The notes beneath the pieces were generated by a model. The model did not search any database and had not been told where the DNA came from. It saw only the letters and a list, made by a program, of their open reading frames with translations. This document shows, in pieces, positions 1-64,000 of a stretch of 64,000 bases of DNA; the first letter of the stretch is position 1; every line of letters begins with the position of its first letter. The position numbers were made by a program, and so were the translations under genes. The stretch comes from Enterobacter phage vB_ExiM_F4M1E: the sequence record OL744216.1; one strand, written 5' to 3'.

Positions 1-78
1 CGCAAGAAAGCGCCTACGTGATCGGGAAGGGTACGGATCACGCCTCCCACGTGGCACAAAACTTTATTTGCAAAACGC

Positions 79-108
79 TTGACGTGTGGTTATGCCGTCG
101 CCTACAAT
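79..108 (+). promoter_or_regulatory. sigma70-like promoter (TTGACG, 18 bp spacer, TACAAT)
   Basis: -35 ttgacg at 79-84 and -10 tacaat at 103-108, immediately upstream of the ORF starting at 155. Confidence 0.5.
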
Positions 109-154
109 TACGGCATAGACAAACGAAAGCAGACAACCAAACGAGGGTTAAATT

Positions 155-448
155 ATGTTTGAAGTATTCGCCGGAATGTGCTTTTATGCCGCCGCCGCTT
201 TAAAGCAGTGTGATGATTTTGTTGTGGAGTCCTACGACGATCCGCTGACGTGTGAGATCGTGGCGACCGATTACCGCCAGGACACCCGCTGGATTAACCC
301 GGCTTGTATTCCATCGCCAGAAGTCGAACCGATGCCAGAAGGCGAAGAGATTCAAGATCCTGCCGTGGCTGTTACCTCGTTTTTTGTGGATAATCTGGAC
401 GCCGCCGCGCTGGTCCAAATGTACGCAAGCCAGGAGGCCGCACAATGA
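155..448 (+). CDS. hypothetical small early protein (97 aa)
   Basis: ORF directly downstream of the promoter at 79-108; acidic protein. Confidence 0.5.
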   Translation: MFEVFAGMCFYAAAALKQCDDFVVESYDDPLTCEIVATDYRQDTRWINPACIPSPEVEPMPEGEEIQDPAVAVTSFFVDNLDAAALVQMYASQEAAQ

Positions 449-588
449 ACCACAGCCGCAACATTGCAAAGCGCCGCCGCCCTAATTCCAGCGCCGCCAA
501 TGATGAGCGCCGGATCGCTGGTTTCATCGCTTGCGGCTACACCGTACAGCAGGCCCGGCAAATGGTAAAAGCAAAAGGCAGAAAATAA
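445..588 (+). CDS. hypothetical small basic protein (47 aa)
   Basis: ATGA overlap with the upstream stop; aggagg RBS at 432-437; not in the ORF track (<60 aa). Confidence 0.35.
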   Translation: MNHSRNIAKRRRPNSSAANDERRIAGFIACGYTVQQARQMVKAKGRK

Positions 589-591
589 TTG

Positions 592-621
592 TTGACACCG
601 GGCACCGTCCCGGCTTATAAT
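592..621 (+). promoter_or_regulatory. consensus sigma70 promoter with palindromic GC spacer (TTGACA, 18 bp, TATAAT)
   Basis: ttgaca then ccgggcaccgtcccggct then tataat; spacer stem ccggg/cccgg. Confidence 0.65.
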
Positions 622-659
622 TCAGCTACACCAAACAAAACAGGCAAACGAGGCCACAA

Positions 660-839
660 ATGAAATCATCCTTACTTTTCGCCCTGGTAGACATAGTGAT
701 CGGCAATGGTTGCGGTCAACATACCTTCATTGCAAACCGTCCCTATCCGCTCAAATCGTTGCAGGCCGACGCCCGCCTAACCGCCGGGCAGATCCGCCGC
801 TACTTTCGTGAACCACACCCGGCAAAAACTGCAAAATAA
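660..839 (+). CDS. hypothetical small protein (59 aa)
   Basis: ATG about 40 nt downstream of the promoter at 592; MKSSLLFALVDIVIGNG... Confidence 0.4.
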   Translation: MKSSLLFALVDIVIGNGCGQHTFIANRPYPLKSLQADARLTAGQIRRYFREPHPAKTAK

Positions 840-842
840 TTG

Positions 843-872
843 TTGACGCCGGGCACCGCCCCGGCTTATAAT
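843..872 (+). promoter_or_regulatory. consensus sigma70 promoter with palindromic GC spacer
   Basis: ttgacg then ccgggcaccgccccggct then tataat; near-identical to the promoter at 592. Confidence 0.65.
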
Positions 873-902
873 TACCGAACACAAACAAACGAGGCTACAA
901 AA

Positions 903-1202
903 ATGCAACAGGCAAACACTCTTTTCATTCTGGCAAACGTAGCGGATCACGTTGTGGCGTCACTGTCCAACGTGGCGGGCACCGTGCAGATCATTTGCCG
1001 CCATATGGATGACACCGCGCCGAACCGCCTACAAATCAACGTAGACCGTAAAGGGGCCGACTTTGTGATCTCTTATGATGCCATTTACAACGGGCGGCGC
1101 TTTATGCAGGCCAAAAGCGACCCGATCCCGGCTAACTACATTCAGGAGGCGATCGCCGTCCTGGTAAACGACACTATCCCGGCGGGGGCTATGTTACCAT
1201 GA
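903..1202 (+). CDS. hypothetical protein (99 aa)
   Basis: ATG 903 after the promoter at 843; the track ORF 840..1202 has an upstream alternative start. Confidence 0.55.
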   Translation: MQQANTLFILANVADHVVASLSNVAGTVQIICRHMDDTAPNRLQINVDRKGADFVISYDAIYNGRRFMQAKSDPIPANYIQEAIAVLVNDTIPAGAMLP

Positions 1203-1354
1203 ATCCGCATAAACTTTTAATCACCGCCTACCCAAACAAGGCGGATCGCCGTGAAACTTTGGACCGCTTAACCCTGTATTATCAGGAGGCCGGGCACAGT
1301 AAAGCGACGGCCCGCGCCTTGGCTAAAAAACGTTTACGTTTTGGTAAAAATTAG
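1199..1354 (+). CDS. hypothetical small protein (51 aa)
   Basis: ATGA-coupled to the upstream gene; stop tag at 1352-1354. Confidence 0.35.
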   Translation: MNPHKLLITAYPNKADRRETLDRLTLYYQEAGHSKATARALAKKRLRFGKN

Positions 1355-1355
1355 C

Positions 1356-1384
1356 TTGACGCCCGGCCCGAAAGGGCCGATAAT
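1356..1384 (+). promoter_or_regulatory. sigma70 promoter, hairpin spacer (cccggcccgaaagggcc), -10 GATAAT
   Basis: ttgacg, 17 bp palindromic spacer, gataat; followed by the conserved leader catagggcgggg...ccccgc. Confidence 0.6.
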
Positions 1385-1436
1385 CTCTCACATAGGGCGG
1401 GGAATGGTTCCCCGCATTATCTAAGAGGTTATGAAT

Positions 1437-1589
1437 ATGTTTACTTTGATGACTTGGGAACACGAATCAAGCGCCCCTGTCCGCCGGACCTTTGAAAACT
1501 TATGCGCCGCTTATCGCCTGGCGCAAGGCGGTTACTATAAAGCCCAAATCATCGACGAAAATAATATTGTAATGTACGAATTTAAATGA
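1437..1589 (+). CDS. hypothetical small protein (~50 aa)
   Basis: aagagg RBS then ATG; downstream of the promoter at 1356. Confidence 0.35.
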   Translation: MFTLMTWEHESSAPVRRTFENLCAAYRLAQGGYYKAQIIDENNIVMYEFK

Positions 1590-1618
1590 TTGACATCCGG
1601 CCCGAAAGGGCCGATAAT
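1590..1618 (+). promoter_or_regulatory. sigma70 promoter, hairpin spacer, -10 GATAAT
   Basis: ttgaca, tccggcccgaaagggcc (17 bp), gataat. Confidence 0.6.
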
Positions 1619-1654
1619 GACCCCACACCAAACAAAAGAGAGAGAGACCGTAAA

Positions 1655-1861
1655 ATGATTACTATGATTCTTCAAAAGTCCCGCCTGATTGATGTTACCG
1701 TTACCCTGTCCGCTTGCGGTGACACGTCCCGCCGGGCCGATCATTACCAGGTGACCGCTGTTAGTGATCGCGGCGCTGTCCTGCTGTCTGAAGTAACAGA
1801 GCATTTGCACGAGGCTTTTAAAACCTATTCAAAGTGGAAAGGCGACGAAGAAATAAAATAA
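1655..1861 (+). CDS. hypothetical small protein (68 aa)
   Basis: ATG 1655 downstream of the promoter at 1590 with a gagagaga purine run. Confidence 0.5.
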   Translation: MITMILQKSRLIDVTVTLSACGDTSRRADHYQVTAVSDRGAVLLSEVTEHLHEAFKTYSKWKGDEEIK

Positions 1862-1869
1862 AAATCCGC

Positions 1870-1899
1870 TTGACGCCGGGGCCACGTTGGCCCCATAAT
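1870..1899 (+). promoter_or_regulatory. sigma70 promoter, hairpin spacer (ggggccacgttggcccc), -10 CATAAT
   Basis: ttgacg, 18 bp palindromic spacer, cataat. Confidence 0.6.
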
Positions 1900-1933
1900 G
1901 CCACCACACCAAACGAATAAAGAGAATCACAAA

Positions 1934-2188
1934 ATGTTAAAATTCATCAAATCACTTTTCACCCGCACCACCCCGGCTTGCAAGTTGCCACCCCTGGAGG
2001 CTAAAGGCGTGATCGCTCGCAAAGTCTCAGAATTGTTTATCATTTCATTGGTTCACAACGGCGGAGACTGTTACGAAATCATCGAAATGGGCCGCTACAC
2101 TAAAACAGGGTCAAGCCGTGTCCGTTACGGTGAACACCGCGCCCGGAATCATTTTGATTCTGTATGCTGTATGGTGGGTGCAAAATAA
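1934..2188 (+). CDS. hypothetical small protein (84 aa)
   Basis: ATG 1934 downstream of the promoter at 1870. Confidence 0.5.
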   Translation: MLKFIKSLFTRTTPACKLPPLEAKGVIARKVSELFIISLVHNGGDCYEIIEMGRYTKTGSSRVRYGEHRARNHFDSVCCMVGAK

Positions 2189-2191
2189 ACC

Positions 2192-2220
2192 TTGACGGGG
2201 CCAACGTTAGGCCCCATAAT
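2192..2220 (+). promoter_or_regulatory. sigma70 promoter, hairpin spacer (gggccaacgttaggccc), -10 CATAAT
   Basis: ttgacg, 17 bp palindromic spacer, cataat; leader catagggcgacacaacgccgccc follows. Confidence 0.6.
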
Positions 2221-2272
2221 GTAACACATAGGGCGACACAACGCCGCCCACAAACAGAAAAGAGATCGTAAA

Positions 2273-2632
2273 ATGAGCAAATACACCCCGTGGGAACCAA
2301 TGTACAAAATCACCCTGTCCGAGTGCAGCAAAAACGAACTGGATGGAATTGTCCGCGCCGCTACTGCCGTGATCCGTGGGCTTAACTTCAAACGTTTAAC
2401 CTTCAAAGAAGTAAAACAAATTTTTGAAATGCCGGATCACAAGGCCGCTTCCCGCTTGGGGCTTACTGTAACATCGCAAGGGCTTTACAAAGATCACGAC
2501 CTTAAAGGGCCGCACGTGTGGCTTTTAGCTTGCGCCGTGGGCCGCACCATTGCCGACACTATCAAAGAGATGAAAGCGCTACGCGATGACGCAAAAGCCC
2601 GCCGGGCCGCGCTGGAAGTGGCACAAAAATAA
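2273..2632 (+). CDS. hypothetical protein (119 aa)
   Basis: ORF after the promoter at 2192. Confidence 0.6.
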   Translation: MSKYTPWEPMYKITLSECSKNELDGIVRAATAVIRGLNFKRLTFKEVKQIFEMPDHKAASRLGLTVTSQGLYKDHDLKGPHVWLLACAVGRTIADTIKEMKALRDDAKARRAALEVAQK

Positions 2633-2645
2633 TTTAAAAATAAAG

Positions 2646-2675
2646 TTGACGCCGGGAAGCGTTACGGGCTATACT
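2646..2675 (+). promoter_or_regulatory. sigma70 promoter (TTGACG, 18 bp, TATACT)
   Basis: ttgacg, ccgggaagcgttacgggc (partly palindromic), tatact; drives the 25-aa hydrophobic peptide ORF. Confidence 0.5.
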
Positions 2676-2723
2676 CTTTTCATCGGGTCACAACAGACCA
2701 AAACAAACAAAGAGAGAAACAAA

Positions 2724-2801
2724 ATGAGCGTAATCTTCCTGGTATCTGTTTTCGTAGCTATCGCATCTTCTACCGCAATTTGTATCAAACTGGGATACTA
2801 A
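2724..2801 (+). CDS. 25-aa hydrophobic micro-protein (MSVIFLVSVFVAIASSTAICIKLGY)
   Basis: own promoter at 2646; agagagaaa RBS; single predicted TM helix. Confidence 0.35.
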   Translation: MSVIFLVSVFVAIASSTAICIKLGY

Positions 2802-2805
2802 TAAA

Positions 2806-3198
2806 ATGACTACTTTCAACGTTTTAAACTTAAACGCTTTTATCGCGGGTTACATTGAGGCAATGTTTTTTGCAGAGTCCGCCACCGATAGCGACGGCGA
2901 AGAAATCGAAAGTTTAGCCGGGTATGAGTTAAGCGCTGAAGCCCTGGACGCTGCCCGCATGGATTGCGCCCGCTTTATGGATGTTGCGCCGCTGTTACTC
3001 AAAGGGGCAATGTTGGCAGGGGTTGACTACGACCACACCCAGGCAGGCCGGGATCTATGGTTTAGCCGTCAAGGTCACGGCGTAGGATTCTGGGATCGCG
3101 GACTTGGGACGATCGGTGATAAACTTCACGACGTGGCGCAGACTTTCGGATCAAAAAATCTGTTTATCAATGATGCTGGATTTATTGAGGTAGAATAA
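2806..3198 (+). CDS. hypothetical protein (130 aa)
   Basis: ORF, acidic. Confidence 0.55.
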   Translation: MTTFNVLNLNAFIAGYIEAMFFAESATDSDGEEIESLAGYELSAEALDAARMDCARFMDVAPLLLKGAMLAGVDYDHTQAGRDLWFSRQGHGVGFWDRGLGTIGDKLHDVAQTFGSKNLFINDAGFIEVE

Positions 3199-3659
3199 TG
3201 AACCTTACAGATCTGAAGTATTACGATGAATTAACCCCAGCGGCGCAAGCTGAAGCCCGGCGCAACGTTGCCGCCAGTGTGCAGACTCACCACGGGCGGG
3301 AAATCGGAAAGGCGTTTTTTAAATTCCAGCGGGACCCAAACAAGGCGATCAATGACCCGCTACACATCCGCCGGATCGTCAACGGCGGCGAAGCGTGGCG
3401 CAAGATCCGCCAGGAGGGCGACGCCTATCTAATCCGCTTTATCCGGTCCAATAAAGTGATCTTTACTGATTGCGGTGCGTATGTGGCGTATGTGGACGCC
3501 TTCACAATGTTTATTGATGGGTTGGAATACATACCCACAGCCGAACAGCAAAAGACGCTTAGAACGCCTTACATCGACGTTAACGGGCGCGGCCCGGCGT
3601 TTCATAATTGGCTATACCGTATGCACCACAAAATAAAGTTTTTCATGATCCGGGGTTGA
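3198..3659 (+). CDS. hypothetical protein (153 aa)
   Basis: ATGA-coupled ORF. Confidence 0.55.
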   Translation: MNLTDLKYYDELTPAAQAEARRNVAASVQTHHGREIGKAFFKFQRDPNKAINDPLHIRRIVNGGEAWRKIRQEGDAYLIRFIRSNKVIFTDCGAYVAYVDAFTMFIDGLEYIPTAEQQKTLRTPYIDVNGRGPAFHNWLYRMHHKIKFFMIRG

Positions 3660-3684
3660 CACCCGGCGGAATAGGGCCGATAAT
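3656..3684 (+). promoter_or_regulatory. sigma70 promoter, hairpin spacer, -10 GATAAT
   Basis: ttgaca, cccggcggaatagggcc (17 bp), gataat; leader catagggcggggaatggtccccgg follows. Confidence 0.6.
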
Positions 3685-3737
3685 GTCTCTCATAGGGCGG
3701 GGAATGGTCCCCGGCCCAATGACCTGGAGTCAGTACA

Positions 3738-3989
3738 ATGGAAATCAAACACGTAATTTCTGCAAACGTCGCCGTTTTAGGTTCTGTAAGTGAAACCCGT
3801 GTGAGTCTCGCTAAATGGTGCGCCGCTCAAACTTTCGGGAGTTACGGCGAAAAGGTAACAGAGGTTAAGCGCTTGCTTTCCTTTGGTAACGTGGGCCGCA
3901 AGTTGTTAACAGAGGATATCGCCCGCCGGGTTGAGATCCATTATTCACTTGCTCAAATCATCGTAAAAGAGATCGAAAGCGTAATTTAA
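3738..3989 (+). CDS. hypothetical protein (83 aa)
   Basis: ORF after the promoter at 3656. Confidence 0.55.
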   Translation: MEIKHVISANVAVLGSVSETRVSLAKWCAAQTFGSYGEKVTEVKRLLSFGNVGRKLLTEDIARRVEIHYSLAQIIVKEIESVI

Positions 3990-4025
3990 CCCGGCCCGGC
4001 CCCGCAAGGGGCCAACAGAGGACAA

Positions 4026-4250
4026 ATGAGAATGATTATCAAAAACACTTTGGGCAAAACTGATTTTCTGCGCTCGCTGGAGATCGGCAAGCCGCAAGCC
4101 TGGTATTGTAAAAAGCTGGCGCATGATGAAATGAAAGATTTTACAGCCACGTTAACCCGCGTTAAAATCAGCATTACCCAAAAGAAAGCGCTTTTAGTGA
4201 TTGAGGGGCAGATCCCGCAAACCGTGATCATTGTTGAGAGGACCGCATAA
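4026..4250 (+). CDS. hypothetical protein (74 aa)
   Basis: ORF with gaggacaa RBS. Confidence 0.45.
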   Translation: MRMIIKNTLGKTDFLRSLEIGKPQAWYCKKLAHDEMKDFTATLTRVKISITQKKALLVIEGQIPQTVIIVERTA

Positions 4251-4251
4251 A

Positions 4252-4476
4252 ATGGGGGCCAATACTCGCAACCGCTACGGCATAACGCGCCGTTTCGGGG
4301 TCTGCTATATGCTGGCAGATGATCCACAATATCGGGCCTTGCTGGAGGCTTACCAGGTCACCAAACTGGACGCCCAAAAGGGCCGGGCCGAACACGACGC
4401 CCACACCGCCAACATTAAAGCGCTTCACGACTTTTTAGCCGTCGCGGAAAAGCGTCACGACATCCGCCACAATTGA
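4252..4476 (+). CDS. hypothetical protein (74 aa)
   Basis: ATG 4252 with gagagga RBS; the track ORF starts earlier at 4231. Confidence 0.45.
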   Translation: MGANTRNRYGITRRFGVCYMLADDPQYRALLEAYQVTKLDAQKGRAEHDAHTANIKALHDFLAVAEKRHDIRHN

Positions 4477-4486
4477 GGGCCGAACC

Positions 4487-4681
4487 ATGATCACAGCTTC
4501 AGAGATCCGCCAAACGTTAGCCGCCTTGCGTTACCTCCACGCCTTACGCCGGGAAAGTGATCCGACTTATGCCGGGTCATGCCTGGCTAACGATGCCGAA
4601 AACGGGATCGCCACACTGAAAGAATTAAATGATCGCATGAGCGACAGCGACCGATCCGACTTTATCGGGGGCGAAATATGA
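4487..4681 (+). CDS. hypothetical protein (64 aa)
   Basis: ORF with gaggg RBS. Confidence 0.45.
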   Translation: MITASEIRQTLAALRYLHALRRESDPTYAGSCLANDAENGIATLKELNDRMSDSDRSDFIGGEI

Positions 4682-4986
4682 TCGCCATTACGCCAACCGT
4701 TTTAGATTGGTATCGCCAGCAGATCGCGCCGCCGCTGGCTATCTTCAAACAGGCCGAAAGCAAACAGCGCCGGATCTCCATTCATGAGATCATTACGCTT
4801 AACGCTGGGCAGAAAATGAATGTTTCCCGGTCCCATATGGGCAACACGTTAGCGCTTTTAAGTTTACGCCGCAAGCGTCAACGGTTAACCCTGGAATCAC
4901 TCCGCATGATGGGACAGCCGCACCAGGTCACCGGGGACAGGATCGCCAGGGCATGGAACCGGGCAAACAGTCGAAAGGCTGGATGA
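4678..4986 (+). CDS. hypothetical protein (102 aa)
   Basis: ATGA-coupled ORF, basic C-terminus. Confidence 0.45.
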   Translation: MIAITPTVLDWYRQQIAPPLAIFKQAESKQRRISIHEIITLNAGQKMNVSRSHMGNTLALLSLRRKRQRLTLESLRMMGQPHQVTGDRIARAWNRANSRKAG

Positions 4987-5128
4987 ATTAACAGTGTTCA
5001 CAGGGGTTGACTTGTTCGCCCCTTTTTTGTTATCCTTTTGTCATGCGATGGCACCTGATGCAGGGGGAGACAAACACCGGACCTGCCCGCTATTCAGGGA
5101 GGCGGACCGGACCTGGGCCGCGCCGGGC

Positions 5129-5150
5129 AAATGAGAATGGTTATCATTCC
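5129..5150. promoter_or_regulatory. Fur-box-like / AATGAT-ATCATT dyad motif (isolated copy)
   Basis: aaatgagaatggttatcattcc resembles GATAATGATAATCATTATC. Confidence 0.35.
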
Positions 5151-5405
5151 CAACAAAATCAAATACATACTTTAAAACCGTTGTCAAATTTATTTCTTAC
5201 CCCTGTATAAATGTACATGCCCGCCAAACGCTCTAAAACGCGTTTTAAGCCGTTTTGCCCTTCCCCGGTATCCTACACCATAAAAATATAGATCGCCCGA
5301 AATCGGACTTTCGCACTTTTTGTCCTTGCAAACGTGAAATTTTTATGTTAGGCCTGAAGGGCTGAAAGCCGGGTGTACGTTGACAAAACTTTACAAAACT
5401 CCCTA

Positions 5406-5434
5406 TTGACGCCCGGCCCGTTATCCCTGATAAT
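5406..5434 (+). promoter_or_regulatory. sigma70 promoter, -10 GATAAT
   Basis: ttgacg, cccggcccgttatccct (17 bp), gataat; leader cgtagggcggcaatgatgcgacggccc follows; second ttgaca at 5381. Confidence 0.55.
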
Positions 5435-5486
5435 GTATCTCGTAGGGCGGCAATGATGCGACGGCCCACAAAGAGGGGACAGTAAA

Positions 5487-5726
5487 ATGAAAGAAATCAT
5501 GACCTTGGTAAAATCCCGTATGTTACGTGGCGGATTCAACGCATACGCCGACGGCAATATCATTGCCACGGTCGCAAAAGTTACAAAAAATGATAATGAT
5601 TCTCAGTTCGCCGGGCAGTATCGGATCTGTTTTACCCGTGGAAAGTTGCAAGGTAAAACGGCATACGCACCAGATTTTCAAGAGCTTAATGATCGTATTT
5701 GCGCCGTTTTAGATTTTGCAAAATAA
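5487..5726 (+). CDS. hypothetical protein (79 aa)
   Basis: ORF after the promoter at 5406; agagggga RBS. Confidence 0.55.
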   Translation: MKEIMTLVKSRMLRGGFNAYADGNIIATVAKVTKNDNDSQFAGQYRICFTRGKLQGKTAYAPDFQELNDRICAVLDFAK

Positions 5727-5729
5727 ATG

Positions 5730-5758
5730 TTGACGCTGGGGCCGAAAGGCCCCATAAT
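5730..5758 (+). promoter_or_regulatory. sigma70 promoter, hairpin spacer (ctggggccgaaaggccc), -10 CATAAT
   Basis: ttgacg, 17 bp palindromic spacer, cataat. Confidence 0.6.
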
Positions 5759-5803
5759 ACCCACTCAAGCAACAAACCACTAAAAACACTGGAGACCGTA
5801 AAA

Positions 5804-6118
5804 ATGACCAAATCTAAATTTTTCGAAATGCTGGATCGCTACCTGTCAAGCCATAACGAGTGGGCCAAACTGGGCAACGGGTACGACTCATACAAGGCCG
5901 AACAGTTAAAACCTTATGTTTTCCATGAGGACCCGGCGAACCTGGAGAAGTGGAAAGCGAAAGATCCGTCCTATCCTTGGACCGCTCACGCTTCAGGCTT
6001 TACCCTGGCTGATTGTTGGCATGTTGAGGTAATGCAACATAAAACCGCTGAAGCCGCCGAAAAACAGCACGTAATTTTCACCCGCTGGATCGCAGACTAT
6101 CAAAAGGCCCGCGCTTAA
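5804..6118 (+). CDS. hypothetical protein (104 aa)
   Basis: ATG 5804 after the promoter at 5730; ctggagacc RBS. Confidence 0.55.
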   Translation: MTKSKFFEMLDRYLSSHNEWAKLGNGYDSYKAEQLKPYVFHEDPANLEKWKAKDPSYPWTAHASGFTLADCWHVEVMQHKTAEAAEKQHVIFTRWIADYQKARA

Positions 6119-6363
6119 TGTCCCGGCTTTTTAAAATCAATCTTCCATTGTGGGCCGCTTTAGCGGTCCTCATTGCCTTTTCTGGCGATACGGTCAACAA
6201 TTGGATTTTGTCCGCTGTACTTGGACCCGATCAAATGGTCACAACATTTTTAAACGCTTTCGGCGCTACACTGGCAACGGCCCGCCTTGCCTATCGTGGC
6301 AAATCAATAAACCGTTATGATCTGGCGCTATCACTGCCCGCCCTGGTTACCTGCCTAAACTGA
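6118..6363 (+). CDS. hypothetical membrane protein (81 aa)
   Basis: ATGA-coupled; hydrophobic segments. Confidence 0.5.
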   Translation: MSRLFKINLPLWAALAVLIAFSGDTVNNWILSAVLGPDQMVTTFLNAFGATLATARLAYRGKSINRYDLALSLPALVTCLN

Positions 6364-6367
6364 AGAG

Positions 6368-6395
6368 GCCCGCCACCCCGGCGGGCTTTTCTTTT
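6368..6395 (+). terminator. rho-independent terminator
   Basis: gcccgcc-acccc-ggcgggc hairpin followed by ttttcttttg. Confidence 0.7.
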
Positions 6396-6695
6396 GTCCC
6401 AAACGTGGCAAGCCTGGAGGCCCGGCCCGGTATCGGTCCGACTCCCCCAGTCAATCCCCTTATCACTTCCATTTGTGGAAATCAACACTTAATTTTATTC
6501 ACTTTAAAGCGCATAATTGAATAAACGAGGAGCTAACCCACTAACCAGGGTTGAGAGTAGCGGCCCGCATAGGGCCTTACAGCGCGTTTTAGCCCCTATT
6601 GACTTCTATCTGCAAACGTGTATCAAGCCGGATCGGTGAATCATCCATTTTCTTTACATAACTTGACACTATTTATTCATTTATCTGCATAATGC

Positions 6696-6713
6696 TAGAA
6701 TGATTCTCATTTA
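6696..6713. repeat. AATGATTCTCATT motif copy
   Basis: tagaatgattctcattt. Confidence 0.4.
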
Positions 6714-6758
6714 CTATCAATAACTTAACTTTTTATTGACTTCTGACAAAACACGGTT

Positions 6759-6906
6759 TTACGTTCCCACGGATCAAGGGAGGGCGCGCCGTAGGCGCGA
6801 CCAATAGAAAACAGGTAACGGATCACCCCCTTTGCTAACTCGCAAAGGATTGTGCTCACGTTCCCACGGTCAAGGGATGACCGCTATCACCTGTTTTCTA
6901 TTGGTC
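6759..6906. repeat. composite direct-repeat/inverted-repeat element
   Basis: direct repeats cacgttcccacggNtcaaggga at 6759-6781 and 6856-6877; perfect 18-bp inverted repeat gaccaatagaaaacaggt / acctgttttctattggtc at 6800-6817 and 6889-6906; GGCGCGCC palindrome inside. Confidence 0.6.
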
Positions 6907-7165
6907 ATTACGTAGTAATAAAACCGCTATTGTCAAGGGCTTTTTAGTGCCTACAGGCACAAATACGAATTATTCTCATCTGCATAAAGATTGGTTTTAT
7001 CTGCATAAGTACGTAAACAGGCGGACCCGTACAGCGTAGCGGGGGCCGCATAGGCCCTACCGGGCAAGGGCCTTTATTGCTCACAAAACAGCCGAAAGCG
7101 TAGTATTTGCCTGGCAAAATTCGCTCTTCGTGTCAAGCGAAAAATAATTTTTTTTTCTTTTTGCG

Positions 7166-7313
7166 TAAACGATAATGATTCTCATCCGAGAACCATTCTC
7201 AAAGGGCTAATGCGAATCATTCTCATTATCATGCCACAAGGTGAGTGAGACTCATTCTCATCCAGGCCAGTGCTGGCGGGCCTCTCCACGTGTTGGGAAT
7301 GATTATCATTCAC
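7166..7313. promoter_or_regulatory. cluster of >=5 Fur-box-like AATGATTCTCAT(T) repeats
   Basis: gataatgattctcatcc, gagaaccattctc, gcgaatcattctcattatcat, gagactcattctcatcc, gggaatgattatcattcac. Confidence 0.5.
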
Positions 7314-7678
7314 GTCAGTGCGTATAAGGTGTATTATGTTAAATGGGGAAATGTTGGGGGAGGCACACCACGGCCCGGCTGTCAATAAGAGAAGTGTAAA
7401 GATGGGCAAGATGGTAGACATTTTGTGACTTTGATCGCGTAAAGTTAGGGGCTACCGATCTGGATTCAAGATTGAGAGGGAGAGGCTAAGTGATTGATTA
7501 TTAAGGATATTTGGGAAAAATAACAGGTGCCCCTCCCCACCCCTGTTCGCCATGCCTGGCAGCTATATCCACACACTGAGATATTTTTCTGGTTTCTGGG
7601 CAAGAAGGGCCACCCCTGATCGCGTTCTAAAAATTTTGGCGGGAGGGTATTTTGACATAAAAAGAGGGCACAGCGCCT

Positions 7679-7870
7679 TACAGGTGAGCCTCTTCAGGCG
7701 TCCCTTGATATTTGGGCAATGTGGGAATACAGACGGGTACGTCTCTGTGGGAACAGGTATACCCGGCGGGAGAGGGCCTCCCGGACGGGGTATGGCGCTC
7801 GCAGAGTTATCAACAGGTCTGCCTCTTTAGGCAGTGGGTACAAGACAGGTTAGGCTCTTCAGGTCTACCA
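7679..7870. repeat. three copies of ACAGGTnnGCCTCTTyAGG plus TGTGGGAA repeats
   Basis: acaggtgagcctcttcagg at 7679, acaggtctgcctctttagg at 7813, acaggttaggctcttcagg at 7845. Confidence 0.45.
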
Positions 7871-7901
7871 GTGTGGGAAACAAAATTGTGGAGGGAGATA
7901 C

Positions 7902-7925
7902 AAAAATACCGCCCGAAGGCGGTTT
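7902..7925 (-). terminator. rho-independent terminator (ccgcccgaaggcgg family)
   Basis: hairpin accgcccgaaggcggt with an A-run on plus immediately 5'; ends the minus-strand gene stopping at 7924. Confidence 0.6.
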
Positions 7926-8361
7926 ATGGTTGGTATGGATCGTGGTAGTAATCCAGGTGGGACAGAGAGTTTCTGAGCACGGTCATATGGATACCTGTCC
8001 ATTCCGACTGTGTGGTGGGGTAATTGGCAACCCAATCCTGAAGACGTGCTTTCAGGACCGGATACTCAACACCGACCTTACCGTGTTTGGTTCGACACAT
8101 CACAATACTGTGGCACAGTTGTCGATAGGCGGTCTCCCGCTCCAACCTGGCGACATACTCCTCGTTGCCTCTCTTCATACGGGCAATCTCCGCATTGAGT
8201 TTACGGCGCTCCCGGAGGTCAGCGCTCCACAGGTGAGCCACGGTAGGCGCAGTTTGGATGTAAGTGATGTGCCTCTTTGGCGTGGGTCCGTACATAGGTG
8301 TTCCTCTTTGGTATGTTTTGGAATATGTGGGGAGTATACGGGAGTTTTGGGAAGAGGTCAA
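7924..8361 (-). CDS. hypothetical protein (145 aa)
   Basis: ORF at the distal end of the minus-strand block; preferred over the antisense 7834..8424. Confidence 0.45.
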   Translation of the reverse strand: MTSSQNSRILPTYSKTYQRGTPMYGPTPKRHITYIQTAPTVAHLWSADLRERRKLNAEIARMKRGNEEYVARLERETAYRQLCHSIVMCRTKHGKVGVEYPVLKARLQDWVANYPTTQSEWTGIHMTVLRNSLSHLDYYHDPYQP

Positions 8362-8377
8362 GGGCCTTTCGGCCCTT

Positions 8378-8713
8378 TTATACGATTTCGAAGGATTTTC
8401 GGAACAGGTTCATGTGGTCATTGAGGAATACCCATGTGGCACTGTCTCCCTGCTCATAATCGTCGTTGTACACAACCACGACATCATATGGTGGGAATTT
8501 CTCAGCGTATGTGGTGGTCCGGAACCTGTAGACCTGCCCAACCTGGAATCCATGCCCGTTGTGCTCAAGGCACCGGGCAACCCCGAACTCCGGCACCGGG
8601 AAGTAGAGTTGCCTCCACTCGGGCCTCCTGGGCCGGGCCTTCAGGTTCCACCGGGTAGCAAGTTTGCACGGGATTCGACTCATAGGTAGTCCTCTAAAAT
8701 TTGGAGATACCAT
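8378..8713 (-). CDS. hypothetical protein (111 aa)
   Basis: ORF. Confidence 0.45.
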   Translation of the reverse strand: MVSPNFRGLPMSRIPCKLATRWNLKARPRRPEWRQLYFPVPEFGVARCLEHNGHGFQVGQVYRFRTTTYAEKFPPYDVVVVYNDDYEQGDSATWVFLNDHMNLFRKSFEIV

Positions 8714-8937
8714 CCAGACAGGTCCGGGCGTAACGGGTTTATTGGGCCATCATCGTGGATAAGGTAGATGACACCATCTGTGCCCTCGAAGATACGTAGG
8801 CCACAGTCTACCGCCAGATAGCGGATCTCCTTTTGGGTGTACCCATATTGTGGATAGAGCACACCAGTTTTTGGGCAGACCTCCTTACTCATTGGATTCG
8901 GCCCCCGCCTGATAAGCGTCCCACAAATCCTCGACAT
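8680..8937 (-). CDS. hypothetical protein (85 aa)
   Basis: ORF. Confidence 0.45.
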   Translation of the reverse strand: MSRICGTLIRRGPNPMSKEVCPKTGVLYPQYGYTQKEIRYLAVDCGLRIFEGTDGVIYLIHDDGPINPLRPDLSGWYLQILEDYL

Positions 8938-9124
8938 ACTGCTTGTCCGGGTGGTCAGACGGCTCGTACCCGGTAAGGTCCTCGAAGAAGTCGTTGAACT
9001 TGTCTCGCAGGGTCCGGGGCGACCAATCAGGAACCCCGGTATAGTCTAAATCATAAGACATAAAAACTCCTATAGGTTTCGGAAACCGTTGATGACGTGA
9101 TCTCCCAATGCCCCGCCAACCCAC
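8885..9124 (-). CDS. hypothetical acidic protein (79 aa)
   Basis: ORF. Confidence 0.45.
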   Translation of the reverse strand: MGWRGIGRSRHQRFPKPIGVFMSYDLDYTGVPDWSPRTLRDKFNDFFEDLTGYEPSDHPDKQYVEDLWDAYQAGAESNE

Positions 9125-9390
9125 AGTCGATAGAGGTTGTGCTCTCGACGCAGGACCTTTCCGTACACCGACATTCCCGGTTTGAACTCGTCGTACTTGT
9201 AGCCGTCCTCATCCTGATACCAGACACGGATAGTCAGACCCTTTTCCCAGCAGCGGTCCAAGAGGGCCATCTGGTAGGTATGAACATCATTGAGGCCCTC
9301 CTTGAAGATGAGGTAATCGGTATACGAAAACGACGAATGCACGTTGAACCGGGTCGGCGCATCCGACGGATGAAAGTTTACAATATTCAC
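9070..9390 (-). CDS. hypothetical protein (106 aa)
   Basis: ORF. Confidence 0.5.
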   Translation of the reverse strand: MNIVNFHPSDAPTRFNVHSSFSYTDYLIFKEGLNDVHTYQMALLDRCWEKGLTIRVWYQDEDGYKYDEFKPGMSVYGKVLRREHNLYRLWVGGALGDHVINGFRNL

Positions 9391-9426
9391 AGGAACTCCT
9401 TAGTTATCAACAGGTTCGCCACATTT

Positions 9427-9618
9427 CTACAACACCGACGGGGGTGTGTAGTCGCATTCCAGCAAGGCCAAAAGCTGGTTCAGCTTCAGGTGCCCAGTGA
9501 TTACGTGTTTCTCTTCCGACAAATCTTCTTTTGAAGTCAGGAAGACAACGGTGATCGGCAGCGAACGCTCACAGGACTGATAGAAGTGAGTCAGCACTTT
9601 GTCATTTCTCATCAGCAA
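9427..9618 (-). CDS. hypothetical protein (63 aa)
   Basis: ORF. Confidence 0.4.
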   Translation of the reverse strand: MLMRNDKVLTHFYQSCERSLPITVVFLTSKEDLSEEKHVITGHLKLNQLLALLECDYTPPSVL

Positions 9619-9818
9619 TCCCCCAGACGACGCATGAAGCTGGCTACATCATCTTCGTCCGCCGGGCGGACCGTGCAGGTCACCGGAAGGCTGCGGTTCC
9701 AGAAGCGAGCCGCCAGTGCCGCCGTGCGGTGGTTAAATGACAGCAACATAACGTCGCCATTACTGTCAACAACCACGTGGGGTAAGTTGAAAGTTTCTTC
9801 GCTTGGTGTGTAACTCAT
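9612..9818 (-). CDS. hypothetical protein (68 aa)
   Basis: ORF. Confidence 0.4.
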   Translation of the reverse strand: MSYTPSEETFNLPHVVVDSNGDVMLLSFNHRTAALAARFWNRSLPVTCTVRPADEDDVASFMRRLGDC

Positions 9819-10138
9819 TGTTTATCCTCCAATTCCGCCAATCGGGCGGTGTCTCGTGCGATACGTTCTTTGAGCAGGGCAATCTCCCGATCGCGGTGCT
9901 CCTCGTCTGTTGCCAGAGGGTACTCCACAACCAGTCCGGTAGACAGGATCTTCAGTTCGGTACGGTGCCCGTTAGCGTAGTGAATGATGCGGGTCCCAGC
10001 CTTGTACATCTTCTCTAAATCCTTCATAGACCCTCCACAATGGTGCAGTACCCGGCGAAGATGAAGATCGACGCCAGCAGTGCCCAAGACAGCCATGCGT
10101 ACCACGCAGGCCACAGCAGGTAGTCGCAGTTTTCCCAT
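9815..10138 (-). CDS. hypothetical protein (107 aa), coiled-coil C-terminus
   Basis: ORF. Confidence 0.5.
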   Translation of the reverse strand: MGKLRLPAVACVVRMAVLGTAGVDLHLRRVLHHCGGSMKDLEKMYKAGTRIIHYANGHRTELKILSTGLVVEYPLATDEEHRDREIALLKERIARDTARLAELEDKQ

Positions 10139-10157
10139 GCGGCGTTAGGGTTGTCTT

Positions 10158-10343
10158 TCATTCTTGTATTCCTCTCTCCTCCGCTTCCCGCAGAAGCTCT
10201 GCCAGTACGCTTTCCGGACCACCGTCTGACCCCTTACGCTGCCAAGTAACGCTCACCTTAGTAAGCTGGATGTACAGGCAAAGTTGTTCGTCAGACAGGG
10301 CCTTGATCCTTCCCTTCAGTAGTTCCAGTTCTTCGTTTGTCAT
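10158..10343 (-). CDS. hypothetical protein (61 aa)
   Basis: ORF. Confidence 0.4.
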   Translation of the reverse strand: MTNEELELLKGRIKALSDEQLCLYIQLTKVSVTWQRKGSDGGPESVLAELLREAEERGIQE

Positions 10344-10445
10344 AGTTGCTCCCCTCTTCAGTCAATATGCTCAATATACACCCATATGTTTATGCTGTAA
10401 ACATGTTTTGAGGTATTTGTCGAAAAAAGTGCATTTCTTAAACAT

Positions 10446-10464
10446 AAAAACCGCCCGAAGGCGG
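10446..10464 (-). terminator. rho-independent terminator (ccgcccgaaggcgg family)
   Basis: aaaaa then ccgcccgaaggcgg; downstream of the minus gene ending at 10466. Confidence 0.55.
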
Positions 10465-10465
10465 C

Positions 10466-10668
10466 TTATTTGCGGAAGATTTCCACCTTTGTCGGGATGT
10501 AGTGGCCCGGCGGGTTCAGCGGGTGTCGGTAGCAGTCGAAGTCCTCCGGGTTGTCGTTCGACTTCAGGATCGCTTCACGAACAAACGGCAGGCTGCTGAA
10601 CATGCCCCAGTCCACGTCAGTCTGCCCCATCTCTTCTCGCATACTGACGTGGAACAACTGGTAAACGT
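10466..10668 (-). CDS. hypothetical protein (~67 aa)
   Basis: start at the internal Met MKAYVYQLF of track ORF 10466..10771; avoids overlap with the next gene. Confidence 0.4.
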
Positions 10669-10679
10669 ATGCTTTCATA

Positions 10680-11183
10680 TCACTCCCCGTATTTCGCTTT
10701 GAGGCGGGCCAACTGGGCGCGTTCCTCGATCTCCCGACGTTCAGCCGCCTGCTGCTCTGCCTTCTCTGCACGAAGGCGCTGTGCCTCCCGATGGTCTACC
10801 AAACGAGCGTCGTACTTGCGCTTGGCGATGATCTCAGCATCCTCCAGCATCAACTGACGTTCGGCAGAATATTTCTCGTAGTCTTCGTCAGAGATTTCAT
10901 CCACCGCATAAGAAGACCCGAAGTAGCCGTTAATGCCCAGAGTTATGTCCGCCCCGGCGGTAAACTCGTAGTCCTTGTTCAGGCTACGATCCTGGGCCAC
11001 AGTGTCCAGATAGATGGCATGGGCCAGTAACTCAATTGCCTGTTCCCGAGACTGAGTTGACTGAAGAGTCATGTCACTGTCAGTGCGGCCTTCACAGTAG
11101 CCGCCACGGTAGACGGCATCGTTTTCACGGTAAGAAATAATTGTGTACATATTAACCTCCGCAGTATTTGTTAACTGGTTCAC
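10680..11183 (-). CDS. hypothetical protein (167 aa), Glu/Arg-rich coiled-coil tail
   Basis: ORF. Confidence 0.5.
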   Translation of the reverse strand: MNQLTNTAEVNMYTIISYRENDAVYRGGYCEGRTDSDMTLQSTQSREQAIELLAHAIYLDTVAQDRSLNKDYEFTAGADITLGINGYFGSSYAVDEISDEDYEKYSAERQLMLEDAEIIAKRKYDARLVDHREAQRLRAEKAEQQAAERREIEERAQLARLKAKYGE

Positions 11184-11556
11184 CGTTGATGTCCAAATCG
11201 GTGATTACGTGTTGAGGGCCAGTATAGTCCTCTGCCAGTTTCTTTGCAACCCTTTTCGCCTCTTCCAAGGTTTCAAAATCCTTGATGTCTGGGTCGCCAT
11301 GGGCATAATTCTGTTGAACGTACTGCCAGAAAGGCCACCAGAATCCACGATTATACTTCACCCGGAAATACTCAACCACCCGCCCGTTGGCGAAGGTCTT
11401 CACGTTCTTCTCGATCAGGATCTTCATTTCTGTCTCCCACGTGTAAATATTTTGAAGTTTTGTGCAGAAAAGTCCCGGAATTTTGACTTTTACGTGCAAA
11501 AACGGCACATTTTTACCCGATTTGTGCAGAGTACATGAAAATAGGGTTGAAATCAA
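11152..11556 (-). CDS. hypothetical protein (134 aa)
   Basis: ORF. Confidence 0.5.
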   Translation of the reverse strand: MISTLFSCTLHKSGKNVPFLHVKVKIPGLFCTKLQNIYTWETEMKILIEKNVKTFANGRVVEYFRVKYNRGFWWPFWQYVQQNYAHGDPDIKDFETLEEAKRVAKKLAEDYTGPQHVITDLDINGEPVNKYCGG

Positions 11557-11562
11557 CCCTTT

Positions 11563-11778
11563 TCACAGTTTTATGCCTGTCTTGGCCTGCCAAGAGACCT
11601 GGAGGTTGATCTGCTCGATTACGTACTCCAATTGTTCCGGAAATAGCATCGAGAAGAAATCCCTCTCCTCTGGGTCGTCGAGGAAGTCCGGCTCCATGTC
11701 TTCGATGTACTGAACCACCTCTTCCATCGCCAAAAAGGCCACTTTGAAACCTTTGTATTGCAATTCTACCAGCTTCAT
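11563..11778 (-). CDS. hypothetical acidic protein (71 aa)
   Basis: ORF. Confidence 0.45.
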   Translation of the reverse strand: MKLVELQYKGFKVAFLAMEEVVQYIEDMEPDFLDDPEERDFFSMLFPEQLEYVIEQINLQVSWQAKTGIKL

Positions 11779-12062
11779 ACCGCCACAAACCCATCTTCGT
11801 TCATAAGCACGTGATTCGGTGCCCAGAAGTTGTGCCGGGACTCAAGCCACAGGTAGAACCGCCGCTTACTTGACAGCGGATGCGGATCTGTCTCGTAGGA
11901 AACGAGGGCCGTTCGGCCCTTATTCTTCCCACGCAGAATACGCACACGCTGATCCTTTTTCCACTGGCACGGCACCCGTGGAGAGTCGTAGCATTTAGGC
12001 AGACATTCCATGATATGGCCCCTTTCCGCAGAACTTTTCCCAGAGTGCAGAGTCAACACCAT
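11775..12062 (-). CDS. hypothetical protein (95 aa; start may be an internal Met at 12011)
   Basis: ORF. Confidence 0.4.
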   Translation of the reverse strand: MVLTLHSGKSSAERGHIMECLPKCYDSPRVPCQWKKDQRVRILRGKNKGRTALVSYETDPHPLSSKRRFYLWLESRHNFWAPNHVLMNEDGFVAV

Positions 12063-12507
12063 GCAGGCCCGGCAGCAGTTCCGTGATTTGTGATGTAATG
12101 CCGGGGTACAGAAACTCCAGCATCTCCAGTTCTTCGTTCTGAATGTCTCGGCAATCCATGAAGAACTCTGTCATCTTTATCGGCGGTTGCCACACCTTCC
12201 CGATCCTGCGTTTCAGGAATACATCACCACCCGGCATAGCCATCCATGTGATTCTGTCCAGCTTCCCCGTTGTGGAAATACTGAAGTGTGTTGGGACCGA
12301 TGTGACTGTGCCACCCAAGTACGGACCAACATCGAAGCGGAACTTAATGGCAGGTTTGCCGACGTTCTGCACGACACGGTTATCCTTGCGGTAGCCTCCA
12401 TTGCCTGTAAAGATCAGATTCCCGACGTATTTACGCCGGGTGAGGTCTCTCCATGTCCACTCCTTAAACAGCTTGTGCAGAGTGGTTTTAGTCATCCGTG
12501 GAATCAT
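11995..12507 (-). CDS. hypothetical protein (~170 aa)
   Basis: internal start with strong aggagga SD before ATG at 12507; track ORF 11995..12618. Confidence 0.45.
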   Translation of the reverse strand: MIPRMTKTTLHKLFKEWTWRDLTRRKYVGNLIFTGNGGYRKDNRVVQNVGKPAIKFRFDVGPYLGGTVTSVPTHFSISTTGKLDRITWMAMPGGDVFLKRRIGKVWQPPIKMTEFFMDCRDIQNEELEMLEFLYPGITSQITELLPGLHGVDSALWEKFCGKGPYHGMSA

Positions 12508-12718
12508 CACTTTCCTCCGGCAGGATCTCAAATTTTGCCACACCCAGCACCACCACGTGACCCAGCGACAGGACCCCGGTCCACGGAGATCCGTCACGCT
12601 TAGGGCGGGTCCCTTCAACGTCGCAGAAGCCGTTTTTAAGCTCGGTTGAAGTGAAAACCTGCCCCTTTGGAAACACTTTGTTGAAGTCCGTGATCACGTT
12701 CGTACATTTCAGCTTCAC
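12488..12718 (-). CDS. hypothetical protein (76 aa)
   Basis: ORF. Confidence 0.4.
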   Translation of the reverse strand: MKLKCTNVITDFNKVFPKGQVFTSTELKNGFCDVEGTRPKRDGSPWTGVLSLGHVVVLGVAKFEILPEESDDSTDD

Positions 12719-12968
12719 GATTCATCTCCTCATATTCAATAGCCACGGCTTTCTGCCACTCTTTTACGTGCGGGGTCAGTGCCTCTGCCACAAGGCAGGC
12801 CCGCTGACGCAGAACTTCAGAAAACTTACCGGAGTTCTGTGTTTCCTGCGTGATGGCAGACACCTCAATGTCCAAGCCTTTGCTGACAAAACCTTTGTAG
12901 TACATGTCGTGCGCCTGCACGGCGATGGCCTCCCAAAGGTGCCAGTGCATATCTTCTACTTGCATCAA
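12636..12968 (-). CDS. hypothetical protein (110 aa)
   Basis: ORF. Confidence 0.45.
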   Translation of the reverse strand: MMQVEDMHWHLWEAIAVQAHDMYYKGFVSKGLDIEVSAITQETQNSGKFSEVLRQRACLVAEALTPHVKEWQKAVAIEYEEMNREAEMYERDHGLQQSVSKGAGFHFNRA

Positions 12969-13198
12969 TAAACCCTCCTTCCGGTTTCCAAAGACATTTC
13001 GATCGCCTCGATATCGTGAGAGGCGGCAGTTAGCTCCGCAGAGTGCTCAACACGCTGCCACGGGGTGTACTCGTCAGTGTAGACATTTACCTTGCTTGCC
13101 TTGCCGAGCCAATCTTTTAAGAGCAAAAGCTCCAGTTTCAACTGCTGGCGCTCGTAATTATCCAGCACCTTCCCATCAGGGATATTACTGTTCGACAT
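12965..13198 (-). CDS. hypothetical protein (77 aa)
   Basis: ORF. Confidence 0.45.
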   Translation of the reverse strand: MSNSNIPDGKVLDNYERQQLKLELLLLKDWLGKASKVNVYTDEYTPWQRVEHSAELTAASHDIEAIEMSLETGRRVY

Positions 13199-13298
13199 AA
13201 CCCTCCCGTATCCCCTTCAGAGGATAATCAATGACTTATCCCCTCCGGGGGATAACCTACACAACCAGTATACACGAGCAGACTCAGATTGCAAGCAA

Positions 13299-13322
13299 TA
13301 AAAAACCGCCCGAAGGCGGTTT
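13299..13322 (-). terminator. rho-independent terminator
   Basis: aaaaaa then ccgcccgaaggcgg then tt. Confidence 0.55.
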
Positions 13323-14472
13323 AAATAACAAGGCTTGTGTCCAAAGGCACATAGGTATCAACCCTTGTCCCTCCCACACCGGGAAGAGTTCCTGCTGTCC
13401 CTCCTGAGTCCTGCCCTGTTCCGTAGAGGTTTCCGTCAATCAGCAGGTAAGATACTGAGTAATTTGATCTCATGGAGTGATAATCACCCTGTAAGGTGCT
13501 CGAAGGCATCGCCGTAAAAGAGTACCTCTGTGCCTGGGAAGGTCCCGTCCCTTGACTTTGACCACTGTTTGTCCCTGTGTAGTAAAGCACCCCTGTGACC
13601 GGATGGGTTACCCTTGCCGAGTAAAGACCTGTATAAATTACAGGCACGCCCTTGCTCCGATCGGATATGTTCTGCCACACCGCCGTCGGGTTTCGGTAAC
13701 TTGCATCACCAGTGGAACCTGTCCCCAGACTTCCTCCAAAGTGACGACCTTGGACATAAGTGGCATAAACAGACCCTGTATCCACAATCATAAAGACCCC
13801 AGTGTGTCCCGGGAAGAAGTCTTTTGTGATGAGGGATTGCAGTGCCCATGTACTAACTGCACCGCTGATAGACCCAGCCTGTCCGTAGTCAGACGACCCT
13901 GCCACATAAAAATGGCCACTTTTTCTGAGGAGGTAGGAGGTATCTGTGGAACCTTGGTCAAATGCAATTTTCTCAACGTCAGTGAAGTCATTCCTCATGG
14001 TCAGGGTTCTGACTTGATCGGCATTACCTTGTCCCAAACCTCCACTGTTATTCCTTCCACACATGGCGTACTGCCCATCTGTAAAGACCACAGCAAGAGA
14101 CCTGAACCCCAGAGAAACCTCTTTGATAGACAACCCTTCCGGATAGGTCATGTACTCAGAGACATCAGTCAGCCCTTGTATAACGGAGCCAAGGGCAGTG
14201 GGGAACATCTCGTTTGAACCCACGAACATCCACCTGCCGTCCTTCATCCTCATCAGCACTTGACGGTGAGCCATCCAAAAGTCTTCAACCCCTCCGGCGA
14301 GGAGGGTCCAAGTCTTGACAGCACCTCCAGTACCGCTGATATACAGGTCACCAATAACGTACAAATTGCCAGAATTTGCAAGTGCCCCTATTCCTGTCGA
14401 GGATGTCCCGATCTTTAGGATATTCCCCCCGGGGACAGGAGTTTTACCCCCTGCCAGCATAAGTTCAATCAT
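13321..14472 (-). CDS. RCC1-like repeat (beta-propeller) protein, paralog A
   Basis: repeated G-x-x-G-(Q)-x-G motifs (SGGLGQGN, YGQAGS, GGSLGTGS); N-terminus MIELMLAGGKTPVPGG matches the neighbour; ggagga SD before ATG 14472. Confidence 0.55.
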   Translation of the reverse strand: MIELMLAGGKTPVPGGNILKIGTSSTGIGALANSGNLYVIGDLYISGTGGAVKTWTLLAGGVEDFWMAHRQVLMRMKDGRWMFVGSNEMFPTALGSVIQGLTDVSEYMTYPEGLSIKEVSLGFRSLAVVFTDGQYAMCGRNNSGGLGQGNADQVRTLTMRNDFTDVEKIAFDQGSTDTSYLLRKSGHFYVAGSSDYGQAGSISGAVSTWALQSLITKDFFPGHTGVFMIVDTGSVYATYVQGRHFGGSLGTGSTGDASYRNPTAVWQNISDRSKGVPVIYTGLYSARVTHPVTGVLYYTGTNSGQSQGTGPSQAQRYSFTAMPSSTLQGDYHSMRSNYSVSYLLIDGNLYGTGQDSGGTAGTLPGVGGTRVDTYVPLDTSLVI

Positions 14473-14486
14473 GTCATCCTCCGATA

Positions 14487-15650
14487 TCAAACCAGCGCAG
14501 ACGTATCAAGTTCTTGGAACTCCCTGAGTTGCCCGGGAGGATGTCCCGGCAGAAGGCCGTCAGAAGTATTACCTGCCCCGTACAGCCGCCCATCGTCAAT
14601 ATAATACGACTGGTAGAAAGACCCACGAGAGCACGTCCAGTTTTTTGTTGGGTTCTGGGTTGCAACAGGCATCTCTGTGAATACCCCTAAGTATGCCCCG
14701 GAGTTCCAGTTTGGTGCTCCGTTTGCCGCAGAGTTATTCCCTGTGTGGTTCCAGAGACCATTTGTACCCCACACTTTTGCCATATACACCCCCATCACAA
14801 ACGGGGAATCTTCAATCGCCACAGAAGGTGCCGCCACTAAGGCCGATTGGGGGTACGCCGAGTTCGATCCGTTACCCCTTCCGATTGACCCTTGCGACTG
14901 GAATCCGTTGGACCAGATCTGGTGGTAATTCGGTATTGTTGCGTGACGACGACGGACAAAGAGGGCTTGGTTACCGCCAATAATTTCCGCATTCAGTGTG
15001 TGGGTGACAGTCGATATGAATGTCAGGGCGGTATTGTTGGCAAGAGTCCCTCCAAGCTGACCTTGGCTCCCGTTTCCCCATCCCCCAACCCTGCCATCCT
15101 CCAGCAACACATAAGTAGTATCGATGGTGGAATAATCCAGTGCAAACTGAACTATTGGAGATGGCCCATTTATCGCGCTCCAATAGTTCTTCCCTGTGGA
15201 GGTTGAGCCGAGACCACATCCACCGTTGGAGTTCAAACCCCGAAGCCTGAGCATACCAGAAGTGTATAGAACACCAATGGTCGTATGTGAGATGTCCCAC
15301 TGTTTAATTTCCAGCGCCCCGAGGATCTCCATTAGGCTTGTTACATCCGTTGGGGTGTACAGGTTTGTCGCCAAGGAGGCAAAATAGTTATTGACCCCCA
15401 CGAACATCCACCTGTCAAAGGAAGTCCTCCACAGGATGGCCCTGTAACCACATCGGAAATCGGCGACACCTGTTGCCAAAAGCGTCCACTCAGTGACTTT
15501 GGCTCCGGTCCCGCTGGTGTACAGGTTAGAGATTGTGTACATGTTCCCCGTGTCTGTCAGGGCAACAATCCCGCCATCCACTGTGCCAATCTTGGCTATT
15601 TTCCCCGGCGGTGCCGGGACCTTACCCCCGGTCATCATCAATTCGATCAT
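14487..15650 (-). CDS. RCC1-like repeat (beta-propeller) protein, paralog B
   Basis: GWGNGSQGQLGG-type repeats; N-terminus MIELMMTGGKVPAPPG; aggagga SD. Confidence 0.55.
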   Translation of the reverse strand: MIELMMTGGKVPAPPGKIAKIGTVDGGIVALTDTGNMYTISNLYTSGTGAKVTEWTLLATGVADFRCGYRAILWRTSFDRWMFVGVNNYFASLATNLYTPTDVTSLMEILGALEIKQWDISHTTIGVLYTSGMLRLRGLNSNGGCGLGSTSTGKNYWSAINGPSPIVQFALDYSTIDTTYVLLEDGRVGGWGNGSQGQLGGTLANNTALTFISTVTHTLNAEIIGGNQALFVRRRHATIPNYHQIWSNGFQSQGSIGRGNGSNSAYPQSALVAAPSVAIEDSPFVMGVYMAKVWGTNGLWNHTGNNSAANGAPNWNSGAYLGVFTEMPVATQNPTKNWTCSRGSFYQSYYIDDGRLYGAGNTSDGLLPGHPPGQLREFQELDTSALV

Positions 15651-15814
15651 AAATCCTCCTGTGAAAAGGTAATTTTATCACACATCCCTGTGAAATTCAC
15701 CTTACAGGGGTGCAATATCTGACTCAGGCACTTCCTGAATCACAGGTCGCCCACCGATATTTACCTCAACATACCAGTTCTCTGTATCAATAACCGCAGA
15801 AAGAGTCTTCCCGG

Positions 15815-16315
15815 TCAGACCTTCAAATGGGCCGGAGATGAATCGGATTTGTTGATATTCACTAAGTGACATTTATCTTCCTCGTTAATAAACAAAGACA
15901 TATCTGTCTTAAAGTCGTATTCTCTACGCCAAAAGACAGCCATAGTTTCGATGATTTGCGTCCCGTACATCGTACTGATGAACGAAATATCACCGTAGGT
16001 TAATTCCTTGCCAACAGGCAAGGAATCATAGAAGTGCCTCGGGACCGGAGACCAGAACTCAATACCCTTCCAGAAGAACTGGGCCTTTTGGTGCGTTCTC
16101 TCGTCGAAGGCATATTTATCCCAAGCATCTCTCCCTGCCATCCCGTCTCTTCCAGTCATGCCCATAGGGCCAGTTGGGCCGGGAGGTCCGGGTCTGGTAG
16201 CAATCTCAGCGGCAGCTATGTCCCGGATGCCAGTAAAGATCTCCCCTATGGTAACTTTGTACCCCTCCTTGTTAAGCACCTCAGAAAGGGCATCACAAAG
16301 ATTAAAGTTATCCAA
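15815..16315 (-). CDS. hypothetical protein with short collagen-like G-X-Y run (TTG start in track)
   Basis: GPPGPTGPMGMTGRDGMAGRD in the N-terminal third. Confidence 0.4.
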   Translation of the reverse strand: MDNFNLCDALSEVLNKEGYKVTIGEIFTGIRDIAAAEIATRPGPPGPTGPMGMTGRDGMAGRDAWDKYAFDERTHQKAQFFWKGIEFWSPVPRHFYDSLPVGKELTYGDISFISTMYGTQIIETMAVFWRREYDFKTDMSLFINEEDKCHLVNINKSDSSPAHLKV

Positions 16316-16511
16316 AGATCATCCCCCCGAAGAAGAATACCAATGTATAATAGATTGGAAGCCCCACCAGTATGAATCCGAAGAGGCCCAAGAGTCCTAC
16401 GATCACACTCTCCGCCTTATCGAGGCTCCAATAGATCGTAAAAACCAACCCAAAGCCGGGGATTACCCCGCCAAAAACCCACATGTACACCATCATCAAC
16501 GTAGGCATCAT
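16308..16511 (-). CDS. small integral membrane protein (67 aa)
   Basis: two long hydrophobic helices. Confidence 0.45.
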   Translation of the reverse strand: MMPTLMMVYMWVFGGVIPGFGLVFTIYWSLDKAESVIVGLLGLFGFILVGLPIYYTLVFFFGGMIFG

Positions 16512-16894
16512 TTAATCCCCTTCACGCCATCAAGTCGGTCGATCTCCTCACGTACCGCATCTGCGTAGTCCTTGTCAACAGTGACGACGATCACCTCGGT
16601 GGTTTGGATCTTCTTCCATCGACGGAAGAACGTTGCCAAGGACAGGTCATGACGACTTGACGGGAAGTCGTCGTCGGTCTTGTACACATAGCCTGATTCT
16701 ACCTTCACCACAGCATCATCTGCCGGGTTGTCGTAGTCTTCCTGCTCAACGCCGTCGAACGTGATCAGAACGTCATCATGGTAATGACCTTTCCAGTATT
16801 CTTCGTCGTTGTAAAACTGTTTCCAGAGGGCACCTTGTACTTTCATTTGAGTTCTCCGATAAAGTTTGCGACGGGAATGCCCGTCAGGATTCAC
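16508..16894 (-). CDS. hypothetical protein (128 aa)
   Basis: ORF. Confidence 0.5.
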   Translation of the reverse strand: MNPDGHSRRKLYRRTQMKVQGALWKQFYNDEEYWKGHYHDDVLITFDGVEQEDYDNPADDAVVKVESGYVYKTDDDFPSSRHDLSLATFFRRWKKIQTTEVIVVTVDKDYADAVREEIDRLDGVKGIK

Positions 16895-16981
16895 CAGTCC
16901 GATTCTGAGAGGTTTTCTGGCAGAAGATGATAAATCACCTTACCTCGGTGCAAAACCTCTTAGAATGCGTTACAGAGCGTT

Positions 16982-17188
16982 TTACGGAACCTGTGTGCAA
17001 CTAGCATTGGGACTGCCTTGCATCAATCGGCAGATCATTGTCTTTTCAGATGTCTTCGTGACGATGTAATCCGGACAGGCAATGATCGTTGCACCACCAC
17101 CGTGGTCATGTATGGTACACTTATTCAGGTCCTTTTCCGCATTGACCCCGAAGGCCAGAACTGCCAACAAAATAATCAACTTTTTCAT
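16982..17188 (-). CDS. small secreted Cys-containing protein (68 aa)
   Basis: N-terminal signal peptide MKKLIILLAVLAFGVNA; 4 Cys; HGGG motif shared with the ORF at 46755. Confidence 0.45.
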   Translation of the reverse strand: MKKLIILLAVLAFGVNAEKDLNKCTIHDHGGGATIIACPDYIVTKTSEKTMICRLMQGSPNASCTQVP

Positions 17189-17237
17189 AGCTTTTTACCC
17201 AACATGCATCCGATCCAAAAACAACACCCGATCCAAA

Positions 17238-17552
17238 CTACTGAGAAGATTGCTGCTGCGATGTACGGTCCAACCATTCATCATACTCCTTCTGCAAACC
17301 ATCAAGGGTTGAGTTCACGATAAGAGGCTCTCCCTCCACCGGATCAATAACATACAGAGCGCCGGATACGTTGTCAACCTCTTCCATCATCTTTTTGATT
17401 TCCGGGCGGTTGAAAACATCATACGGCAAGCCGTGGTAGGCTGTCTGCAACATTGTTTTGCAGTCTCGCGCCCAACCTGTATGCCAAGCATCCCCGTTTT
17501 GATCCACAATAAACATCTGGACAGTGACGAATTTACTCATCAGTTTTCCCAC
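17238..17552 (-). CDS. hypothetical protein (104 aa)
   Basis: ORF. Confidence 0.5.
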   Translation of the reverse strand: MGKLMSKFVTVQMFIVDQNGDAWHTGWARDCKTMLQTAYHGLPYDVFNRPEIKKMMEEVDNVSGALYVIDPVEGEPLIVNSTLDGLQKEYDEWLDRTSQQQSSQ

Positions 17553-17800
17553 CCAATCTTTTTGGATTCAACAACTTCCATGTTTTTATAGTTCACAATC
17601 TGGTATCCTCCCAGAACCGTCCCGTGATCCGCAACCATCGCACGGGCTTGGTTCAGTGATAGAGCCATACCGATGAAGTCGTTGAACCCACCCGCCGGGT
17701 AGTACGTATCAAACGCAAACACCAAGAACATCCCAACCTCGTTGTGGTTAGCCGCTGCGGTAAGTGCTTGCGGGGTGATTTCTTTAGTCATTTCGAGCAT
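17540..17800 (-). CDS. hypothetical protein (86 aa)
   Basis: ORF. Confidence 0.45.
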   Translation of the reverse strand: MLEMTKEITPQALTAAANHNEVGMFLVFAFDTYYPAGGFNDFIGMALSLNQARAMVADHGTVLGGYQIVNYKNMEVVESKKIGWEN

Positions 17801-17803
17801 AAT

Positions 17804-18103
17804 TTAGTCCTCGTCCCAGTTAATCTTGCTGGCCCGGTGGCAAATTAACAACCGGGTCGCCTCTGTTTGTTTACCTTCGCCCAAGAGTGTATTGTAATCT
17901 CGGCTGAACTGCAAGTCTTTTATGACCTCTTCCAACTTTGGTTGCAGGACTTCCATCAGGATGTCCGCCTTTTCGGGATACAACGTCTCAAAAAGGTTCC
18001 ACCCTGCGTCGGTGTCTTCCTCCCCCTCGCTGAAGAACTCCTCTCGGAGTTCAGGAGACATGGCATGAACCAGGAGAGAAGAGTATCTGGTGTATTTTCC
18101 CAT
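17804..18103 (-). CDS. hypothetical acidic protein (99 aa)
   Basis: ORF. Confidence 0.5.
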   Translation of the reverse strand: MGKYTRYSSLLVHAMSPELREEFFSEGEEDTDAGWNLFETLYPEKADILMEVLQPKLEEVIKDLQFSRDYNTLLGEGKQTEATRLLICHRASKINWDED

Positions 18104-18106
18104 CAG

Positions 18107-18276
18107 CTACGCGCCTTGTGCAAAAGGCCGATGATAAAAGCGCCAACAAGGCCAAAGAACAGGCCGTTAACTACTGCCTGTGGCGTCGTCATTTGGCCCA
18201 AATACGCACCAAGCCCGCCAATCAGGGATACCATGCCAATGATAAATGCTTTCTCTGCGGTGGATACCTTTTTCAT
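18107..18276 (-). CDS. small membrane protein (~56 aa)
   Basis: manual translation MKKVSTAEKAFIIGMVSLIGGLGAYLGQMTTPQAVVNGLFFGLVGAFIIGLLHKAR; not in the track (<60 aa). Confidence 0.4.
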
Positions 18277-18330
18277 CTCTATCTCCTGTTTTGTTTGATA
18301 GGACCCATCATACAGGGTCCTGAGTGGATG

Positions 18331-18789
18331 TCAATCGTTTTCGAAAGCATTTAATGCCTGAAGTTCTTTCCAGGCTGTCATCCATGCCTGCTTGATCCGA
18401 GAATGCTCTTTAGGGTGTGCGATCTCCAACAAACGAAGCTCATCCCGGGTAATATTTCGCTCATCCTCAAAAAACTCCATAGCCTCGTCAGAAAGGTAAG
18501 CCGTAAAGACGATCTCTTTGAACTTTATCGTCCTGTTCCTCGACGTCGGAGGATCTACGATGACTTGGGTTCCAGTTGTTGTGATAGTTGGGGACGGAGT
18601 TTTCATCAAGTCCCTCATGATCTTTTCCCACTCCCTCGCCTTAATGTCCGAAGGGGGAGGTGTCCACGGTTGATGGATATTCGGAGATGTGTGCCCGTCC
18701 CCAACTCTCCACGGCCCTCCGATCCCAATTGTTCCATTACCCATCAATGAAGAATTGATTTGGTCCTTCAGGTTCTTAGATTCACTCAT
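18331..18789 (-). CDS. hypothetical protein (152 aa)
   Basis: ORF. Confidence 0.5.
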   Translation of the reverse strand: MSESKNLKDQINSSLMGNGTIGIGGPWRVGDGHTSPNIHQPWTPPPSDIKAREWEKIMRDLMKTPSPTITTTGTQVIVDPPTSRNRTIKFKEIVFTAYLSDEAMEFFEDERNITRDELRLLEIAHPKEHSRIKQAWMTAWKELQALNAFEND

Positions 18790-19186
18790 CTGGCATCATC
18801 TCCCCAAGTTCAAATGCCCGGTATGCCCGGCGATTGTTCCACTCTTCCGCCCACGACTCTCGGATCGATTTCCACTCTTGCTCATCCACCATCTTGATAA
18901 ATGCCAGTTCATCACCATTAAGCTCTGTAGCATCCTCAATCATGGCGAAGGTTTCTGGTTTCAACCGGACCTTAAATGGAAGCCCGGCATACGATAAAAC
19001 ATAAAGCTCCGTGTGGACACCCATAGGGCCGGGGGTCCCGGACACCCCTGCATCCCCTCTTGGACCCGACGTCCCATTTACCCTTGTCACAACCCCTGTT
19101 GTCGCATCGTAGCGAAGGTGACCCGCCTGTAATTCCCGACGAATCCTATCCGCTGCGCTGGGGCTAATATTTCGCTTTTGGCCCAT
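18782..19186 (-). CDS. hypothetical protein with short collagen-like motif (~134 aa)
   Basis: internal start MGQKRNIS chosen to avoid a 256-nt overlap; GTSGPRGDAGVSGTPGPMG. Confidence 0.4.
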   Translation of the reverse strand: MGQKRNISPSAADRIRRELQAGHLRYDATTGVVTRVNGTSGPRGDAGVSGTPGPMGVHTELYVLSYAGLPFKVRLKPETFAMIEDATELNGDELAFIKMVDEQEWKSIRESWAEEWNNRRAYRAFELGEMMPDE

Positions 19187-19637
19187 TATATTTCTCCAGT
19201 AAAAGACGATCAGCTTCATCCAAAGCCCCGGCAAACAGGGGCACCATCGGGGCAAGATCTGCGTACAAGACCTCGAACATTGCCACCTCTCCTTCGTCCA
19301 CATTATGGGTGTCCAAGAAGATTTCTTCGATCGATAATCGCTCCGTGTCGTTCCGTCCAAAGGCATGATAAACCAAACGATCACCTTTCTCCGGGCAGGT
19401 TCTCCATTGGAGAAGGCCACTCATACTCTTGGTCCACAGCCGGAGATCTCCGTTCTTCATCTCGTGACGCATGGTAAACTCACGGTTGGTATTAGGTCCG
19501 GTAGGAACCTCCAAGGTCAATCCCCGGAACTTACCTTCCAGCCTGGTTACGATCTGCCTTCTAACCGGATCGCCCATAACCGCCTTCCAACTCCAGTCTC
19601 GTGCCAGTCTTTCTATCACATCTTTGATTTCACTCAT
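19164..19637 (-). CDS. hypothetical protein (157 aa)
   Basis: ORF. Confidence 0.5.
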   Translation of the reverse strand: MSEIKDVIERLARDWSWKAVMGDPVRRQIVTRLEGKFRGLTLEVPTGPNTNREFTMRHEMKNGDLRLWTKSMSGLLQWRTCPEKGDRLVYHAFGRNDTERLSIEEIFLDTHNVDEGEVAMFEVLYADLAPMVPLFAGALDEADRLLLEKYNGPKAKY

Positions 19638-19639
19638 TA

Positions 19640-20173
19640 TCAGTCCTTCAGTGGGAAAAATACAGACAGGGTATTAGAACCCGCCGCCTTATCGAGTTTC
19701 CGGATAACACCGAAGAACTCTCGGTTCATATCTATCAACATCTGCTCGTCACCATAAAGCATCTGGAACATATCCAACTCTTCAAATGTCGGACGCCAAG
19801 GATCGTTAAACATCTCCGACATGTGGGTTTTCAATCCTGCCCCGTTATCGTAGATGCAGGAGTTCCCCGTTACTGTTAAACGAGACCGGGATAGCATCAG
19901 CCCGGGAATCTCCAGGCTCACCAATTCACCGGACGCTGGGTCGATATTCGCCTTTACCATCTTCTCGATATCCCAAGAGGAATCAGTCTTGGTCTTCAGG
20001 TAGAACGATGCTCGGCTATCGACATCTATTCCGCGCTCCACCCGGTACTCCAAGAACTTGAAGAAAATCTGGTGCTTCAGCCAGTGGCTCCAGCCGATCC
20101 ACCTGGCACCCTGTCCAAATACCTCACGGGTTATCTCCTCTGATGTCTTTCGCATATTTGTCTCTCCACTCAT
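19640..20173 (-). CDS. hypothetical protein (177 aa)
   Basis: ORF. Confidence 0.5.
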   Translation of the reverse strand: MSGETNMRKTSEEITREVFGQGARWIGWSHWLKHQIFFKFLEYRVERGIDVDSRASFYLKTKTDSSWDIEKMVKANIDPASGELVSLEIPGLMLSRSRLTVTGNSCIYDNGAGLKTHMSEMFNDPWRPTFEELDMFQMLYGDEQMLIDMNREFFGVIRKLDKAAGSNTLSVFFPLKD

Positions 20174-20549
20174 TTAGCTCGTTGCTCGCCAACTGCTTCG
20201 CCCTGAGATCTGACCACAGGTCCTCAAATGCCTTGTAATCTTCAGGGTATGTTGTCTCGAATATCGCCAAATCATCCATGTCCAGATTATCGGGGTCGGG
20301 GAACAATTCAGTGATATCGTGTTCAGACCACAGTGTAACCTCAACACCCTTGTAAGTCAACGTGTATTGATTCTTCCTTACGAAAGGTCCCTGTGGGCCA
20401 GTCATAGACCCCAACCCATTCCATTGCCTGCCGTCCCATGAGTACAGGTCTGACCCGACAATATAAGTGTCCCCGGCTGAAACCGCCTGCGGGGGACAGG
20501 GGAGTTCATGGACCCCGGACAAATAACCTTTTATCACCAACCCGTTCAT
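20124..20549 (-). CDS. hypothetical protein (141 aa)
   Basis: ORF. Confidence 0.5.
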   Translation of the reverse strand: MNGLVIKGYLSGVHELPCPPQAVSAGDTYIVGSDLYSWDGRQWNGLGSMTGPQGPFVRKNQYTLTYKGVEVTLWSEHDITELFPDPDNLDMDDLAIFETTYPEDYKAFEDLWSDLRAKQLASNELNEWRDKYAKDIRGDNP

Positions 20550-20596
20550 ACCACCCCCAAAAAGAAAGGCCGATCGCCTTTCGACGATCGACCCGA

Positions 20597-21040
20597 TTAT
20601 CCAAAGAACAGCACGATGACTGTGACAATGGTGTAGACAACAGCCCCGGCAATCAGAATCATGCCGAATGGCTTGCGTGTGAAACGCCGCAGGCGGGCAA
20701 ACAAGGAGTTCCTTTTCTTATGCTCCACAACAAAATTATTGCAGAGTGTCAGGAAAGCATTGATCTCCCCAGCATGTCCCGTCATAGCGAATGGAGTGTG
20801 CTTCAACTCTCCGGGGTTCGGGACTGCAATCGGACCGGAAGGTGTTTCTACCACCATACCGTGCTGATTTACCCGGTAAGTAACCCCTCGGACCTTATCT
20901 TCAAGGACGTATGCCCTGAATCCCCAAGTGTCCGCCTTGGCCCTGCGGATTGACCCGCACGAGTATTCCAAGCGATCGCCTCGGATCAGGTCGAGGTTAC
21001 CCTCTACCATCGGAAGTTGACGAACGTATGCGTAAAACAT
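20597..21040 (-). CDS. hypothetical protein (147 aa), C-terminal TM segment
   Basis: ORF. Confidence 0.5.
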   Translation of the reverse strand: MFYAYVRQLPMVEGNLDLIRGDRLEYSCGSIRRAKADTWGFRAYVLEDKVRGVTYRVNQHGMVVETPSGPIAVPNPGELKHTPFAMTGHAGEINAFLTLCNNFVVEHKKRNSLFARLRRFTRKPFGMILIAGAVVYTIVTVIVLFFG

Positions 21041-21245
21041 AGTCTTCCTCCCGTTGTAAGATTCCGCACACTCATTTTATCATGTTATGCAAAAATACAA
21101 CAGGAGACTCTTGGCAAAGTTAGCATGTTGTCATTTTACACAACAATTTCTCCGTTTCACATTTAAATTGCTAAAATACATTTTAATACATCGAAAATGC
21201 CTATCGTCGGGATCTGGTCAATAGGCATAACCTTACAGTGAATTT

Positions 21246-21839
21246 TTAGTCAAAAGTGCTTTCGCATTTTTGTTGGAATCTCTCCAGTGCGATCGACGTC
21301 CTTGGTTCTGCCAATCCGGTGCCGTAAACATAGGAATTTCCCCGTAGGGTTTTACGAACTCCGTATGACCCGAGTTCCAAATCTTCGTACATCACATCGA
21401 ACCCATCTGGAGTTTCAACCACTGATGTGGGCAAGGCATAAAATTCCATCAGGAACTTCTTCATCTTCGTTGCGATCCACAGTGCATCGGTACGGGTATA
21501 AAAGTTTCTTTCGTCACTGAGCTTGATCAGTTCCAGCTTGAGGAACACAGGGAGATGTGTCTCATCAAGGATCGGCTCATCCCGGTAACAAGGGGTCAAA
21601 GCCATCCAACGGCCCGGCTTCAGTTTACCTTCTTTCTCTAACTGGAGGAAAGACTGCTCCGCAGATGCCACGACGGTATCATCACCTGCACCATACAATC
21701 GGCTGTCGTGTACGCCCGGCGGGCAGGTGTGAGACATTACATCTGGGTCCACAAGTGCCGGGACCTTCTTGGTCTCGAACCAAAGACCCCACCAATTGGT
21801 GGCGTCCTTGATTAATTGCAGATTCATAGGATATTTCAT
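21246..21839 (-). CDS. hypothetical protein (197 aa)
   Basis: ORF downstream of an AT-rich intergenic region. Confidence 0.5.
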   Translation of the reverse strand: MKYPMNLQLIKDATNWWGLWFETKKVPALVDPDVMSHTCPPGVHDSRLYGAGDDTVVASAEQSFLQLEKEGKLKPGRWMALTPCYRDEPILDETHLPVFLKLELIKLSDERNFYTRTDALWIATKMKKFLMEFYALPTSVVETPDGFDVMYEDLELGSYGVRKTLRGNSYVYGTGLAEPRTSIALERFQQKCESTFD

Positions 21840-21840
21840 A

Positions 21841-22101
21841 TCACCCCCGATATCCGTTTTTGAATGCCCGCTGGGTAATCCCGGAGAACTTCTTTAGGTC
21901 CTCCATCTTAAAGCCGGGGTAGTTTTCTTCCAAGAAGCCCTGCATGGCCCCATAGAGATCAGACATCTCGACAAGAATCATGACGTGGCTACCCTGACGG
22001 TGTGCATCCAGCAGTTCCTCGACCTCCTCTTGAATCTTGCCGAGAGATCCGAAACGGCGTTTTTCTATTTTATCCAAGTGATAACCTGGTTTATTTTCCA
22101 C
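21841..22101 (-). CDS. small MazG-like NTP pyrophosphohydrolase-fold protein (86 aa)
   Basis: EEVEELLDA...EMSDLYGAMQGF helical motif pattern; weak. Confidence 0.35.
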   Translation of the reverse strand: MENKPGYHLDKIEKRRFGSLGKIQEEVEELLDAHRQGSHVMILVEMSDLYGAMQGFLEENYPGFKMEDLKKFSGITQRAFKNGYRG

Positions 22102-22113
22102 AATGTGCCCTCC

Positions 22114-22605
22114 TCACGGACAACAGCGGTCTGACCCGCCGCAGTAATATGACCAGTTCTTACCGTCATAGTAATTTACTGATCCGACTCTTTCACATCT
22201 CTCGCAGCGTTCCTCTCTTACGTAGTAGTCGATGCTGCACGAGTGTGGTCTGTTGAAAGCCTCGATTAGGTCAAAGCATAAGGTTCTTAACCACTGCATC
22301 TGATTATGGTCACAAACCTCCAGCAAGTCAATCTCTTCTTTTCTCGGACGGGCAGGATCTTCGAAATATGGTGTCACAACCGACCCGAGTGCGAGACTGG
22401 TTACCTCACCATCCACCACGTTGTACACAATATCCTCTATGTGGCGGACAGTAACTTCTTCGATTACTTCCTTGCAGGCTTTTCCACCAATGCTTACTTT
22501 CCCATTCCGGATGTTGTCCTCAATCCAACGAATCACCGGGAATTTCTCCCGGTGTGTTTTCATTGACAACAGGTAAGCCATTCTTCCGTTGTTCATTGTT
22601 ACCAT
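22114..22605 (-). CDS. hypothetical Cys-rich protein (163 aa)
   Basis: C-terminal CERCERVGSVNYYDGKNWSYYCGGSDRCC. Confidence 0.45.
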   Translation of the reverse strand: MVTMNNGRMAYLLSMKTHREKFPVIRWIEDNIRNGKVSIGGKACKEVIEEVTVRHIEDIVYNVVDGEVTSLALGSVVTPYFEDPARPRKEEIDLLEVCDHNQMQWLRTLCFDLIEAFNRPHSCSIDYYVREERCERCERVGSVNYYDGKNWSYYCGGSDRCCP

Positions 22606-23750
22606 ACGGAATCCTGAACTTTGAGGATCAGTTCTTCAGCCAAGCGTTTGTTGCTGTTCTTTGGCAACTTACTCTCATGGTACAGAACTTCACGAATCAG
22701 TTTATCCTTGTCTTCCGCCCACTCAACGATATCCTCATAGCTGTGGGTTCCGTTACGGATGCCGAGCAGTTCCTCTGCGTCCGGACGGCGAACGATAACC
22801 TGACCAGTTTCCAAGATTTCCTGTCCCATACGGAGAAGGCGCACCAAGTGCATGGCATGTTTGGTGTCGTAACCGAACTTCTCTTCCAGTTCGTGCCGGG
22901 CGGCGTTACGGTTCTTCACCCACTGCCAGTAGTTGTGATGCTTATCCTTTGCCACCATATGGTCCTGCCGCAGATACTTCACGATGAACAGCGGCGGTTG
23001 CTTCTTCACAGATTCCGGGATCTCGTCGTACTGCAATTTACGGATCGATCCATCCGGGTTGAACATTGGGCCAACATCTTCCCGATGGTCTGGAACGACA
23101 CCGTAGATGTCTGCACCGAATGGCACCAGTGTGCAAACGCCTTCCATGTTGTTCAGCTTACGCATGAAGTCTTCGTGCTTCAACACCTTCACGTCGAGGT
23201 AGCTCTGGACCAAACGGAAGAACTCCAGTTGGGTAGGCTTGGCCTCCGGCATCGGGTTATTGATGTGCTTGTTGTGACCACGAATACGTTTCAACTGGGC
23301 CATTGCATAACCGCCGAAGCGGTAGGCTACGTTTTTGTTCAGCAACTCCGGCAGGAAAGATTTGAGGTAGTCCCACGCCGGGTGCTTGTACAGGGTTGCC
23401 TGATCATCGGTGAAGCCAAGCTCGATGATGTTGGGATTCATGTCGCAGAACAATTCCATGAAGTTGTTCAGTTCATAAACCTTACCATCCTCTTCGTCCT
23501 CAATCCCCATTTCACGGAGAGTGCGGAACGGTGCCCGGATGACTCCCGGGCGGGCAACGATAATGCCACGGATATCGGTATCGCTAGTCGGAGTCGCCGT
23601 CCCATACGCATGAGATCCGGCGAGACATAACATCAGCACCTTCGACACGTCTTTGTGACTTTCCAGTTTCTCGACGATGCTTTTTACCCTTCCATTTGTC
23701 ACAATGGTATTTTCCATTAATCCTCCAGTCGTGCAAATCACAGAGACCAA
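22599..23750 (-). CDS. Pol-beta superfamily nucleotidyltransferase (383 aa)
   Basis: GSHAYGTATPTSDTDIRG matches the hG[GS]x9-13Dx[DE] NTase signature. Confidence 0.55.
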   Translation of the reverse strand: MVSVICTTGGLMENTIVTNGRVKSIVEKLESHKDVSKVLMLCLAGSHAYGTATPTSDTDIRGIIVARPGVIRAPFRTLREMGIEDEEDGKVYELNNFMELFCDMNPNIIELGFTDDQATLYKHPAWDYLKSFLPELLNKNVAYRFGGYAMAQLKRIRGHNKHINNPMPEAKPTQLEFFRLVQSYLDVKVLKHEDFMRKLNNMEGVCTLVPFGADIYGVVPDHREDVGPMFNPDGSIRKLQYDEIPESVKKQPPLFIVKYLRQDHMVAKDKHHNYWQWVKNRNAARHELEEKFGYDTKHAMHLVRLLRMGQEILETGQVIVRRPDAEELLGIRNGTHSYEDIVEWAEDKDKLIREVLYHESKLPKNSNKRLAEELILKVQDSVW

Positions 23751-23804
23751 CCCACCCGGGCTTCTTCACCCGGATGAAATTGTTGCAGTTCGTACAGTCT
23801 TTGG

Positions 23805-24206
23805 TTAGAGACATTTTACCCCGTAGACAATTAGCGCGATCACCATCCCACTTGTGTAGATTGCACCGAAGACATGTTGACCGTAAGTGAACGTTTTGGT
23901 CTTACCTGCATTGGCGATCCCCAGAATGTATCCCACGATGATCGATGCCCAGTGAACAATCAGGATGCCAAGGCTCAGTGCGCCAGGAGACCAAATGTAC
24001 AGCGAGTACGAAAGGTACGCTGCAAAGATACCCATCAAGGTCTTAAAGAGAAGAGACCCGGCACCCAGCGTCCGCTGTTCGAACTTCAATGCTTCCGGCT
24101 TAATGCTTTCTAAGAAGAGCATCAGACCCAAGCTGATTACATTCAGGCTCGCGCCCAAGCAGAAGATTACCATAAGAACGATGTACTGCCAAGTTGGTGC
24201 CAACAT
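23805..24206 (-). CDS. integral membrane protein (133 aa, ~4 TM)
   Basis: hydrophobic profile. Confidence 0.5.
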   Translation of the reverse strand: MLAPTWQYIVLMVIFCLGASLNVISLGLMLFLESIKPEALKFEQRTLGAGSLLFKTLMGIFAAYLSYSLYIWSPGALSLGILIVHWASIIVGYILGIANAGKTKTFTYGQHVFGAIYTSGMVIALIVYGVKCL

Positions 24207-24607
24207 TATAATTGCTCCTCATAAATATCAGTGATGAGGTCAGAGACCTCGAAAGGTTCTAACTCTTCGACGTTAATCAGGCGTTTCAGGCGCTCAATAA
24301 CGAAGTCCTTCTTCACAAACACATCCGACAGGTGTGCAATGTCCTGCTTCCCACGCATCCCGCTGACCAACTGCTTGTACCGGATGTGCTCATAATACTC
24401 TTCCCGGGTGATGTCTGTCAACATGTTTCCATCTTCCAGTCGCAGAAAGACGATGCCGTGGTCCCAGTCGAATCCGCTGTGGGCAGAGTCTACACCGACA
24501 CGTGGTGTTCCGCCAATGGTCACGAAACCTTTGTCGATCTGTACCGCCACTTTGTCTTCCGGGTTGCATTTCTGCAACTGCTCAATCAACTCTTTAACTT
24601 TTATCAT
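24206..24607 (-). CDS. hypothetical protein (133 aa)
   Basis: ORF. Confidence 0.5.
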   Translation of the reverse strand: MIKVKELIEQLQKCNPEDKVAVQIDKGFVTIGGTPRVGVDSAHSGFDWDHGIVFLRLEDGNMLTDITREEYYEHIRYKQLVSGMRGKQDIAHLSDVFVKKDFVIERLKRLINVEELEPFEVSDLITDIYEEQL

Positions 24608-24903
24608 TTGCCAACCTTACAGAAATGTGCCAAGGCCAAGCCGATCAGGGACAGAACTGCCGCTGCCAAGATGAACGGTAAAAAGAACGGCAGTATTGTC
24701 AGCAGTACCGGGGTGATGAAGCCAAGAACGGCACCAACCAACGATCCCAGCATGGCCCCATTTTCACGATTGTAACTCGGTTCCCCGGCAAGGGCCAAGA
24801 GTACCACCCCCAACCATACCAAGACGCCGATTATCGCCCATACCCACCCGATCATCACGACACTACCGATGGCGTTCGAGGCCGCAACCATTAAATCAAA
24901 CAT
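24604..24903 (-). CDS. small membrane protein (99 aa)
   Basis: hydrophobic. Confidence 0.45.
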   Translation of the reverse strand: MFDLMVAASNAIGSVVMIGWVWAIIGVLVWLGVVLLALAGEPSYNRENGAMLGSLVGAVLGFITPVLLTILPFFLPFILAAAVLSLIGLALAHFCKVGK

Positions 24904-24904
24904 A

Positions 24905-25360
24905 TTAACCCCTTTTAAGATGGAACTTTTTCAGTTCGACGATGAAATTACGTTCTGTTTCCGTAAAGTCTACCCAGCGGCAGTAATCGCCCTCGGCAAA
25001 GTACCCCGCCGGGGCCTTCCCGTCCTCATCCAACTTCACGTCGTAGAAGTGATCCGGGAGAACAAAGGCCACTGCGGTCAGCGCTCCGTTCAGTGCATCC
25101 TCTTCCTCGTGGAAGTAGGCATAAGGGATGGAATTTGGAATCTTGTCCGCAAATTCATACATACGCTGCTGGTATCCACCATCCAGTACGATGAAGGTTT
25201 TGTCCTTTTTGAGCCATTGCTCAATCATCTTCATCTTCGGATTGTCCCGAGGCTCATCCCAATATTCAGCCATCAGTTCGCAAGCTGCGTGTCCGGCCTG
25301 GATACCCGATTGGATACCCATGATATACTGATTCACCAAGAAATACATGCGGGTCTTCAC
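24905..25360 (-). CDS. PTH2-like (peptidyl-tRNA hydrolase 2 fold) protein, tentative
   Basis: MYFLVNQYIMGIQSGIQAGHAACEL resembles the PTH2 core (hhLVxxxDLxMGxGKxAAQCSHA); IEQWLKKDKTFIVLDGG. Confidence 0.35.
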   Translation of the reverse strand: MKTRMYFLVNQYIMGIQSGIQAGHAACELMAEYWDEPRDNPKMKMIEQWLKKDKTFIVLDGGYQQRMYEFADKIPNSIPYAYFHEEEDALNGALTAVAFVLPDHFYDVKLDEDGKAPAGYFAEGDYCRWVDFTETERNFIVELKKFHLKRG

Positions 25361-25680
25361 TCTTTACCTCCGAAAATTTTACGGGCCAATTCCTCATTGC
25401 CGATTGTGTGGTTCCAAATCCAGCAGACGATTTCGATAATCCAAGCCACAACATAAAACAGAATCAGCAGGCCCCAACCTAGAGGCCACAACACCGCCAT
25501 CAGGACCCATCCAAGCATCAGTAGGCTCCAGTCCACATTTTTGTGGTTCAGCGGATCAAGCAGATTCCCGTCAAATTTACGAGGCATCTGGATATACCAC
25601 CCACGCTGGCGGAGTTTGATGCCTAAAAACCAAAGCACGGCACTAATACAGACGCCAAGTAGGTAAATTTGAATCGTCAT
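25357..25680 (-). CDS. small membrane protein (107 aa)
   Basis: hydrophobic. Confidence 0.45.
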   Translation of the reverse strand: MTIQIYLLGVCISAVLWFLGIKLRQRGWYIQMPRKFDGNLLDPLNHKNVDWSLLMLGWVLMAVLWPLGWGLLILFYVVAWIIEIVCWIWNHTIGNEELARKIFGGKE

Positions 25681-26962
25681 ATCCTTCCTCCTCTCTTAAT
25701 TTTTTGATTTCTGCCTTAACCCGGGTCAGGGCACGGGCGACGTATTTAACTTTCATCGCTCGGATCTCAGAAGAGATTAATTCACGACGACCTGCCAATC
25801 TCGTGGAGATCTCTTTACTCTTTTCGGAGATTTCCAGTCGATTCTTGTGCAACTCAACAGCACAGGCCCATAATACATGAGGCTGGTCGTAGATGTCAAA
25901 CATTTTCTCCGGCCCACGGCCCCGTGCGTCGCACATACAAGCCTCGATGAACTTCAGTGCGAACTGATTTTCCTGCGGTTTGTGCGCCTTGATGCGTTCA
26001 ATCAGGTCGAATACCTTGCGGGGCTTCAGGTCCATGATCCGGTGCAGTCGTGTGTGGTCGGCACAAACGCGATGGGCGAGGTCTGCCCATTTGTTTGGTA
26101 CGCCAAAGCGATCACTCAGTTGTGCAACGAACCCAAGGCCAAACTCTTCGTGTCCGTGCAGGTTCCCGTACTCAAAATACTGGACCTTTCCCAAGTCGTG
26201 ACACAGGACTGCCCATTTCACCTCCGGTGATGACATGATGCGCTGGGCATAGTCCAAACACAGCAGCGTGTGAACGTATGCATCACCCTCGGGATGGTGG
26301 GCTTTCGGCTGCAATGCACCTCTCAGGTTTGCCACCTCCGGCATTTCCCCAAGATTGCAGAGCATGTCGATCATTAATGATGGTCGGTTATCATTACTCT
26401 GGTCCTCGAAGCATTTGCGGATCTCTGCCATCTTACGCTCTTTCGGCAGCGCTGCCAAGGTCGCCTTTGCACTCTCGCAAATGAACATCGTTGAGTGGTC
26501 CACGACGAACTTCCCTCCGAAACGGGCCAAGAAGCGGGCCAGTCGGTAGATGCGGAGAGGGTCTTCACGCATCGCTGCCGCTGACACGTTCCGAAGCACA
26601 CCCTTTTGTATATCACGGATACCACCGTATGGGTCGATGTATTCCCCGGTCTCCAGATCCTTTGCGATCGCGTTGATTGTCAGGTCCCGACGGGCCAAGT
26701 CCTCTTCGATGGTCACATCCGGGCTGAACATCACTTCGAAATCGTGGTATCCGTCCCCGGTGGAGCGCTCCTTGCGGGCCAAGGCGTACTCTTCCTTGGT
26801 CTCCGGGTGCAGGTACACAGGGAAAGCCGCACCGTGAGGCATACCGAACCCGAGGGACAGCATTTCTTCATGGGTTGAGCCAACAACCACGTAGTCACGG
26901 TCTTTGCTCGGAACACCCATCAGTTCATCGCGGACCGCTCCGCCGACCAGATAGATTTTCAT
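25643..26962 (-). CDS. cca: tRNA nucleotidyltransferase (CCA-adding enzyme) with HD domain
   Basis: MKIYLVGGAVRDELMG...DRDYVV head motif of class II NTases; CHDLGK HD motif. Confidence 0.8.
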   Translation of the reverse strand: MKIYLVGGAVRDELMGVPSKDRDYVVVGSTHEEMLSLGFGMPHGAAFPVYLHPETKEEYALARKERSTGDGYHDFEVMFSPDVTIEEDLARRDLTINAIAKDLETGEYIDPYGGIRDIQKGVLRNVSAAAMREDPLRIYRLARFLARFGGKFVVDHSTMFICESAKATLAALPKERKMAEIRKCFEDQSNDNRPSLMIDMLCNLGEMPEVANLRGALQPKAHHPEGDAYVHTLLCLDYAQRIMSSPEVKWAVLCHDLGKVQYFEYGNLHGHEEFGLGFVAQLSDRFGVPNKWADLAHRVCADHTRLHRIMDLKPRKVFDLIERIKAHKPQENQFALKFIEACMCDARGRGPEKMFDIYDQPHVLWACAVELHKNRLEISEKSKEISTRLAGRRELISSEIRAMKVKYVARALTRVKAEIKKLREEEGYDDSNLPTWRLY

Positions 26963-27180
26963 TTTTTGATGTTCCCTTCCCAGTTGTACAGATAATCATC
27001 GAAGGTCTCTTCACAATCGGCAGAGACCACCACTTCCGTATCATCACCCCAGTTGGTGACTCCAGACTCAACAACCTTCAGATGCTTTGCACCCCACGAA
27101 GGGTTGTACACATCATCGAAAAACTTGCCCGGCACCGTGCCGCCCTCAAACAAATAGGTTCTTTCTACGTATCCGCTCAC
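26959..27180 (-). CDS. hypothetical protein (73 aa)
   Basis: ORF. Confidence 0.45.
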   Translation of the reverse strand: MSGYVERTYLFEGGTVPGKFFDDVYNPSWGAKHLKVVESGVTNWGDDTEVVVSADCEETFDDYLYNWEGNIKK

Positions 27181-27575
27181 ACTCTTTCTCCTCGTAAGTT
27201 TACAGACCAGCGATCAATATCCTTCTCCCAGTCCATCGTTCGTTTCTGGGTCTCTTTCTCACCACGCAGGTATCTTATGATATTCAGCGGGTGCTTGTCA
27301 ACAAAAGAAACGTCGCTGAACGGATCATGCTCACCACGGAGCATGTTCTCGAAGCGGGTGAACTCGTTTTCCGCCTTCGGCTCGATAGTCATGACGTCAA
27401 AATCGCCATGTGGGCGAGAAGGATCATGAGGATACACAATCATTTCGTACCCGGACAGGGTTTTTGCTTTCTTTGTAAACACCGGACGGTAAAAAATGTC
27501 GTATTTCATGGTCATCTCCTCTTCAATGATGGTCATTATACACAGACCTGAACGCAATGCAATAAAAAAGGCCAC
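27177..27575 (-). CDS. hypothetical protein (132 aa)
   Basis: ORF. Confidence 0.5.
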   Translation of the reverse strand: MAFFIALRSGLCIMTIIEEEMTMKYDIFYRPVFTKKAKTLSGYEMIVYPHDPSRPHGDFDVMTIEPKAENEFTRFENMLRGEHDPFSDVSFVDKHPLNIIRYLRGEKETQKRTMDWEKDIDRWSVNLRGERV

Positions 27576-27596
27576 CCGAAGGTGACCTTTTTGTTA
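27564..27596 (-). terminator. rho-independent terminator (bidirectional-looking)
   Basis: aaaaaaggccacccgaaggtgacctttttg. Confidence 0.55.
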
Positions 27597-28106
27597 TTTT
27601 GGAGAAACCCAGTAGAAAGGCTTCTCCAGATTCAGCTTTTTCTTCGGGTCCCAGATGAAAAATGCGTACCCGGCACCGTCTGTCTTACCGTCATCTGTGA
27701 ATGATGGCCTTTTGGACAGCGTAATCAGGTTGTCAAGAGGGTACTGTTTCCAGAACTCCTCTCGACGCATACTCTCCAAGAACCCCAAGCGAAGCAGCAT
27801 GATTACGACATCGGCATCCTTGTGAGCCTTCTCCACGAACTCCTGCGCCAGTGAGTACGGGGGGTTGGTGATAATGCAATCCACACGATCATAAGAGGTA
27901 TTAAGATAATCAACACCTTCTCGGATCTCTCCCCACGCCGAACCAATCGGCAGTTCGTTGTAAAAGCGCCCGGAGGCGCGGCATGGCTCCATGTAGGTCC
28001 AGCCCTTTCGGATTGGAATCAGGTCGAACAGACATTTAACAGCCCATTCCGGGGTTTCGTACACGTCGAAAGCCTTACGTTCGCCCTTTGGCTTCAATGC
28101 CGCCAT
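27594..28106 (-). CDS. N6-adenine DNA methyltransferase
   Basis: ITNPPYS motif IV (NPPY). Confidence 0.65.
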   Translation of the reverse strand: MAALKPKGERKAFDVYETPEWAVKCLFDLIPIRKGWTYMEPCRASGRFYNELPIGSAWGEIREGVDYLNTSYDRVDCIITNPPYSLAQEFVEKAHKDADVVIMLLRLGFLESMRREEFWKQYPLDNLITLSKRPSFTDDGKTDGAGYAFFIWDPKKKLNLEKPFYWVSPK

Positions 28107-29119
28107 TAATCTTCCTCTCCAACATAGAACTGACTGCCTGCCAAGATCTCTTCAATCAAGCACTCCAGTGCCTGCTGACGAGTATTCTGTGAAGGGTCGA
28201 GGTCAATACCAAAGGCAACTCCGATCTCCTCGATCTCGTCCATATTGTACTCATCGAAATCTTTCGGGCACAAGGTGCTCAGGCGGAACACTTTTTTGTA
28301 ACCGTCGTCCAGAGTGATGTCGAACTCGTCTCCCTGCGGGAAGTCTTCCGCTGACTTCACTTTTGTTTCTGGGAACGGCATGGATACAACCTCCGTGGTT
28401 GGCTTACCTTGCCCTTTGACCACCAAATCCCACCACTCTTTTGGTGATAAATCACCACGTGCCTCTTCACAAGTGGTTGCGCCATATCCCACCAACCCTC
28501 CGTCGGGGGTCTTCATCAAAACCCCAGGCTTTCCATTATCATTGACAATGGCGATTTCAGGTTGATTAGGTGCAGCCTTCTCCAGCCTTTCACGCATCTC
28601 TTCTGCGGTCAGGTAGATTTCCCCTGCACGTTCGAACAACTCAGCCAGTTCAATAGGTGTCAGGACCTCAGCCATCATCCCGTAGAACTTCTCTTTGAAG
28701 AGACGTTCATAAAACTTGCTACGGGCGATCACGTGGGCACTATCACCACCAGACCCCAACTGAACGTTGTGGAACATGAAATAACAACCGTCTTCGCAAA
28801 TACGCTCGTCACCTGCCAGGAAGATCGTGGTTGCTGCACTGGCGCACTCACCGATAGCACGAGTAATGATCTTCGCCTTGCTGTCACGGAAAGCAGCGAG
28901 GTACATGTCGGCAATGTCTACGCGCCCGCCCGGGGACGTAATCAGGATTTCAATAACATCCTCTTCCTCTGCGGTCCGAATCATGTCCAAACCCTCGAAG
29001 TGGTTTCGCGGATCGTTGTCCAGTTCGGTCACATAGAGACGCCAGTCACGGCGCTCTTGAGGGGTACACCACAGATTACCACGGTAAGTCTGGTCAACGG
29101 TATCAAATTGCTCTTCCAT
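28106..29119 (-). CDS. ClpP-like (S14) serine protease
   Basis: ITSPGGRVDIADMYLAAFRD. Confidence 0.6.
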   Translation of the reverse strand: MEEQFDTVDQTYRGNLWCTPQERRDWRLYVTELDNDPRNHFEGLDMIRTAEEEDVIEILITSPGGRVDIADMYLAAFRDSKAKIITRAIGECASAATTIFLAGDERICEDGCYFMFHNVQLGSGGDSAHVIARSKFYERLFKEKFYGMMAEVLTPIELAELFERAGEIYLTAEEMRERLEKAAPNQPEIAIVNDNGKPGVLMKTPDGGLVGYGATTCEEARGDLSPKEWWDLVVKGQGKPTTEVVSMPFPETKVKSAEDFPQGDEFDITLDDGYKKVFRLSTLCPKDFDEYNMDEIEEIGVAFGIDLDPSQNTRQQALECLIEEILAGSQFYVGEED

Positions 29120-29676
29120 CAGGCCCCCTTGTTCAGTTCAGTACGGACACGAATGTGGTTCTGGAGAATCCACTCGATAACCTGCGAGCGGTCAGAGTCC
29201 ACGATCACTTCATGGTGACGCTTAAACATATCGAGAATCTTCTGTGCCTCTACGGCGTATCGCGCCGCCCGGTCGATAAACAGCAAACGATCCTTTGCTT
29301 CGCTGGTCACCGGACAGAGTTCACTCGGGACCTCAATGTCCGACAGGTGGTCAACAATTTCCTGGCGTTCAGAGAACATCAGGTTCACCTCTTGGTCGAT
29401 CGGCATAGAGAGGTTGAACAGTTTGTACCAAAAGCCTGTTTTAACATTCTGCTTACGGATGGCGATGATCTCTTCCTTCATATTGAGAAAGAGGAGTTCT
29501 GCCAGATCCTCAAGGCGTTCGGCATCCACCGCGCCACAGTTTTTAAGCTCCATCAGCTTACGATGTTCAACCGTAGCGAAAATACCCTTATCCATAAACT
29601 CTCCCTTAGATACCGACGAGGTAGTGAAATTTTCCGTCATCTGACGTAATTTTGTCAATAACGTAGTACCACTCAT
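29119..29676 (-). CDS. hypothetical protein (185 aa)
   Basis: ORF. Confidence 0.5.
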   Translation of the reverse strand: MSGTTLLTKLRQMTENFTTSSVSKGEFMDKGIFATVEHRKLMELKNCGAVDAERLEDLAELLFLNMKEEIIAIRKQNVKTGFWYKLFNLSMPIDQEVNLMFSERQEIVDHLSDIEVPSELCPVTSEAKDRLLFIDRAARYAVEAQKILDMFKRHHEVIVDSDRSQVIEWILQNHIRVRTELNKGA

Positions 29677-29920
29677 TGATACCTCGCTTAACAGGAATGC
29701 TTACCCGGTCTCCCGGTGACAACTGCACGTCCGACACGTGCTCAATCGCCTCTCGGAAATAACGCCAGAACGTCATCTCCTTGAAAGCACAGATCCGCTT
29801 GTTGGACCCATCCACTGTCCAAAGCGCTTGGTTGGCCCACTGGCCCACTGACCACTTTCCGGTCTTCTTATCCTTACCCAGTGCAAAAGCACTGTTAAGG
29901 TTATTACGATTTAATGCCAC
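29606..29920 (-). CDS. hypothetical protein (104 aa)
   Basis: ORF. Confidence 0.45.
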   Translation of the reverse strand: MALNRNNLNSAFALGKDKKTGKWSVGQWANQALWTVDGSNKRICAFKEMTFWRYFREAIEHVSDVQLSPGDRVSIPVKRGINEWYYVIDKITSDDGKFHYLVGI

Positions 29921-30500
29921 GTTTTTCCTCCATACTTACCAAAAACTTCTCAAGGACTTCGTGGTTTTTATCGTGCAGAAGGTTCAAGGTACGAATACCC
30001 TGCTTCTTCGCAAGATTGACCGCCGTCGCCGTTCCACCTTTCGGGTCTCCCTTTTTGGTTTCGAGGGCGTAATATAGCACAAACTTGCTCTGGTTCAAGT
30101 AAGCATTTCCGAGATCGGCACCGAACAACTGGTGTACGTTCCGTTCATGGAGCTTGCGAGCACCTTGGGATAACCTCTCCCACCCACCATGCACTTCCTT
30201 CACCCAATCCCAACGCATCTCTGCGTGTTCCGGGAACTGTCTGTCCACAGCGTCCAAAGTGATGTCCCACGTATTGACAAGGCCATCACCACCTGTGAAA
30301 CCTCTCCAAGGGATGAAGATCTCACATTTTGCACCTTCAAATCTCTGCGCTCCACGTTGGAACGCCGCATCTGCCCCGGCAGCTTTACCGGAACGCAAAA
30401 CAAATCCCATGCGGGCCAGTCGGTAAGCGGCGTCCTCCATGACGCCTACGACTTCAGCCGGGGTTTCACGGGAACCAATCCCGGTGTATGCCGTCATCAT
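29904..30500 (-). CDS. DprA/SLOG-like Rossmann-fold protein
   Basis: MTAYTGIGSRETP...RSGKAAGADAAFQRGA. Confidence 0.4.
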   Translation of the reverse strand: MMTAYTGIGSRETPAEVVGVMEDAAYRLARMGFVLRSGKAAGADAAFQRGAQRFEGAKCEIFIPWRGFTGGDGLVNTWDITLDAVDRQFPEHAEMRWDWVKEVHGGWERLSQGARKLHERNVHQLFGADLGNAYLNQSKFVLYYALETKKGDPKGGTATAVNLAKKQGIRTLNLLHDKNHEVLEKFLVSMEEKRGIKS

Positions 30501-31246
30501 TACTCCTGATTTAAGTCACGCTCCCGCGCCTTAACAACTGCCTTACAGAACGGGCTACGGACGATATCGTCACTGGAACCTTCAACAAACTCTGCCAGAT
30601 GGAAGAGATTGTGACGATCGATAAACTCAATCGCCCAGTCCAGCCCGGATTCACGGCCCTTCATGTCGTTCTGAGTGATATCTCCCAGGCAGAACATTTT
30701 GGAACCCTCACCCAGTCGTGTCATGATCGTGTATGCAGTCTCTTCGTCCGTGTTCTGGAACTCGTCGATGATAACCACAGAATCCTCAAAGGATCGACCA
30801 CGCACGTACTCCAGAGGAACGAACTCAATGTTCTTGTTGTTCAACTGGGTCTCGTAGTAGTTCGCTCCGTAGCGATCCTTGACCACCTGAACCAGCGCCG
30901 CGAGGTACGGTTCAAATTTCTCTCGGATATCGCCCGGCAGCAGGCCCAAACTGTTACCCATACCCACGGTCGGGCGGGACAGGACGATCTTTTTAATCTT
31001 CCCAGATTTGAGCCAGTCAATGACGGTACTCATCACAACGAAAGTCTTACCAGTGCCAGCGGGGCCGTTGACAAACACGGCATCCTTCTGGTTTACCGCA
31101 CTCAAAAGGCTTTTCTGGAAGTGGGTACGGGTTTGGATAGCCTTAGCCAGTTCCACCTCTTCCTTGGCGCGTGGTGTTACCACACGCTCACGGCTTGCCT
31201 TCTTCTCACGGCGAGATTGACGCTCTTGACGATTGTTATGACGCAT
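30500..31246 (-). CDS. phoH: PhoH-like ATPase
   Basis: Walker A VFVNGPAGTGKTF. Confidence 0.8.
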   Translation of the reverse strand: MRHNNRQERQSRREKKASRERVVTPRAKEEVELAKAIQTRTHFQKSLLSAVNQKDAVFVNGPAGTGKTFVVMSTVIDWLKSGKIKKIVLSRPTVGMGNSLGLLPGDIREKFEPYLAALVQVVKDRYGANYYETQLNNKNIEFVPLEYVRGRSFEDSVVIIDEFQNTDEETAYTIMTRLGEGSKMFCLGDITQNDMKGRESGLDWAIEFIDRHNLFHLAEFVEGSSDDIVRSPFCKAVVKARERDLNQE

Positions 31247-31261
31247 AGTACCTCCTAACGA

Positions 31262-31645
31262 TTAGGGATATTGCTTAAATGGAAGCTGGAAGTGTGGACC
31301 ATCCTTAAAGGTGGTCCAGTCACCGCCCCACTCAAGCGGTACGCCGAGTTCCTTCGCTGCTGCCTTCATGGCATCCGCCAGAGGATAGTAATACTTCCAA
31401 TCCCAACTGACTTTGCCATCAACCAGGGGCCAAAGATCCACTGCGTGGCCTGTCAAGTGACGACTGTTCATCGTCTTGCTCTTGCCCTCGGCAACGTACT
31501 TACGCTGGGTTTCGATGGTCCGAAGACCCTCCCCAACGGTGAAGTCCCGGTCTACCTTAGTCAGTGCGAGTTTGACAACCTTAACGAGGTCCGGGTGGAC
31601 CCCTTTCAGGCGCTCAAGGCTACGTTTGCCCAGTACAAATGCCAT
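31262..31645 (-). CDS. L-alanyl-D-glutamate peptidase (M15 endolysin)
   Basis: SRHLTGHAVDLWP matches VanY/M15 SxHxxGxAxD; size and sequence style of the T5 Lys endolysin. Confidence 0.75.
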   Translation of the reverse strand: MAFVLGKRSLERLKGVHPDLVKVVKLALTKVDRDFTVGEGLRTIETQRKYVAEGKSKTMNSRHLTGHAVDLWPLVDGKVSWDWKYYYPLADAMKAAAKELGVPLEWGGDWTTFKDGPHFQLPFKQYP

Positions 31646-31653
31646 ATTACTCC

Positions 31654-32133
31654 TTATTGCAGGGTTGGCTTACTTACGACGCCATAAAGAAGCTCCTGCT
31701 GCACTTCCTCAAGCGCCGGGATGATCTGGAGATTCATCTCCGAGATCGCATCCTGATACAGAAGATCAGAATGATATTGCTTCAGATAAACCGGGTTCAG
31801 CGCCGCCAAATGCTCGGTGAAGATGTTCCGCAGTTTATTGTGATAATCTTCCCCGGCAAGAAGATTGACCAGCTTTTCTTGGTCACGAATGCGGCGAACA
31901 TCATCTGCCGTCTTGTCTTCGATATCCTGAAGAAACTCCAGCGTCTCCTCAGCCACCTCAAGCTGCGGGTCGATATTCATTGCCGCCAGTCGGTCCGCCA
32001 CGATGTGTACCAGATCCAGATGCGCTGCGTCCGGAGAAACTACGGTATTCTCAGCCAGTTCACTCATTCCCTTCTCCTTACAGTTCGCCAATGTCGAAAT
32101 CGCCAGCTTTAACGACTTCTTTTTCAGACTCAA
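31654..32133 (-). CDS. hypothetical acidic protein (159 aa)
   Basis: ORF next to the endolysin; not hydrophobic, so not a holin. Confidence 0.5.
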   Translation of the reverse strand: MSLKKKSLKLAISTLANCKEKGMSELAENTVVSPDAAHLDLVHIVADRLAAMNIDPQLEVAEETLEFLQDIEDKTADDVRRIRDQEKLVNLLAGEDYHNKLRNIFTEHLAALNPVYLKQYHSDLLYQDAISEMNLQIIPALEEVQQELLYGVVSKPTLQ

Positions 32134-32368
32134 AATGAGCCACTAACTCAGTGTACCCGCCGATGTAACGATCGTCAAGGAAAATCTGCGGCACTGTGGC
32201 AGCAGGTCGCCCCGTCGCATCTTTCACCCAAGCGTTCATTTGCATGAAGAACACTTCGTCCTCCAGAACATCCTTGTACGTGAACTCCAACAGTTTGGAC
32301 TGAAGCAGTTCCTTGGCCCGCACACAGTACGGGCAGTTTTCCTTACCGAACACTGTAAAGTACATCAA
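32078..32368 (-). CDS. glutaredoxin (NrdH/Grx-like)
   Basis: CPYC active site. Confidence 0.75.
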   Translation of the reverse strand: MMYFTVFGKENCPYCVRAKELLQSKLLEFTYKDVLEDEVFFMQMNAWVKDATGRPAATVPQIFLDDRYIGGYTELVAHFESEKEVVKAGDFDIGEL

Positions 32369-32589
32369 ACCTCCACAAACATAGCCAACACAGGCGACTT
32401 CGGATTAAAGTAATCTACGTGCGCCTCCAGCGGGCCGTGGTTCTCAAAAGTTCCCAGCGTGTGGGGGATGCCGTCATCGTCGTAGACCAAGTTCAGGTCT
32501 TTGCTGTATTTGTACACAGATCCCGGCTTAAACGGGTTATCCATGCTCTTTGCTGCTACTTTGCAATACACATCCTGCAAATCTTCCAT
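32365..32589 (-). CDS. hypothetical protein (74 aa)
   Basis: ORF. Confidence 0.45.
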   Translation of the reverse strand: MEDLQDVYCKVAAKSMDNPFKPGSVYKYSKDLNLVYDDDGIPHTLGTFENHGPLEAHVDYFNPKSPVLAMFVEV

Positions 32590-32810
32590 TATTCCTCCAC
32601 GATTTCGAAAGTTGCCACAATTGCGCTGTCTTCATCGCAACAAGCGGCACGGACCGTAACCCCATCCGGCTCCAATTCCCAGTTGTGGTCAGTTTCGTCG
32701 ATAGAGTCGTTGTCGGCGACACCATATTCCAAATCTGCACCGTAAACCTTGCCGACGGTGAAGAATTTTCCGTACCCATTACCAACGGTCTTGCATTTCA
32801 GCTTTGCCAT
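32589..32810 (-). CDS. hypothetical protein (73 aa)
   Basis: ORF. Confidence 0.45.
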   Translation of the reverse strand: MAKLKCKTVGNGYGKFFTVGKVYGADLEYGVADNDSIDETDHNWELEPDGVTVRAACCDEDSAIVATFEIVEE

Positions 32811-32819
32811 AAAACCCCC

Positions 32820-33950
32820 TTACAGGTCCATATTGAAGTCGGACGCACTCATTGAAGAATCAACCTGGCCGGACAGATACTGACCGTTCTCGGTTTCCTG
32901 TGGTGTTACTTGCACGTTCCCGGTATTCAGGTGACTGTTGATCCAAGGAATTGGGTTCTTGGTCGGCTTACCGATCAGTTCACCCAGACCAACCGCTCGC
33001 ATACGCTGGTCGGTGATGTAGTCGATGTAACCGTCCAGCATACCTTTGTTCAGGCCGATCATCGAACCGTCTTTGAACAGGAAGCTGCCCCAGTCTTTCT
33101 CCTGCACCGATGCGTCGATAAAGCCCTGTCGTGCCTCTTCGTAGCAATCTTCTGCCACACGTGCAAACAGGTCACCTTCGTTACCGTTCTGCATTTCTTT
33201 CAGCATATACTGAGTTCCGGACAAATGCAAGGCTTCATCACGAGCAATCAGTTCAATAATGTTGGTGTTACCCAGCATTACGCCGCGCTCACCGAAAGCG
33301 AAGGAGCAGGCGAAGCTCACGTAGAAACGGATCGCTTCCAGTGCATTGATGTTGTGCAGGCACAGATACAGCGCACGAGCGTGTTTGTACGGATCAACCG
33401 GAAGGTTCAGGGCCTTACGGCAGTTCAGTTCGTACAGGTCATCATACATCTTCGTCACCGCCTCGGCGCGGGCGATAATCTCCGGCGACTTCATGATATC
33501 GTCAAAGACGATCGAGGGGTCTGCCAGGATGTTGCGGATGATATGGGTGTATGAGCGGGAGTGGATTGTCTCACTGAACGCCCAAGTTTCAACCCATGTC
33601 TCCAGGGTGGTGTCGGACACGATCGGCAGAAGGACTGCGTTCGGCCCACGGCCCTGTACAGAATCCAGAAGGATCTGGTACTTCAGGTTACTGATGAAGA
33701 TGTGCTTCTCGTGATCCGGCAGGTTCATGTAGTCGATTCGGTCACGAGTGACGTTCACCTCTTCAGGACGCCAGAAGAACGCCAGTTGCTTCTCAATCAG
33801 CTTCTCGAACTTGGCATGTTTCTGCTGGTCATAACGAGAAACGTTCGGTGTCTCGCCGAGGAACATCGGCTGAGTCAGGAAGTCGAATTTGTTCTGGTTG
33901 AAAGTGCTGTAAGACATTGTTTTCTCCTTTTCTCTAAACTTGTGGTCCAT
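32820..33950 (-). CDS. nrdB: ribonucleotide reductase class Ia beta subunit
   Basis: ferritin-like ExxH ligands ([14 protein letters not shown]). Confidence 0.9.
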
Positions 33951-33989
33951 TATACAGATGCCGGACCAAGTGTCAACACCCTAAGACAG

Positions 33990-34013
33990 AAAAACCGCCC
34001 CGAAGGGCGGTTT
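33990..34013 (-). terminator. rho-independent terminator
   Basis: aaaa then accgccccgaagggcggt. Confidence 0.55.
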
Positions 34014-34014
34014 A

Positions 34015-34221
34015 CTATTTCAGGATTCTCTGCATATCCCGGTATATCGCCCGGTGATCCCTACAGGAGCACAAGTTTACACGATACCCGTTGTTGAGGA
34101 CATCCTTTTTCATCCTTGCGTCGTAATCCTTGGTCCAACTAATCATCCGCCAGCGGCGGTAGATGAACCACCATAACACAGTCATACGGCCCCTTACAGT
34201 TTGCAAGCACCGCCGCCGCAA
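34015..34221 (-). CDS. hypothetical basic protein (68 aa)
   Basis: ORF between nrdA and nrdB. Confidence 0.35.
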   Translation of the reverse strand: MRRRCLQTVRGRMTVLWWFIYRRWRMISWTKDYDARMKKDVLNNGYRVNLCSCRDHRAIYRDMQRILK

Positions 34222-36452
34222 CCATCATCATCCTGATCGTTGCCGTCTTTGGTCTCTTGGTAGTACAGAGTCTTCAGTCCATGCTTATACGCCCACATGA
34301 TGTCTCGCAGCACGACCTTAATCGGCAGCTTACCGCCCGGGAAATCCCAAGGCTTGTAGAAGGTGTTCGCCGACGCAGCTTGGTCGATGAACTTCTGCAT
34401 GATTGCCACGAGGCCCAAGTAAGGGAGCGGAGAATCCATGTCCCACTTGTACTCGTAGACCACGCTCGGGTCTTCTACCCCCGGCACCAACACTGGTAGC
34501 ATCCCAGCGGAGGATTTCTTGAAGGAAATCGCATCACGAGGAGGCTCGAACCCGTTGGTGGAGTTGGTGATTTGGCTGGAGGTCTCACAAGGCATCATCG
34601 TGGACAGCGTAGAGTTACGCAGGCCATGAAGCGCGATGTCGAGGCGCAGCTTTTCCCAATCCATCTTCAGTTCCGCAGTGTGGAGGGCATCCACTTCCTT
34701 CTTGTAACGGTCGATCGGCAGAATGCCTTGAGAATACGTGGTCTCGTGGAAGAGATCACATTTACCCAGTTCTTTCGCCAGGTCAACCGACGCTTCCAGC
34801 AGGTAATACTGGAATGCTTCAGCCAGTTCGTGAACAGCGTTTGCTGCACGAGGATCGCTGTACTTCAGCCCGCGCTTCGCCAGGTAGTACGCCAAGTTGG
34901 TCCAGCCGATACCCAGTGTACGGCGCAGTTTAGTCTTCTCCGCTGCCAGTACCGGATAGTTCTGGTAGTCCAGCAGACGATCCAGAGCACGAACCAGTGT
35001 ACGGACAGGCTCACGCATGTCTTCCAGCTTCTCAATCTTACCAAGGTTAATGGCAGACAGAGTACACAGGGCCACTTCACCCGGATCTTTCGGGTCGTTA
35101 ATGTCATTGATCGGGTGCGTCGGCAGCGCGATCTCCATGCACAGGTTGGACTGTTTCACCGGGGCCTGTTTAGGGTCAAACGGGCTGTTGGTGTTGCAGT
35201 GGTCAACGTGCTGAACATAAATACGACCAGTTTGTGAACGCTCCTGCCCAAAGACAGAGAATGCGTCCGCCGCAGAGATAGACTTCTTCGCCACGGAAGG
35301 ATCTGCTTCCAGTTCCTCGTAAAGCTGTTGGAATTTCTCCTGGTCAGAGAAGAAATACTCATACAGCTTACCACCTGCCACGTTAGGATGGAACAACGTG
35401 ATGTTTTTGCCATGCTGAAGGCGAGTGTACAGCAGCTTGTTGATCTGGAGGCCATAGTCCACATGGCGAGCACGAGTGCTCTCGGTGCCACGGTTGTTCT
35501 TCAGAACGATCAGGCTCTCAAAATCCCAGTGCCACATCGGGTAGAAATAGTTAGCCGATGCCTTACGGACGCCGCCCTGAGAGGTCCACCCAAGAGACTC
35601 TTGGTACATACGGACAATCGGGACGGTGCCTGCGTGTTTAACCTCGCCACCACGAATGGCTGCATCCTGACCACGAATCATACCGAAGTTCAGGCCGATC
35701 CCTGCACGTTGCGCCGCATACTTACCTTGTGCGGTGTTGGCATTAAAGATCTGGTTGATATCGTCACCAGACTCGATCAGTACGCAAGAGCTAAACTGAC
35801 GGGTCGGGGTACGAACACCTGCCATGATCGGTGTCGGTAAGGACACCTTCATCAGGGACACGTTCTCGTACAGATCAACAATTCGATCCAGACGGGTCTT
35901 TTTATCTTCCTTAGACAAGAGGCCCATAGCGATCAACATCAGCGCCATCTGAGGAGATTCGTAAATCTCCCCGGTAACACGGTTCTTGACCAGATACTTG
36001 TCTTCGTACTGGCGCATGGCGGCATAGGTGTAATCGAAGTCGCGGTCGTGAACGATCTTATCATTCAGGAAAGCAATCTCATCACGGGTGTAATCGTCCA
36101 GCAGATGACGATCGTACTTGCCGTTGCCCACGTTAAGATAAATCTGATGGAACAGGTCGAACGGCTGGAAATCACCATATGCCTCTTTACGGATCTTGAA
36201 CAGCAGCAGTCGTGCAGCAGCGTACTGATAATCCGGGTTCTGAACACTAATCAGGTCAGATGCGGCCTTGATCAGTGTTTCGTGAATGGCCTTTGTTGTT
36301 ACGCCATCGAACATTTGGATCTGGGCTTTCATAAGGATCTCTGATGCACACACATCGAGACCTTCACATGCCCACTCTACCACACGGTTAGCCTTCTCGG
36401 CATCGAACTTCTCTGTCGAACCGGAATTTTTTACAACATTAATGCTGGTCAA
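34194..36452 (-). CDS. nrdA: ribonucleotide reductase class Ia alpha subunit with ATP cone
   Basis: 752 aa; N-terminal ATP cone; C-terminal Cys pair. Confidence 0.9.
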   Translation of the reverse strand: MTSINVVKNSGSTEKFDAEKANRVVEWACEGLDVCASEILMKAQIQMFDGVTTKAIHETLIKAASDLISVQNPDYQYAAARLLLFKIRKEAYGDFQPFDLFHQIYLNVGNGKYDRHLLDDYTRDEIAFLNDKIVHDRDFDYTYAAMRQYEDKYLVKNRVTGEIYESPQMALMLIAMGLLSKEDKKTRLDRIVDLYENVSLMKVSLPTPIMAGVRTPTRQFSSCVLIESGDDINQIFNANTAQGKYAAQRAGIGLNFGMIRGQDAAIRGGEVKHAGTVPIVRMYQESLGWTSQGGVRKASANYFYPMWHWDFESLIVLKNNRGTESTRARHVDYGLQINKLLYTRLQHGKNITLFHPNVAGGKLYEYFFSDQEKFQQLYEELEADPSVAKKSISAADAFSVFGQERSQTGRIYVQHVDHCNTNSPFDPKQAPVKQSNLCMEIALPTHPINDINDPKDPGEVALCTLSAINLGKIEKLEDMREPVRTLVRALDRLLDYQNYPVLAAEKTKLRRTLGIGWTNLAYYLAKRGLKYSDPRAANAVHELAEAFQYYLLEASVDLAKELGKCDLFHETTYSQGILPIDRYKKEVDALHTAELKMDWEKLRLDIALHGLRNSTLSTMMPCETSSQITNSTNGFEPPRDAISFKKSSAGMLPVLVPGVEDPSVVYEYKWDMDSPLPYLGLVAIMQKFIDQAASANTFYKPWDFPGGKLPIKVVLRDIMWAYKHGLKTLYYQETKDGNDQDDDGCGGGACKL

Positions 36453-36470
36453 GCGGATCTCCTTATTGAA

Positions 36471-36701
36471 TTACTTAGCTTCAGGCTTTTTGACTTCGTA
36501 CTGCTCAACATCTTCCTCGGAAGCCGCACCGAGGCGGATTGTTTTACCGGAGTACGGGTCGTGGTACGTGTCGTCGTAACCCATCGACTCATCACACAGG
36601 TCGTTGAACTGCAACCAGCCAATATACTCGGCTTTGCTTTGGAAGCCACGTTTGAACCACTTAGTCTGCTCATCCGGAACAGCATTGTTTTTCTTCGCCA
36701 T
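36471..36701 (-). CDS. hypothetical protein (76 aa)
   Basis: ORF. Confidence 0.45.
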   Translation of the reverse strand: MAKKNNAVPDEQTKWFKRGFQSKAEYIGWLQFNDLCDESMGYDDTYHDPYSGKTIRLGAASEEDVEQYEVKKPEAK

Positions 36702-36703
36702 GA

Positions 36704-37219
36704 TTATGCTCCTTTCACCAGGTTGAAAATGTCATCCATGTCATCGAACTCTGGCAAGTCCATGACGATCACGTCGCTACGATCCTCGCGTTTGGTATAC
36801 TTGCGGGTGTTGACCTTTTCCACAGATGGGATGTCGAACGCCAGAGAGTTCACCAGTGCAGCGCCGACGGCACTGTTCACGTCGAGGACATCTACTTTAT
36901 CATAAATTCCCACGAACGGGAAGTCACGTTCATCACGCAGACGACCTGAGAAAATGGTTGTCGTGCGGAACATGTAAGGCTTATCAGCACATCGGACATT
37001 TACGCCGTCCATGCGATCAATCTTGCATGGGACGTACAGACCAGTCTCTTCATTCAGGACAGAGACCTCAAATCCAATCAGGTGCAACACTTGGCGAAGG
37101 GTTTCCTTTTTCTTCATGTCCTTTCCAAGAAACTTTGCACACTCGACGATGAAATCCAGAGTCACAGAGCCATATTTAATATTTTTACCGAAAGCCATTT
37201 TACATCTCCTCGTACACAA
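36704..37219 (-). CDS. hypothetical protein (171 aa)
   Basis: ORF in the nucleotide-metabolism cluster. Confidence 0.5.
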   Translation of the reverse strand: MCTRRCKMAFGKNIKYGSVTLDFIVECAKFLGKDMKKKETLRQVLHLIGFEVSVLNEETGLYVPCKIDRMDGVNVRCADKPYMFRTTTIFSGRLRDERDFPFVGIYDKVDVLDVNSAVGAALVNSLAFDIPSVEKVNTRKYTKREDRSDVIVMDLPEFDDMDDIFNLVKGA

Positions 37220-37279
37220 ATTCCGGGGCCAATGCCCCGGTCATAACAGAATAGGGTAAGGTTACTTCTTTGTCAAACT

Positions 37280-38293
37280 TTATTTTGCAACATGGCCCGG
37301 AATTAACTGACGGTGCTGGATGAACCCCTTGAAGTTACCCGACCAGAAGTTACCGTCACGATCAACATGAGTGATCCCCTCTTCCCATGTCTCAACGCAC
37401 CAGAAGACGTTTACTTGCTGCTGTCCATACTCGACGTCATCCCAAGTCTCTTCGATCTCTCGCGCCTGATGTTCGAAAGGAGAAGCATGGACCTTCTTCC
37501 CAGCAACCAGTCGGGTGTAGATGTCCAGTGCCTTGTCCTTGGTACTGTCCAGACGGCGGTAGCTCACCTGACCACAGCAAGAGGCAGAGATACGCAGAGC
37601 CTCTTCCTCGGTCAGCATTACCGGGCGATCATTTTCGTCCAGAACGCAGTAACCTTCGAAGATGTGTGCGTCGCCCTCCGGCCCGAAACCGTACACGTGG
37701 TCAACATACGGTGTGTGCCATACGCCCGGCTGGAGTAACTCCGGCTCCGAGTTTTCCATCGCCTCTTTCATGAGATTTGCCAGCACTTCGATCGTAGGGT
37801 CTGCATCCGCATCGACACGAAGCCACAGGAAGTTTTCCATTTCCGTTGCGGTCATGACCGTCTTCATCATCTGGAACGGTTCGATCAGGCGATTGGCGAT
37901 CTGTTTGTGATAGCCCGCCTCTTCAAAGCTCAAAGCCATGTCACAAGCCCGACGGGCGGCAATGGCCCATGCGGCACGTCCAGTCACTTTACGGCATAAT
38001 CCGGAGACATCAACCATACCATCATGCTCGGCCCCCTTGTCCTGCATACCCGGCTGGTTTGAACCGAATCGAACGGGCATTGCCATGTTGGTACGGATCA
38101 ACTCAACCATCTTTTTGATCGGCACGGCGCGGGATGACATCGCGTTTCGGCTGAACAGTCGGTGAGTCATAAACTCGCTGTGGATGATACGGGGGTACGT
38201 CAGTTCAAACGTCGTGATACGCCCGCCGCGCTGGCCCACCGAGTCTGCGATAATCTGAACTTCGATGTTGCCTTTGCTAAATACCTGACCCAT
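37280..38293 (-). CDS. thyX: flavin-dependent thymidylate synthase
   Basis: ThyX RHRX7-8S signature (EFMTHRLFSRNAMSSRA). Confidence 0.85.
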   Translation of the reverse strand: MGQVFSKGNIEVQIIADSVGQRGGRITTFELTYPRIIHSEFMTHRLFSRNAMSSRAVPIKKMVELIRTNMAMPVRFGSNQPGMQDKGAEHDGMVDVSGLCRKVTGRAAWAIAARRACDMALSFEEAGYHKQIANRLIEPFQMMKTVMTATEMENFLWLRVDADADPTIEVLANLMKEAMENSEPELLQPGVWHTPYVDHVYGFGPEGDAHIFEGYCVLDENDRPVMLTEEEALRISASCCGQVSYRRLDSTKDKALDIYTRLVAGKKVHASPFEHQAREIEETWDDVEYGQQQVNVFWCVETWEEGITHVDRDGNFWSGNFKGFIQHRQLIPGHVAK

Positions 38294-38308
38294 TAAAATC
38301 TCCTCTAA

Positions 38309-38530
38309 TTACTTCAACTTACGCAATCGGTAAGGACCAACAATATTGTGCCGGACAGCAAGGTAGATGTCAAACATTTCCTTACACATGTCCTGAGTTA
38401 CTCGGAAAGAGGTGAGGAGGTCTCCCTCCTCAGATCTCACCTCAACATGTTCGCCATAGCGAACGATGTATCGACCTTTCCCGCACCGCATTACAGGGTT
38501 TCCAGCAGCCACTCGGCGATCACGTTCCAA
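38309..38530 (-). CDS. hypothetical protein (73 aa)
   Basis: ORF. Confidence 0.4.
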   Translation of the reverse strand: MERDRRVAAGNPVMRCGKGRYIVRYGEHVEVRSEEGDLLTSFRVTQDMCKEMFDIYLAVRHNIVGPYRLRKLK

Positions 38531-39138
38531 TCACTGGATACCAAATCGTATTGGGTACGAGGGGCTTCTTCCTGAGTGAACGGGGTGTCAAATTTTACCT
38601 TGATCACCTCATCCGGGAACTGGTTCAGGAACTGGTGACGATCGTCGATGATTACGCCACCAGCCACGCCTGCTTTTACTTTTGTCGCATAAAACCCGCT
38701 GCCGTCAGAACCACCGTCCAGATCCAAAAATGGGCACTGGCGCTTCAGGAAGCGTACTTTGCTGCTGAAGTGGCCCTTCTTGCAGTAAGATACGAACCGA
38801 ATCGGGTGACCTGCCTCATGGAGGCGACGGACGGCATCAACTGCCCCCGGCAAAGGCTTCAATTTGTCGTAAAGATGCGGATCTTCCCAGAACTCATAAG
38901 GTTCAATGGCTTCCTTGCAGCGATTAGGGAAATACTTGGACAGGTTGTAATTATACAACCCATTCTCGTAACGATCGCGCTGCATAGCGTCGCTATCTGG
39001 GTCACACTGATACACATCCGTCATCCAGTCAAGCCAAGGCCAGCCAGAATCAACAAAGGTCAGGTCCACATCGATCAGGATCGGGGTCTTAGTGAATGAC
39101 ATACAGGTCGCTCCCTTTACAGTCTTGCACAAACTCAC
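38491..39138 (-). CDS. HAD-family phosphatase, probable 5'-deoxynucleotidase
   Basis: HAD motif I ILIDVDLT. Confidence 0.55.
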   Translation of the reverse strand: MSLCKTVKGATCMSFTKTPILIDVDLTFVDSGWPWLDWMTDVYQCDPDSDAMQRDRYENGLYNYNLSKYFPNRCKEAIEPYEFWEDPHLYDKLKPLPGAVDAVRRLHEAGHPIRFVSYCKKGHFSSKVRFLKRQCPFLDLDGGSDGSGFYATKVKAGVAGGVIIDDRHQFLNQFPDEVIKVKFDTPFTQEEAPRTQYDLVSSDWNVIAEWLLETL

Positions 39139-39748
39139 AAATCTTACGGACCGTTCCGTTAAGATCGCCTTCTTCGTTCAGAATATCAGTCTCGTACATC
39201 CGGAGATGTTCAGGAAACTCTTTCGCATAGATATATCGGCGAGAATCCCCATCGAAGTTGTACTCCGTACCATCTTTCTTGAGTCGGTGGATTCGGACAA
39301 GGAAATAATTGTCCGGTCCGACCACATTCACAACCGGAATGGACTCCTCCAGGAACCCTCCGTCGCTAACCACAACTACCAGTTGCACATCTGCCGGGGT
39401 TTCATCCTTCAGTTTTTGCAACTTGGCGGCGAAAGCCTTGCCAAACACATCGTTGCCGAAGGTTGGCTTCATGATATTCTCAGAGCAGTGGATCATCCAG
39501 TCACGAGGACTGACGTTCACTCCGTTGATCTGGAGATACGGGCACGGCTTCTCTTTGTACTCACGCTCATACAGGGCGAACCACAGCTTACGGCTCAGGC
39601 CGGATGCCCGGATGGCGATATCGAACAGAAGCTCCTTGAACTCCATGTGGACGACCTCAAACCCCGGGGTGTTGATGTAACTGTGGAGACCTTCGCACAA
39701 TGCATCTTTGCCAGCGCCCGCTGGGGCGTTCAAATTAATCAGGATCAT
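39089..39748 (-). CDS. deoxynucleoside monophosphate kinase-like P-loop protein
   Basis: NLNAPAGAGKD P-loop. Confidence 0.55.
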   Translation of the reverse strand: MILINLNAPAGAGKDALCEGLHSYINTPGFEVVHMEFKELLFDIAIRASGLSRKLWFALYEREYKEKPCPYLQINGVNVSPRDWMIHCSENIMKPTFGNDVFGKAFAAKLQKLKDETPADVQLVVVVSDGGFLEESIPVVNVVGPDNYFLVRIHRLKKDGTEYNFDGDSRRYIYAKEFPEHLRMYETDILNEEGDLNGTVRKICEFVQDCKGSDLYVIH

Positions 39749-40053
39749 TAGTTCTCAAACTCCTCTCTGTACCAAGATGGCTTTTTAGCCAAATAACCAT
39801 TAATCCGCTCAAGTTCATCAAGGACCGCACGGGCCTTTCCTTCACTGGTGAATTTTCGGATTGTTTTCCAACCCTTCCTGTGAAGAGGACTACCAACATA
39901 AGGTTCACTTTCCACATACCGGAACTCCTGAACCTTATACTTAAAGAAGTAGGAAGTTGGGTCATAGAAGACACGATACTTGAACTGGTCCCCATTTTCC
40001 CTGTGCGCCTGCTTCTTGTCAAGCGCAGCTTTCATCTCTGCCGTAATAAACAT
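39748..40053 (-). CDS. hypothetical protein (101 aa)
   Basis: ORF. Confidence 0.45.
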   Translation of the reverse strand: MFITAEMKAALDKKQAHRENGDQFKYRVFYDPTSYFFKYKVQEFRYVESEPYVGSPLHRKGWKTIRKFTSEGKARAVLDELERINGYLAKKPSWYREEFEN

Positions 40054-40071
40054 GATCGTTTCTCCCTTTCC

Positions 40072-40101
40072 AAAAAGAAAACCGCCCCGAAGGGCGGCTT
40101 T
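40072..40101 (-). terminator. rho-independent terminator
   Basis: caaaaagaaaa then ccgccccgaagggcgg. Confidence 0.55.
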
Positions 40102-40103
40102 GA

Positions 40104-41186
40104 TTACAGAATGTTCGCCAGCGTTTTCTTCATCGCTGCCTTCTCACGAACGTTCTGGCGGTCACGGGCACAAGACCCGCATTCCTGACAACGGTACACC
40201 TTGAATTTGGACAGGAATGTGTGGGCAGATTTGCCTTTTTCTTCCACCAAATCGTCGGAACCGCAGCGTACACATCGCATCACAGACTGATCCGGGTGGA
40301 ACAGGGCAATGTTAGGGTGCTTACGCATAAACGGACGAACGGTCAGGTACAGTTCCTCCAGTGTCGGGATATCCCCGATGTTGTACTCTTCCATTTCGTC
40401 GAATGCCGTAGGATCACCTTCCACACAGCGACGCCACAGACCGAATCCTTCGTGAGACAACTTACGGCTGTCCAGTTCGAAGTAGTTACACGCCGCTTCC
40501 AGTGCATTGGAAGGCAGAGAGAACGACTCCTTCAGTGCCGCCAGTGTGTCGATCGTGATGTATGGGCTTGGCGGTTGCATACCGTAATATGCGAAACGCT
40601 GGTTGGCCCAACCACGGTCGAAACGGGCGTTGTGTGCAATGAAGATATCACACTCGTCAAGGACTTGCCAGAGATCCTGAATCAGTTTTTTATCCGATTG
40701 ATGATCTCGTGCAAACTCTTCCGGGTAGTCGGTCAGTTTACGACTGAAGATGGACGGGTTGTGCAGCCACTTCCCGGCGAACGTCAGCATGTACGGCTCT
40801 TGAATAACCTGCTTCGGCGCGATGAATTGCTTGAAGCGACCAAACGAATAGGCGATGCTCGGAGATGTCTCGACATCACCAAGGAACACTTTGGCACCCG
40901 GGTTATTTTCCTTCACCTTTTCAATGAAGGTCTTCTGGATCTCGGCGACAGTCTTGCCGCTATTGACCTGTTGCTGCATGAAATCCGCATACTCGTCCGG
41001 AGTTGGGATGCTATCGATCAGTTCCTGAACAGTGTCCAGATTACGTGCTTCCAGTTCACGCTTCAGCATGTTGCGTACAGTTGACTCTTGAGATTCCTTG
41101 CCCAGTTGACGGGCCACCTCACGTTGGGACAACCCACCCTTCATCAGAGCCATAACCTGTTCAACAGTAAAAGTCACATTAGCCAA
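40104..41186 (-). CDS. DnaQ-like 3'-5' exonuclease with N-terminal HTH and C-terminal zinc finger (TTG start)
   Basis: Exo III motif IAHNARFD; C-terminal CVRCG...CQECG. Confidence 0.6.
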   Translation of the reverse strand: MANVTFTVEQVMALMKGGLSQREVARQLGKESQESTVRNMLKRELEARNLDTVQELIDSIPTPDEYADFMQQQVNSGKTVAEIQKTFIEKVKENNPGAKVFLGDVETSPSIAYSFGRFKQFIAPKQVIQEPYMLTFAGKWLHNPSIFSRKLTDYPEEFARDHQSDKKLIQDLWQVLDECDIFIAHNARFDRGWANQRFAYYGMQPPSPYITIDTLAALKESFSLPSNALEAACNYFELDSRKLSHEGFGLWRRCVEGDPTAFDEMEEYNIGDIPTLEELYLTVRPFMRKHPNIALFHPDQSVMRCVRCGSDDLVEEKGKSAHTFLSKFKVYRCQECGSCARDRQNVREKAAMKKTLANIL

Positions 41187-41200
41187 AATTAATCTCCCGA

Positions 41201-41464
41201 TTACTTACAAAATTCGATAATGTCTACCACGGCGAAGTCACGAACATCGTCTTTATCGACATCGTGCGCCTTGATGAACCACTGAGCGCCTTTATGGTAC
41301 TCACTTTCCCCGTACCAGAACATTGGGGCACCCTTGATGGTTCGATAACCGCATTCACCTCTCCAGTTACGGTAGAAGAACCGAATGTTCGGGGCATCCA
41401 ACCCCGCATACAGACTTCGATCGATCTTACTCATAAAGATAGTCTTCCTCCAATTTCCGGACAA
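41201..41464 (-). CDS. hypothetical protein (87 aa)
   Basis: ORF. Confidence 0.45.
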   Translation of the reverse strand: MSGNWRKTIFMSKIDRSLYAGLDAPNIRFFYRNWRGECGYRTIKGAPMFWYGESEYHKGAQWFIKAHDVDKDDVRDFAVVDIIEFCK

Positions 41465-41996
41465 ACTCAGTGACGTAGATGGTGATCATTACGCCCTTGT
41501 CCAGGTTCTCGTCAATAACGATACCGAAGTTCAGGTAGGCGTTACGGGCGATAGTTTCCTTTGTCCACCTCTTGAGTGACTTCTTCAAGTCGGCGACAAT
41601 CTCTCCGTGGAACTTATGGTGGAGATAGTCCCTTTCAAGATAGTCTGCCAGTCTACGCAGAGTTTCACTCATTGTCAACCCTGTTTTTCCTTCCATGTGC
41701 TTAGACCACAACTTCTGGACTCCGCCCTCGAAAAGATTAAGAGTTGACCCAATGACCCCACGGCATTTTCCGTCGTAATGGTCATGGTCCAAACATGGGT
41801 CTGTCATCGGCTCCCGCAGGATAGCACAAAGGCCACCCTGCTCCAAAAGGAGTTGATCCCTATAGGCCGCAATACTCTTCGACCCAGACACCCACTTATC
41901 CTTGCTCAAAGGTACACGAATCGGCGTTGTAGCCTTCACTTTAGCAGTGAAGCTGGGCTTCCTCGATCGCCTTCTTCTCCCTGTCCGTATTGCCAC
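41427..41996 (-). CDS. endonuclease VII-like (His-Me finger) junction resolvase
   Basis: CAILREP...LDHDHYDGKCRGV...LFEG parallels the T4 EndoVII C-x-x-C...LDHDH...VRGLLC..C..EG segment. Confidence 0.6.
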   Translation of the reverse strand: MAIRTGRRRRSRKPSFTAKVKATTPIRVPLSKDKWVSGSKSIAAYRDQLLLEQGGLCAILREPMTDPCLDHDHYDGKCRGVIGSTLNLFEGGVQKLWSKHMEGKTGLTMSETLRRLADYLERDYLHHKFHGEIVADLKKSLKRWTKETIARNAYLNFGIVIDENLDKGVMITIYVTEFVRKLEEDYLYE

Positions 41997-42600
41997 TAAT
42001 ACCCTCCATCGTCAGAGCGAAAAGGAACTCCTCCCGGGTCGGGTTTTTGAAGTCCTCAAAATATCCCAGCATGGTCCGGCGGAATAGCGTAACAGGAAAG
42101 TCAAACTTATCCGACAGTGATCCGACATTTGTACCGACGCCTGTACTGGTCAGGGCAATATCTGAACCCAGTCCGTTCCTGATCCTCTCGTCGTTTTGCG
42201 TTAAGAGGAACATAGCCATGCCCGGTATGTAATCTGATCTTTTGCAACGAGACATCACCTGTGCCAAGTTTTCAGGATACTCCATCCTCTCAAAACCCCT
42301 CCCGGTGACGAGGACCTCATCATAAACGAGGCCCCTTGTCTTTTCTGCCCAAGACCACTGATTAGTGCAGTAAAAGTTGATCAGAAAATCAACATTCAGC
42401 ACCGTGTCACGAACAATGATCTCGTCGAAGTGTTTCCTGTCTACAGACTCGTATGTTTTATCGCGGGAAAGGGTCCCCTGCAAAGAAAACCTCCAGTCCT
42501 GCTTATCACTCCGGTCGTAACACAGGATGACCTTACGTGTTGCGTTCTTTAAGATCGAATCCCAGTCTCTCTCCGTTCCTTTCAAGGAAACACCCTCCAA
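41941..42600 (-). CDS. hypothetical protein (219 aa)
   Basis: ORF. Confidence 0.5.
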   Translation of the reverse strand: MEGVSLKGTERDWDSILKNATRKVILCYDRSDKQDWRFSLQGTLSRDKTYESVDRKHFDEIIVRDTVLNVDFLINFYCTNQWSWAEKTRGLVYDEVLVTGRGFERMEYPENLAQVMSRCKRSDYIPGMAMFLLTQNDERIRNGLGSDIALTSTGVGTNVGSLSDKFDFPVTLFRRTMLGYFEDFKNPTREEFLFALTMEGISGNTDREKKAIEEAQLHC

Positions 42601-43171
42601 TCAGGATGGCGTCGGCGAGGTCAGTAGCCCCGCCATTCTTTCCAGACTTATTATAGCCCTTCAGGAATCCCGGATGCAGGATCTCGCAAACACGCATCAT
42701 TTCGTTTTTGCCCATCTTCACCTTGACCATCTTCGTCCCGGCATCGTTCATGGTTTCCTGTTCTTCACCCGGTAACCACTTACGCGCCCAAGACTTAACC
42801 GATGTTGGTGCGATGACATGAATTTGGTCCATAGTATACCCATCCCGCAGGAGAGTCAACTGGATAGCATAAAACAATCCAGCCAAGTCTCGTGTGGCAT
42901 CACCAACGGAACCCAAACTCAACGACTCAAGAACGATATGATCCACATCGAAAGAATCGCAAACCCCCGCAATCTGCCCGGTGATGTATGCGATCTGCTC
43001 CGCCGTATGCTCGAAGTACATGCACCAACCTTTGGAGTCTTTGGCCTTCTTCTCCGAACCAGTGGTGTGGAGGACCTCCTTAAAGATCGGCACACCGTCC
43101 TCCAGAACCACGTAGGCACAGGAGGACAAACTCTGGTCAATCGTCAATAAGCGCATCATCATCCCCAGCAA
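42533..43171 (-). CDS. RuvC-like (RNase H fold) resolvase
   Basis: LLTIDQSLSSCAYVVLEDG ... VDHIVLESL ... IAPTSVKSWA resembles phage RuvC. Confidence 0.5.
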   Translation of the reverse strand: MLGMMMRLLTIDQSLSSCAYVVLEDGVPIFKEVLHTTGSEKKAKDSKGWCMYFEHTAEQIAYITGQIAGVCDSFDVDHIVLESLSLGSVGDATRDLAGLFYAIQLTLLRDGYTMDQIHVIAPTSVKSWARKWLPGEEQETMNDAGTKMVKVKMGKNEMMRVCEILHPGFLKGYNKSGKNGGATDLADAILIGGCFLERNGERLGFDLKERNT

Positions 43172-43472
43172 TAAAATGGTACTGATCCATCAGAAATACG
43201 TAGTTCAGGACTACCTTTTTCACTTCGTCGTAAACGGTGAACATGGCATAGCGATCTCCCGGGTACGGAACTCCGACCGGGTAAACCTCACACAGGCTAT
43301 TCACCCGCTTATCGAACCATTGAATACGCCAAGGCTCTTCCAACATCGTCCACGGTTCTTCGATGAGATAAAAAGTTTTTGAAGCTCCGGGCACTGCTGC
43401 CGCCCGGATCTCGTCTGCCTTTATCATCTCTTCGACGCGAACATCCAAACCGCCAGCGCCGTTTTGAATCAT
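43137..43472 (-). CDS. hypothetical protein (111 aa)
   Basis: ORF. Confidence 0.45.
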   Translation of the reverse strand: MIQNGAGGLDVRVEEMIKADEIRAAAVPGASKTFYLIEEPWTMLEEPWRIQWFDKRVNSLCEVYPVGVPYPGDRYAMFTVYDEVKKVVLNYVFLMDQYHFIAGDDDALIDD

Positions 43473-44590
43473 TACACAACCCCCACTTTACGGAGAACAT
43501 GACCCAGTGTGGTTTTATCATCCGGGGTGCGCTTCATATACACCGCCTGGAAGATAACCGATGCCCACTGCCCGGCGCTGAACTTTCGATCCACGCCCAT
43601 GTGGTCAGTGAACTCCACCCCCTCAGGGAACCACTCCTTATACTGATTGACGATCGCCCCCCACATGGCCTTCTCATCCTGGCAGGGAGAGATGACCTGG
43701 AAAGCAGATGTTTCACCAAACTTGATCTTGTCGAAGTTCTGGTACGGCTTAACGTTATCCGACTGGTCACCGAACAACATCTGGTAACCAAAGAATTTCT
43801 GGCCCCAGCCTTTTACCTTACCTTTCTCCATCCAGATCTCACCCATAGACTCATCAATAAGCCACGGAAGCGGATGCTTCCAGTCTCGCTCTGTAGAGTC
43901 CCGCATGGTGTTAAAGATAAGCCCCGGGCACTGAACCTGATCTTTGTCGAATGATGCCACGATGTAGTTGAATTTGCCAGTCTTTTTGTAATGCAACCAG
44001 CCTTCATACTGCTTCATGGTTAAATAATCATCAGCCTCGATCCCGTCGATAACGATCGCCCCGTACTTACGCTGGACGTATTCTCGGGTGTCTGCCAAGA
44101 GCACCGGGCGGACAGTATCCTCACGATTACCCTTGTAGATCTCCGGCGTAGGCAGTGCCAATCGGAAGTTCCCACTGCCGCCGAGAACCCCAAGACCATT
44201 GGTCGTGCCCATGTGCTCAAGGATCGCATTGATCTTGATCTTCAGTAAGTGGAGGCAGTTTTCAACGGGTTCCGGGTACTGCTTATCCGTAATCGTGAAA
44301 TCATCACGGGTCCAAGGAGTGAACTCCCGGCCCGCTGCCGCCATCTTTGCTTCCATGTTGGTGTTCTGATCCTTCAGCCACCCGCCGACTACTGTTTTCT
44401 GTCGGCCCCAGAACTCTGTTTTGTTCTTGAACTCCATCTGGCGACCAGATTTGTTGTGGGTTGCGATAATGGTCCGCTTCTCTGCGCCCGCCGCCGCAAC
44501 ATAACACGTCTGATCCAAATCAAGAACAATAGTAACATCATCCGTAACAATATCCTTCAGGTTTTCTACAACAGGATAACCCATTACCAA
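43472..44590 (-). CDS. 5'-3' exonuclease / flap endonuclease (FEN family)
   Basis: TIVLDLDQT N-terminal acidic pocket; GIEADD motif as in Pol I 5' nuclease / T5 D15. Confidence 0.55.
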   Translation of the reverse strand: MVMGYPVVENLKDIVTDDVTIVLDLDQTCYVAAAGAEKRTIIATHNKSGRQMEFKNKTEFWGRQKTVVGGWLKDQNTNMEAKMAAAGREFTPWTRDDFTITDKQYPEPVENCLHLLKIKINAILEHMGTTNGLGVLGGSGNFRLALPTPEIYKGNREDTVRPVLLADTREYVQRKYGAIVIDGIEADDYLTMKQYEGWLHYKKTGKFNYIVASFDKDQVQCPGLIFNTMRDSTERDWKHPLPWLIDESMGEIWMEKGKVKGWGQKFFGYQMLFGDQSDNVKPYQNFDKIKFGETSAFQVISPCQDEKAMWGAIVNQYKEWFPEGVEFTDHMGVDRKFSAGQWASVIFQAVYMKRTPDDKTTLGHVLRKVGVV

Positions 44591-44596
44591 CTCCTC

Positions 44597-45103
44597 TTAA
44601 AACGCATCACCAAAGTCCTCTTCTTCCTTGACGGGGCGCTTGAACTTAAAGTCCGGCCCCATGTACTCACTCAGGTAGTCGATATTAAGCGACCAATCCT
44701 GCTGGCTGCGCTGCCGCCATGTGGCGAACTCACTTTTCAGGTAGGCAATGGCCTGATCACGAGTGATCCCATTCACCTTCATGAATTGCTTGATCGCCCT
44801 TTCCAGTTTTCCGTTCTTCTCAGCAAGACCGGGGTGGTGGAACTCATGGCACGGCGGACACAGGCTCATGAGGCCGACCAGTTTAACCTCTCCGTTTTCG
44901 AATGTCCAGCTTTCATGACACTCAACGGGATGTTTTCTTCCGTTGCCGCCCTGACCGCCGCAGATCTGGCACTTATAGTTATGCTCTGCATAGCATTTGC
45001 GGCGAACTTTATCCCACCCGGCTTGAGTCAGGTAGGAGCGAAGGTTGTTATCCCAAGCGGTCTGTGGGATGAGACAAATTTTATGCTTGATCTGCAAAGT
45101 CAC
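44597..45103 (-). CDS. HNH endonuclease
   Basis: CQICGGQ...HPVECHESW...CPPCHEFHH. Confidence 0.65.
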   Translation of the reverse strand: MTLQIKHKICLIPQTAWDNNLRSYLTQAGWDKVRRKCYAEHNYKCQICGGQGGNGRKHPVECHESWTFENGEVKLVGLMSLCPPCHEFHHPGLAEKNGKLERAIKQFMKVNGITRDQAIAYLKSEFATWRQRSQQDWSLNIDYLSEYMGPDFKFKRPVKEEEDFGDAF

Positions 45104-45638
45104 CTCTCACTCGGTCATAACCGCCGCAACGGTCAATAAGGGCGTCAGTCGCCCGGTCCCAAGCCTTACCCAGTAGGTTAAGGCCCAGCCAATTCTGCTC
45201 TTCGTGAATCATCGGGTGGAACTCATCCATGCCGATACCCCAGATCTTGTCTCGTGGAGAAGCCTCTACAAAATTTCGACCCTTCAGCCTGTGAATGATA
45301 GCAGCGCCCCGCAGATCCAGATCGAACACAAGACGGCAGTAACACACGTTCTCAACGATCTGCTCCCGGGATTTCTCCCACAATTCGTTGTTGAAGCCCT
45401 TCACTTTACGACCAAGCATCTTGGCATCCTGCGGACGGAAAGCCTCGGTGATTTGCCGGGCGATGTCGATGTCGCCGAACAACATTGCCTTCTCGTACAT
45501 CATCATGTGCTCCCCGGTGTAGAACTTCACACCCTCTTGCTCATGACGAGGAAGGGCGAAGGCCCTGTCGTTTCGATAATGATTACTGAACATGTCCTTC
45601 CAAGAATAGAAGAACACGTGCTTGTCTGTCACTTTCAT
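45081..45638 (-). CDS. NADAR (YbiA-like) domain protein
   Basis: FFYSW...FSN...TGEHMMMYEKAMLFGD...AKMLGRKV...WGIGM; start at internal Met MKVTDKH, ATGA-coupled to the upstream membrane ORF. Confidence 0.7.
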   Translation of the reverse strand: MKVTDKHVFFYSWKDMFSNHYRNDRAFALPRHEQEGVKFYTGEHMMMYEKAMLFGDIDIARQITEAFRPQDAKMLGRKVKGFNNELWEKSREQIVENVCYCRLVFDLDLRGAAIIHRLKGRNFVEASPRDKIWGIGMDEFHPMIHEEQNWLGLNLLGKAWDRATDALIDRCGGYDRVRGDFADQA

Positions 45639-45835
45639 GATAGCACACTCCATACCAGCGCCCCAAACGCCATTAAAAGCAGAACGGCTATCAAAGTTAA
45701 TGCCAAAGTAAAACCGACGACATCTCGGGCATACAGACCGAAGTCTTGGAATACCGGAATCATCACTGCCGGGATAATACAGGCCGCAACAATGATGAAC
45801 AGGACGTAAATCCCGCCAAAAATCAAAGTCTTCAT
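45635..45835 (-). CDS. small membrane protein (~66 aa)
   Basis: MKTLIFGGIYVLFIIVAACIIPAV...; track ORF 45635..45910. Confidence 0.45.
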   Translation of the reverse strand: MKTLIFGGIYVLFIIVAACIIPAVMIPVFQDFGLYARDVVGFTLALTLIAVLLLMAFGALVWSVLS

Positions 45836-46170
45836 AGTCCATCTCCAAAAATAAGTGACGCCGGGCAACTGATCCGGCAATCCTCTGTTAAAGGGAACTC
45901 TTGGAGGCACTGTGCCAACAGGATGCTTGAGTTGTTGCTATACTGCCCGGCGTTGATGTGAATATAAGAGATCTTCCACGGAAACAGGGGACTGTTCACG
46001 ATATGAGTCTCTACGATATCCATCAATTGACCGAACGTGATCAGCCGCTCACCTTTTGACGGAAGATAAAGGCCAAACCGCAGGCCAGCCGGGCCAGTCG
46101 GTTCCATCTTACGGAACCCTACCGCTTTTGACATATCTACAGCAAAAACTTCAATGGTTACAGTTTCCAT
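45832..46170 (-). CDS. hypothetical protein (112 aa)
   Basis: ORF. Confidence 0.45.
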   Translation of the reverse strand: METVTIEVFAVDMSKAVGFRKMEPTGPAGLRFGLYLPSKGERLITFGQLMDIVETHIVNSPLFPWKISYIHINAGQYSNNSSILLAQCLQEFPLTEDCRISCPASLIFGDGL

Positions 46171-46535
46171 CAGTAGAGATCCTCGCTAAAAAGTTCGTCA
46201 TTCGGGCCAGTCTTCTTACGAACAGTATTCAACTGCCCGGCATGTTTTGCGATGATGACTGCCTCTTCTCGGGTGTGGTACTCACCCCATTGGTCGATGA
46301 ACCCTTGGTCATCCCCCGTCACGTGGTCGCTGACCACTTTATCACGGAGTTGGTCCAAGACCAAGGCCATGTCCTTCGAATAGTGACGGGACCCTGGGAT
46401 TACCAACACGCCACCATCTTTCAACTGAAAACGGTTTGCAGCGCACACGATGCGACGTTGCAGCTTACGACCGTCCCACCAATCCGCGATCTTATAACAT
46501 ACCTCCGGCAGGTCGTCTTTAACAGTTTGTTCCAT
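46170..46535 (-). CDS. hypothetical protein (121 aa)
   Basis: ORF. Confidence 0.5.
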   Translation of the reverse strand: MEQTVKDDLPEVCYKIADWWDGRKLQRRIVCAANRFQLKDGGVLVIPGSRHYSKDMALVLDQLRDKVVSDHVTGDDQGFIDQWGEYHTREEAVIIAKHAGQLNTVRKKTGPNDELFSEDLY

Positions 46536-46750
46536 CAGTTCCTCCAGTATACGTTTTTGTCTTTTTTGATCATGCGGCTTACTTCTTGTGCAGATAGTCG
46601 GTCATAACTTGCACCATCTTCCCGGTAGGCACCGCACGGAACCCAGTCCGGGGTGGAGAAGCTGTAGTGCTGATAGAAGATCGTTCCTTTACAAATCTCC
46701 ATTTCCAGCCACGGGAGGTGGGCAGACCTGATTTTGAAATATGTCATCAT
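46535..46750 (-). CDS. hypothetical protein (~71 aa)
   Basis: internal start MMTYFKIRS of track ORF 46535..46894. Confidence 0.4.
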   Translation of the reverse strand: MMTYFKIRSAHLPWLEMEICKGTIFYQHYSFSTPDWVPCGAYREDGASYDRLSAQEVSRMIKKDKNVYWRN

Positions 46751-46754
46751 CACC

Positions 46755-46964
46755 TCAGTGTTTAACGTATTTGGAGGGGCAGGAACCGCCGCCCTCGTGA
46801 GTGATTGCCACCGTGGTGCGCCCGTTGCTGTAGATGCACACCTTATCGCTGCCGTCGGTATAGTAATCTTCCAAGTCAAGCGTCTGCGCCGCATGGGCCG
46901 CTGAGAAGTTTACCAAGCCTGTGATCAGGCATCCGAGTGCAAAACCTAAGATTAGTTCTTTCAT
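46755..46964 (-). CDS. small secreted/lipo- Cys protein (69 aa)
   Basis: signal peptide MKELILGFALGCLITGLVNFSAAHA; EGGGSC motif shared with the ORF at 16982. Confidence 0.45.
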   Translation of the reverse strand: MKELILGFALGCLITGLVNFSAAHAAQTLDLEDYYTDGSDKVCIYSNGRTTVAITHEGGGSCPSKYVKH

Positions 46965-47164
46965 TACATTTCCTCCATCATTTCCTGTAAGCGTTGACGA
47001 AGGATCTCTTCGCCGGGGATTGGTCCATCTTTCAAAAACTGCCGGGCCTCTGGGAACTCAGTCTCCGGTAAAGATCCGAGAATCTGCTTCAGGAAACAGA
47101 GAGCCTGCATACGATGCCCATCGAACTGGAGGGCAAGGTCCCGCCATTTCATGTCTGTCGTCAT
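46964..47164 (-). CDS. hypothetical protein (66 aa)
   Basis: ORF. Confidence 0.45.
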   Translation of the reverse strand: MTTDMKWRDLALQFDGHRMQALCFLKQILGSLPETEFPEARQFLKDGPIPGEEILRQRLQEMMEEM

Positions 47165-47661
47165 TTCTCATTACCCTCTTTTGCTATATCGTTTATCATT
47201 TTCGTGATGGTCTCATCCCCGTTTAGTCGAAGAATGTCCGCTGCCCAATGCATTGCATTAAGATGGAGTTGTACCATACCCAAACGCCATTTTCCGTAAT
47301 ATTCCGCCAGGGACGGTTGATTACGACTCATCTCTTCCAACTCACCATAGAGATGGTACGCATGTTTTTCGAACTTTGCAACCAGCTTTACAATGTTTTC
47401 GTACTTCGGCGGGAACGGGTTGTATTCGAACATCCGGTCCAGAACAACCATCTCACGAATAATCTCACGGACGGTGCCGATCGGATTGGGGTATTTGGCC
47501 CCTTCCCAGTTGAACTTGTACAGCGCCTCACAGACTTCCTTACAGCGTTTCTCCTTCTTTTCTTGGCTTTTTGGTGCCTGGAAGTAGAGTTCCGCCGGAG
47601 GATACACTGACACATTGTTGATCCACTTCTCCAAGCAGTTCAGGTATTGGCTGTTCGACAT
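47161..47661 (-). CDS. hypothetical protein (166 aa)
   Basis: ORF. Confidence 0.5.
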   Translation of the reverse strand: MSNSQYLNCLEKWINNVSVYPPAELYFQAPKSQEKKEKRCKEVCEALYKFNWEGAKYPNPIGTVREIIREMVVLDRMFEYNPFPPKYENIVKLVAKFEKHAYHLYGELEEMSRNQPSLAEYYGKWRLGMVQLHLNAMHWAADILRLNGDETITKMINDIAKEGNEK

Positions 47662-47732
47662 GATATTTCCTCTTTCTTTGTTTGATGTGAGTAGTATACA
47701 TGATGGTCGGCAGGAGTCAATAGGCAGATAAA

Positions 47733-47758
47733 GAAAAACCGCCCCGAAGGGCGGTTCT
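47733..47758 (-). terminator. rho-independent terminator
   Basis: gaaaaa then accgccccgaagggcggt. Confidence 0.55.
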
Positions 47759-47759
47759 T

Positions 47760-48041
47760 TTAGTATTGATCTTCAGCGTAGCGGCGCTGATTTTCTGTGT
47801 TATCCGCGTCCTTTAGCGTAAAGTTGTACTGCTCGCTACGGACTGGGGCCGGGCGCGGTGTCGGGTCCAGATGGGCCAGCTTAACACCCGGCGGAATTTC
47901 GTTGATGGTGAACGTGGTGTTGACCAGTTGTCCTGCCAGTTCATCCATACGCATGGAGACAAAAGCGGCGACGGAACGGCCCTCACGGTCAGCCAGGAAA
48001 CGCAGTTTTTCGAAGGTTGCATCGTTGAAGTTAATGTTCAT
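47760..48041 (-). CDS. hypothetical protein (93 aa)
   Basis: ORF. Confidence 0.45.
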   Translation of the reverse strand: MNINFNDATFEKLRFLADREGRSVAAFVSMRMDELAGQLVNTTFTINEIPPGVKLAHLDPTPRPAPVRSEQYNFTLKDADNTENQRRYAEDQY

Positions 48042-48113
48042 ATTGTAAATCTCCTTTCTGAATTATATTTGGGTTAACCGCCCCCGGAGGGGCGGGCACT
48101 GCATAGCGGAGTA

Positions 48114-48431
48114 TTACTCGCCGTCTTCTTCAGAAGCTCGGCCCATCAGGATGTCCAGTTCGTTCAGTTGTTCAATCTGGCCTTCCAGCGCCGCACGTTT
48201 CTTCTCGGCGGCGTCCTGCTTGTCGTACTCGCCGTTGATCAGGGTACGCAGGAATTTAGGATCGATGTTCAGGTCTTCTTTGGTGATTGCCAGGATGCTT
48301 TTCAGATCTTCGGCGGCGTCCTTCTGCTTACGAATCGCATCAACACCTTCCTGAACGATGTTTGCCAGGCGCTTGCGTACAGCCGGGTCAGAAGGCAGGG
48401 TGGTCAGTAGTTCAACTTTTAATTTAGCCAT
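48114..48431 (-). CDS. hypothetical coiled-coil protein (105 aa)
   Basis: ORF. Confidence 0.5.
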   Translation of the reverse strand: MAKLKVELLTTLPSDPAVRKRLANIVQEGVDAIRKQKDAAEDLKSILAITKEDLNIDPKFLRTLINGEYDKQDAAEKKRAALEGQIEQLNELDILMGRASEEDGE

Positions 48432-48499
48432 GTGTATTACTCCTCTTCAGTGAATGTGTGAGCATTATGCCCGTTATAACTCAATGTGTCAACAAAAAC

Positions 48500-48835
48500 T
48501 TAAACTTTTTTCAGAACTACCACAACTTCAGGTACTTCTCTGCTCAGTTCTTTGATGTAGATGTTATCCACACGAAGAATGCCGCAGCTAACAGATACCT
48601 TACGCTCACCACCTGCGTGGGCAGAAATACTCAGTACGCCAGTATTACCTACACCGATTTTCTGAAGAAAATCACTGGTCACCTGGAGGTGAAGCTCATG
48701 ATGGTCTTCAGAGACACGTACATATTTTTTATCTGCCGCAGAACCCATCACCCGGTGCCCGTCAAAAACGACACTCGTTTTTGCAGGATCATAAGCAATA
48801 CTTGCAAGACTACGGGCTGTGATTTTAGTTTCCAT
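48500..48835 (-). CDS. hypothetical protein (111 aa)
   Basis: ORF. Confidence 0.5.
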   Translation of the reverse strand: METKITARSLASIAYDPAKTSVVFDGHRVMGSAADKKYVRVSEDHHELHLQVTSDFLQKIGVGNTGVLSISAHAGGERKVSVSCGILRVDNIYIKELSREVPEVVVVLKKV

Positions 48836-48843
48836 TACCTCTC

Positions 48844-49020
48844 CTATCGGACGAACATTCGCCCTTGTTCAAAATAACCATTCTTAATGCCCCGAGGAGC
48901 AGAAAGAGACTTTACCGCAGTAGCGCCGCAATTGCAAGGGGCAGTTTCGCGCTCTGCAATCTTCCGATTCTTGTCAAACACTGCCCCGCACTCGGGGCAT
49001 TTGTAAGAATACGTCGGCAT
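48844..49020 (-). CDS. FmdB-family zinc-ribbon protein (58 aa)
   Basis: manual translation MPTYSYKCPECGAVFDKNRK...CNCG; not in the track (<60 aa); TAATG overlap with the upstream gene. Confidence 0.5.
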   Translation of the reverse strand: MPTYSYKCPECGAVFDKNRKIAERETAPCNCGATAVKSLSAPRGIKNGYFEQGRMFVR

Positions 49021-49421
49021 TACTTATCTGTCTCCAGGATCTTACGTTCGGTCGCCAGATCGCGGTTCTCTGCCAGTTCGTTATCGAACTTGCTCGGGTA
49101 GCGCGCCTTCAGCTTACGGATCACACGGTCCTGCTCTGCATCGAAGTCGGTTTCGAGTGCATCCATCGCCAGTGCCAGATACCACAGCAGGTCGCCCATT
49201 TCCTCTTTCAGGTTGGTGGTATCCAGCGGCTTGCCGTAGAACAGAGACTTCTTCAGGGCATCCTGAAACTCTGCCGCTTCTGTCACCAGTCCCATAGATG
49301 CATGAATCAGGCGCGGGCCAACCGCATCCAGATAAAAGTTATGGGACTCGGTACGAATGGCATCTTTAATAAACTGCGACATCAACTTCTCCTTTTCTGT
49401 TTCAGTGGGGCCATTATACAT
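49020..49421 (-). CDS. MazG-like nucleoside triphosphate pyrophosphohydrolase
   Basis: EEMGDLLWYL (EExxD/E motif). Confidence 0.65.
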   Translation of the reverse strand: MYNGPTETEKEKLMSQFIKDAIRTESHNFYLDAVGPRLIHASMGLVTEAAEFQDALKKSLFYGKPLDTTNLKEEMGDLLWYLALAMDALETDFDAEQDRVIRKLKARYPSKFDNELAENRDLATERKILETDK

Positions 49422-49436
49422 GACCCCGGCACACTG

Positions 49437-49877
49437 TCAACGACTTTCGTAAAACTTTTTGGCTTGCTCACGACGTTTTTTGTCACGAGCCTCCTTCTCG
49501 ATCCGATTGGCCTCGTTCCATTTGCGCCAACGTTCACGTTGAACGGCATGGGCAACCTTGTAGACACGATTTTTCTCGTGCTGGTTCATCCAATCCAAAT
49601 CGCCTTCTACAATGGCACATTCATGGAAACTATCCCAGTACAAGAAAGTCTTAGCCAAACGCTCGGTATCCAAGATAACATACTCTGCTAACTGGCAGCG
49701 CTTACGGTCGTCAGACGACAAATTGTCGTAGACGTCCAAGATCTTCTTCTCTCTGATCAAATCCATAATCAGTGTCACCGGGGGCCGGGTGGCCCGCCGT
49801 GGAGTGATATACTTATCCCATGCCCATACCAAGACCAGAAGAATAAACAAACCTGTGCAGACCCATAACCCCGTCAT
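49437..49877 (-). CDS. membrane-anchored protein (146 aa)
   Basis: N-terminal TM helix MTGLWVCTGLFILLVLVWAW. Confidence 0.45.
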   Translation of the reverse strand: MTGLWVCTGLFILLVLVWAWDKYITPRRATRPPVTLIMDLIREKKILDVYDNLSSDDRKRCQLAEYVILDTERLAKTFLYWDSFHECAIVEGDLDWMNQHEKNRVYKVAHAVQRERWRKWNEANRIEKEARDKKRREQAKKFYESR

Positions 49878-51241
49878 TCCAGATCCTCCGCAATTGCCCG
49901 CAGCAGATCCAGCAGGGAGTCAGACGCTTCGATCACTTCCTCCAGACTGTTCGCCTTAGTCTTGTCCATGCGGATCTCAACGAATTTGTAGTTGAGTCGC
50001 GGCAGGAACAGAGACTGAAGCTCTTTGGTCTCTGACTTGGTGATGTCGTTAGCCTTGATCGTAATGATCTGACCGATGAAGTATTCCGATGGCTTCTTGC
50101 GAAGCGCATCGGTAAGGCCGGAGCCAACGCCAACTTCCAGCAGTCCGTCACGAGTACGACAGATCAGTGCGCCGACGAGGCTCGGATCTTTCTTGTGCGG
50201 CGTTGTAGCCACGACTTCCAGATCAACATCGAACTCGTTCTTCAACTTGACGCCTTTCTTCGTCTTGTTGTCTCCCCACGGCATCTTCGCCTCTTTGAGG
50301 ACGGTGCCCTCTTTCTTCTGGAGACGCATCTCGATGAAGTGGTCGATCGCTTCCTTCAGGCTATTGATCTTACGCCCCGTAACCATACGGAAATTATAAG
50401 GCAGATCAACATCGCGGACGAGTAGGTCGGCATCAATTCGACGATCGGCGTAGTCGGTCTTGGACTTACGATCGATATACTCTTCCATCGTCACGATGTC
50501 CCAGATCACCAAGCGTACACGATCACGATCGATGTCTTCAGGGTCTTGGTTAAGGTAACCGTTGCCTTCTGCACGTTCCATAACCCCATGCAGGCCATTT
50601 TCGTCAATAACCAAGCCTTCACCGTGCGCCACAAAAGCACCACGGCTTTCTGCCGCCTGCATGAGGCGTTGCTCAACATCCTCCGGAGCACGGAAGTTCA
50701 GTTCCTTCCCGGAGCGGGAACGGTAGATCACTTGCTCAGGCCACACCATGATGTCCGCATACAGACCGTCCATCTTCTCGTCGGAGAAAGCGCCCTTGTA
50801 GTTGAACTTACGCAGCAGATCTTCTTTGAACAGGGTGTAACTCTGATACGGCGGCTCCGTGATCAGATCTTTCCACACCTTGTTGGTCAGAGTCGTCTGA
50901 ATGCCGCACTCCAGATCTCGGTTGATGATCTTCAGCAGGGTGCTAGGCTCTTCGCAGGTTTGCACCAGTTGTTCCATGTACGACTTGGCATCGTCGCCCG
51001 TATAAACTCGCCCAGCGATGTTCTTCACCAGCAGATCCACGCTTTCCGCCAGCGGAGTCAGTCCATTAGTGAAGAACGGAACCCTCAATCCACGGACGAA
51101 GAAATTCAGTTCTTTGGAGTAAGCGACCCGGAAGGCTTGTTTAAGGCCCTCATTATCGGCATTGGCTCGCAGGATCGCTTCCTTCTCCTTCAGGGATCGG
51201 GTTGCAGACAACTCTGCGAGAATACTCGTTACGTTTGACAT
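49874..51241 (-). CDS. lig: ATP-dependent DNA ligase
   Basis: KMDG adenylation motif I (EKMDGLYADIMVW). Confidence 0.75.
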   Translation of the reverse strand: MSNVTSILAELSATRSLKEKEAILRANADNEGLKQAFRVAYSKELNFFVRGLRVPFFTNGLTPLAESVDLLVKNIAGRVYTGDDAKSYMEQLVQTCEEPSTLLKIINRDLECGIQTTLTNKVWKDLITEPPYQSYTLFKEDLLRKFNYKGAFSDEKMDGLYADIMVWPEQVIYRSRSGKELNFRAPEDVEQRLMQAAESRGAFVAHGEGLVIDENGLHGVMERAEGNGYLNQDPEDIDRDRVRLVIWDIVTMEEYIDRKSKTDYADRRIDADLLVRDVDLPYNFRMVTGRKINSLKEAIDHFIEMRLQKKEGTVLKEAKMPWGDNKTKKGVKLKNEFDVDLEVVATTPHKKDPSLVGALICRTRDGLLEVGVGSGLTDALRKKPSEYFIGQIITIKANDITKSETKELQSLFLPRLNYKFVEIRMDKTKANSLEEVIEASDSLLDLLRAIAEDLE

Positions 51242-51327
51242 TTGGTCTCCTCATTAACGCCACAATTGTAAGCCCGGCGAGAATAGCGCCGCCGAGAATT
51301 AAGAATACCGCAATAAACCGGATCGCG

Positions 51328-51753
51328 TCAAGCATTATCTGGTGACCAGAGCAATACCGACTCTTCTACCTCAAAGTCGTAATCATCAACCTGACCGGAC
51401 TCACGATCGATATGCGTGTGATAACTGCACGTCCAGCGATAAACACCAGGGTCCATGTCATCCACATCTGGAGGGAGTCCGAGATATTCCGCCTCCGGAC
51501 CATTGTCCAGAAGAGCAGGGTGAATGTTCGGTGTTTCCAGAACAGTTACACGTCCTGCATAATCGACAGCCACAATCCACACACTCCCGTTAGGAGAGTC
51601 GTAATCAGGCTCATCTTCGTCATCAAACGGCTGGATCTCTTCCTCCCGAGGGAAGTCTTTCAACTTTTCACGGAGAGCTTCCTCAATTTTTGGCTGCTCA
51701 AGGCATCGTCCGATTCCTGCATCCAGCCACATCTCCGATAAACTCTTAGCCAC
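51328..51753 (-). CDS. hypothetical acidic protein (141 aa)
   Basis: ORF. Confidence 0.5.
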   Translation of the reverse strand: MAKSLSEMWLDAGIGRCLEQPKIEEALREKLKDFPREEEIQPFDDEDEPDYDSPNGSVWIVAVDYAGRVTVLETPNIHPALLDNGPEAEYLGLPPDVDDMDPGVYRWTCSYHTHIDRESGQVDDYDFEVEESVLLWSPDNA

Positions 51754-51970
51754 GCTTACCTCCGAGGTAAAGTATGTTGATCTCGTGCTTCAGGAGCGCG
51801 ATCTCATTCTCCAGGATGCTATCGAGAGCCTCCAAATGCTTCACCGTACCTTTCGGTGGGTGAAGACCATCTTTACGGAACATTGCCAAGGTTCTCAGTG
51901 TACCTTGGATTGCATCACGACGTAGCTGCCGCTTCAGGATTGCTTTGTCCAGTTTGTTCTTTCTGCTCAC
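51746..51970 (-). CDS. hypothetical protein (74 aa)
   Basis: ORF. Confidence 0.45.
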   Translation of the reverse strand: MSRKNKLDKAILKRQLRRDAIQGTLRTLAMFRKDGLHPPKGTVKHLEALDSILENEIALLKHEINILYLGGKRG

Positions 51971-52229
51971 GAACCCACCCCTTTGATTTCATATACGCCT
52001 CTGCCGAGGGCCAGTTGTTATCGACGACAGCCTTTAACCAATCATGGTCAAGACCGTCATGGACGTGTTCTGAGTACAGGTCGTTAATTGTCTCCAAGTG
52101 ATCCTCTTGACCTTGGTCAACGAGATAATCACGGAGCGCCGTCACCCGGCGACCCAGCTTGCACGATTCGCAATCACACATCAACTTCCTCCACGACGCG
52201 AAGTCTTTGAGCCAGAACCCAAGTTCCAC
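51915..52229 (-). CDS. hypothetical protein (104 aa)
   Basis: ORF. Confidence 0.45.
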   Translation of the reverse strand: MELGFWLKDFASWRKLMCDCESCKLGRRVTALRDYLVDQGQEDHLETINDLYSEHVHDGLDHDWLKAVVDNNWPSAEAYMKSKGWVREQKEQTGQSNPEAAATS

Positions 52230-52593
52230 CTTGTGACTCTGGTCTCTGGAATGTTCTGATCCCCTGAACCCTCACCTTGAACCACTTCCGAGTTTCCCCA
52301 GACTTCAGGTCGGTTTTCAGATGTGGGGCAACAGGGGCCAGTGTACAGTGCCAGCCGGGCCGCAGGGCGAATCCCTTTGTCGGGTGGGACTCTGCCTCCA
52401 TCCACTGCCCCGGCACCACTACGAGCTTCCTGTTGATAAACAGAGGCCCTATCGTACCATCTTTCCGCACACGGAACAACTTGTATGCGGTTATTTCAAG
52501 ACATATCTCAGCCATCAATATGCTCCAGAACCAGCAGGTGTTTACACCGCTTGTTGTTTGCCCAGACCAGAAGCGCCATGTCCATCCATGCAA
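52174..52593 (-). CDS. hypothetical protein (139 aa)
   Basis: ORF. Confidence 0.45.
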   Translation of the reverse strand: MHGWTWRFWSGQTTSGVNTCWFWSILMAEICLEITAYKLFRVRKDGTIGPLFINRKLVVVPGQWMEAESHPTKGFALRPGWHCTLAPVAPHLKTDLKSGETRKWFKVRVQGIRTFQRPESQGGTWVLAQRLRVVEEVDV

Positions 52594-52870
52594 CCTGATC
52601 CGGGTCTCCGGTCACGGTTAAGTGCATGTTGTCACAGTTCTGCCTTACTTTCGTCACAGTGAAGTCAATATTGGCCCGGTTCATCCTTTCCTCAAGATAC
52701 TCCAACTGGTCGTTCAGATCAATACTCCATTTGTAAAATCGCGGTTTTTCTTGTGCCCGGTAGATCTCTTCCATGCGATCAACCACGCCATCCGCAAAAC
52801 TCAGTGTCATTCTACCCCCTTCATTCCAGCCCGGCACTCTGGGCAATACCAAACCCCTAAGCCAGGACAT
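52508..52870 (-). CDS. hypothetical protein (120 aa)
   Basis: ORF. Confidence 0.45.
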   Translation of the reverse strand: MSWLRGLVLPRVPGWNEGGRMTLSFADGVVDRMEEIYRAQEKPRFYKWSIDLNDQLEYLEERMNRANIDFTVTKVRQNCDNMHLTVTGDPDQVAWMDMALLVWANNKRCKHLLVLEHIDG

Positions 52871-53148
52871 TCCGAATCTTCCACATAATTATCGGGTTTG
52901 TCCAATACAGTCACTGATTGACCGATCACCGCACCCGGTATTTTGTAGAAACAGATATGCGGTCCGACACCATAGTGAGGGTATGACCCATCAGCACAGT
53001 TACCACACATCGCGTTTCTTACCACGAGGATGCAGATCCATATCCACAGCCAAGAACGGATTCTTACGCGCCCAGCGCTCTTCTTTGGTCTCCAGCCCAT
53101 AGTTAAGATAGGACAACAACCAACGGCCCAGCACAACAGCCAACACAA
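52807..53148 (-). CDS. hypothetical Cys-rich protein (113 aa)
   Basis: ORF. Confidence 0.4.
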   Translation of the reverse strand: MCWLLCWAVGCCPILTMGWRPKKSAGRVRIRSWLWIWICILVVRNAMCGNCADGSYPHYGVGPHICFYKIPGAVIGQSVTVLDKPDNYVEDSECPGLGVWYCPECRAGMKGVE

Positions 53149-53242
53149 TGATCACCACGAAGGCTACCAAGTCCAACTCTCGTTGATTCAGGCCGAATGC
53201 CACGATATCGTTCACACATTGTTTCATGATTTTCTCCCGCAC
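53000..53242 (-). CDS. small membrane protein (80 aa)
   Basis: TM helix. Confidence 0.4.
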   Translation of the reverse strand: MREKIMKQCVNDIVAFGLNQRELDLVAFVVIIVLAVVLGRWLLSYLNYGLETKEERWARKNPFLAVDMDLHPRGKKRDVW

Positions 53243-53324
53243 AATGATTTAATGAAGACTGTCAAGAGACAGACCGCTGTCAGGTAGACACCAACACATA
53301 GCATGATTTTCATAAATTCCATCA

Positions 53325-53606
53325 TCAGATCATCTCCATCGTAATCAGTACATTGTCGAGGTCATCAGCAGTAAGCTGGAGTTCAGACTTCATACTATCT
53401 TCCACACGATGATAAATCAACCCCTTTTCCACATATTTAATCATCACATCATAATATTTTCCCAACAGGGTGTCCCATCCACATTCGTAAACAGACACCA
53501 TGCAGACTTTCAGGCCAGCTTTTGCTGAGTGCCATGCCTCACGCACAGCTTCCAGATGGGCTAATTCCAGTTCATCAATTTTATTGCGTTGCTTATTACT
53601 TAACAT
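53325..53606 (-). CDS. hypothetical protein (93 aa)
   Basis: first gene of the minus-strand block, next to an AT-rich divergent promoter region. Confidence 0.5.
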   Translation of the reverse strand: MLSNKQRNKIDELELAHLEAVREAWHSAKAGLKVCMVSVYECGWDTLLGKYYDVMIKYVEKGLIYHRVEDSMKSELQLTADDLDNVLITMEMI

Positions 53607-53953
53607 TCTATAACCCTCATACGGTTGTCTCGTTTCGATGTGTGCATTCTATGATCCAATGATCCTCTTGTCAATACTTTAAATTTAAAATTTTTCATGT
53701 AAGATCTATATAAAGATCCTAAAGATCAATAGAAATCTTCTATTGTTTTCTTGTTTTTAATAATTATTATGAATGAATATGAATAATAATTATAAGATCA
53801 ATAATTTATGAGTGAAACGAATAAATTATAAGATTAATAAAACCGTAGCCCGGAGGGCGAGCGTAGCGAGGTTTTATTTATATTATTGTCTTGTGTGCCT
53901 TTTGAGGAACATACCCCCTGTTGACATCTCGGTGGGTATGTGGAACACTGGAA

Positions 53954-54346
53954 ATGTCTTGGCAGAAGGAGGGTAAAGTGGAAGAGTTGTTTGTGAAGGA
54001 AGGTTCGTTCGTATGCTTCCCTTCTCAATGGGTGTTTGACTTGTCAGGAGACGACCTGAAGAAAATGTTCATCCTGCACTGGAGGTTCAAGTTCTTCGCT
54101 GACCAGGCGTTTGCAGAGGGGAGGGACGTAACCCGGTGCTTCTACGAATCGCAGCAAAAGCTGGCGGTTTTGTTCGGCATGTCTGAAAACTCAAGAACCA
54201 AGGTTGGTGCGTTCCTAAAACGGATGGAAGACAGGGGTTATGTGAAGATACACCGAGACACCGCATTGGTTAATGGGGAGCTAAAACCCCGTCACTACAT
54301 TGTGGTGAACGACAGGATGCTTCTCGGGACTTACAATGTTAATTAA
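53954..54346 (+). CDS. putative winged-helix DNA-binding protein
   Basis: track ORF starts with TTG at 53921; ATG 53954 or the SD-preceded GTG at 53978 is more likely; helix-turn-helix-like SQQKLAVLFGMSENSRTKVGAFLKRMEDRGYV. Confidence 0.45.
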   Translation: MSWQKEGKVEELFVKEGSFVCFPSQWVFDLSGDDLKKMFILHWRFKFFADQAFAEGRDVTRCFYESQQKLAVLFGMSENSRTKVGAFLKRMEDRGYVKIHRDTALVNGELKPRHYIVVNDRMLLGTYNVN

Positions 54347-54411
54347 CAGGCCCTTGACAGGGCCTTTTTCTTTTTGTAATATGGCTGTACTTTAACTGAG
54401 AGGAGAGAAAT

Positions 54412-55302
54412 ATGATTCGTGCGTATCTTGGCGGAAGCCAACTGGATGTCGAATTTGGAACATTCGCCGGGGGTGAGCGTAGCGTCCGCATCAACGGTTA
54501 TATGCTGACAAGCCCATTCAACCCGGACCTGAAAGAGAACATTCCTGAAGGTAAAGACCTGGTGGTTTATGCTCACGTTGATAGTTCAGATGCCATCATG
54601 GATCTGCTTCTGTTTACAGATGCATTCAACCGCTTGGGCCGTGGTACGGGCCACCTGGTTAAAAAGGTGTGCTGCCTTCCGTACATTCCGTATGCCCGAC
54701 AAGACCGGGTAATGGTCCCTGGCGAACCACTGTCTGCCGAGGTGTTTGGCAGAATCATCGGTCTGTGCGCCTTTGACCGTATCATTGTGGATGACCCACA
54801 CTCGGATGTGTCTCCTTCACACATCAAAAACGTCTCCATCTTCGAACAATATGAACTGGCGTTGGATATTCTCGGCCCAGGGTTCTTTGATGATGCCGTT
54901 ATCGTAGCACCGGATGCTGGGGCGATTAAGAAGGTTATCAAACTGGCGAAGAAGGTTAATCACCGACATATCGGTGTGGGCACTAAGCATCGTGATCTTG
55001 TGACCAACAATATCACGGATACAACTTACGCAGGGCCGGATGTTAATGGTAAGCGTGTCATCATGGTGGATGACATCTGCGATGGTGGTCGAACCTTTAT
55101 CGAACTCGGGAAGGTGCTCCGTGCCAATGGTGCCAAAGAAGTGATTCTGTACACCACCCACGGCATTTACTCCTACGGCGCGGATGTGTTCCGTGATGTT
55201 ATCGACGAAGTTTATTCCGCTTACCCTTGGATGAAGAACCTCGAAGGCCGAAACGAAAATAATATTTTCAAATCGGTTGACAAGATGGTCGAGTTCAAGT
55301 AA
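54412..55302 (+). CDS. ribose-phosphate pyrophosphokinase (PRPP synthetase)-like protein; candidate ADP-ribose pyrophosphokinase
   Basis: Prs architecture: PYIPYARQDR, VAPDAGA, VIMVDDICDGGRTF PRPP-binding loop. Confidence 0.7.
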   Translation: MIRAYLGGSQLDVEFGTFAGGERSVRINGYMLTSPFNPDLKENIPEGKDLVVYAHVDSSDAIMDLLLFTDAFNRLGRGTGHLVKKVCCLPYIPYARQDRVMVPGEPLSAEVFGRIIGLCAFDRIIVDDPHSDVSPSHIKNVSIFEQYELALDILGPGFFDDAVIVAPDAGAIKKVIKLAKKVNHRHIGVGTKHRDLVTNNITDTTYAGPDVNGKRVIMVDDICDGGRTFIELGKVLRANGAKEVILYTTHGIYSYGADVFRDVIDEVYSAYPWMKNLEGRNENNIFKSVDKMVEFK

Positions 55303-55353
55303 TATTCACAACGTTCCGGGGCAATGTGCCCCGATTTCACTGAGGAGATTTAT

Positions 55354-57144
55354 ATGTTACATAATGACCTGCCTATTCTGTTTGCTGACTGGTACAAGCC
55401 GAGCCACATTTCCATGTACAGCAAAAAGTCTGAGATCGTACAGGACAACCTGACACCACGCTCAAGCAAACACTTCCAGCACTTCTCTGACAGTGACCAG
55501 CGTGTTATGTCTGCGGGTCTGCAAGGCTTTATTAAGTGGTTCCTGATTGAACACTTCAACCGCGAGTTCTTCGGTCGCCCGAAAGAAGAAGTTATCGGCG
55601 AGTTCAAAGAAATCTGTGACTTGGCGATCGGCCCGGACATGGTTGAAACGTGGGGCTTCGAAAAGCTGCATGACTTGGGCTATCTGCCTGTTGAAATCCG
55701 CGCCCTGCCGGAAGGTACACTTTCTCCGGTACAAGTGCCGCTGTTCACCATTCAGAACACGCACCCGGACTTCTACTGGCTTCCTAACTATCTGGAGTCA
55801 GTGATCTCCTCCGAAAACTGGAAAACCGTGACTACGGCAACCATTTTCTGGCAGTACCGTAAGCTGGCTGAACTGTGGGCGCAGAAAACCTGCGACAACA
55901 ACCTGCACGTCCCGTTCCAGATCCACTGCTTTGCTTATCGTGGTCAGGCTGGTACTCACGATGCGGCACAGTCTGAACTGGGTCAACTGATGAACTCTCA
56001 GGGCACCGACACCATCCCGGCGATCCTGTATGCAAACCGTTATTACGGTATGAAGGGTAAGTTCGTATCCGGCTCCATCCCGGCATCCGAGCACAGCGTT
56101 GCAACAACGAACATCGGCTTCATCATCGGACGCCTCCGTTCTGAGCATCCGGAAATGTCGCTGGATGACCTGCGTTTCCACGCAGAGGTCGAGTTCCTGC
56201 GTCGTTACATCACTGAAATCTTCCCGAAAGGTTTCGTGTCATACGTCGGCGACAGCTACGACTGGTTCCGTCTGATTACAGAGGGTGTTCGCATCCTGAA
56301 AGACGAAATCATGGCCCGTGACGGTCGTGTAGTATTCCGTCCGGACTCCGGCGTACCGGAAGACATCATCTGCGGAACACTCGACTGGCGCAAGATCGAG
56401 GATTTGGATGAAGCTGGCTCTCTGGAACGTGCTGCCGAGTGGGCACTGGAAAGCGCAGAAGAGGAAGTTCGCCAGGACACCCCGCACGGTGAATGTGGCG
56501 ATGAGACTGTTGAACGTTACTTCCTGTTCGATGGTGACCTGTACCTGATGAAGGGTGAGCTTGACTGGAACCGTTATGACAAGCAGTATTACTACATCGA
56601 CGGTAGTCGTGTCCTGTCTTACGAAAAAGCGGAACTGACCAACGAGCAGAAAGGCTCTGTTGAACTGCTGTACGATGTGTTTGGTGGTGACCTGAACTCC
56701 AAAGGCTATCGCACTCTGGATACCCACGTTGGCCTGATTTACGGTGACTCCATCACCGTGGCCCGTGCCAAAGAGATCTTCGAGCGCCTGGAAGCAAAAG
56801 GTTTTGCATCGAACAACGTTGTGTTCGGGGTTGGTTCCTTCACCACCCAGTTCAACACCCGCGATTCTCTGGGTCAGGCCGTGAAGGCTACTGGTGCGGT
56901 TATCGACGGTCAGCAGATCATGGTCGTCAAAGAGCCGAAGACCGACCTCGGTAAGAAGTCTGCACAGGGCTTCCTGAAGGTTGTTCGTGGCGAGGATGGC
57001 GAACTGAAGCTGGTCGATAACCTGCAACTTGAACAGGTTAACGACGCTGACAACGAACTTCGTGTTGTGTTCCGTGATGGCAAGCTGTTGGTTGACGAAA
57101 CGCTGACTGAACTTCGTGAGCGTGTCACAGCAAACCTGAAGTAA
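55354..57144 (+). CDS. nicotinamide phosphoribosyltransferase (Nampt)-family protein, 596 aa
   Basis: NAPRTase/Nampt-family fold; gaggag RBS before ATG 55354; track ORF 55324. Confidence 0.7.
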   Translation: MLHNDLPILFADWYKPSHISMYSKKSEIVQDNLTPRSSKHFQHFSDSDQRVMSAGLQGFIKWFLIEHFNREFFGRPKEEVIGEFKEICDLAIGPDMVETWGFEKLHDLGYLPVEIRALPEGTLSPVQVPLFTIQNTHPDFYWLPNYLESVISSENWKTVTTATIFWQYRKLAELWAQKTCDNNLHVPFQIHCFAYRGQAGTHDAAQSELGQLMNSQGTDTIPAILYANRYYGMKGKFVSGSIPASEHSVATTNIGFIIGRLRSEHPEMSLDDLRFHAEVEFLRRYITEIFPKGFVSYVGDSYDWFRLITEGVRILKDEIMARDGRVVFRPDSGVPEDIICGTLDWRKIEDLDEAGSLERAAEWALESAEEEVRQDTPHGECGDETVERYFLFDGDLYLMKGELDWNRYDKQYYYIDGSRVLSYEKAELTNEQKGSVELLYDVFGGDLNSKGYRTLDTHVGLIYGDSITVARAKEIFERLEAKGFASNNVVFGVGSFTTQFNTRDSLGQAVKATGAVIDGQQIMVVKEPKTDLGKKSAQGFLKVVRGEDGELKLVDNLQLEQVNDADNELRVVFRDGKLLVDETLTELRERVTANLK

Positions 57145-57150
57145 TTTCAG

Positions 57151-57170
57151 CCGCCCTTCGGGGCGGTTTT
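57151..57170 (+). terminator. rho-independent terminator
   Basis: ccgcccttcggggcgg then tttt. Confidence 0.7.
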
Positions 57171-57189
57171 CCCTCATCTGGAGAACAAA

Positions 57190-57381
57190 ATGAGAAACCT
57201 CGTTGCAAAGAACGACCATAACCGTGCAGCAACCCACCTGGATCGCTCTAAGGAGCCTTTACTCACCGTAGACGAGGGTTTGCTTGACTACTACGCAGAA
57301 CACGCTGAGAACGTCGCACAGAGCGAATATGCACGTGCCTCTGTAAATGCCCCTGGGTCACCCCTCCCACCCCGACGTTGA
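57190..57381 (+). CDS. hypothetical protein (63 aa)
   Basis: ggaga RBS. Confidence 0.45.
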   Translation: MRNLVAKNDHNRAATHLDRSKEPLLTVDEGLLDYYAEHAENVAQSEYARASVNAPGSPLPPRR

Positions 57382-57440
57382 CTATCGTTAAGTCCTCCAG
57401 TAAAATGACCATATCACTTGATTAACTTACTGTTGGACTT

Positions 57441-57692
57441 ATGACTCCCTATAAACTTACTCTCAGCTTTGTCACCCCCGATTACACTTCCGAAGAACAC
57501 TCTGAGCACTACCCCACACTTCAAGATGCCATCGACGATGCAGATGATTTAGCTTTCAGCACCGTCGGCTTTCCTCTTGAACATTGGCAAAGTGTTGACT
57601 TCGGTGACGGTAACCGTTTATACTCGTTTTACCCGAATGAGGTTGATAAGACCTCTCGTTATAAACTGGCGATTTTGAAGGAGGAGATTTGA
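57441..57692 (+). CDS. hypothetical acidic protein (83 aa)
   Basis: ORF. Confidence 0.45.
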   Translation: MTPYKLTLSFVTPDYTSEEHSEHYPTLQDAIDDADDLAFSTVGFPLEHWQSVDFGDGNRLYSFYPNEVDKTSRYKLAILKEEI

Positions 57693-57916
57693 GAAAGTTT
57701 CAGTACGTACTCACCGTGGACTTAGATGATGACTATCTGTCCCGAAAGGAAACCTTGGATGAACTTAAAAAAGTGCCAGGTATTGACATCAACAACCCTA
57801 TCTACTCTTTAGCCGCTGACAAGTTCCCGGATGCCATAGTTGAAACACTTAGCCGCGGTATTGGCGACTCCGGTGAAACAAAAATCAGTGTCACCTTCGA
57901 AAGAGAGGTTAAATGA
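57689..57916 (+). CDS. hypothetical protein (75 aa)
   Basis: ATGA-coupled. Confidence 0.45.
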   Translation: MRKFQYVLTVDLDDDYLSRKETLDELKKVPGIDINNPIYSLAADKFPDAIVETLSRGIGDSGETKISVTFEREVK

Positions 57917-58140
57917 AACAAGTCATCGAGGTAAAAATCACGGCGACGTTTGATTACGACAATCCAGAGCTTCTGGAACTGCTGAAGGCCAAGATGGTTG
58001 ACACGGGCATGACTGCCGATCAGATCCGCGCCCAAGCCAAGTCAGAAATCTTCGCTGGGTTCAAAGAACTCATTGATGATGACATGCGGGGAGAGAAACT
58101 TCCCGGCTTTACTTACACAGTGGAGGATATTTCAGTATGA
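57913..58140 (+). CDS. hypothetical protein (75 aa)
   Basis: ATGA-coupled. Confidence 0.45.
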   Translation: MKQVIEVKITATFDYDNPELLELLKAKMVDTGMTADQIRAQAKSEIFAGFKELIDDDMRGEKLPGFTYTVEDISV

Positions 58141-58226
58141 ACAGCACAGAATTGGTGATTGGTTACGGAGAAGGTATCCGTGACGAAGAAGATTTTGAGT
58201 TCTTTGAACAAAATTGGGGAGTCTGA
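58137..58226 (+). CDS. acidic micro-ORF (29 aa)
   Basis: MNSTELVIGYGEGIRDEEDFEFFEQNWGV; ATGA-coupled; paralog of the next micro-ORF. Confidence 0.3.
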   Translation: MNSTELVIGYGEGIRDEEDFEFFEQNWGV

Positions 58227-58227
58227 C

Positions 58228-58311
58228 ATGAAAGACGAGTTCGATTTTTTGACTGGATGGGGTGAAGGTATTGAATCTGGGTGTATCGAAGATGAGCGCC
58301 CGGACCTTTAA
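58228..58311 (+). CDS. acidic micro-ORF (27 aa)
   Basis: MKDEFDFLTGWGEGIESGCIEDERPDL; shares the G(Y/W)GEGI motif. Confidence 0.3.
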   Translation: MKDEFDFLTGWGEGIESGCIEDERPDL

Positions 58312-58462
58312 CCATCTGCCGGGGGCGGATGACCCCCGGAACCACGAATACAAGGGATACATCTGCCTTTGTTTTGTGTGCGGAAACAAATATCTTGGTC
58401 CAAAACGCTCGGTTATGTGCAATCTTTGTGCAAACGGTAAAAAGCCTGTTGACAAAGAGTAG
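58292..58462 (+). CDS. small C4 zinc-finger protein (~56 aa)
   Basis: CLCFVCGNK...CNLCANG; start at the internal Met of track ORF 58262..58462. Confidence 0.4.
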   Translation: MSARTFNHLPGADDPRNHEYKGYICLCFVCGNKYLGPKRSVMCNLCANGKKPVDKE

Positions 58463-58764
58463 GGCTACAGGTAATCTGAATATGTCCCGAACGAGATGAC
58501 AATCAAGTAGGTGGATGGATAAGTCAACCCGGTCTGTTAAACGACCAAAGTGCCATTGCGGTTCGGGTTGAGTTCAGCCGGATAAACAGCGGCTCCATCG
58601 ACGGCCTCTGGAATAGCGACGGTTGCTTCAGGTCTCACGACCACCCGTTACGTGAAACACGCTTTTGCTGGACGAGAAGGGGAAGTCAACCCCACGGGCA
58701 TACGTCCTCTGCCCATTTCTCCCTCCCCCGGAGCGTAACAACTACCGGACTTGCTGGGAGATTT

Positions 58765-58840
58765 GCTGGATTAGCTCAGTAGGTAGAGCGCCTCACTTGT
58801 AATGAGGATGTCGCGGGTTCGATTCCTGCATCCAGCACCA
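58765..58840 (+). tRNA. tRNA-Thr (anticodon TGT)
   Basis: hand-folded cloverleaf: acceptor gctggat/atccagc, D arm gctcagtaggtagagc, anticodon loop cttgtaa, T loop ttcgatt, encoded CCA. Confidence 0.8.
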
Positions 58841-58846
58841 GATCAT

Positions 58847-58923
58847 GCAACGTTGCCGGAGTCTGGTAACGGCTCTCGCTGCAAACGAGATGATCACTGG
58901 TTCGAATCCAGTACGTTGCTCCA
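58847..58923 (+). tRNA. tRNA-Cys (anticodon GCA)
   Basis: acceptor gcaacgt/acgttgc, anticodon loop ctgcaaa, T loop ttcgaat, CCA. Confidence 0.75.
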
Positions 58924-58924
58924 A

Positions 58925-59001
58925 GCGCCTTTAGTCCAATTGGTAGAGGCACTACATTCAAAATGTAGGGGTTCCCAGTTCGAATCTGGGAAGGCGCACC
59001 A
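58925..59001 (+). tRNA. class-I tRNA with anticodon CAA (Leu-decoding by anticodon; isotype uncertain)
   Basis: acceptor gcgcctt/aaggcgc, anticodon stem ctaca/tgtag, loop ttcaaaa, 5-nt variable loop, A73, CCA. Confidence 0.6.
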
Positions 59002-59010
59002 AATTATCAT

Positions 59011-59046
59011 GTAACCTATTGACATAGTGTAATTATGCTGTTAAGA
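59011..59046 (+). promoter_or_regulatory. candidate promoter for the embedded AT-hook gene
   Basis: ttgaca, 17 nt, taagat. Confidence 0.35.
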
Positions 59047-59073
59047 TGAATACACTAACTCAATGGGGGCATT

Positions 59074-59448
59074 ATGAGCAAGGCTGCGATTGTAACTCGT
59101 AAGCGTGGTCGCCCAAGCAAAGAAGAGAGCACAGCAATTGCCCTTGAAAAGGCAATGCTTGATCTCCGAGGCGAATTGGCCCGTCTGACGCCGAAGGCCA
59201 TTACTACTCTCGAAAACCTGCTCACAACGGGTACAGAGAAGGTGAAGGAAACCACGGCGAAGTATATCCTTGAGCAGGCGAAAGAGGTTAACAACCTCTA
59301 CACTGAAGAGGATAACGAAGACGACGCAGCAGGCGGCACAACATCTGCCTCTTCTGAAACTCACGCTGGTTCTTCTGACGAGATGAAAAATGCCATCCCG
59401 TTGACTACCCAGATTCGTGAGTATAAAGTAGTAGGCGAAGATGATTAA
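59074..59448 (+). CDS. AT-hook-containing acidic protein (124 aa)
   Basis: RKRGRPSK AT-hook near the N-terminus; acidic C-terminus; embedded within the tRNA array. Confidence 0.55.
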   Translation: MSKAAIVTRKRGRPSKEESTAIALEKAMLDLRGELARLTPKAITTLENLLTTGTEKVKETTAKYILEQAKEVNNLYTEEDNEDDAAGGTTSASSETHAGSSDEMKNAIPLTTQIREYKVVGEDD

Positions 59449-59454
59449 TTGGAA

Positions 59455-59476
59455 GGCTCCCGAAGGAGCCTTTATT
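59455..59476 (+). terminator. rho-independent terminator
   Basis: ggctcc-cgaa-ggagcc then tttatt. Confidence 0.65.
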
Positions 59477-59613
59477 AGAAGTTCTCTTTTGACGGGCACT
59501 TGTTAACGACCCGCAGCATGGCGTCGGTGTACAACGGAGTTTGATGGCGAGGAAGGTCTATAGGGATCAGCGCAGATCCTTGGATATCAGGTGAGCCGTA
59601 CAAAAGAGAATTT

Positions 59614-59701
59614 GGGGAGTTATTTCCGTAGAGGTAGCGGTGCAGACTGTAAATCTGTTGTCATTGCGACTCGGGTGGTTCGACTCCATCACTCCCCACC
59701 A
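59614..59701 (+). tRNA. tRNA-Tyr (anticodon GTA), class II
   Basis: acceptor ggggagt/actcccc, anticodon loop ctgtaaa, long variable arm, T loop ttcgact, CCA. Confidence 0.75.
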
Positions 59702-59707
59702 AATTTT

Positions 59708-59802
59708 AGTAGGATGGCTGAGTGGCTTAAAGCAGCATCTTGGAAAGGTGTCGGTCGCAGTGACCCTGCGGCCCGGGAGTTCAAATCTCCCTCCTACTGC
59801 CA
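59708..59802 (+). tRNA. tRNA-Ser (anticodon GGA), class II
   Basis: acceptor agtagga/tcctact, 3-bp D stem with long D loop, anticodon loop ttggaaa, long variable arm, G73, CCA. Confidence 0.7.
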
Positions 59803-59806
59803 GATC

Positions 59807-59884
59807 GGATCGTTAGCTCAATTGGTTAGCAGCAAGGCACTTTTAATGCCGAGGTTCGGGGTTCGAGTCCCTGACGGTCCACCA
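59807..59884 (+). tRNA. tRNA-Lys (anticodon TTT)
   Basis: acceptor ggatcgt/acggtcc, anticodon loop cttttaa, T loop ttcgagt, CCA. Confidence 0.7.
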
Positions 59885-60044
59885 GAAAGAAGAGGGTCCA
59901 AGCTGGTACTGAGTGCTAAAGCATACTCTAAGCCCAGATGGAGGCCACCCTGAAGTCGTCCAACTGAAGGTCCCTGATTGAGTAATACTTCCCCGCCTGT
60001 CGGGTACAGTTCTCAGTCACACCGGACGGGGCGCACCCAATTAT
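59885..60044 (+). ncRNA. 160-nt non-tRNA spacer inside the array; possible structured RNA
   Basis: no cloverleaf or TTCGA T-loop found by hand; GC-rich internal complementarity (ccccgcctgtcgggt...accggacggggcg). Confidence 0.2.
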
Positions 60045-60120
60045 TGGTCTTTCGTATAATCGGTTATTACGGCGGACTGTTAATCCGTTTATCCGGGTTC
60101 GAGTCCCGGAGGACCAGCCA
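60045..60120 (+). tRNA. tRNA-Asn (anticodon GTT)
   Basis: acceptor tggtctt/aggacca (T1:A72), anticodon stem gcgga/tccgt, loop ctgttaa, T loop ttcgagt, G73, CCA. Confidence 0.65.
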
Positions 60121-60158
60121 ATACTTAATCAATAGTCATTTCGATGGCTATTCGTTAA

Positions 60159-60236
60159 GTCCTGGTAGACAAACTTGGTAAAGTCACCACCCTTTCACGG
60201 TGGGGTTTGAGGGTTCGATCCCCTCTCAGGACGCCA
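60159..60236 (+). tRNA. tRNA-Glu (anticodon TTC)
   Basis: acceptor gtcctgg/tcaggac, anticodon stem ccacc/ggtgg, loop ctttcac, T loop ttcgatc, CCA. Confidence 0.7.
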
Positions 60237-60325
60237 ATCTTTTAGGTCGGTAGATTAATGGAGTTGTGGAACTCCACCGGGTTCCAACCCCGGCTCCGGG
60301 GGTTCGACTCCTCACCTTCCTGCCA
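60237..60325 (+). ncRNA. aberrant tRNA-like element ending in CCA (possible Trp-CCA or Pro-TGG loop; fold ambiguous)
   Basis: T arm gggg-ttcgact-cctc and 3' CCA are present, plus two 5-bp hairpins with 7-nt loops (ggagt-tgtggaa-actcc; ccggg-ttccaac-cccgg); acceptor pairing is poor (5/7) and the 5' half is 7 nt too long. Confidence 0.35.
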
Positions 60326-60327
60326 TC

Positions 60328-60434
60328 TTTGAGGTGTTACAGTTAAATCCTGTGTCGGAAGTGCGAATCGCGCGATAGCTGCCAATTGACAACGGGTAAG
60401 GCTGTACAGGACTCGGACTCCCATCTCAAAACCA
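60328..60434 (+). ncRNA. 107-nt CCA-terminated tRNA-like/ncRNA element
   Basis: ends tttgagg...tctcaaa pair 7/7 and are followed by A-CCA; no canonical T loop inside; hairpin tacag-ttaaatc-ctgtg. Confidence 0.3.
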
Positions 60435-60440
60435 AATTCA

Positions 60441-60516
60441 GGTCCTATGGTATCAGCGGTAAACATACTCGCCTGTCACGCGAGAGTCACGGGTTCGAAT
60501 CCCGTTAGGACCGCCA
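60441..60516 (+). tRNA. tRNA-Asp (anticodon GTC)
   Basis: acceptor ggtccta/taggacc, anticodon stem ctcgc/gcgag, loop ctgtcac, T loop ttcgaat, G73, CCA. Confidence 0.8.
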
Positions 60517-60520
60517 CTTT

Positions 60521-60596
60521 TGGGGATTAGCTCAGTTGGTAGAGCAGGCTCTTGATAAGGGTCAGGTCGCTGGTTCGAGTCCAGCATCCCCAACCA
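60521..60596 (+). tRNA. tRNA-Ile (anticodon GAT)
   Basis: acceptor tggggat/atcccca (T1:A72), D arm agctcagttggtagagc, loop ttgataa, T loop ttcgagt, CCA. Confidence 0.8.
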
Positions 60597-60599
60597 ACA

Positions 60600-60676
60600 C
60601 GGTGTGTAGCTCAGTCTGGTAGAGCGATTGCTTTGGGAGCATTAGGTCCGAGGTTCGAGTCCTCGTACACCGACCA
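60600..60676 (+). tRNA. tRNA-Pro (anticodon TGG)
   Basis: acceptor cggtgtg/tacaccg, D arm gctcagtctggtagagc, loop tttggga, T loop ttcgagt, CCA. Confidence 0.75.
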
Positions 60677-60682
60677 ACTTAT

Positions 60683-60757
60683 TGCGAGGTAGTTCAGCGG
60701 TAGAACAGGGGTCTCATACGCCTCATGTCGGCAGTTCGATTCTGCCCTTCGCAACCA
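60683..60757 (+). tRNA. tRNA-Met (anticodon CAT; elongator, initiator or Ile-lysidine type not resolved)
   Basis: acceptor tgcgagg/cttcgca (T1:A72), loop ctcatac, T loop ttcgatt, CCA. Confidence 0.75.
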
Positions 60758-60762
60758 GCTTT

Positions 60763-60840
60763 GCTCCAGTAGCCCAATTGGCAGAGGCACTTGATTTAGG
60801 TTCAAGTCAGTGATGAGTTCGAATCTCTCCTGGAGTACCA
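60763..60840 (+). tRNA. class-I tRNA with anticodon TAG (Leu-decoding by anticodon; isotype uncertain)
   Basis: acceptor gctccag/ctggagt, anticodon stem cttga/tcaag, loop tttaggt, short variable region, weak 3-bp T stem, A73, CCA. Confidence 0.55.
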
Positions 60841-60847
60841 CATTAAA

Positions 60848-60924
60848 GCATCCATAGTGTCAGTGGTCTAACACTCCGTCCTTCCAAGTCGGAACCCTCG
60901 GTTCGAATCCGAGTGGATGCTCCA
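60848..60924 (+). tRNA. tRNA-Gly (anticodon TCC)
   Basis: acceptor gcatcca/tggatgc, loop cttccaa, T loop ttcgaat, U73, CCA. Confidence 0.75.
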
Positions 60925-60964
60925 ATTTAATTGCCCGTGGTGATCGGGTTATCTCACCCAGTGT

Positions 60965-61040
60965 AGGGGATTAGTTTAATTGGCAAAACAGCGGGTTTTG
61001 ATCCCGCTAACGCGAGGTTCGAATCCTCCATCCCCCGCCA
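60965..61040 (+). tRNA. tRNA-Gln (anticodon TTG)
   Basis: acceptor aggggat/atccccc with A1-C72 mismatch, D stem gttt/aaac, anticodon stem gcggg/cccgc, loop ttttgat, G73, CCA. Confidence 0.7.
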
Positions 61041-61042
61041 AA

Positions 61043-61112
61043 CTAAAGGGTTTTCGAAATGGTAGCGCTGCCGCTCTGCAAACCCACCCGCAAAGCTGCG
61101 AGAACCCTTTAG
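61043..61112 (+). ncRNA. 70-nt hairpin element closed by a perfect 10-bp inverted repeat
   Basis: ctaaagggtt at 61043-61052 and aaccctttag at 61103-61112 enclose ~50 nt with sub-hairpins (ctgcaaa loop; cgca-aagc-tgcg). Confidence 0.35.
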
Positions 61113-61113
61113 T

Positions 61114-61189
61114 GTGGCCTTAATTCAGCAGGTAGAATCCCCGGTTGTGAACCGGGCAGTCGTGGGTTCAAGTCCCACAGGTCACCCCA
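61114..61189 (+). tRNA. tRNA-His (anticodon GTG)
   Basis: acceptor gtggcct/aggtcac, anticodon stem cccgg/ccggg, loop ttgtgaa, T loop ttcaagt, C73, CCA; no encoded G-1. Confidence 0.75.
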
Positions 61190-61194
61190 ACAAT

Positions 61195-61287
61195 GGAAGA
61201 TAGGGCGTAGTGGTACGCACCCGGATTTGAACCCCGGCCCGCTGTGGCGACCCCACGGTGATAGTTCGACTCTATTATCTTCCGCCA
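61195..61287 (+). tRNA. tRNA-Ser (anticodon TGA), class II
   Basis: acceptor ggaagat/atcttcc, 3-bp D stem, loop tttgaac, 22-nt variable arm, T loop ttcgact, G73, CCA. Confidence 0.7.
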
Positions 61288-61291
61288 ATTT

Positions 61292-61379
61292 AGAAGAGTG
61301 GCGAAATCGGTAGCCGCACCGGACCGCTAATCCGGGGTCCCCTCGGGGCCTGAGAGTTCAAGTCTCTCCTCTTCTGCCA
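61292..61379 (+). tRNA. tRNA-Ser (anticodon GCT), class II
   Basis: acceptor agaagag/ctcttct, anticodon stem ccgga/tccgg, loop ccgctaa (C at position 33), long variable arm, T loop ttcaagt, G73, CCA. Confidence 0.65.
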
Positions 61380-61384
61380 AACAT

Positions 61385-61460
61385 GGAACTGTAGCTCAGT
61401 TGGTAGAGCGGTTGCCTGAAGAGCAGCGCGTCAGCGGTTCAAATCCGTTCAGTTCCACCA
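61385..61460 (+). tRNA. tRNA-Phe (anticodon GAA)
   Basis: acceptor ggaactg/cagttcc, D arm agctcagttggtagagc, loop ctgaaga, T loop ttcaaat, A73, CCA. Confidence 0.85.
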
Positions 61461-61502
61461 AATTCCAATAAGAATAAAATATCTCCTCTCCTTCGCCTCA
61501 GT

Positions 61503-61530
61503 GCCCTCCCTTTGCGGAGGGCTTTTTTAT
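61503..61530 (+). terminator. rho-independent terminator after the tRNA array
   Basis: gccctccc-tttgc-ggagggc then tttttt. Confidence 0.75.
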
Positions 61531-61570
61531 TTGTGCTTTCGGTGATAAAATACCCGAAAGGAGGATTCGA

Positions 61571-62395
61571 ATGCTTGAGCTTATGGTTTGTACTAATCAA
61601 CCACAAAAACCACCACCAAGTGGTCAACTTTTTGTAAGTTCTGACCAAGACTACATATGGACCGTCCCTGACAGGGTGTTTAAAATCTCGATCGTCTGTG
61701 TTGGTGGGGGACAGCCATCTGCCAATATGGCAACCTCCGGAAAGTACGGTGGGGATCTTAGATGGACTAACAATGTCCCTGTTTCTCCCGGGGAGACATT
61801 GATTATCCGGACTACTTCCTCCACCCCGGCTTCCGAGACGGCAGGCAGAAGTTCTGCCGTATACCGAGGTTCTGCATCTGAAGAGAACCTCATCCTTCGG
61901 GCAGGTGGAGGAGGAAACTCCACTTATCCTTCTACCCTTCTCGGGGGCGGAGTAGGAGGAGGTAACGGAGGTGCTCCTTCGGGAAGGTCAGGAGGAGGGG
62001 CAGGCGGTTATTTGGGCAACGGAGGAGCCGGGGGCGGGAATCCTGCAACATCCGGCTCAGGCGGAGGAGGAGGAGGGGCACCATACACCTTCCAAGGGTA
62101 TAGTTTCGGAGGAGCCGGGGGCGGGGTTGGTGTTCACGGAAAAGGATCAGACGGGGCAGGCGGCACCTCTTCCGGAGGGGATACTGCGGGTGGGTCATAC
62201 GGGTCATATATCCAAGGGTCACCTGTATCCCAAGCCCCCACAAGAACCTCTGCCACCAAGCCAGGTAGATTTGGAGGAGGAGCCGGGTCAACCAATAGAG
62301 ACTTGGCGGCAATTCCGGGGTCCCCCGGTGCAGTAAGGATAGTCTGGGGGGAGGGTAGAGAGTTCCCTGATGCAGATAATGTTAAGGATGTGTAA
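61571..62395 (+). CDS. glycine-rich protein, paralog 1 (274 aa)
   Basis: aaggagg SD; conserved N-terminal module (MLEL...DYIWTVPDRVFKISIVCVGGGQPS), central GGxGG low-complexity region, conserved C-terminus GAVRIVWGEGREFP. Confidence 0.65.
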   Translation: MLELMVCTNQPQKPPPSGQLFVSSDQDYIWTVPDRVFKISIVCVGGGQPSANMATSGKYGGDLRWTNNVPVSPGETLIIRTTSSTPASETAGRSSAVYRGSASEENLILRAGGGGNSTYPSTLLGGGVGGGNGGAPSGRSGGGAGGYLGNGGAGGGNPATSGSGGGGGGAPYTFQGYSFGGAGGGVGVHGKGSDGAGGTSSGGDTAGGSYGSYIQGSPVSQAPTRTSATKPGRFGGGAGSTNRDLAAIPGSPGAVRIVWGEGREFPDADNVKDV

Positions 62396-63217
62396 ATGCT
62401 TGAACTTTTAGCAATGACTGGAAAAAAGTACGATCCTGACCCGACAGATGTTCAAGGTCAGGTTTTCTTCACTGCTACTACAGGAACTGACTGGACTGTC
62501 CCGGCTGGCGTCTACGCTATATCTGCTGTATGTATTGGGGGTGGTCAGCCGTCCGGATCAGGAAACATAAACGGTAGGGATGGCGGAGATCTGCGATGGA
62601 AAAACAAAATTCCAGTAACTCCGGGAGAGGTGCTGAGAATAAGAGCCTCTGTTGCAACAAATTATCTAACCTTTGCGGGCCAGGCATCTAACATCGTAAG
62701 AAAAGAGAGCGGAGAGGTCCTTCTTCAGGCCGGGGGCGGAGGAAACACTCAAGAATTATCAACCCCTCTCGGCGATGGTGTTGGCGGCGGAAACGGCGGG
62801 AAAGGGAACATGAGAGGCGGCGGCGGTGCAGGGGGCTATTCAGGGAACGGCGGTAACGGGTCAAGTAATGAAAAAGGGTGGCCTGGTACAGGTGGTGCCG
62901 GAGGTGGTGGTTGTTATTATGTCTACAACGGGACCACTTATGGCGGCGGCGGCGGAGGAACGGGCGTCCACGGAGAAGGGCCTAATGGAATTGGAGGTAC
63001 GGGAGGATCAGCCCCCTCTTCATCTGGAGGAGGATCAGGCAGTTGGTTCTCAACAACCCCCTCCGGACAGAAGCCTTTAAGTGCCAACGGACCTAATGGC
63101 GGCGACTTCGGAGGAGGCGCAGGAGGTTCATCCGGTTACAACGGGACCAGGGGTGCTGTCCGAATCATCTGGGGCAAAGGTCGAGAATTTCCTTCTACGG
63201 GGACTAAAGATGTCTAA
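62396..63217 (+). CDS. glycine-rich protein, paralog 2 (273 aa)
   Basis: start immediately follows the paralog-1 stop; MLEL...DWTVPAGVYAISAVCIGGGQPS ... GAVRIIWGKGREFP. Confidence 0.65.
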   Translation: MLELLAMTGKKYDPDPTDVQGQVFFTATTGTDWTVPAGVYAISAVCIGGGQPSGSGNINGRDGGDLRWKNKIPVTPGEVLRIRASVATNYLTFAGQASNIVRKESGEVLLQAGGGGNTQELSTPLGDGVGGGNGGKGNMRGGGGAGGYSGNGGNGSSNEKGWPGTGGAGGGGCYYVYNGTTYGGGGGGTGVHGEGPNGIGGTGGSAPSSSGGGSGSWFSTTPSGQKPLSANGPNGGDFGGGAGGSSGYNGTRGAVRIIWGKGREFPSTGTKDV

Positions 63218-63220
63218 TTT

Positions 63221-63583
63221 CTTCATTAAGTATAAGAGGTATCTGATCGGCATCGGGGTTGCGATCCTGTTGCTGTTCTCCTTTAACTGGTACGTAGGCA
63301 CAAAAGAGTCAGCGGCATATGACCGTGGATTCCAGTCTGCGAATATTCAGTGGGAGAAAAAGGGGAAAGAGTACGTGGACCTTATCGACAAAGGTAAGGC
63401 CGAGAACACGGCTCTTAATGCTAAACTGGCGAAAGTCTCTGAAGAAAAGCGAAAGCTGGAAGAGGCCCGCCGTCATAATGTAAACGACAAGCAGATCGAA
63501 TACAACAAGACTGAAGCCGCCCGGAAGAAAGGGTTGGATGATGATTTTGTGGATCTGTACAACGAATCCTTGGGGGACTGATG
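63221..63583 (+). CDS. membrane-anchored coiled-coil protein (start 63221 within track ORF 63081..63581)
   Basis: internal Met MSNFFIKYKRYLIGIGVAILLLFSFNWY (TM) directly after the Gly-rich gene; coiled-coil KLAKVSEEKRKLEEARR. Confidence 0.4.
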
Positions 63584-63895
63584 AGAAAATTCATTCTCGG
63601 AATGTTCATGGTTCTGGCACTGTCAGCGTGTAGCAACAAAGACAGAATCCCAGAGGTGGCCTTTAAAGGAACCACGGTAGAAGACCTTGTAGATAAGCCG
63701 GACCGAGAGTTGATGCGTAAGGCTCCACCAAAGCAGTACCTCAAGAAAGGTACAGACAACGGTGAAGGCGCAGTTGTTATAAGTAACAACAACTTGCGGG
63801 CAGGGACAGTCGAGCGCAGGCTCGAAGACCTCCAGCAATATGTCTGCAACCTCTTCAAAGACCCGGTTGGGGAAGTCTGCGAAAAGGGTAAGTGA
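63581..63895 (+). CDS. putative lipoprotein (104 aa)
   Basis: MRKFILGMFMVLALSACSNKD has a LSAC lipobox; ATGA-coupled. Confidence 0.5.
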   Translation: MRKFILGMFMVLALSACSNKDRIPEVAFKGTTVEDLVDKPDRELMRKAPPKQYLKKGTDNGEGAVVISNNNLRAGTVERRLEDLQQYVCNLFKDPVGEVCEKGK

Positions 63896-64000
63896 TTGTG
63901 CCAAAAGGCTCTCCATTCGTGGAGGGCCTTTTCTTTTGGGGCACTTTGTGATAATATACCTACTATCGACACATGTCAATTTCTTTATTCAGGAGAGTTA

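Follow-up and report, generated by a model that had tools for sequence, protein, structure and literature searches.

The window analysed here is a 64,000-nt stretch of the genome of Enterobacter phage vB_ExiM_F4M1E (OL744216.1). It belongs to Certrevirus (Vequintavirinae) and is 88–92% identical to Cronobacter phage CR3 and Klebsiella phage KaOmega. The top genome matches are the Certrevirus genomes CR3, CR8, KaOmega, P7_Pc, phiTE, and CB7 (86–92% identity). All 20 genes of the early block fall into PHROGs of unknown function or have no match. A preliminary description reported eleven near-consensus sigma70 promoters in this block, and all 11 are present on the plus strand, with spacers of 17–18 nt and hexamers that agree with the consensus at 10–12 of 12 positions. 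The pattern TTGACR-N18/19-ATAAT has 10 matches in the 64 kb against 0.13 expected, and nine of these lie within 592–5758. The −10 form proposed earlier, (T/G/C)ATAAT, is correct for nine promoters but not for P79 (TACAAT) or P2646 (TATACT). A promoter was also said to precede each small gene, which goes too far: there are 11 promoters for about 20 small genes, and the genes at 445–588, 1199–1354, 2806–3659, 4026–4986, and 6118–6363 have none of their own.

Promoter cassettes of the early block

The cassettes are listed below under the start of their −35 hexamer. The p values come from a folding test of each spacer against its own 300 shuffles.

P79, 79–118, plus strand: −35 TTGACG at 79–84 and −10 TACAAT at 103–108; a 9-bp stem, overlooked in the preliminary description, pairs 90–98 with 110–118 and has the −10 hexamer inside it; transcription start predicted at A115, within CATAG.
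P592, 592–621, plus strand: TTGACA-18-TATAAT; hairpin CCGGG-CACCGT-CCCGG at 598–613 (p = 0.077), terminator-like.
P843, 843–872, plus strand: TTGACG-18-TATAAT; hairpin GCCGGG-CACCGC-CCCGGC at 848–865 (p = 0.017), terminator-like and followed by TTATAATT; left partner of the phiTE junction.
P1356, 1356–1415, plus strand: TTGACG-17-GATAAT; hairpin CGGCCC-GAAA-GGGCCG at 1364–1379 (p = 0/300), its final base being the first −10 base; leader hairpin at 1397–1415; partner in CB7 junction 1.
P1590, 1590–1618, plus strand: TTGACA-17-GATAAT; same hairpin as P1356 (CGGCCC-GAAA-GGGCCG) at 1598–1613 (p = 0/300); TGA stop of the upstream gene immediately adjoins the −35.
P1870, 1870–1899, plus strand: TTGACG-18-CATAAT; hairpin GGGGCCA-CGT-TGGCCCC at 1878–1894 (p = 0.017); partner in CB7 junction 2.
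P2192, 2192–2249, plus strand: TTGACG-17-CATAAT; hairpin GGGGCC-AACGTTA-GGCCCC at 2197–2215 (p = 0/300); leader hairpin at 2231–2249.
P2646, 2646–2675, plus strand: TTGACG-18-TATACT; spacer hairpin unconvincing (p = 0.34); shares TTGACGCCGGG with P843 and P1870; right-hand partner in both the phiTE junction and CB7 junction 2.
P3656, 3656–3717, plus strand: TTGACA-17-GATAAT; decayed hairpin at 3664–3679 (p = 0.077); leader hairpin at 3695–3717; the −35 hexamer contains the TGA stop of gene 3198–3659.
P5406, 5406–5434, plus strand: TTGACG-17-GATAAT; left arm CGGCCC retained and right arm gone, leaving no hairpin.
P5730, 5730–5758, plus strand: TTGACG-17-CATAAT; hairpin GGGGCC-GAAA-GGCCCC at 5738–5753 (p = 0/300).
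Intrinsic terminator, 6364–6390, plus strand: canonical 11-bp stem followed by a T-run, ending the block.

Each cassette spans the 70–100 nt that separate one small early gene of unknown function from the next, and its parts come in the following order. The upstream stop codon lies in an A/T-rich, UP-like tract (56–84% A+T over the upstream 25 nt), with its end at −4 to +13 nt relative to the −35. The sigma70 promoter with its GC stem-loop follows, then an A/C-rich leader, in some cassettes with a stem-loop close to its 5′ end, and a GAGG- or GGAG-like Shine-Dalgarno sequence before an ATG start codon 30–53 nt past the −10. The stem-loop takes one of two forms. In the S type it lies in the −35/−10 spacer, and in the T type the stem surrounds the −10 hexamer. 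Cassettes in the window group into three sequence families, and those with GC hairpins are confined to the early block; in CR3 all but two are in the corresponding block. Elsewhere in Certrevirus genomes, sigma70-like promoters adjoin upstream genes without a hairpin.

The spacers had been described as always forming a perfect or near-perfect GC hairpin, and the five sequences quoted in support are correct. In the folding test, six of the 11 spacers are significant (P1356, P1590, P2192, and P5730 at 0/300; P843 and P1870 at 0.017), P592 and the decayed P3656 are marginal (0.077), and P79 (p = 0.23), P2646 (p = 0.34), and P5406 (no hairpin) lack a significant spacer hairpin against 300 shuffles. 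Spacer hairpins are thus counted at seven sites, six with p ≤ 0.017 plus P592. The leader hairpins claimed for four promoters are convincing at P1356 (z = −1.9), P2192 (z = −2.4), and P3656 (z = −1.7) but weak at P5406 (z = −0.8). The one at P2192 shows covariation among relatives.

Covariation, strand asymmetry, and geometry

Comparison of eight genomes upheld the earlier claim that pairing is kept while sequence changes. GC-rich spacers fold better than their shuffles at p ≤ 0.05 in 70 of 102 cases, and the 52 distinct S-type cassettes carry 17 stem strings, including at least eight different complementary stems, and 28 loops; cassette copies share descent, so these counts are not independent. 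Stems are 4–8 bp in the S type and 8–12 bp in the T type, with loops of 3–10 nt. One gene can have different hairpin families ahead of it in different phages. Compensatory changes occur at orthologous promoters, with GGGTC/GACCC in the P7_Pc ortholog of P2192 in place of GGGGCC/GGCCCC, and with GGGGCG/CGCCCC as a further variant of GGGGCC/GGCCCC. Among 14 T-type copies, 93.5% of cells are paired compared with 79.9% in shuffles (0/500 shuffles as high), and six of 11 pairs have changed on both sides. Most of the eleven promoters carry a selected GC hairpin.

The structures are strand-specific. GNRA loops account for 12 of 24 tetraloops on the sense strand and for none on the antisense strand, and they close six to seven different stems. 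T-type stems contain 22 G·U pairs when read on the sense strand and three on the antisense strand. Internal pairs of the S type are Watson-Crick in 204 of 207 cases, so that the strand argument for this type depends solely on its loops. Sense-strand GNRA loops and G·U pairs point to folding in read-through RNA.

The hairpins are also placed strictly against the −10. The final stem base is the first −10 base in 34 of the 52 S-type cassettes, and any slack is on the −35 side. Where that first base is paired it is C or G (34 of 35), and where unpaired it is mostly T (11 of 17). The 8 nt after S-type stems contain a mean of 2.55 T, and T-type stems are followed by AGACAAAC. As the T type lacks a U tract, it cannot be accounted for by canonical intrinsic termination. 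The terminator at 6364–6390 has a T-run, whereas the cassette hairpins do not. An intrinsic terminator would have a hairpin directly followed by at least five U in eight; among the 11 sites, a terminator scan picked out P592 and P843 only. In the annotations of phiTE and P7_Pc, the cassette hairpins are not called terminators.

Recombination and function of the cassettes

Gene content differs between relatives at the cassettes. The region corresponding to 853–2637 of the window is absent from phiTE, with the crossover within TTGACGCCGGG; CB7 lacks 1384–1590 and 1880–2627, with crossovers within cassettes. These make three chimeric junctions. Ends of synteny blocks fall in cassettes in 18 of 47 cases, although cassettes make up 15% of the sequence (p = 9e-5). 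The comparison shows that the repeated cassettes are crossover sites at which the genes between them are deleted, inserted, or swapped.

We consider it probable that the cassettes are composite promoter/terminator-like intergenic elements of the PeSL (promoter-early stem-loop) type that double as recombination sites. The transcript of each promoter begins 3′ of the stem, so the hairpin is present only in RNA reading through from the upstream gene. In such RNA, the hairpin, with the (U)AUAAU of the −10 directly behind it and pairing weakly, would attenuate or end read-through, and each early gene would then be expressed mainly from its own promoter. At a minimum, the hairpin may provide a protected 3′ end for the upstream message. 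Placement in the spacer would follow from sigma70 reading few bases there. Terminator or attenuator activity is thus predicted for the Certrevirus cassettes. P5406, which has lost its hairpin, is the sole cassette without a directly upstream gene (about 400 nt of non-coding DNA precede it), an observation that we count for a terminator-like geometry. Counting against termination are the U-poor tails, the T-type stems with no U tract, the phiTE and P7_Pc annotations, and the hairpin-free sigma70-like promoters that adjoin upstream genes elsewhere in the genomes.

The hairpins could instead be purely post-transcriptional, acting in a REP-like manner by blocking 3′ exonucleases or by giving the upstream message a defined processed end within a polycistronic early RNA. 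This is possible but unlikely. The sense-strand RNA signals agree equally well with it and with termination, little U follows the stems (with no U tract in the T type), and the A/C-rich, unstructured leaders downstream are plausible endonuclease entry sites. A mere exonuclease block, however, would not require S-type stems to end so strictly at the A/U-rich −10, and a spacer stem-loop of RB49 strongly lowered expression of a downstream reporter (PMC2839356). RNase III cutting of a polycistronic early transcript, of the kind known from the early region of T7, would likewise suit sense-strand hairpins between cistrons. Escherichia coli RNase III needs roughly two helical turns, and stems of 4–12 bp are far below the required duplex (~20 bp), which makes this exceedingly improbable and leaves the leader processing suggested earlier unsupported. 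We also give little credit to a functionless hairpin that is simply carried along as duplication and gene conversion spread the promoter repeat around it. The three families among the window cassettes, the evident conversion and recombination between cassettes, and the three or four decayed copies are as such a history would leave them, but many different stems are still complementary with compensatory changes at orthologous sites, the T-type covariation is significant, and the same design is found in unrelated phages (RB49 and IMG/VR contigs).

Action of the palindromes in DNA was among the roles raised in the preliminary description. They would then be either an operator, bound by a dimeric regulator from phage or host that turns the early promoters off, or a supercoiling-driven cruciform that spoils the −35/−10 geometry. 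The palindromes do lie exactly in the core promoter, and engineered promoters with palindromic spacers can reportedly be turned off when a cruciform is extruded (Horwitz and Loeb, in 1988). Inverted repeats are also enriched in E. coli promoter regions (PMC6060812). We nevertheless regard action as DNA palindromes as rather improbable. A single sequence-specific dimer is a poor fit to at least eight unrelated stems with loops of 3–10 nt in a shifting register; the 17 stem strings hold no conserved half-site at fixed spacing, and the operator-like dyad of the same genome is a different motif, TGAGAATnATTCTCA, with a fixed 7-1-7 geometry and at other places. Extrusion is disfavoured by the strand specificity of the GNRA loops and G·U pairs, since wherever one strand has G·T the complementary strand has an A·C mismatch, which weakens the cruciform. 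Short arms of 5–7 bp with G/C only also extrude poorly. We assign a small chance to two more speculative proposals. The first is that the hairpins also act in DNA or at the polymerase to tune or shut early promoters, for example if the non-template strand folds transiently (the T type has its −10 hexamer in the loop) or through supercoil-dependent extrusion. The second, a separate one, starts from the near-identical S and T designs shared by RB49 of the Straboviridae and by Vequintavirinae, two unrelated families, and found sporadically in unrelated contigs; the cassettes could be a gene-carrying regulatory module moving between phage families, not a convergent design.

Relation to known systems

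The array had been likened to the pre-early and early promoters of T5-like phages. These, too, are strong sigma70 promoters close to the consensus, are preceded by A/T-rich tracts and belong to a lytic phage, but the genome is a Certrevirus, unrelated to T5, and embedded hairpins are, to our knowledge, not a feature of T5. The cassettes resemble intrinsic terminators in having a GC-rich stem of 5–7 bp, often GNRA-closed, just past a stop codon and before an A/U-rich stretch; they differ in lacking a U-run. As in lambdoid morons, single small genes have their own flanking transcription signals, but cassette signals are repeated, homologous, and themselves the crossover sites, a distinction also made by the authors who described PeSLs (PMC2839356).

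A sigma70-like early promoter of Certrevirus, AAAA(N3-4)TGTTGAC(N17-19)TATAAT, was published in 2020 (Buttimer et al. 2020, PMC7344957). It forms the same array, with 13 sites each in CB7 and CR9 and 21 each in CR3 and CR8, clustered in the block of short hypothetical genes. The terms stem-loop, hairpin, and palindrome do not occur in the text of that paper, and neither the embedded structure nor a role in recombination is described there.

PeSL cassettes have been described in the T4-like phages RB49/phi1, PST/T4, and nt-1/KVP40 (Arbiol et al. 2010, PMC2839356; Comeau et al. 2014, PMC4122927). The stem-loop in RB49/phi1 is mostly between the −35 and −10 or over the −10, and that of PeSL211/210, in the spacer, reduced expression of a lacZ reporter downstream of it to roughly the same extent as rrnB T1 (PMC2839356). 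We found both S and T types directly in the RB49 sequence. The array in the window is of the same kind, here in Certrevirus. Both have near-consensus sigma70 promoters, an A/T-rich upstream tract holding the upstream stop, a G-run/C-run stem-loop within or over the promoter, and, at the 3′ end, a Shine-Dalgarno sequence with an ATG. Both are clustered among small genes of unknown function in a variable region, with indel junctions inside cassettes, and the leaders are alike (CATAGACAAACGAAA in the window and CATACCGAAACGAAC in RB49). They differ in host genome (Vequintavirinae with ~50% G+C here, Straboviridae there), in stem composition (pure G/C here, such as GGGGCC/GGCCCC, against GGGGATC/GATCCCC), and in that stems of the window type often take in the first −10 base. 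Terminator activity and the formation of mini-circles, by recombination between neighbouring cassettes, have been demonstrated in RB49/phi1.

No new regulatory principle is revealed by the array; what it adds is a group outside the T4-like phages in which PeSL-type cassettes occur. The cassettes also pinpoint where early genes of Certrevirus, likely host-takeover and anti-defence factors, are exchanged. For annotation, a missing U-run is no reason to dismiss hairpins inside sigma70 spacers. The occurrence of PeSL-type cassettes outside T4-like phages suggests a general solution in large lytic enterobacterial phages, in which very compact signals insulate many tiny early genes and allow them to be swapped.

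Promoter cassettes and their hairpins

Megablast matches to window 1–6400 are Certrevirus (Vequintavirinae) genomes, including the Cronobacter phages CR3 and CR8 (88% identity, ~90% query coverage), the Klebsiella phage KaOmega (92%), and the Pectobacterium phages P7_Pc, phiTE, and CB7. These are the nearest genomes; the phage is not T5-like, and the resemblance to T5-like promoters proposed in the preliminary description was not upheld. The CR3 counterpart of this interval is the distal portion of a + strand block of ~50 small hypothetical genes. All 20 genes of the cassette block are of unknown function. A cluster of 18 tRNA genes is located on the + strand at window 58765–61460, and likewise in CR3.

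A consensus scan recovered the same 11 promoters as before, all on the + strand and each matching 10–12 of 12 hexamer positions. Across the 64 kb of the window, TTGACR-N18/19-ATAAT occurs 10 times (0.13 expected from shuffles), and nine of these matches fall within 592–5758. Buttimer et al. 2020 (PMC7344957) reported the promoter AAAA(N3-4)TGTTGAC(N17-19)TATAAT in CB7, CR3, CR8, and CR9, with 13–21 sites per genome, and the text of that paper makes no mention of a hairpin, stem-loop, or palindrome. Some small genes have a promoter of their own, as had been claimed for each, but several do not (about 20 genes, 11 promoters). Every spacer was compared with 300 shuffles of itself.

Promoter cassettes, named by the start of the -35, with shuffle-test results for the spacer
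79, + strand: P79, deviant -10 hexamer TACAAT; spacer alone, p = 0.23
592, + strand: P592; spacer hairpin, p = 0.077
843, + strand: P843; spacer hairpin, p = 0.017
1356, + strand: P1356; spacer hairpin, p = 0/300
1590, + strand: P1590; spacer hairpin, p = 0/300
1870, + strand: P1870; spacer hairpin, p = 0.017
2192, + strand: P2192; spacer hairpin, p = 0/300
2646, + strand: P2646, deviant -10 hexamer TATACT; spacer, p = 0.34
3656, + strand: P3656; spacer hairpin, p = 0.077
5406, + strand: P5406; spacer hairpin absent
5730, + strand: P5730; spacer hairpin, p = 0/300

The original observation of promoters with palindromic spacers was largely borne out, with hairpins in most copies but not in all by this test. 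P79 has a 9-bp stem (90–98 paired with 110–118), previously overlooked, that encloses the -10 hexamer and whose right arm terminates in CATAG, the predicted transcription start. Cassettes of this design are called T type, and those with a GC stem-loop within the spacer S type. Across eight genomes, p ≤ 0.05 against shuffles was obtained for 70 of 102 GC-rich spacers versus 10 of 78 A/T-richer spacers. An Rfam search of window 1–12000 (E ≤ 1) gave only two sub-threshold matches, both at the terminator at 6364–6390, and no spacer hairpin coincides with a "terminator" in the annotations of phiTE and P7_Pc.

Other promoter-like sequences were also identified. In the non-coding stretch 3' of the terminator at 6364–6390 is an A/T-rich TTGACA-19-CATAAT without a hairpin (window 6663–6692), nearly base-for-base identical in CR3, P7_Pc, KaOmega, phiTE, CB7, and CR9. 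A second promoter type without a hairpin, TTGACA-N16-TATAAT/TATACT with TG abutting the -10, occurs on the - strand at window 49440, 47720, and 33976 and is kept in CR3 at 134122, 132740, and 118598. Opposite-strand cassettes with hairpins are present outside the window on the - strand of phiTE (14714) and SSBI34 (9230); these show G·U pairing when read in their own direction, are aimed into ~0.9 kb of non-coding sequence upstream of the block, and may drive a non-coding RNA. Directly 3' of P2646 is a 25-codon, strongly hydrophobic ORF (MSVIFLVSVFVAIASSTAICIKLGY, window 2724–2801) with a good Shine-Dalgarno and no PHROG match.

Covariation and the folding strand

Among the relatives, 52 distinct S-type cassettes were counted, comprising 17 stem strings and 28 loops 3–10 nt long. 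Stems include GGGGCC/GGCCCC, GGGGCG/CGCCCC, GGGTC/GACCC, GGCCCC/GGGGCC, CGGCCC/GGGCCG, GCCGGG(A)/(T)CCCGGC, and GGATCT/AGGTCC. Compensatory change is seen between orthologous promoters with identical leaders, GGGGCC/GGCCCC at P2192 versus GGGTC/GACCC in P7_Pc. A single downstream gene can follow differing hairpin families among phages, and the gene starting ATGAAATCA follows three (window, KaOmega, phiTE). The T-type class covaries in relatives. The invariant motifs TATG and CATAG served as anchors for its arms, replacing a MAFFT alignment that put inner stem pairs out of register. With anchored arms, 93.5% of cells are paired, compared with 79.9% when shuffled (none of 500 shuffles as high) and 35–46% when slid, and both sides have changed in 6 of 11 pairs. 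The pairing is under selection, in agreement with the preliminary description: stems vary yet stay complementary, and the T type covaries.

T-type stems contain 22 G·U pairs on the sense strand (11 internal) versus 3 on the antisense strand. An apparent S-type asymmetry (28 G·T antisense versus 5 sense) was discarded as terminal pairs forced by the fixed TTGAC/ATAAT bases. Internal S-type pairs are almost purely Watson-Crick (204 of 207), so these stems are silent on the folding strand, and loop identity was used instead. Half of the S-type tetraloops (12 of 24, across six or seven stems) are GNRA on the sense strand and none on the antisense strand. Such strand bias favours folding of sense-strand RNA, or of the non-template DNA strand, over a symmetric DNA element.

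Leader hairpins begin ~4–6 nt into the predicted transcript; those of P1356, P2192, and P3656 are convincing, whereas that of P5406 is weak. In relatives the P2192-type leader covaries: 87% of its cells are paired (71% when shuffled), and three pairs differ on both sides. Stem-loops close to the 5' end classically stabilise mRNA, a role that we infer for the leader hairpins. Mimicry of a CRISPR repeat or ToxI was rejected on reading the sequences, as the arm order is mismatched. The leader hairpin at 2231–2249 (P2192 and several relatives) has an A·C mismatch that would pair as G·U in antisense RNA, and its - strand version was flagged as terminator-like by the scan.

Cassette geometry and read-through

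Relative to the -35, the end of the upstream stop codon is at -4 to +13 nt, with TGA within TTGAC at two cassettes. Each promoter's own predicted start is the A of the conserved CATAG, ~7 nt past the -10 and downstream of the stem; only transcription reading through from the gene upstream would therefore include the hairpin. The last stem base doubles as the first -10 hexamer base in 34 of 52 S-type cassettes, and any slack falls toward the -35. This hexamer position is C or G if paired and T in most S-type cassettes that leave it unpaired. The stem thus stays next to the A/U-rich (U)AUAAU, with the consensus T sacrificed. This is terminator geometry, with the -10 element as the weak RNA–DNA hybrid.

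We infer that the hairpin attenuates read-through or brings it to an end, or at minimum defines a protected 3' end, which would insulate each early gene. The right arm is gone from P5406, the one cassette that no gene immediately precedes (a single case). The tail after S-type stems is U-poor (mean 2.55 T/8), and only P592 and P843 passed the terminator scan. T-type stems lack a U tract entirely and do not fit canonical termination, which makes a stabilising role without termination a serious rival. DNA-level roles for the palindromes, such as a dyad-binding factor or cruciform formation, are disfavoured, since stems, loops, and register are all variable, the signals are strand-specific, and a true fixed dyad motif is present elsewhere in the genome.

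That motif, (aaa)TGAGAATnATTCTCA, is a conserved dyad of 15 bp arranged 7-1-7. It has 9–10 copies versus 0.32 expected, all within 4–7.3 kb.

Copies of the dyad
window 4027: copy
window 5132: copy
window 5591: copy
window 6695: copy
window 6964: copy
window 7170–7308: cluster
CR3 80152–80248: copies in a relative
phiTE 14352–14447: copies in a relative

One copy follows the A/T-rich promoter at 6663, 2 nt past its -10, which is an operator position, and five are grouped at the boundary to the - strand genes. Positions are kept in relatives, which also have a second, four-copy cluster upstream of the cassette block. The 19-bp E. coli Fur box consensus had no matches at ≤ 3 mismatches, and the dyad differs at two symmetric positions from the 7-1-7 Fur box. 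It is probably the operator of a putative regulator. A terminator-like GGGG-N12-CCCC-T6 was noted by eye at window 5003–5028, unflagged by the scan. Between it and P5406 are ~370 nt of non-coding sequence (5035–5400), kept in KaOmega, CR3, P7_Pc, and CR9, that contain one dyad copy and a tandem TTGACA at 5381 and have no Rfam match.

Recombination and likeness to PeSLs

Three chimeric junctions, with crossovers at cassettes, were identified in phiTE and CB7.

Chimeric junctions
phiTE: window 853–2637 missing; window-like to the P843 -35, P2646-like from TTGACGCCGGG on
CB7, junction 1: 1384–1590 missing; crossover within a 29-nt cassette common to P1356 and P1590
CB7, junction 2: 1880–2627 missing; crossover between P1870 and P2646

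In several relatives, the genes at 2273–2632 and 5487–5726, each between two cassettes, have been replaced or are too diverged to recognise. The cassette zone, defined as 12 nt upstream of the -35 through the next ATG, covers 15% of the sequence and contains 18 of 47 internal synteny block ends (P = 9e-5), and a 9% core contains 11 of 47 (P = 0.003), from comparisons that are not independent. Two IMG/VR contigs (L010 at 5558 and L014 at 1650; 44–45% G+C) that lack nucleotide similarity to CR3 each have one TTGACA-GGGGCC...GGCCCC-CATAAT cassette; the design therefore extends beyond a single lineage.

The literature searches turned up neither a transcript map for Vequintavirinae nor a report of promoter-early stem-loops (PeSLs) outside T4-like phages; full-text matches to the term were all papers on T4-like phages, the third of them on a T4virus. 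In T4-like phages, PeSLs combine a strong sigma70-like promoter with an upstream A/T-rich tract that holds the upstream stop codon, a stem-loop located most often in the -35/-10 interval or overlapping the -10, and a Shine-Dalgarno and ATG at the 3' end, and are clustered in hyperplastic regions among ORFans (Arbiol et al. 2010, PMC2839356; Comeau et al. 2014, PMC4122927). Experimentally, the PeSL211/210 stem-loop reduced downstream lacZ to an extent similar to rrnB T1 (PMC2839356), and inter-PeSL recombination yields deletions and mini-circles (PMC2839356, PMC4122927). Both designs were found directly in the RB49 sequence at 105–135 kb, the S type as TTGACAggggatcaccgatccccTATACT, PeSL211/210 itself included, and the T type as TTGACAccggatcggggatatagCATAATatccccATCgaaacg, the counterpart of the P79 class. 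The architecture is identical, and the cassettes described here are a new member, from Vequintavirinae, of the known composite promoter/stem-loop recombination cassettes.

Follow-up and report, generated by a model that had tools for sequence, protein, structure and literature searches.

The window analysed here is a stretch of 64,000 nucleotides of Enterobacter phage vB_ExiM_F4M1E (OL744216.1). Between 6391 and 7907 it contains a non-coding, repeat-dense zone of approximately 1.5 kb flanked by convergent gene blocks: the plus-strand genes of the left block stop at 6363, and the minus-strand genes of the right block stop at 7924. The features predicted in and around this zone are listed below.

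4027-4041: outlying Fur-like box, overlapping the start codon of ORF 4026-4250
5132-5146: outlying Fur-like box, intergenic
5591-5605: outlying Fur-like box, within ORF 5487-5726
6364-6390, plus strand: intrinsic terminator at the end of the left (plus-strand) early-gene block, with a GC-rich stem of 11 bp and a T run behind it
6663-6693, plus strand: candidate sigma-70-like promoter, TTGACA-19 nt-CATAAT, with the highest score in a position-weight scan
6720-6692, minus strand: overlapping promoter candidate, TTGATA-17-TAGCAT, among the highest scores in the same scan
6695-6714, strand not given: Fur-like box 1, CTAGAATGATTCTCA, 14/19 to the 19-mer Fur consensus, at the predicted start of the 6663-6693 promoter
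6715-6727, plus strand: IHF-consensus match TATCAATAACTTA (WATCAANNNNTTR), the sole match in the zone
6750-6937, strand not assigned: candidate folded element, with two small hairpins, an 18-bp closing stem, a three-way junction and a trailing variable hairpin
6964-7008, strand not given: weak Fur-like box 2, TACGAATTATTCTCA, with (T)ATCTGCATAA occurring twice behind it
7139-7163, strand not given: A/T tract conserved in relatives, directly left of the box array
7165-7313: array of five Fur-like 7-1-7 boxes (7170-7184, 7187-7201, 7211-7225, 7246-7260 and 7294-7308)
7317-7344, plus strand: dif-like Xer core site, with XerC arm AGTGCGTATAA (7317-7327), spacer GGTGTA (7328-7333) and XerD arm TTATGTTAAAT (7334-7344)
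7680-7879, plus strand: small hairpin repeat of the form ACAGGTnnGCCTCTTYAGG, in three copies, and TGTGGGAA, also in three
7908-7923, strand not given: bidirectional terminator hairpin at the end of the right (minus-strand) gene block

Among 19 open reading frames of at least 30 aa in 6391-7907, none was intact across all 12 aligned relatives, and the best-kept one was intact in 8 of them. Annotation of the zone is blank in most relatives' records, and the genes flanking it encode small proteins without assigned function, one of which has a sub-threshold HTH_ParB match. These findings agree with an initial annotation of the sequence, which had described a gene-free, repeat-dense zone at a convergent junction. 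The same annotation had considered the phage T5-like; however, its 85-92% identity to CR8, KaOmega and P7_Pc placed it in Certrevirus (Vequintavirinae, rV5-related). An argument built on FhuA, the receptor to which T5-like phages adsorb, is therefore inapplicable, and the relative phiTE uses the flagellum as its receptor (PMC3475682). Rfam matches at 6364-6390 were weak and terminator-like only.

No element of the zone is conserved more widely than the dif-like site at 7317-7344, which the initial annotation had overlooked. It matches E. coli dif at 24 of 28 positions (9/11 in the XerC arm and 11/11 in the XerD arm), for which the chance expectation in the window is 3e-6. The dif query string was checked against the literature; it gave matches in 5,262 of 5,426 E. 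coli genomes, at a median of one place each, and recovered CTXphi and E. coli filamentous prophage junctions as positive controls. We retrieved 277 Vequintavirinae records. Fifteen Certrevirus sequences had identical arms and spacer, except for A/G at the first base, and each Certrevirus record had a single dif-like place. All six Vequintavirinae lineages that we compared (SSBI34, W70 and four named genera) carry the site at this junction and with one orientation; outside Certrevirus they are represented by FV3, SSE121, KNP2, W70 and SSBI34. Across these lineages the XerD arm was invariant and the XerC arm matched dif at 8-11 of 11 positions, with spacers GGTGTA, TGGGTA, CGTGTA, CGTGTT, GTTGTA and GGTATT, never the host TGTATA; sequences flanking the core could not be aligned between genera. 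The site thus has the organization of an Xer core, with two constrained 11-bp arms around a variable 6-bp centre (6-8 bp in the class). Such a pattern, known also from plasmid Xer sites, is what a functional Xer site recombining phage with phage would be predicted to show, and since the spacer is unlike that of host dif, the phage would probably not recombine with the chromosome.

Several other signals were examined around the core. KOPS motifs showed neither polarity nor enrichment (4 on the plus and 6 on the minus strand in 64 kb, near expectation), and neither an ARG box (at most 3 mismatches) nor an ArcA box was found in 7080-7320. A four-gamete test peaked at 0.86 at 7350, with an equal peak at 6670-6720 and a plateau between, a result that agrees with recombination at the Xer core without being specific to it.

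The repeated motif of the zone is a 7-1-7 palindrome, TGAGAAT-N-ATTCTCA, which agrees at 12 of 14 positions with the Fur 7-1-7 unit (TGATAATnATTATCA). The sequence AATGATTCTCAT at up to 2 mismatches occurred 23 times, compared with 6.4 ± 2.5 in shuffles, and every match at 0-1 mismatch fell inside 4026-7310. When the motif was recast as TGAGAATNATTCTCA, 10 copies at up to 2 mismatches were found in 64 kb, all of them inside the 3.3 kb of 4027-7308; they include every copy listed in the initial annotation and three that it lacked (4027, 5591 and 7187). For the 19-bp consensus of enterobacterial iron-regulated promoters (GATAATGATAATCATTATC, a string checked against the literature), 14 windows matched at 14/19 or better in 64 kb, 12 of them at 3.9-7.9 kb. 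The best of these was 15/19, with no copy at up to 3 mismatches in the 64-kb window. Matches overlapped at 6-bp offsets, like natural multi-hexamer sites. On the other hand, position 4 of the boxes was steadily G/C where Fur prefers T/A (TGAGAAT, not TGATAAT); because of this steady departure, the true binder could be another protein. The last box of the array (7294-7308) ends 8 bp away from the XerC arm. Most boxes did not overlap a convincing promoter in the position-weight scan, and those of the array had none except a -10-like string intrinsic to the Xer core. Thus, compared with the Fur boxes of enterobacterial promoters, the phage boxes lie mostly off clear promoters and are arrayed beside a recombination site.

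In relatives, the resemblance to Fur boxes that the initial annotation had noticed (14-15/19 in the window) was stronger: the best match was 18/19 in phiTE, CB7, DU_PP_I and PcCB7V and 17/19 in KaOmega and CR3, and four relatives had an extra near-perfect box, GATAATGAGAATCATTATC (18/19), between 6994 and 6995. The motif was kept in the homologous region of every relative, the array at 7165-7313 was conserved in relatives, and in the Certrevirus sequences checked the gap between ATCATT of the last box and the XerC arm was a constant 6 nt. SSBI34 boxes had diverged in sequence and were still Fur-like; the counterpart of box 1 in this phage had diverged yet was nearer the Fur consensus (GAGAATAATTATCATTAAC, 16/19). 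Boxes were also present near the Xer core in SSE121, KNP2 and FV3. In contrast, W70 has the Xer site with no Fur-like boxes within 2.5 kb on either side, and the site and the boxes are therefore separable modules. Arrays 74-80% similar over 49-71 nt were found in T5-like phages, where they sit in Repeat Region 3 of the left terminal repeat (bioRxiv 10.1101/866236).

To the left of the array, the promoter candidate at 6663-6693 is a consensus match that is nearly invariant in the Certrevirus relatives aligned there. The position-weight scan was noisy (732 matches in the window at threshold), and of its matches we used only this one, as a putative promoter. The core of the IHF match, ATCAATAACTTAA, was invariant in aligned relatives, and its first base varied in two. 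Downstream lies the direct-repeat and inverted-repeat element reported in the initial annotation, which was recovered here: two copies of the direct repeat ACGTTCCCACGG, at 6761 and 6858, each read ACGTTCCCACGG(A)TCAAGGGA, and the closing stem (6799-6816 and 6889-6906) is an 18-nt inverted repeat with 100% complementarity. Folding models, which that annotation did not include, indicate that 6750-6937 is a covariation-supported structure. Its minimum free energy was -68.1 kcal/mol, and z was -5.9 for the plus and -6.4 for the minus strand. RNAalifold predicted 50 pairs, 9 with compensatory changes; 98.4% of cells were paired, none of 500 shuffles reached as high, and slid controls gave 0-2 compensatory pairs. 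Folding energies conflicted with regard to strand, the core being better on the minus and the trailing hairpin (6907-6925) on the plus strand, and the element may act as RNA or as DNA.

This element occurs in Certrevirus and SSBI34 only, with two further homologues from a viral-contig scan; metagenome and genome contigs searched with a 16-base degenerate pattern, which is too short, gave chance matches only, none with a second hallmark. At the gathering threshold Rfam found only tRNAs in the window and placed 6750-6937 in no family, and a permissive scan of 6300-8000 gave terminator-like noise only. With approximately 190 nt and covariation support, it is a candidate new structured RNA. The relative phiTE has a known antitoxin-mimic RNA, pseudo-ToxI. 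Neither the zone nor its phiTE counterpart contained a sequence resembling ToxI or a 36-nt tandem repeat.

The remaining repeats reported in the initial annotation were also found. Three exact copies of ATCTGCATAA occur, all inside the zone. In 7680-7879, ACAGGTnnGCCTCTTYAGG and TGTGGGAA are present three times each: ACAGGTNNGCCTCTTYAGG starts at 7680, 7813 and 7845 with 0-1 mismatch (5 matches at up to 3 mismatches, 0.29 expected), and TGTGGGAA starts at 7720, 7746 and 7872, all within 160 bp, with a window-wide count not above chance. At 7701-7727 the TTCCCAC...TCAAGGGA motif of the structured element recurs in inverted orientation and with wider spacing. Copy number of the 7680-7879 repeats varies among relatives, and SSBI34 has five ACTCTTTAGGC units.

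Chromosomes and plasmids are known to carry Xer sites, as are small temperate or filamentous elements whose integration target is dif; recombination at dif normally requires FtsK at the septum. Plasmid sites such as ColE1 cer and pSC101 psi consist of a 28-30-bp core, with a spacer unlike chromosomal dif, and a protein-binding sequence of about 150-180 bp on the XerC side; this accessory sequence (approximately 180 bp) is bound by PepA together with ArgR (ARG box) or ArcA. PepA sites lack a consensus suitable for scanning. The phage site resembles cer and psi in its XerC/XerD-armed core, non-dif spacer, single copy per replicon and XerC-side stretch of boxes. Unlike them, it has five Fur-like palindromes in the position of ArgR/ArcA boxes, and its replicon is a strictly virulent myovirus of about 150 kb. 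Among pdif sites, that adjoining blaOXA-24 in the Acinetobacter plasmid pMMA2 matched the phage core at 25 of 28 positions, with identical spacer GGTGTA and inner arm bases (CGTATAA...TTATGTTAA); however, the phage site is single per genome, and its outer XerC-arm bases are as in enterobacterial dif (GTGCG). It has been reported that pdif sites are paired around mobile modules and lack accessory sequences, and that plasmid dimer resolution requires such sequences (PMC7399989). Compared with chromosomal dif, the phage site is similar in its arms (9/11 and 11/11), 6-bp spacer and location at a junction of converging gene blocks, and different in its spacer (GGTGTA vs TGTATA) and in the KOPS, which lack enrichment and polarity around it. 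The phage genome consists of four orientation blocks, not two replichores (PMC7344957).

With moderate confidence, we favor a joint explanation that combines an Xer core site, a Fur-bound gate and a promoter-driven non-coding transcript. Host XerCD would bind 7317-7344 and recombine two phage copies together, and this recombination may resolve or unlink circular multimers or otherwise interconvert forms of replicating phage DNA, while a spacer unlike that of host dif would keep the phage from recombining with the chromosome. Host Fur would bind the TGAGAAT-N-ATTCTCA palindromes, and the five boxes within 150 bp on the XerC side, in the accessory position of cer and psi, may gate the site architecturally and/or in response to iron. 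Another predicted Fur box sits on the putative sigma-70-type promoter (6663-6714), and the promoter at 6663-6693 probably drives a non-coding transcript that would include 6750-6937. As part of this explanation, we see a roughly even chance that the zone is a conserved cis-acting non-coding region at the convergent early-gene junction, built mostly of predicted docking sites for host DNA-binding proteins. The arrangement suggests that a strictly lytic phage may recruit host chromosome-maintenance and iron-sensing proteins. Several observations weigh against the joint explanation. A virulent, headful-packaging phage has no obvious need for dimer resolution, and monomer circles cut from concatemers could even hinder packaging. 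In addition, dif normally depends on FtsK while KOPS here lack polarity, and ArgR/ArcA boxes are absent. A more specific proposal, which we consider quite unlikely, gives host Fur the role of architectural accessory factor at the XerCD site of the phage. The two would form an iron-gated, FtsK-independent recombination switch across Vequintavirinae, which would control topology during replication by setting whether the DNA exists as monomer circles, multimers or concatemers.

The boxes and the Xer site can also be explained in other ways. It is possible, though not probable, that the Xer site is merely an independent neighbour of a Fur sink or of iron-responsive promoter control, as the initial annotation had proposed for the boxes: replicating genomes may titrate Fur, which would relieve the repression of iron uptake by the host, or Fur may repress promoters of non-coding RNA when iron is plentiful. 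The 10 boxes per genome within 3.3 kb, the box on the best promoter candidate, and the occurrence of the Xer site without boxes (W70) and of boxes without the Xer site (T5-like phages) are consistent with this possibility, whereas the placement of five boxes directly against the XerC arm, at a fixed 6-nt ATCATT-to-arm gap in the Certrevirus sequences checked, and their recurrence near the Xer core in other genera argue for a connection between the two. That the boxes are operators of a phage-encoded regulator and merely resemble Fur boxes appears rather unlikely. Their copies depart from the Fur consensus alike (ATTCTCA, TGAGAAT) and are confined to the early region, which is consistent with such a regulator, and the small flanking proteins of unassigned function, including that with the sub-threshold HTH_ParB match, could supply one. 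However, relatives drift toward the Fur consensus (18/19), not away from it, and the same arrays occur in unrelated T5-like phages, and 19 left-end (pre-early and adjacent early) proteins of DT57C, including the DNA-binding protein A2, had no homologue in the 64-kb window of the genome of about 150 kb. Because of these last two observations a host protein is favored as the common binder of the Certrevirus and T5-like arrays.

Phage-borne dif-like sequences are also known as attP of IMEX elements, such as CTXphi, VGJphi and E. coli Zot/pIV filamentous prophages. These elements, which are small and temperate and of filamentous or satellite type, make use of host XerCD and integrate at dif. We regard it as very unlikely that the phage site has a similar use, in integration at host dif or in a plasmid-like carrier state. 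Its closest E. coli matches were dif-like sites at filamentous-prophage junctions, which share an extended ACGTCAGTGCG, and plasmid Xer sites do serve stable inheritance. Nevertheless, the spacer differed from that of host dif in all six lineages, and in typical IMEX attP sites the XerD arm is degenerate and the spacer often longer (PMC3025954), unlike the perfect XerD arm and 6-bp spacer of the phage. Moreover, phiTE has been described as lytic and without an integrase or integrase remnant (PMC3475682). A prophage or plasmid form was searched for as well: the zone and flanks of FV3, an E. coli-infecting relative and the only one for which this check was possible, matched none of 5,426 complete E. 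coli genomes, nor did the zone of the window match any of 72,556 plasmids.

A replication origin, which the initial annotation had named as a candidate function, is an unlikely role for the zone. The reading is that iteron-like repeats, the IHF site, the A/T tract, promoters and a cruciform-forming inverted repeat would together form the origin, and the zone is indeed conserved and non-coding, with direct and inverted repeats, an IHF-like site, an A/T tract and promoter-like sites. On the other side, the zone lies at a convergent junction and contains no DnaA box (TTWTNCACA) in 6391-7907; both the GC-skew minimum and the lowest GC (27-33%) of the window are found at 53.4-54.0 kb, at a divergent junction; and the best-conserved element of the zone is a recombination site, in bacteria a marker of the terminus. 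The candidate origin was thus left unsupported.

The joint explanation, in which host XerCD and Fur would act at this junction, has several implications. A whole subfamily of phages, all large and strictly lytic, keeps at one junction a single-copy Xer site with a perfect XerD arm, which would imply dependence on the host dimer-resolution machinery. The topology of phage replication would become testable with simple tools. Besides, rV5-, PVP-SE1- and phiTE-like phages are among candidates for therapy and biocontrol, and a possible host dependency could affect host range or resistance. We found no earlier report of these observations.

The injection-stop repeats of T5 have been described since 1987, and we know of no binder proposed for them. 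Fur binding may offer a concrete and cheap hypothesis for these long-unexplained repeats, which share Fur-like arrays with the phage; if the Fur-gated Xer proposal were true, the arrays of T5-like phages would represent convergent use of Fur as a DNA organiser. Repeat Region 3 of T5 (injection-stop, with Davison's DRC repeats and palindromes) resembles the Certrevirus zone as a long, non-coding, convergent region with AAATGAGAAT-N-ATTCTCATTT arrays (bioRxiv 10.1101/866236), and to this extent the link to T5 drawn in the initial annotation stands. However, the fixed terminal-repeat boundary, the paired DnaA boxes within inverted repeats and the nine DRD repeats of the T5 region have no counterpart in the Certrevirus zone, and conversely Repeat Region 3 of T5-like phages has no dif-like site at 19/28 or better, whereas the Certrevirus zone has one. 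The second part of that link, a T5-type terminal-repeat boundary or injection-stop signal in the zone, is extremely improbable. The palindrome arrays and the non-coding, convergent, repeat-dense layout are common to both, but the zone lacks the pairs of DnaA boxes by which the T5 region is defined, and the reading fails because the relatives phiTE and CB7, which provide the evidence in place of the present isolate, are circularly permuted according to restriction analysis, BAL-31 digestion and read depth (PMC3475682, PMC7344957). The record of another phage, PBES 02, breaks in the zone, and since this break lies inside the inverted repeat with about 73 nt missing, it is best explained as an assembly artefact.

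The region at 6391–7907 lies between two convergent gene blocks, and all repeats listed there in the initial annotation were found at their positions, each enriched or tightly clustered. No ORF of at least 30 aa was intact in all 12 aligned relatives. Its description as a repeat-dense, non-coding zone was confirmed. The segment 6300–8000 was 85–92% identical to Certrevirus phages of Cronobacter (CR8, CR3, CR9), Klebsiella (KaOmega), Pectobacterium (P7_Pc, phiTE) and Enterobacter (SS-2025), placing the phage in Vequintavirinae, among rV5 relatives, and not among T5-like phages as had been proposed. Zone identity was 80–90% across phages of these four host genera while the genes on either side were often swapped between relatives; therefore, selection acts on the zone as non-coding DNA. 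The flanking genes belong to PHROG families without known function. Among eight flanking ORFs tested, the sole DNA-binding hint was a Pfam HTH_ParB match of ORF 4678–4986, below threshold (E = 0.004; 17.6 bits vs a cut-off of 22.6). The main features are as follows.

up to 6363, plus strand: early genes, followed by a terminator at 6364–6390
6663–6693: sigma-70-like promoter candidate, TTGACA-19-CATAAT, by consensus match
between 6994 and 6995: place of an insertion in relatives that carries the Fur-like box GATAATGAGAATCATTATC (phiTE, L003, 3797–3815)
7317–7344: dif-like Xer core, AGTGCGTATAA-GGTGTA-TTATGTTAAAT, two arms with a 6-bp spacer
7908–7923: bidirectional terminator; the right gene block, minus strand, ends at 7924

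The dif-like Xer site, absent from the elements first listed, matched E. coli dif (GGTGCGCATAA-TGTATA-TTATGTTAAAT, string verified) at 24 of 28 positions, including 11/11 in the XerD arm; the chance expectation for a match of this grade is 3e-6 in the window. Used as a query, it gave hits in 5,262 of 5,426 E. coli genomes, at a median of one place in each. The best hits were dif-like sites at the termini of filamentous (Zot/pIV) prophages, elements known to exploit Xer. Those adjoining Zot and pIV-secretin genes read AGTGCGCATAATGTATATTATGTTAAAT (E. coli chromosomes L259, 1506–1533, and L260, 3006–3033) and have an extended left flank, ACGTCAGTGCG, that is also present at the phage site. Against phages, the query retrieved 277 records, mainly Vequintavirinae, plus CTXphi, which served as the positive control. 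Eighteen records labelled as Campylobacter phages (135–141 kb, unannotated; among them D1, C7, A141 and A112b) matched the core at 24/27, level with rV5-like coliphages; this may reflect mislabelling or a chance hit in AT-rich DNA. Besides Certrevirus, we compared SSBI34 and four more lineages (FV3, SSE121, KNP2 and W70), and in these five the site had the same orientation and occupied the corresponding large non-coding gap, flanked by the same convergent blocks.

Certrevirus: spacer GGTGTA in 15/15 sequences
FV3: GGTGCGCATAA-TGGGTA-TTATGTTAAAT
SSE121: GGTGCGTATAA-CGTGTA-TTATGTTAAAT
KNP2: AGTGCGTATAA-CGTGTT-TTATGTTAAAT
W70: AGTGCGTATAA-GTTGTA-TTATGTTAAAT
SSBI34: AGTGCGTGTAA-GGTATT-TTATGTTAAAT

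Thus, the arms were conserved across six lineages and the spacer was lineage-specific, constant within Certrevirus and never equal to that of the host, with flanks that could not be aligned between genera. This is the pattern expected if the site is a working one that recombines with another copy of the same phage. Likewise, the partner of a plasmid Xer site is another copy of the same replicon, and the XerC/D site beside blaOXA-24 on Acinetobacter pMMA2 was identical to the phage core at 25 of 28 positions, with the same spacer. In the literature searched, we found neither papers tying Vequintavirinae or rV5 to Xer/dif nor reports of dif-like sites in virulent tailed phages. KOPS motifs showed no overall enrichment and no polarity in the window, and neither integrated copies (FV3 zone and flanks against complete E. 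coli genomes) nor plasmid copies (window zone against plasmids) turned up; therefore, use in lytic growth, phage against phage, is most likely. A lone reverse KOPS at 7531–7538 (CCCTCCCC = CCCTNCCC) points toward the Xer site from a block conserved among relatives, and may be a chance occurrence given the lack of enrichment or polarity. Four-gamete incompatibility across the core (0.86 at 7350) was consistent with recombination there, but not decisive because it was equally high at 6670–6720.

The copies of the main motif aligned to a 15-bp 7-1-7 palindrome, TGAGAAT-N-ATTCTCA. With 2 mismatches allowed, the 64-kb window has 10 matches to it, all within 4027–7308. Fur sites have the 7-1-7 consensus TGATAATnATTATCA. 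The palindrome unit agreed with this consensus at 12/14 positions. With the 19-bp Fur consensus, whose string was checked against the literature, 12 of the 14 windows scoring at least 14/19 were located in 3.9–7.9 kb, often paired at a 6-bp offset like natural multi-hexamer Fur sites. Relatives were nearer to the Fur consensus than the window copies: a 57-nt insertion in phiTE, CB7, DU_PP_I and PcCB7V carries GATAATGAGAATCATTATC (18/19), PcCB7V has a second copy, GATAATGAGAATCATTATT (17/19), and the box adjoining the Xer site in KaOmega and CR3 also scored 17/19. In the more distant SSBI34 the boxes had diverged in sequence yet were still Fur-like (16/19), which argues for selection on the motif and not mere inheritance of sequence. 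The proposed resemblance to Fur boxes was therefore upheld, and Fur itself may bind them. The start codon of ORF 4026–4250 (ATGAGAATGATTATC) is overlapped by a Fur-like box that has one mismatch (4026–4041); as the PHROG model alignment begins at residue 4, translation may in fact start at the second ATG (4032).

T5-like phages also have arrays of this palindrome, there in the form AAATGAGAAT-N-ATTCTCATTT (Spc35, L261, 2141–2644; DT57C, L268, 6971–7580). The arrays lie where the left terminal repeat has its inner end, in a long untranslated region, beside DnaA boxes and GTGCAAATCCGAC repeats. Neither of these two regions contained a dif-like site scoring 19/28 or more. Their counterpart in Davison's description is Repeat Region 3, with its DRC repeats and palindromes; no binder has been proposed for these, and Fur is not mentioned in the paper (bioRxiv 10.1101/866236). 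Of the DT57C proteins encoded at the left end (pre-early and adjacent early), 19 were compared, DNA-binding A2 among them, and none had a homologue in the window, so a host protein common to these Enterobacterales would be the simpler binder.

Five Fur-like boxes occupy 7165–7313 on the XerC side of the Certrevirus core, the last stopping 8 bp short of the XerC arm; its ATCATT is separated from the arm by 6 nt of variable sequence but fixed length. At cer and psi, XerC-side accessory sequences give FtsK independence and selectivity for resolution. Dimer resolution requires accessory sequences (PMC7399989). In the phage the position that they hold in cer and psi is taken by Fur-like boxes, and no ArgR or ArcA boxes were found there. 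SSE121 and KNP2 have Fur-like boxes 170–215 bp upstream of the core, and FV3 has them immediately downstream; none was found within 2.5 kb of the core in W70.

The fold predicted for 6750–6937 has a three-way junction closed by an 18-bp stem, together with two small hairpins and a trailing one; its z-score was −5.9 for the plus strand and −6.4 for the minus strand. In the 14 sequences compared, 98.4% of cells were paired and 9 of 50 pairs showed compensatory changes (for example, TTTGC/GCAAA to GGCGC/GCGCC or CGTTGC/GCAACG, and CAGGT/ACCTG to GGGT/ACCC), compared with 0–2 in slid controls; 0/500 shuffles reached the observed values. The loops and both ACGTTCCCACGG(A)TCAAGGGA copies were invariant, and the trailing hairpin had at least five unrelated sequences, all able to pair. 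This element had no Rfam match and was limited to Certrevirus and SSBI34; the modelled fold might act as RNA or as DNA, on either strand. Judging from consensus matches, the likeliest promoter for the element is the candidate at 6663–6693, whose predicted start site coincides with a Fur-like box and is followed closely by a match to the IHF consensus. The TTCCCAC...ATCAAGGGA motif occurs twice in the element, and an inverted copy with a longer spacer lies 900 bp away at 7701–7727 (TCCCTTGAT-11 nt-GTGGGAA); the two remaining TGTGGGAA copies represent half-sites of this motif. The initial interpretation of the zone was thus upheld in part. The best explanation of the zone is that it would serve as a docking zone for host factors, comprising a XerCD site, Fur-like boxes in accessory and operator roles, and a structured element that is probably transcribed.

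A terminal-repeat boundary, also suggested initially, was not borne out: the genomes of phiTE and CB7 are circularly permuted with terminal redundancy (PMC3475682, PMC7344957), which leaves the zone without a fixed end to mark. The GenBank record of PBES 02 (L007) does start and end within the zone (record end 149652–149732): of the 18-bp inverted repeat, the left arm (window 6815) closes the record and the right arm (~6890) opens it. Because this break is inside the inverted repeat and ~73 nt between the arms are missing, it probably reflects failed assembly across the hairpin rather than a physical end. As an origin, 53400–54000 is a better candidate than the zone. It has the lowest GC of the window (27–33% in 300-bp windows) and one DnaA-consensus box at 53425, and the cumulative GC-skew minimum and skew sign switch that coincide with it suggest a divergent junction.

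The most variable part of the zone among relatives was 7560–7907, where small GCCTCTTYAGGC hairpins and G-rich motifs were gained or lost and phiTE and CB7 carry an HNH endonuclease gene. A hairpin module, GTAGCGG(C/G)CCGCATAGG(G)CC, is repeated ~480 bp apart at 6558–6583, where it is highly conserved, and at 7036–7060, where some relatives have exchanged it for other hairpins. Elsewhere in the window, 18 tRNA genes are clustered at 58765–61460 on the plus strand.

Follow-up and report, generated by a model that had tools for sequence, protein, structure and literature searches.

RCC1-like phage proteins with relatives in virus particles

In gradient-purified virions of W70, an Escherichia phage of the genus Septuagintavirus (Vequintavirinae), the phrog_4219 proteins W70_237, W70_238, and W70_239 (40–43 kDa) are represented by 233, 196, and 141 spectra, respectively, with all other virion proteins being encoded inside the structural module; at a cut-off of 25 spectra no other non-structural protein passed, and their counts are close to those of baseplate proteins rather than decoration proteins (PMC11370258). 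Virions of phAPEC6 contain six to eight distant RCC1-like proteins of about 40 kDa, published as virion components under the name “DNA condensation proteins” (PMC7247149). The rV5 paper does not mention this propeller family, and the cryo-EM survey of phiTE, a phage devoid of RCC1 genes, mentions neither propeller nor Gly-rich components.

The 64,000-nucleotide stretch of Enterobacter phage vB_ExiM_F4M1E (OL744216.1) that was analyzed here as a whole, hereafter the window, derives from a Certrevirus-like myophage with about 95% protein identity to Klebsiella phage KaOmega. Two genes of this kind are encoded on its minus strand, gene A (14487–15650, read from the ATG at 15650 to 14487, 387 aa) and gene B (13321–14472, read from the ATG at 14472 to 13321, 383 aa), and 13321–15650 are the exact bounds of the two coding regions; the mechanical ORF of gene B reaches upstream to a TTG at 14490. 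The initial annotation had described two consecutive ORFs of about 385 aa sharing a MIELM N-terminus, and this description, which gives no strand, holds. The two products are 32% identical over their full length (BLASTP, E 2e-44), and A and B are diverged tandem paralogues with a likeness far beyond chance. No third propeller copy is detected by tblastn within the 64-kb window. The pair lies far from the structural module, inside a long non-structural minus-strand block of small uncharacterized genes and nucleotide-metabolism genes.

Like A and B, the W70 proteins belong to PHROG 4219, comprise 377–399 aa, start with MLEM or MIELM, and are encoded in tandem among small hypothetical genes, but W70 has three copies instead of two and lacks, directly upstream, the motif TGTGATAAAAT that precedes gene A. 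B is 45% identical to W70_239, which carries the same N-terminal tag, whereas A shows 28–33% identity to any W70 propeller (26–45% for A and B against the W70 proteins overall). KaOmega gp208 and POP15_208 from Certrevirus phages, both annotated as hypothetical, are syntenic orthologues of A that share its upstream motif and ribosome-binding site; they are single copies without a B-type partner. Jumbo phages of other lineages (GAP32 gp1, PBECO4, and phAPEC6 gp003, gp005, gp007, gp009, gp549, and gp551) encode stand-alone RCC1-like proteins of about 40 kDa that have the same fold and size and are also multi-copy; the P-x-P-G-x-I-x-K stretch leading into their first strand is conserved. However, they are only about 26–29% identical to A and B and lack the M-x-E-L-M tag, GAP32 gp1 starting with MLPFSRIIQYG.

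Related propellers also occur in proteins annotated as parts of the tail. PVP-SE1 gene 40, annotated as “tail protein” (604 aa) and the last gene of the tail-fiber module, combines an RCC1-like propeller with a Big_2 Ig domain and aligns with 96.9% probability in hhalign, starting from the same GGG..P.P.G.hKK lead-in, and BFVD matches include annotated tail fibers of the Pseudomonas phages Littlefix and PollyC. In these proteins, which are encoded in the tail-fiber module or annotated as fibers, the propeller is joined to Ig-like or fiber domains, whereas A and B are encoded far from the tail module and consist of the propeller alone behind a 15-residue tag. A classical tail fiber or receptor-binding protein, which would have a large anchor domain at the N-terminus and a fibrous shaft and be encoded in the tail or baseplate module, was rejected as a candidate, as the propeller is preceded by about 15 residues only and both genes lie outside the tail module. 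Clear homology to a characterized tail-fiber tip domain, one of the two outcomes that the initial annotation had named as refuting it, was not found, the matches to annotated tail proteins being at the level of the fold only. PVP-SE1 gp179, considered as a full homologue, proved to be a remnant of 100 aa.

Predicted fold and family of A and B

According to their AF2 models (pLDDT 87.0 for A and 89.9 for B), which are all-β with 27–28 strands in seven groups, as in a propeller of seven four-stranded blades, A and B are RCC1-like seven-bladed β-propellers. Structure prediction had been suggested as a check on an RCC1-like assignment made from Gly-rich blade strings, and it returns a propeller in both cases. 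The strings themselves, VGGWGNGSQGQLGG in A and SGGLGQGNADQ in B, are present as described and overlap sub-threshold Pfam RCC1/RCC1_2 matches at residues 177–200. Sequence profile matches have significant E-values but fall short of the curated gathering scores. Pfam WD40_RLD (PF25390) matches with E 1.7e-10 (A) and 1.1e-14 (B), at 41–55 bits where the gathering score is 150, and of the RCC1 repeat profiles tested (PF00415 and PF13540) RCC1_2 reaches 17.6–20.1 bits against a gathering score of 22. A phmmer search against PDB finds HERC1 RLD3 with E 2e-11 for B, and UVR8 and RPGR at about 1e-5. In Foldseek the top structural match of both models is UVR8 rather than RCC1 (E 2.7e-20 and TM 0.76 for A, E 7e-21 and TM 0.75 for B; TM 0.75–0.79 over about 390 columns for the UVR8 matches of both), RCC1 itself (1a12) being matched at E 5e-16. 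Overall, the models resemble the seven-bladed propellers of UVR8, RCC1, HERC2, and RPGR at E values of about 1e-20 and TM 0.75.

The BLIP-type relationship that had also been proposed is not supported, since BLIP-II is absent from the best 50 Foldseek PDB matches of either model, and a beta-lactamase inhibitor of this type was rejected. Secretion as in BLIP-II is not supported either; by inspection the N-terminus is unlike a signal peptide, with an acidic residue at position 3 and without a hydrophobic core.

Among phage proteins, A and B match PHROG 4219, the “regulator of chromosome condensation” group, with E 2.3e-34 and 8.1e-34, respectively, at profile positions 426–786 of 867. Members of this family are found repeatedly in Vequintavirinae, and more distant ones in jumbo phages. 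An exhaustive profile search gave 41,044 matches, mostly giant multi-repeat RCC1 proteins, with about 15 representatives making up the specific family, and the family alignment, run against viral contigs, picked up three loci only. The view that such propellers are uncommon and that their function cannot be named thus needs revision, as A and B are further members of a catalogued family, members or distant homologues of which have been published as virion components (PMC11370258; PMC7247149).

The seven-bladed fold and the Gly-rich repeat signature are shared with the RCC1-like domains of eukaryotic UVR8, RCC1, HERC1/2, and RPGR, but identity to these is 13–19% and the Ran or chromatin context is missing, and the eukaryotic function cannot be transferred to A and B. 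Guanine-nucleotide exchange on Ran or binding of chromatin, the properties of bona fide RCC1, would not be expected in a bacterial host. A chromatin role of RCC1 needs Ran and nucleosomes, and bacteria and phages have neither. It is therefore very improbable that the two proteins condense DNA or organize chromosomes, as database names imply. What speaks for it is the name carried over from eukaryotic RCC1, together with speculation in the phAPEC6 (PMC7247149) and W70 (PMC11370258) papers, whereas at sight the sequences of A and B show no DNA-binding-like extension, the best structural match is UVR8 and not RCC1, and the hypervariability described below would be unexpected for a DNA-packing protein. 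The names “chromosome condensation” and “DNA condensation”, which are still being propagated, are almost certainly misleading.

A variable slot with putative expression signals of its own

The position occupied by A and B keeps its synteny across KaOmega, CR8, L002, L005, and L006, while its content changes. It holds no propeller gene in CR8, only A in KaOmega and POP15, only B in L005 and L006, and both in the window and in L002, that is, 0 to 2 copies in Certrevirus-like genomes, and 3 in the positionally equivalent W70 cluster. Propeller genes are likewise absent from CR3 and phiTE. At a median ORF identity of about 95%, and with flanking genes that also share about 95% with KaOmega, A is only 55.6% identical to KaOmega gp208, and it is 82% identical to its orthologue POP15_208. 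A DNA-level search with the locus matched only the flanks because the propeller genes are too diverged. The earlier suggestion that a duplication kept in tandem reflects diversified binding fits such a hypervariable locus.

Passive ornaments of capsid, neck, or sheath that stabilize the particle without a specific ligand would agree with virion-associated homologues and with the use of propellers as stable scaffolds. Yet copy number varies, divergence is far faster than that of true structural genes, the absence from CR8, CR3, and phiTE marks the propeller genes as dispensable, and the spectral counts in W70 are at the baseplate-protein and not the decoration-protein level (PMC11370258), so that a purely decorative role seems quite unlikely.

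The A-B unit is framed by signals of its own. Upstream of gene A lies the extended −10-like motif TGTGATAAAAT (15672..15682, minus strand), a putative late promoter that matches the putative late motif TggTAaAAtA of rV5 and is invariant in 6/6 aligned loci, irrespective of the type (A or B) of the propeller gene that follows. Motifs of this TGnTAAAAT class are situated 16–34 nt upstream of structural genes in KaOmega (gp3, gp11, gp12, and gp20) and W70 (W70_136, 128, 127, 119, and 114), and in the minus-strand block of KaOmega at 100–139 kb they precede only gp221 and the RCC1-like gp208. In the window there are six matches, compared with 2.1 expected. Directly upstream of W70_237 no TGnTAAAAT motif is found, and the promoter argument therefore does not carry over to the phage with proteomic data.

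Ribosome-binding sites can be read directly on the minus strand, AGGAGGA for A (15654..15660), 3 nt before the ATG at 15650, and GGAGGA for B (14477..14482), inside the 14-nt A-B spacer. The initial annotation had assigned the same AGGAGGA context to both genes; GGAGGA does precede both, but the contexts, cAGGAGGAtttATG for A (15660–15654) and cGGAGGAtgacATG for B (14482–14477), are alike and not identical. Because the scans place neither a terminator nor a promoter between A and B, the two genes are probably co-transcribed. A strong intrinsic terminator, AAACCGCCTTCGGGCGGTTTTTTATTGC (13296..13322, minus strand; terminator scan), with an 8-bp stem and a T-run closes the unit; its sequence is identical to that of the terminator after W70_239, and the terminator region is kept in CR8, CR3, and KaOmega. 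Beyond it, a promoter scan places a σ70-like promoter, TTGCAA-16-TATACT (13267..13294, minus strand), a consensus match only, which might restart transcription of the downstream small genes.

The locus had been assigned to an early region, and the conserved late-type promoter-like motif and the terminator that the pair possesses inside the small-gene block speak against this assignment. As judged from these sequence signals, the A-B pair is better read as a putative late cassette than as early genes, although TGTGATAAAAT, itself only a consensus match, could be an ordinary extended −10 σ70 promoter that is active early. Expression as non-structural early proteins that act inside the cell on one or two host targets, in host takeover or anti-defense, would suit the location among small genes and nucleotide-metabolism genes, the accessory and fast-evolving nature of the locus, and the use of eukaryotic RCC1-like domains as protein–protein interaction platforms. 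It would also require that the virion signal of the relatives is contamination, whereas three W70 paralogues with 141–233 spectra each exceed the 25-spectrum cut-off (PMC11370258) and detection in phAPEC6 virions is independent (PMC7247149). In addition, the cassette has a motif of the structural-gene type and a terminator of its own, and no early consensus promoter is found upstream of A. Early binders of this sort appear improbable.

A shared N-terminal peptide and what it may carry

The N-termini of A and B (MIELMMTGGKVPAPPGKIAKIGT and MIELMLAGGKTPVPGGNILKIGT), both starting with MIELM, follow the pattern M-[ILF]-E-[LM]-[LM]...P-x-P over about 15 residues ahead of the propeller. At residues 1–10 of A and 1–12 of B pLDDT is below 50 in the AF2 models, so that the tag is predicted to be disordered. 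All stand-alone family sequences found (40/40, A and B included) start with M-[ILF]-E-[LM]-[LMI], whereas none of the giant RCC1-repeat proteins does. We know of no earlier description of this M-h-E-h-h...P-x-P tag. Larger phages with the tag are represented only by metagenomic contigs of 83–290 kb.

The tag is not confined to propellers. Only four ORFs of the 64-kb window start with it, A, B, and the Gly-rich tandem paralogues C (61571–62395, plus strand, 274 aa) and D (62396–63217, plus strand, 273 aa), which are unrelated to A and B, belong to phrog_4474, match Pfam Gly_rich_2 weakly, and begin with MLELMVCTNQPQKPPP and MLELLAMTGKKYDPDP, respectively. Synonymous-site codons of the tag differ among the four genes. 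KaOmega gp315 and PVP-SE1 gene 19 are further unrelated Gly-rich proteins with the tag, which occurs in 19 of the 120 homologues listed; in the structural modules of KaOmega and W70 no ORF starts with it. The C/D pair is preceded on the plus strand by a terminator (61503–61522) and headed by GGTGATAAAAT (61541–61551), a promoter-like motif of the same type as that of A-B. The spanins lie immediately downstream of it, and in KaOmega the terminase and the structural module follow them. No relative of C with a solved structure was found by sequence. Among Gly_rich_2 relatives there are fusions with Laminin_G_3, fn3, and cadherin-like domains. In PVP-SE1 the annotation calls the tagged Gly-rich protein hypothetical rather than a virion protein.

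In phage T4, a short conserved N-terminal peptide is found on otherwise unrelated internal proteins, and the loci encoding these lie apart from the tail module, are hypervariable both in what they contain and in copy number, and yield virion-associated products with low to moderate spectral counts. The overall pattern of the A/B family resembles these loci. A and B might then be internal head proteins that are ejected, the shared peptide being a capsid-targeting sequence that loads cargo into the prohead and the propellers being injected with the DNA to act inside the cell, for example by blocking a host defense protein. The authors of the phAPEC6 study also suspected a role inside the capsid (PMC7247149). 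We regard such an internal location as rather unlikely. The prohead protease is of the XkdF/S78 type and not of the T4 gp21 type, the tag is unlike the T4 capsid-targeting sequence with no L/I-x-E site at a sensible distance, and no sign of N-terminal processing is seen. Furthermore, fusions of related propellers and Gly-rich domains with Ig-like, lectin-like, and fn3 domains, and with annotated tail proteins, point to the outside of the particle. Membership among T4-type internal proteins was rejected, the tag having E at position 3 only and the protease of the closest relative being Peptidase_S78_2; as the protease is XkdF-type, cleavage of the gp21 type was dismissed with it and T4 is kept as a functional analogy only. 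Hypervariability and a shared N-terminal peptide suit internal ejected proteins equally well.

For A and B we favor a small, self-contained, and probably late-transcribed cassette of virion-associated accessory proteins, an explanation to which we give an even chance. Presence of A and B in the virion is suggested by analogy, from the literature on homologues that are 28–45% identical, and from the features described above we infer the late timing, the docking function of the tag, and the external adhesin role. Each protein would consist of a flexible peptide, the first 15 residues or so, and one complete seven-bladed RCC1-like propeller. The unstructured conserved peptide would dock the protein at, or incorporate it into, a common site of the particle, and the functional part would be the propeller, which offers a rigid platform for binding and recognizes a ligand through a surface that evolves fast. 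With 0 to 2 genes in the slot, or 3 in the W70 cluster, the repertoire of specificities would differ from phage to phage, A and B being two alternatives carried together. We prefer a version of this explanation in which A and B, attached to the fiber network of tail or baseplate, bind a ligand of the host surface and so serve as accessory adhesins or modulate host range; we give it somewhat less than an even chance. Classical fibers are trimeric and thus differ from a monomeric propeller behind a tag of 15 residues, an observation that counts against the favored explanation.

More tentatively still, the M-h-E-h-h...P-x-P peptide could be a portable virion-docking tag by which Vequintavirinae and some larger phages load interchangeable cargo. 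RCC1-like propellers and Gly_rich_2 domains may in this way be put onto one common site of the particle, and the cargo genes may travel as small cassettes with a late promoter, subject to gain, loss, and duplication among genomes that are otherwise nearly identical.

The propellers would belong to the very small number of virion proteins with sharp differences between nearly identical rV5-like phages used in therapy or biocontrol, and are therefore candidates for determining host range or the efficiency of infection. If it is true that the tag is an incorporation signal, it would provide a simple handle to display foreign domains on, or load them onto, rV5-like phages.

Tandem propeller genes in a variable slot

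Two tandem genes on the minus strand, A (ATG at 15650 to stop at 14487, 387 aa) and B (ATG at 14472 to stop at 13321, 383 aa), are separated by a 14-nt spacer that contains the ribosome-binding site of B. Both products begin with MIELM, followed by G-G-K and P-x-P, and are 32% identical end to end. ORF calls and BLASTP (E 2e-44) thus uphold the adjoining ORFs with a common N-terminus described at 13321-15650 in the initial annotation, with two corrections: the pair lies on the minus strand, and the ribosome-binding sequences are slightly unlike (AGGAGGA before A, GGAGGA before B). No third propeller copy was found in the 64-kb window. A strong intrinsic terminator (AAACCGCCTTCGGGCGGTTTTTTATTGC, 13322-13296, minus strand) stands directly after B, and a promoter scan places a sigma-70-like promoter next after it.

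The RCC1-like assignment made by the same annotation is borne out at several levels. Pfam WD40_RLD matches A and B with E-values of 1e-10 and 1e-14 and RCC1_2 with about 1e-3, which are significant by E-value and below the Pfam threshold, and phmmer against the PDB retrieves the RCC1-like domains of HERC1, UVR8, and RPGR (top E 2e-11). AlphaFold2 models, built from alignments of 24-26 homologues, are confident and all-beta (pLDDT 89.9 and pTM 0.88 for B, pLDDT 87.0 and pTM 0.86 for A). Structure prediction followed by Foldseek, a check suggested together with the assignment, identifies both proteins as seven-bladed propellers, matching UVR8 over the full length (E 7e-21 and 2.7e-20, TM 0.75-0.79) as well as RPGR, the RLDs of HERC1/2, and RCC1. 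Residues 1-10/12, including MIELM, have pLDDT values <50 in both models, and the first strand begins at residue 18.

The window belongs to a Certrevirus-like (Vequintavirinae, rV5-like) myophage whose proteins show a median identity of about 95% to those of its closest relative, Klebsiella phage KaOmega, mostly 95-100% at 22-57 kb. The slot holding A and B is flanked on one side by genes for 128-, 67-, 166- (collagen-like), and 56-aa proteins and on the other by the terminator after B and genes for 77- and 110-aa proteins. It is empty in CR8, with CR3 and PBES 02 showing the same flank-only DNA match, holds a single A-type gene in KaOmega (gp208) and POP15 or a single B-type gene in two metagenomic loci (L005 and L006), and contains A followed by B in the window and in contig L002. 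A is 55.6% identical to gp208, at about the fifth percentile of shared ORFs, and no counterpart of B was found in KaOmega. Judged from these sequence comparisons, the propeller genes are accessory, variable in copy number, and evolving much faster than their surroundings.

Immediately upstream of the cassette, a conserved 166-aa protein (phrog_16086; 15815-16315, minus strand) carries seven G-X-Y triplets in a collagen-like run (GPPGPTGPMGMTGRDGMAGRD), which accounts for the label "tail fiber protein" in the relative PcCB7V. A conserved 56-aa ORF (phrog_27941; 15702-15872, minus strand), which has no annotation in CR8, overlaps the 3' end of this gene out of frame.

Relatives of the propellers and their presence in virions

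A and B match PHROG 4219 (E about 1e-34). The initial claim of rarity is not borne out; the family is already known, functionally uncharacterised, and typically laid out in tandem. In the E. coli phages W70, A5-4, and A73 of Septuagintavirus, the sister genus of Certrevirus, a propeller triplet lies among small hypothetical genes. W70_239 shares 45% identity with B and 33% with A, and W70_237 and W70_238 are 26-29% identical to both. In gradient-purified W70 virions, W70_237, 238, and 239 (43, 40, and 41 kDa) were detected with 233, 196, and 141 spectra, on par with baseplate proteins, and they are the only W70 virion proteins coded away from the structural module (PMC11370258). The terminator after W70_239 has the same sequence as that after B, and this identity argues for positional orthology of the W70 cluster and A-B. 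The shared AAACCGCCTTCGGGCGGTTTTTTATTGC terminator (5160-5190 of the W70 locus, 13296-13322 of the window) adjoins highly diverged coding sequence and may act as a recombination boundary in cassette exchange.

More distant relatives are known from jumbo phage phAPEC6: of its eleven RCC1-like proteins (about 40 kDa each), six to eight were found in virions (PMC7247149). The W70 and phAPEC6 papers did not establish a function. The "DNA condensation" idea is a name carried over from eukaryotic RCC1, and we regard literal DNA condensation by A and B as highly improbable. A passive decoration role for A and B is improbable as well. Among BFVD fold matches, stand-alone propellers of the same kind occur in GAP32, PBECO4, and CR9, and the propeller forms a domain within annotated tail fibres of Littlefix and PollyC. 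PVP-SE1 gene 40, which closes the tail-fibre module and is annotated as "tail protein", combines an RCC1-like propeller, aligned from the same GGG..P.P.G.hKK lead-in (hhalign 96.9%), with a Big_2 Ig-like domain. In the same phage, gp179 (2992-3294 of its locus) is a 100-aa N-terminal fragment homologous to the first two blades, is 48% identical to B residues 5-89, and looks like what is left of a copy that was lost or disrupted; about 2.2 kb beyond it are unannotated.

Signals of a putative late-type cassette

Ribonucleotide reductase, ThyX, DNA ligase, a CCA-adding enzyme, and many small genes are encoded in the long minus-strand block around A and B, which made "early region" a reasonable guess, but this timing is not borne out. 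Six loci show striking conservation of the 50 nt before the first propeller gene, whether an A-type or a B-type gene follows, with TGTGATAAAAT invariant about 20 nt upstream of the ATG. This element resembles TggTAaAAtA, the motif upstream of rV5 late genes (Kropinski et al.). In KaOmega, TGnTAAAAT precedes the structural genes gp3, gp11, gp12, and gp20 at a short distance, and the only genes with it in front in the minus-strand block at 100-139 kb are gp208, the propeller gene, and gp221. In W70 it is located 16-34 nt ahead of W70_136, 128, 127, 119, and 114; none was found directly upstream of W70_237. A scan of the window with the Certrevirus early promoter consensus of PMC7344957 gave five strict matches, none of them near A. 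Motif conservation, resemblance to late-gene motifs, and the terminator after B point to an insulated cassette with a putative late-type signal, the motif being only a consensus match. An early intracellular host-binding protein, as initially proposed, fits the gene content of the block and not these signals, and appears improbable.

The sole other intergenic TGATAAAAT in the block (21074-21082, minus strand) precedes a 147-aa gene (20597-21040, minus strand; phrog_12909, "membrane protein", moron/host-takeover category), an arrangement kept in KaOmega (gp221); this gene may be late-type and embedded among earlier genes. On the plus strand, an intergenic TGCTAAAAT (21169-21177) is not followed by any ORF of 50 aa or more; it may drive a small RNA or peptide as a divergent promoter, or it may be due to chance. 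Two near-identical strong sigma-70-type promoters (GTTGAC...TATAAT; 591-621 and 842-872, plus strand) have a GC-rich inverted repeat in their spacers (CCGGGCACCG(T/C)CCCGG), which may be an operator or a hairpin inside early promoters.

A common N-terminal tag and the proposed role

The pattern M[ILFVM]E[LMIF][LMIVF] is present at the start of all 40 retrieved stand-alone members of the propeller family and of none of the giant RCC1-repeat proteins of an exhaustive profile search. Just four genuine ORFs in the window start with this tag: A, B, and the plus-strand genes C (61571-62395, 274 aa) and D (62396-63217, 273 aa). The latter are Gly-rich tandem paralogues (phrog_4474, weak Pfam Gly_rich_2) that are not related to the propellers and begin with MLELMVCTNQPQKPPP and MLELLAMTGKKYDPDP, respectively, in the form M-L-E-L-[ML]. 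Within the locus 61503-63217, C is preceded by a terminator, GGTGATAAAAT, and GGAGGA, the same architecture as before A; the pair starts right past the terminator, with a promoter-like GTGATAAAAT and a ribosome-binding site like those of the propeller pair. KaOmega has one such gene (gp315, MLELLA...) versus two here, and gp315 lies beside the spanins and immediately upstream of the terminase and structural module. PVP-SE1 gene 19 (MFEMM...) likewise starts with the tag, as do 19 of the 120 Gly-rich homologues listed, some on contigs of 83-290 kb; no protein of the KaOmega and W70 structural modules carries it.

A cluster of 18 tRNA genes (58765-61460, plus strand) separates the Gly-rich pair from the genes of NAD salvage, which encode PRPP synthetase (54412-55302) and NAPRTase (55324-57144). 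It includes a tRNA-Ser(tga) not seen among the annotated tRNAs of the matching KaOmega region, where a CDS (gp312) missing from the window is situated.

Since the tag codons of A, B, C, and D differ at synonymous sites, conservation acts on the peptide. For a conserved disordered peptide common to two unrelated, copy-variable cargo families, the simplest reading is a shared signal for docking or incorporation. The main rival reading, an internal, ejected protein like the T4 internal proteins, would account equally well for the common N-terminal peptide and the hypervariability; however, the prohead protease is of the XkdF/S78 type, not the gp21 type, and no cleavage site was seen, and we consider this unlikely. 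Our best reading, at even odds, is that A and B are accessory binding modules made late and carried in the virion. The tag would fix them to a common site on the particle, the variable surface of the propeller would bind a ligand, and the slot would give different phages different specificities. Because kindred propellers and Gly-rich domains occur in annotated tail proteins and in fusions with domains of the Ig-like, lectin-like, and fn3 kinds, we lean, tentatively and at somewhat less than even chance, toward an external ligand on the host surface, the propellers acting as accessory adhesins or host-range modulators. We know of no earlier description of this tag across two domain families in combination with cassettes of late-type architecture. 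Should the tag indeed be an incorporation signal, which we hold possible but somewhat less likely than not, the finding would matter both in practice and conceptually.
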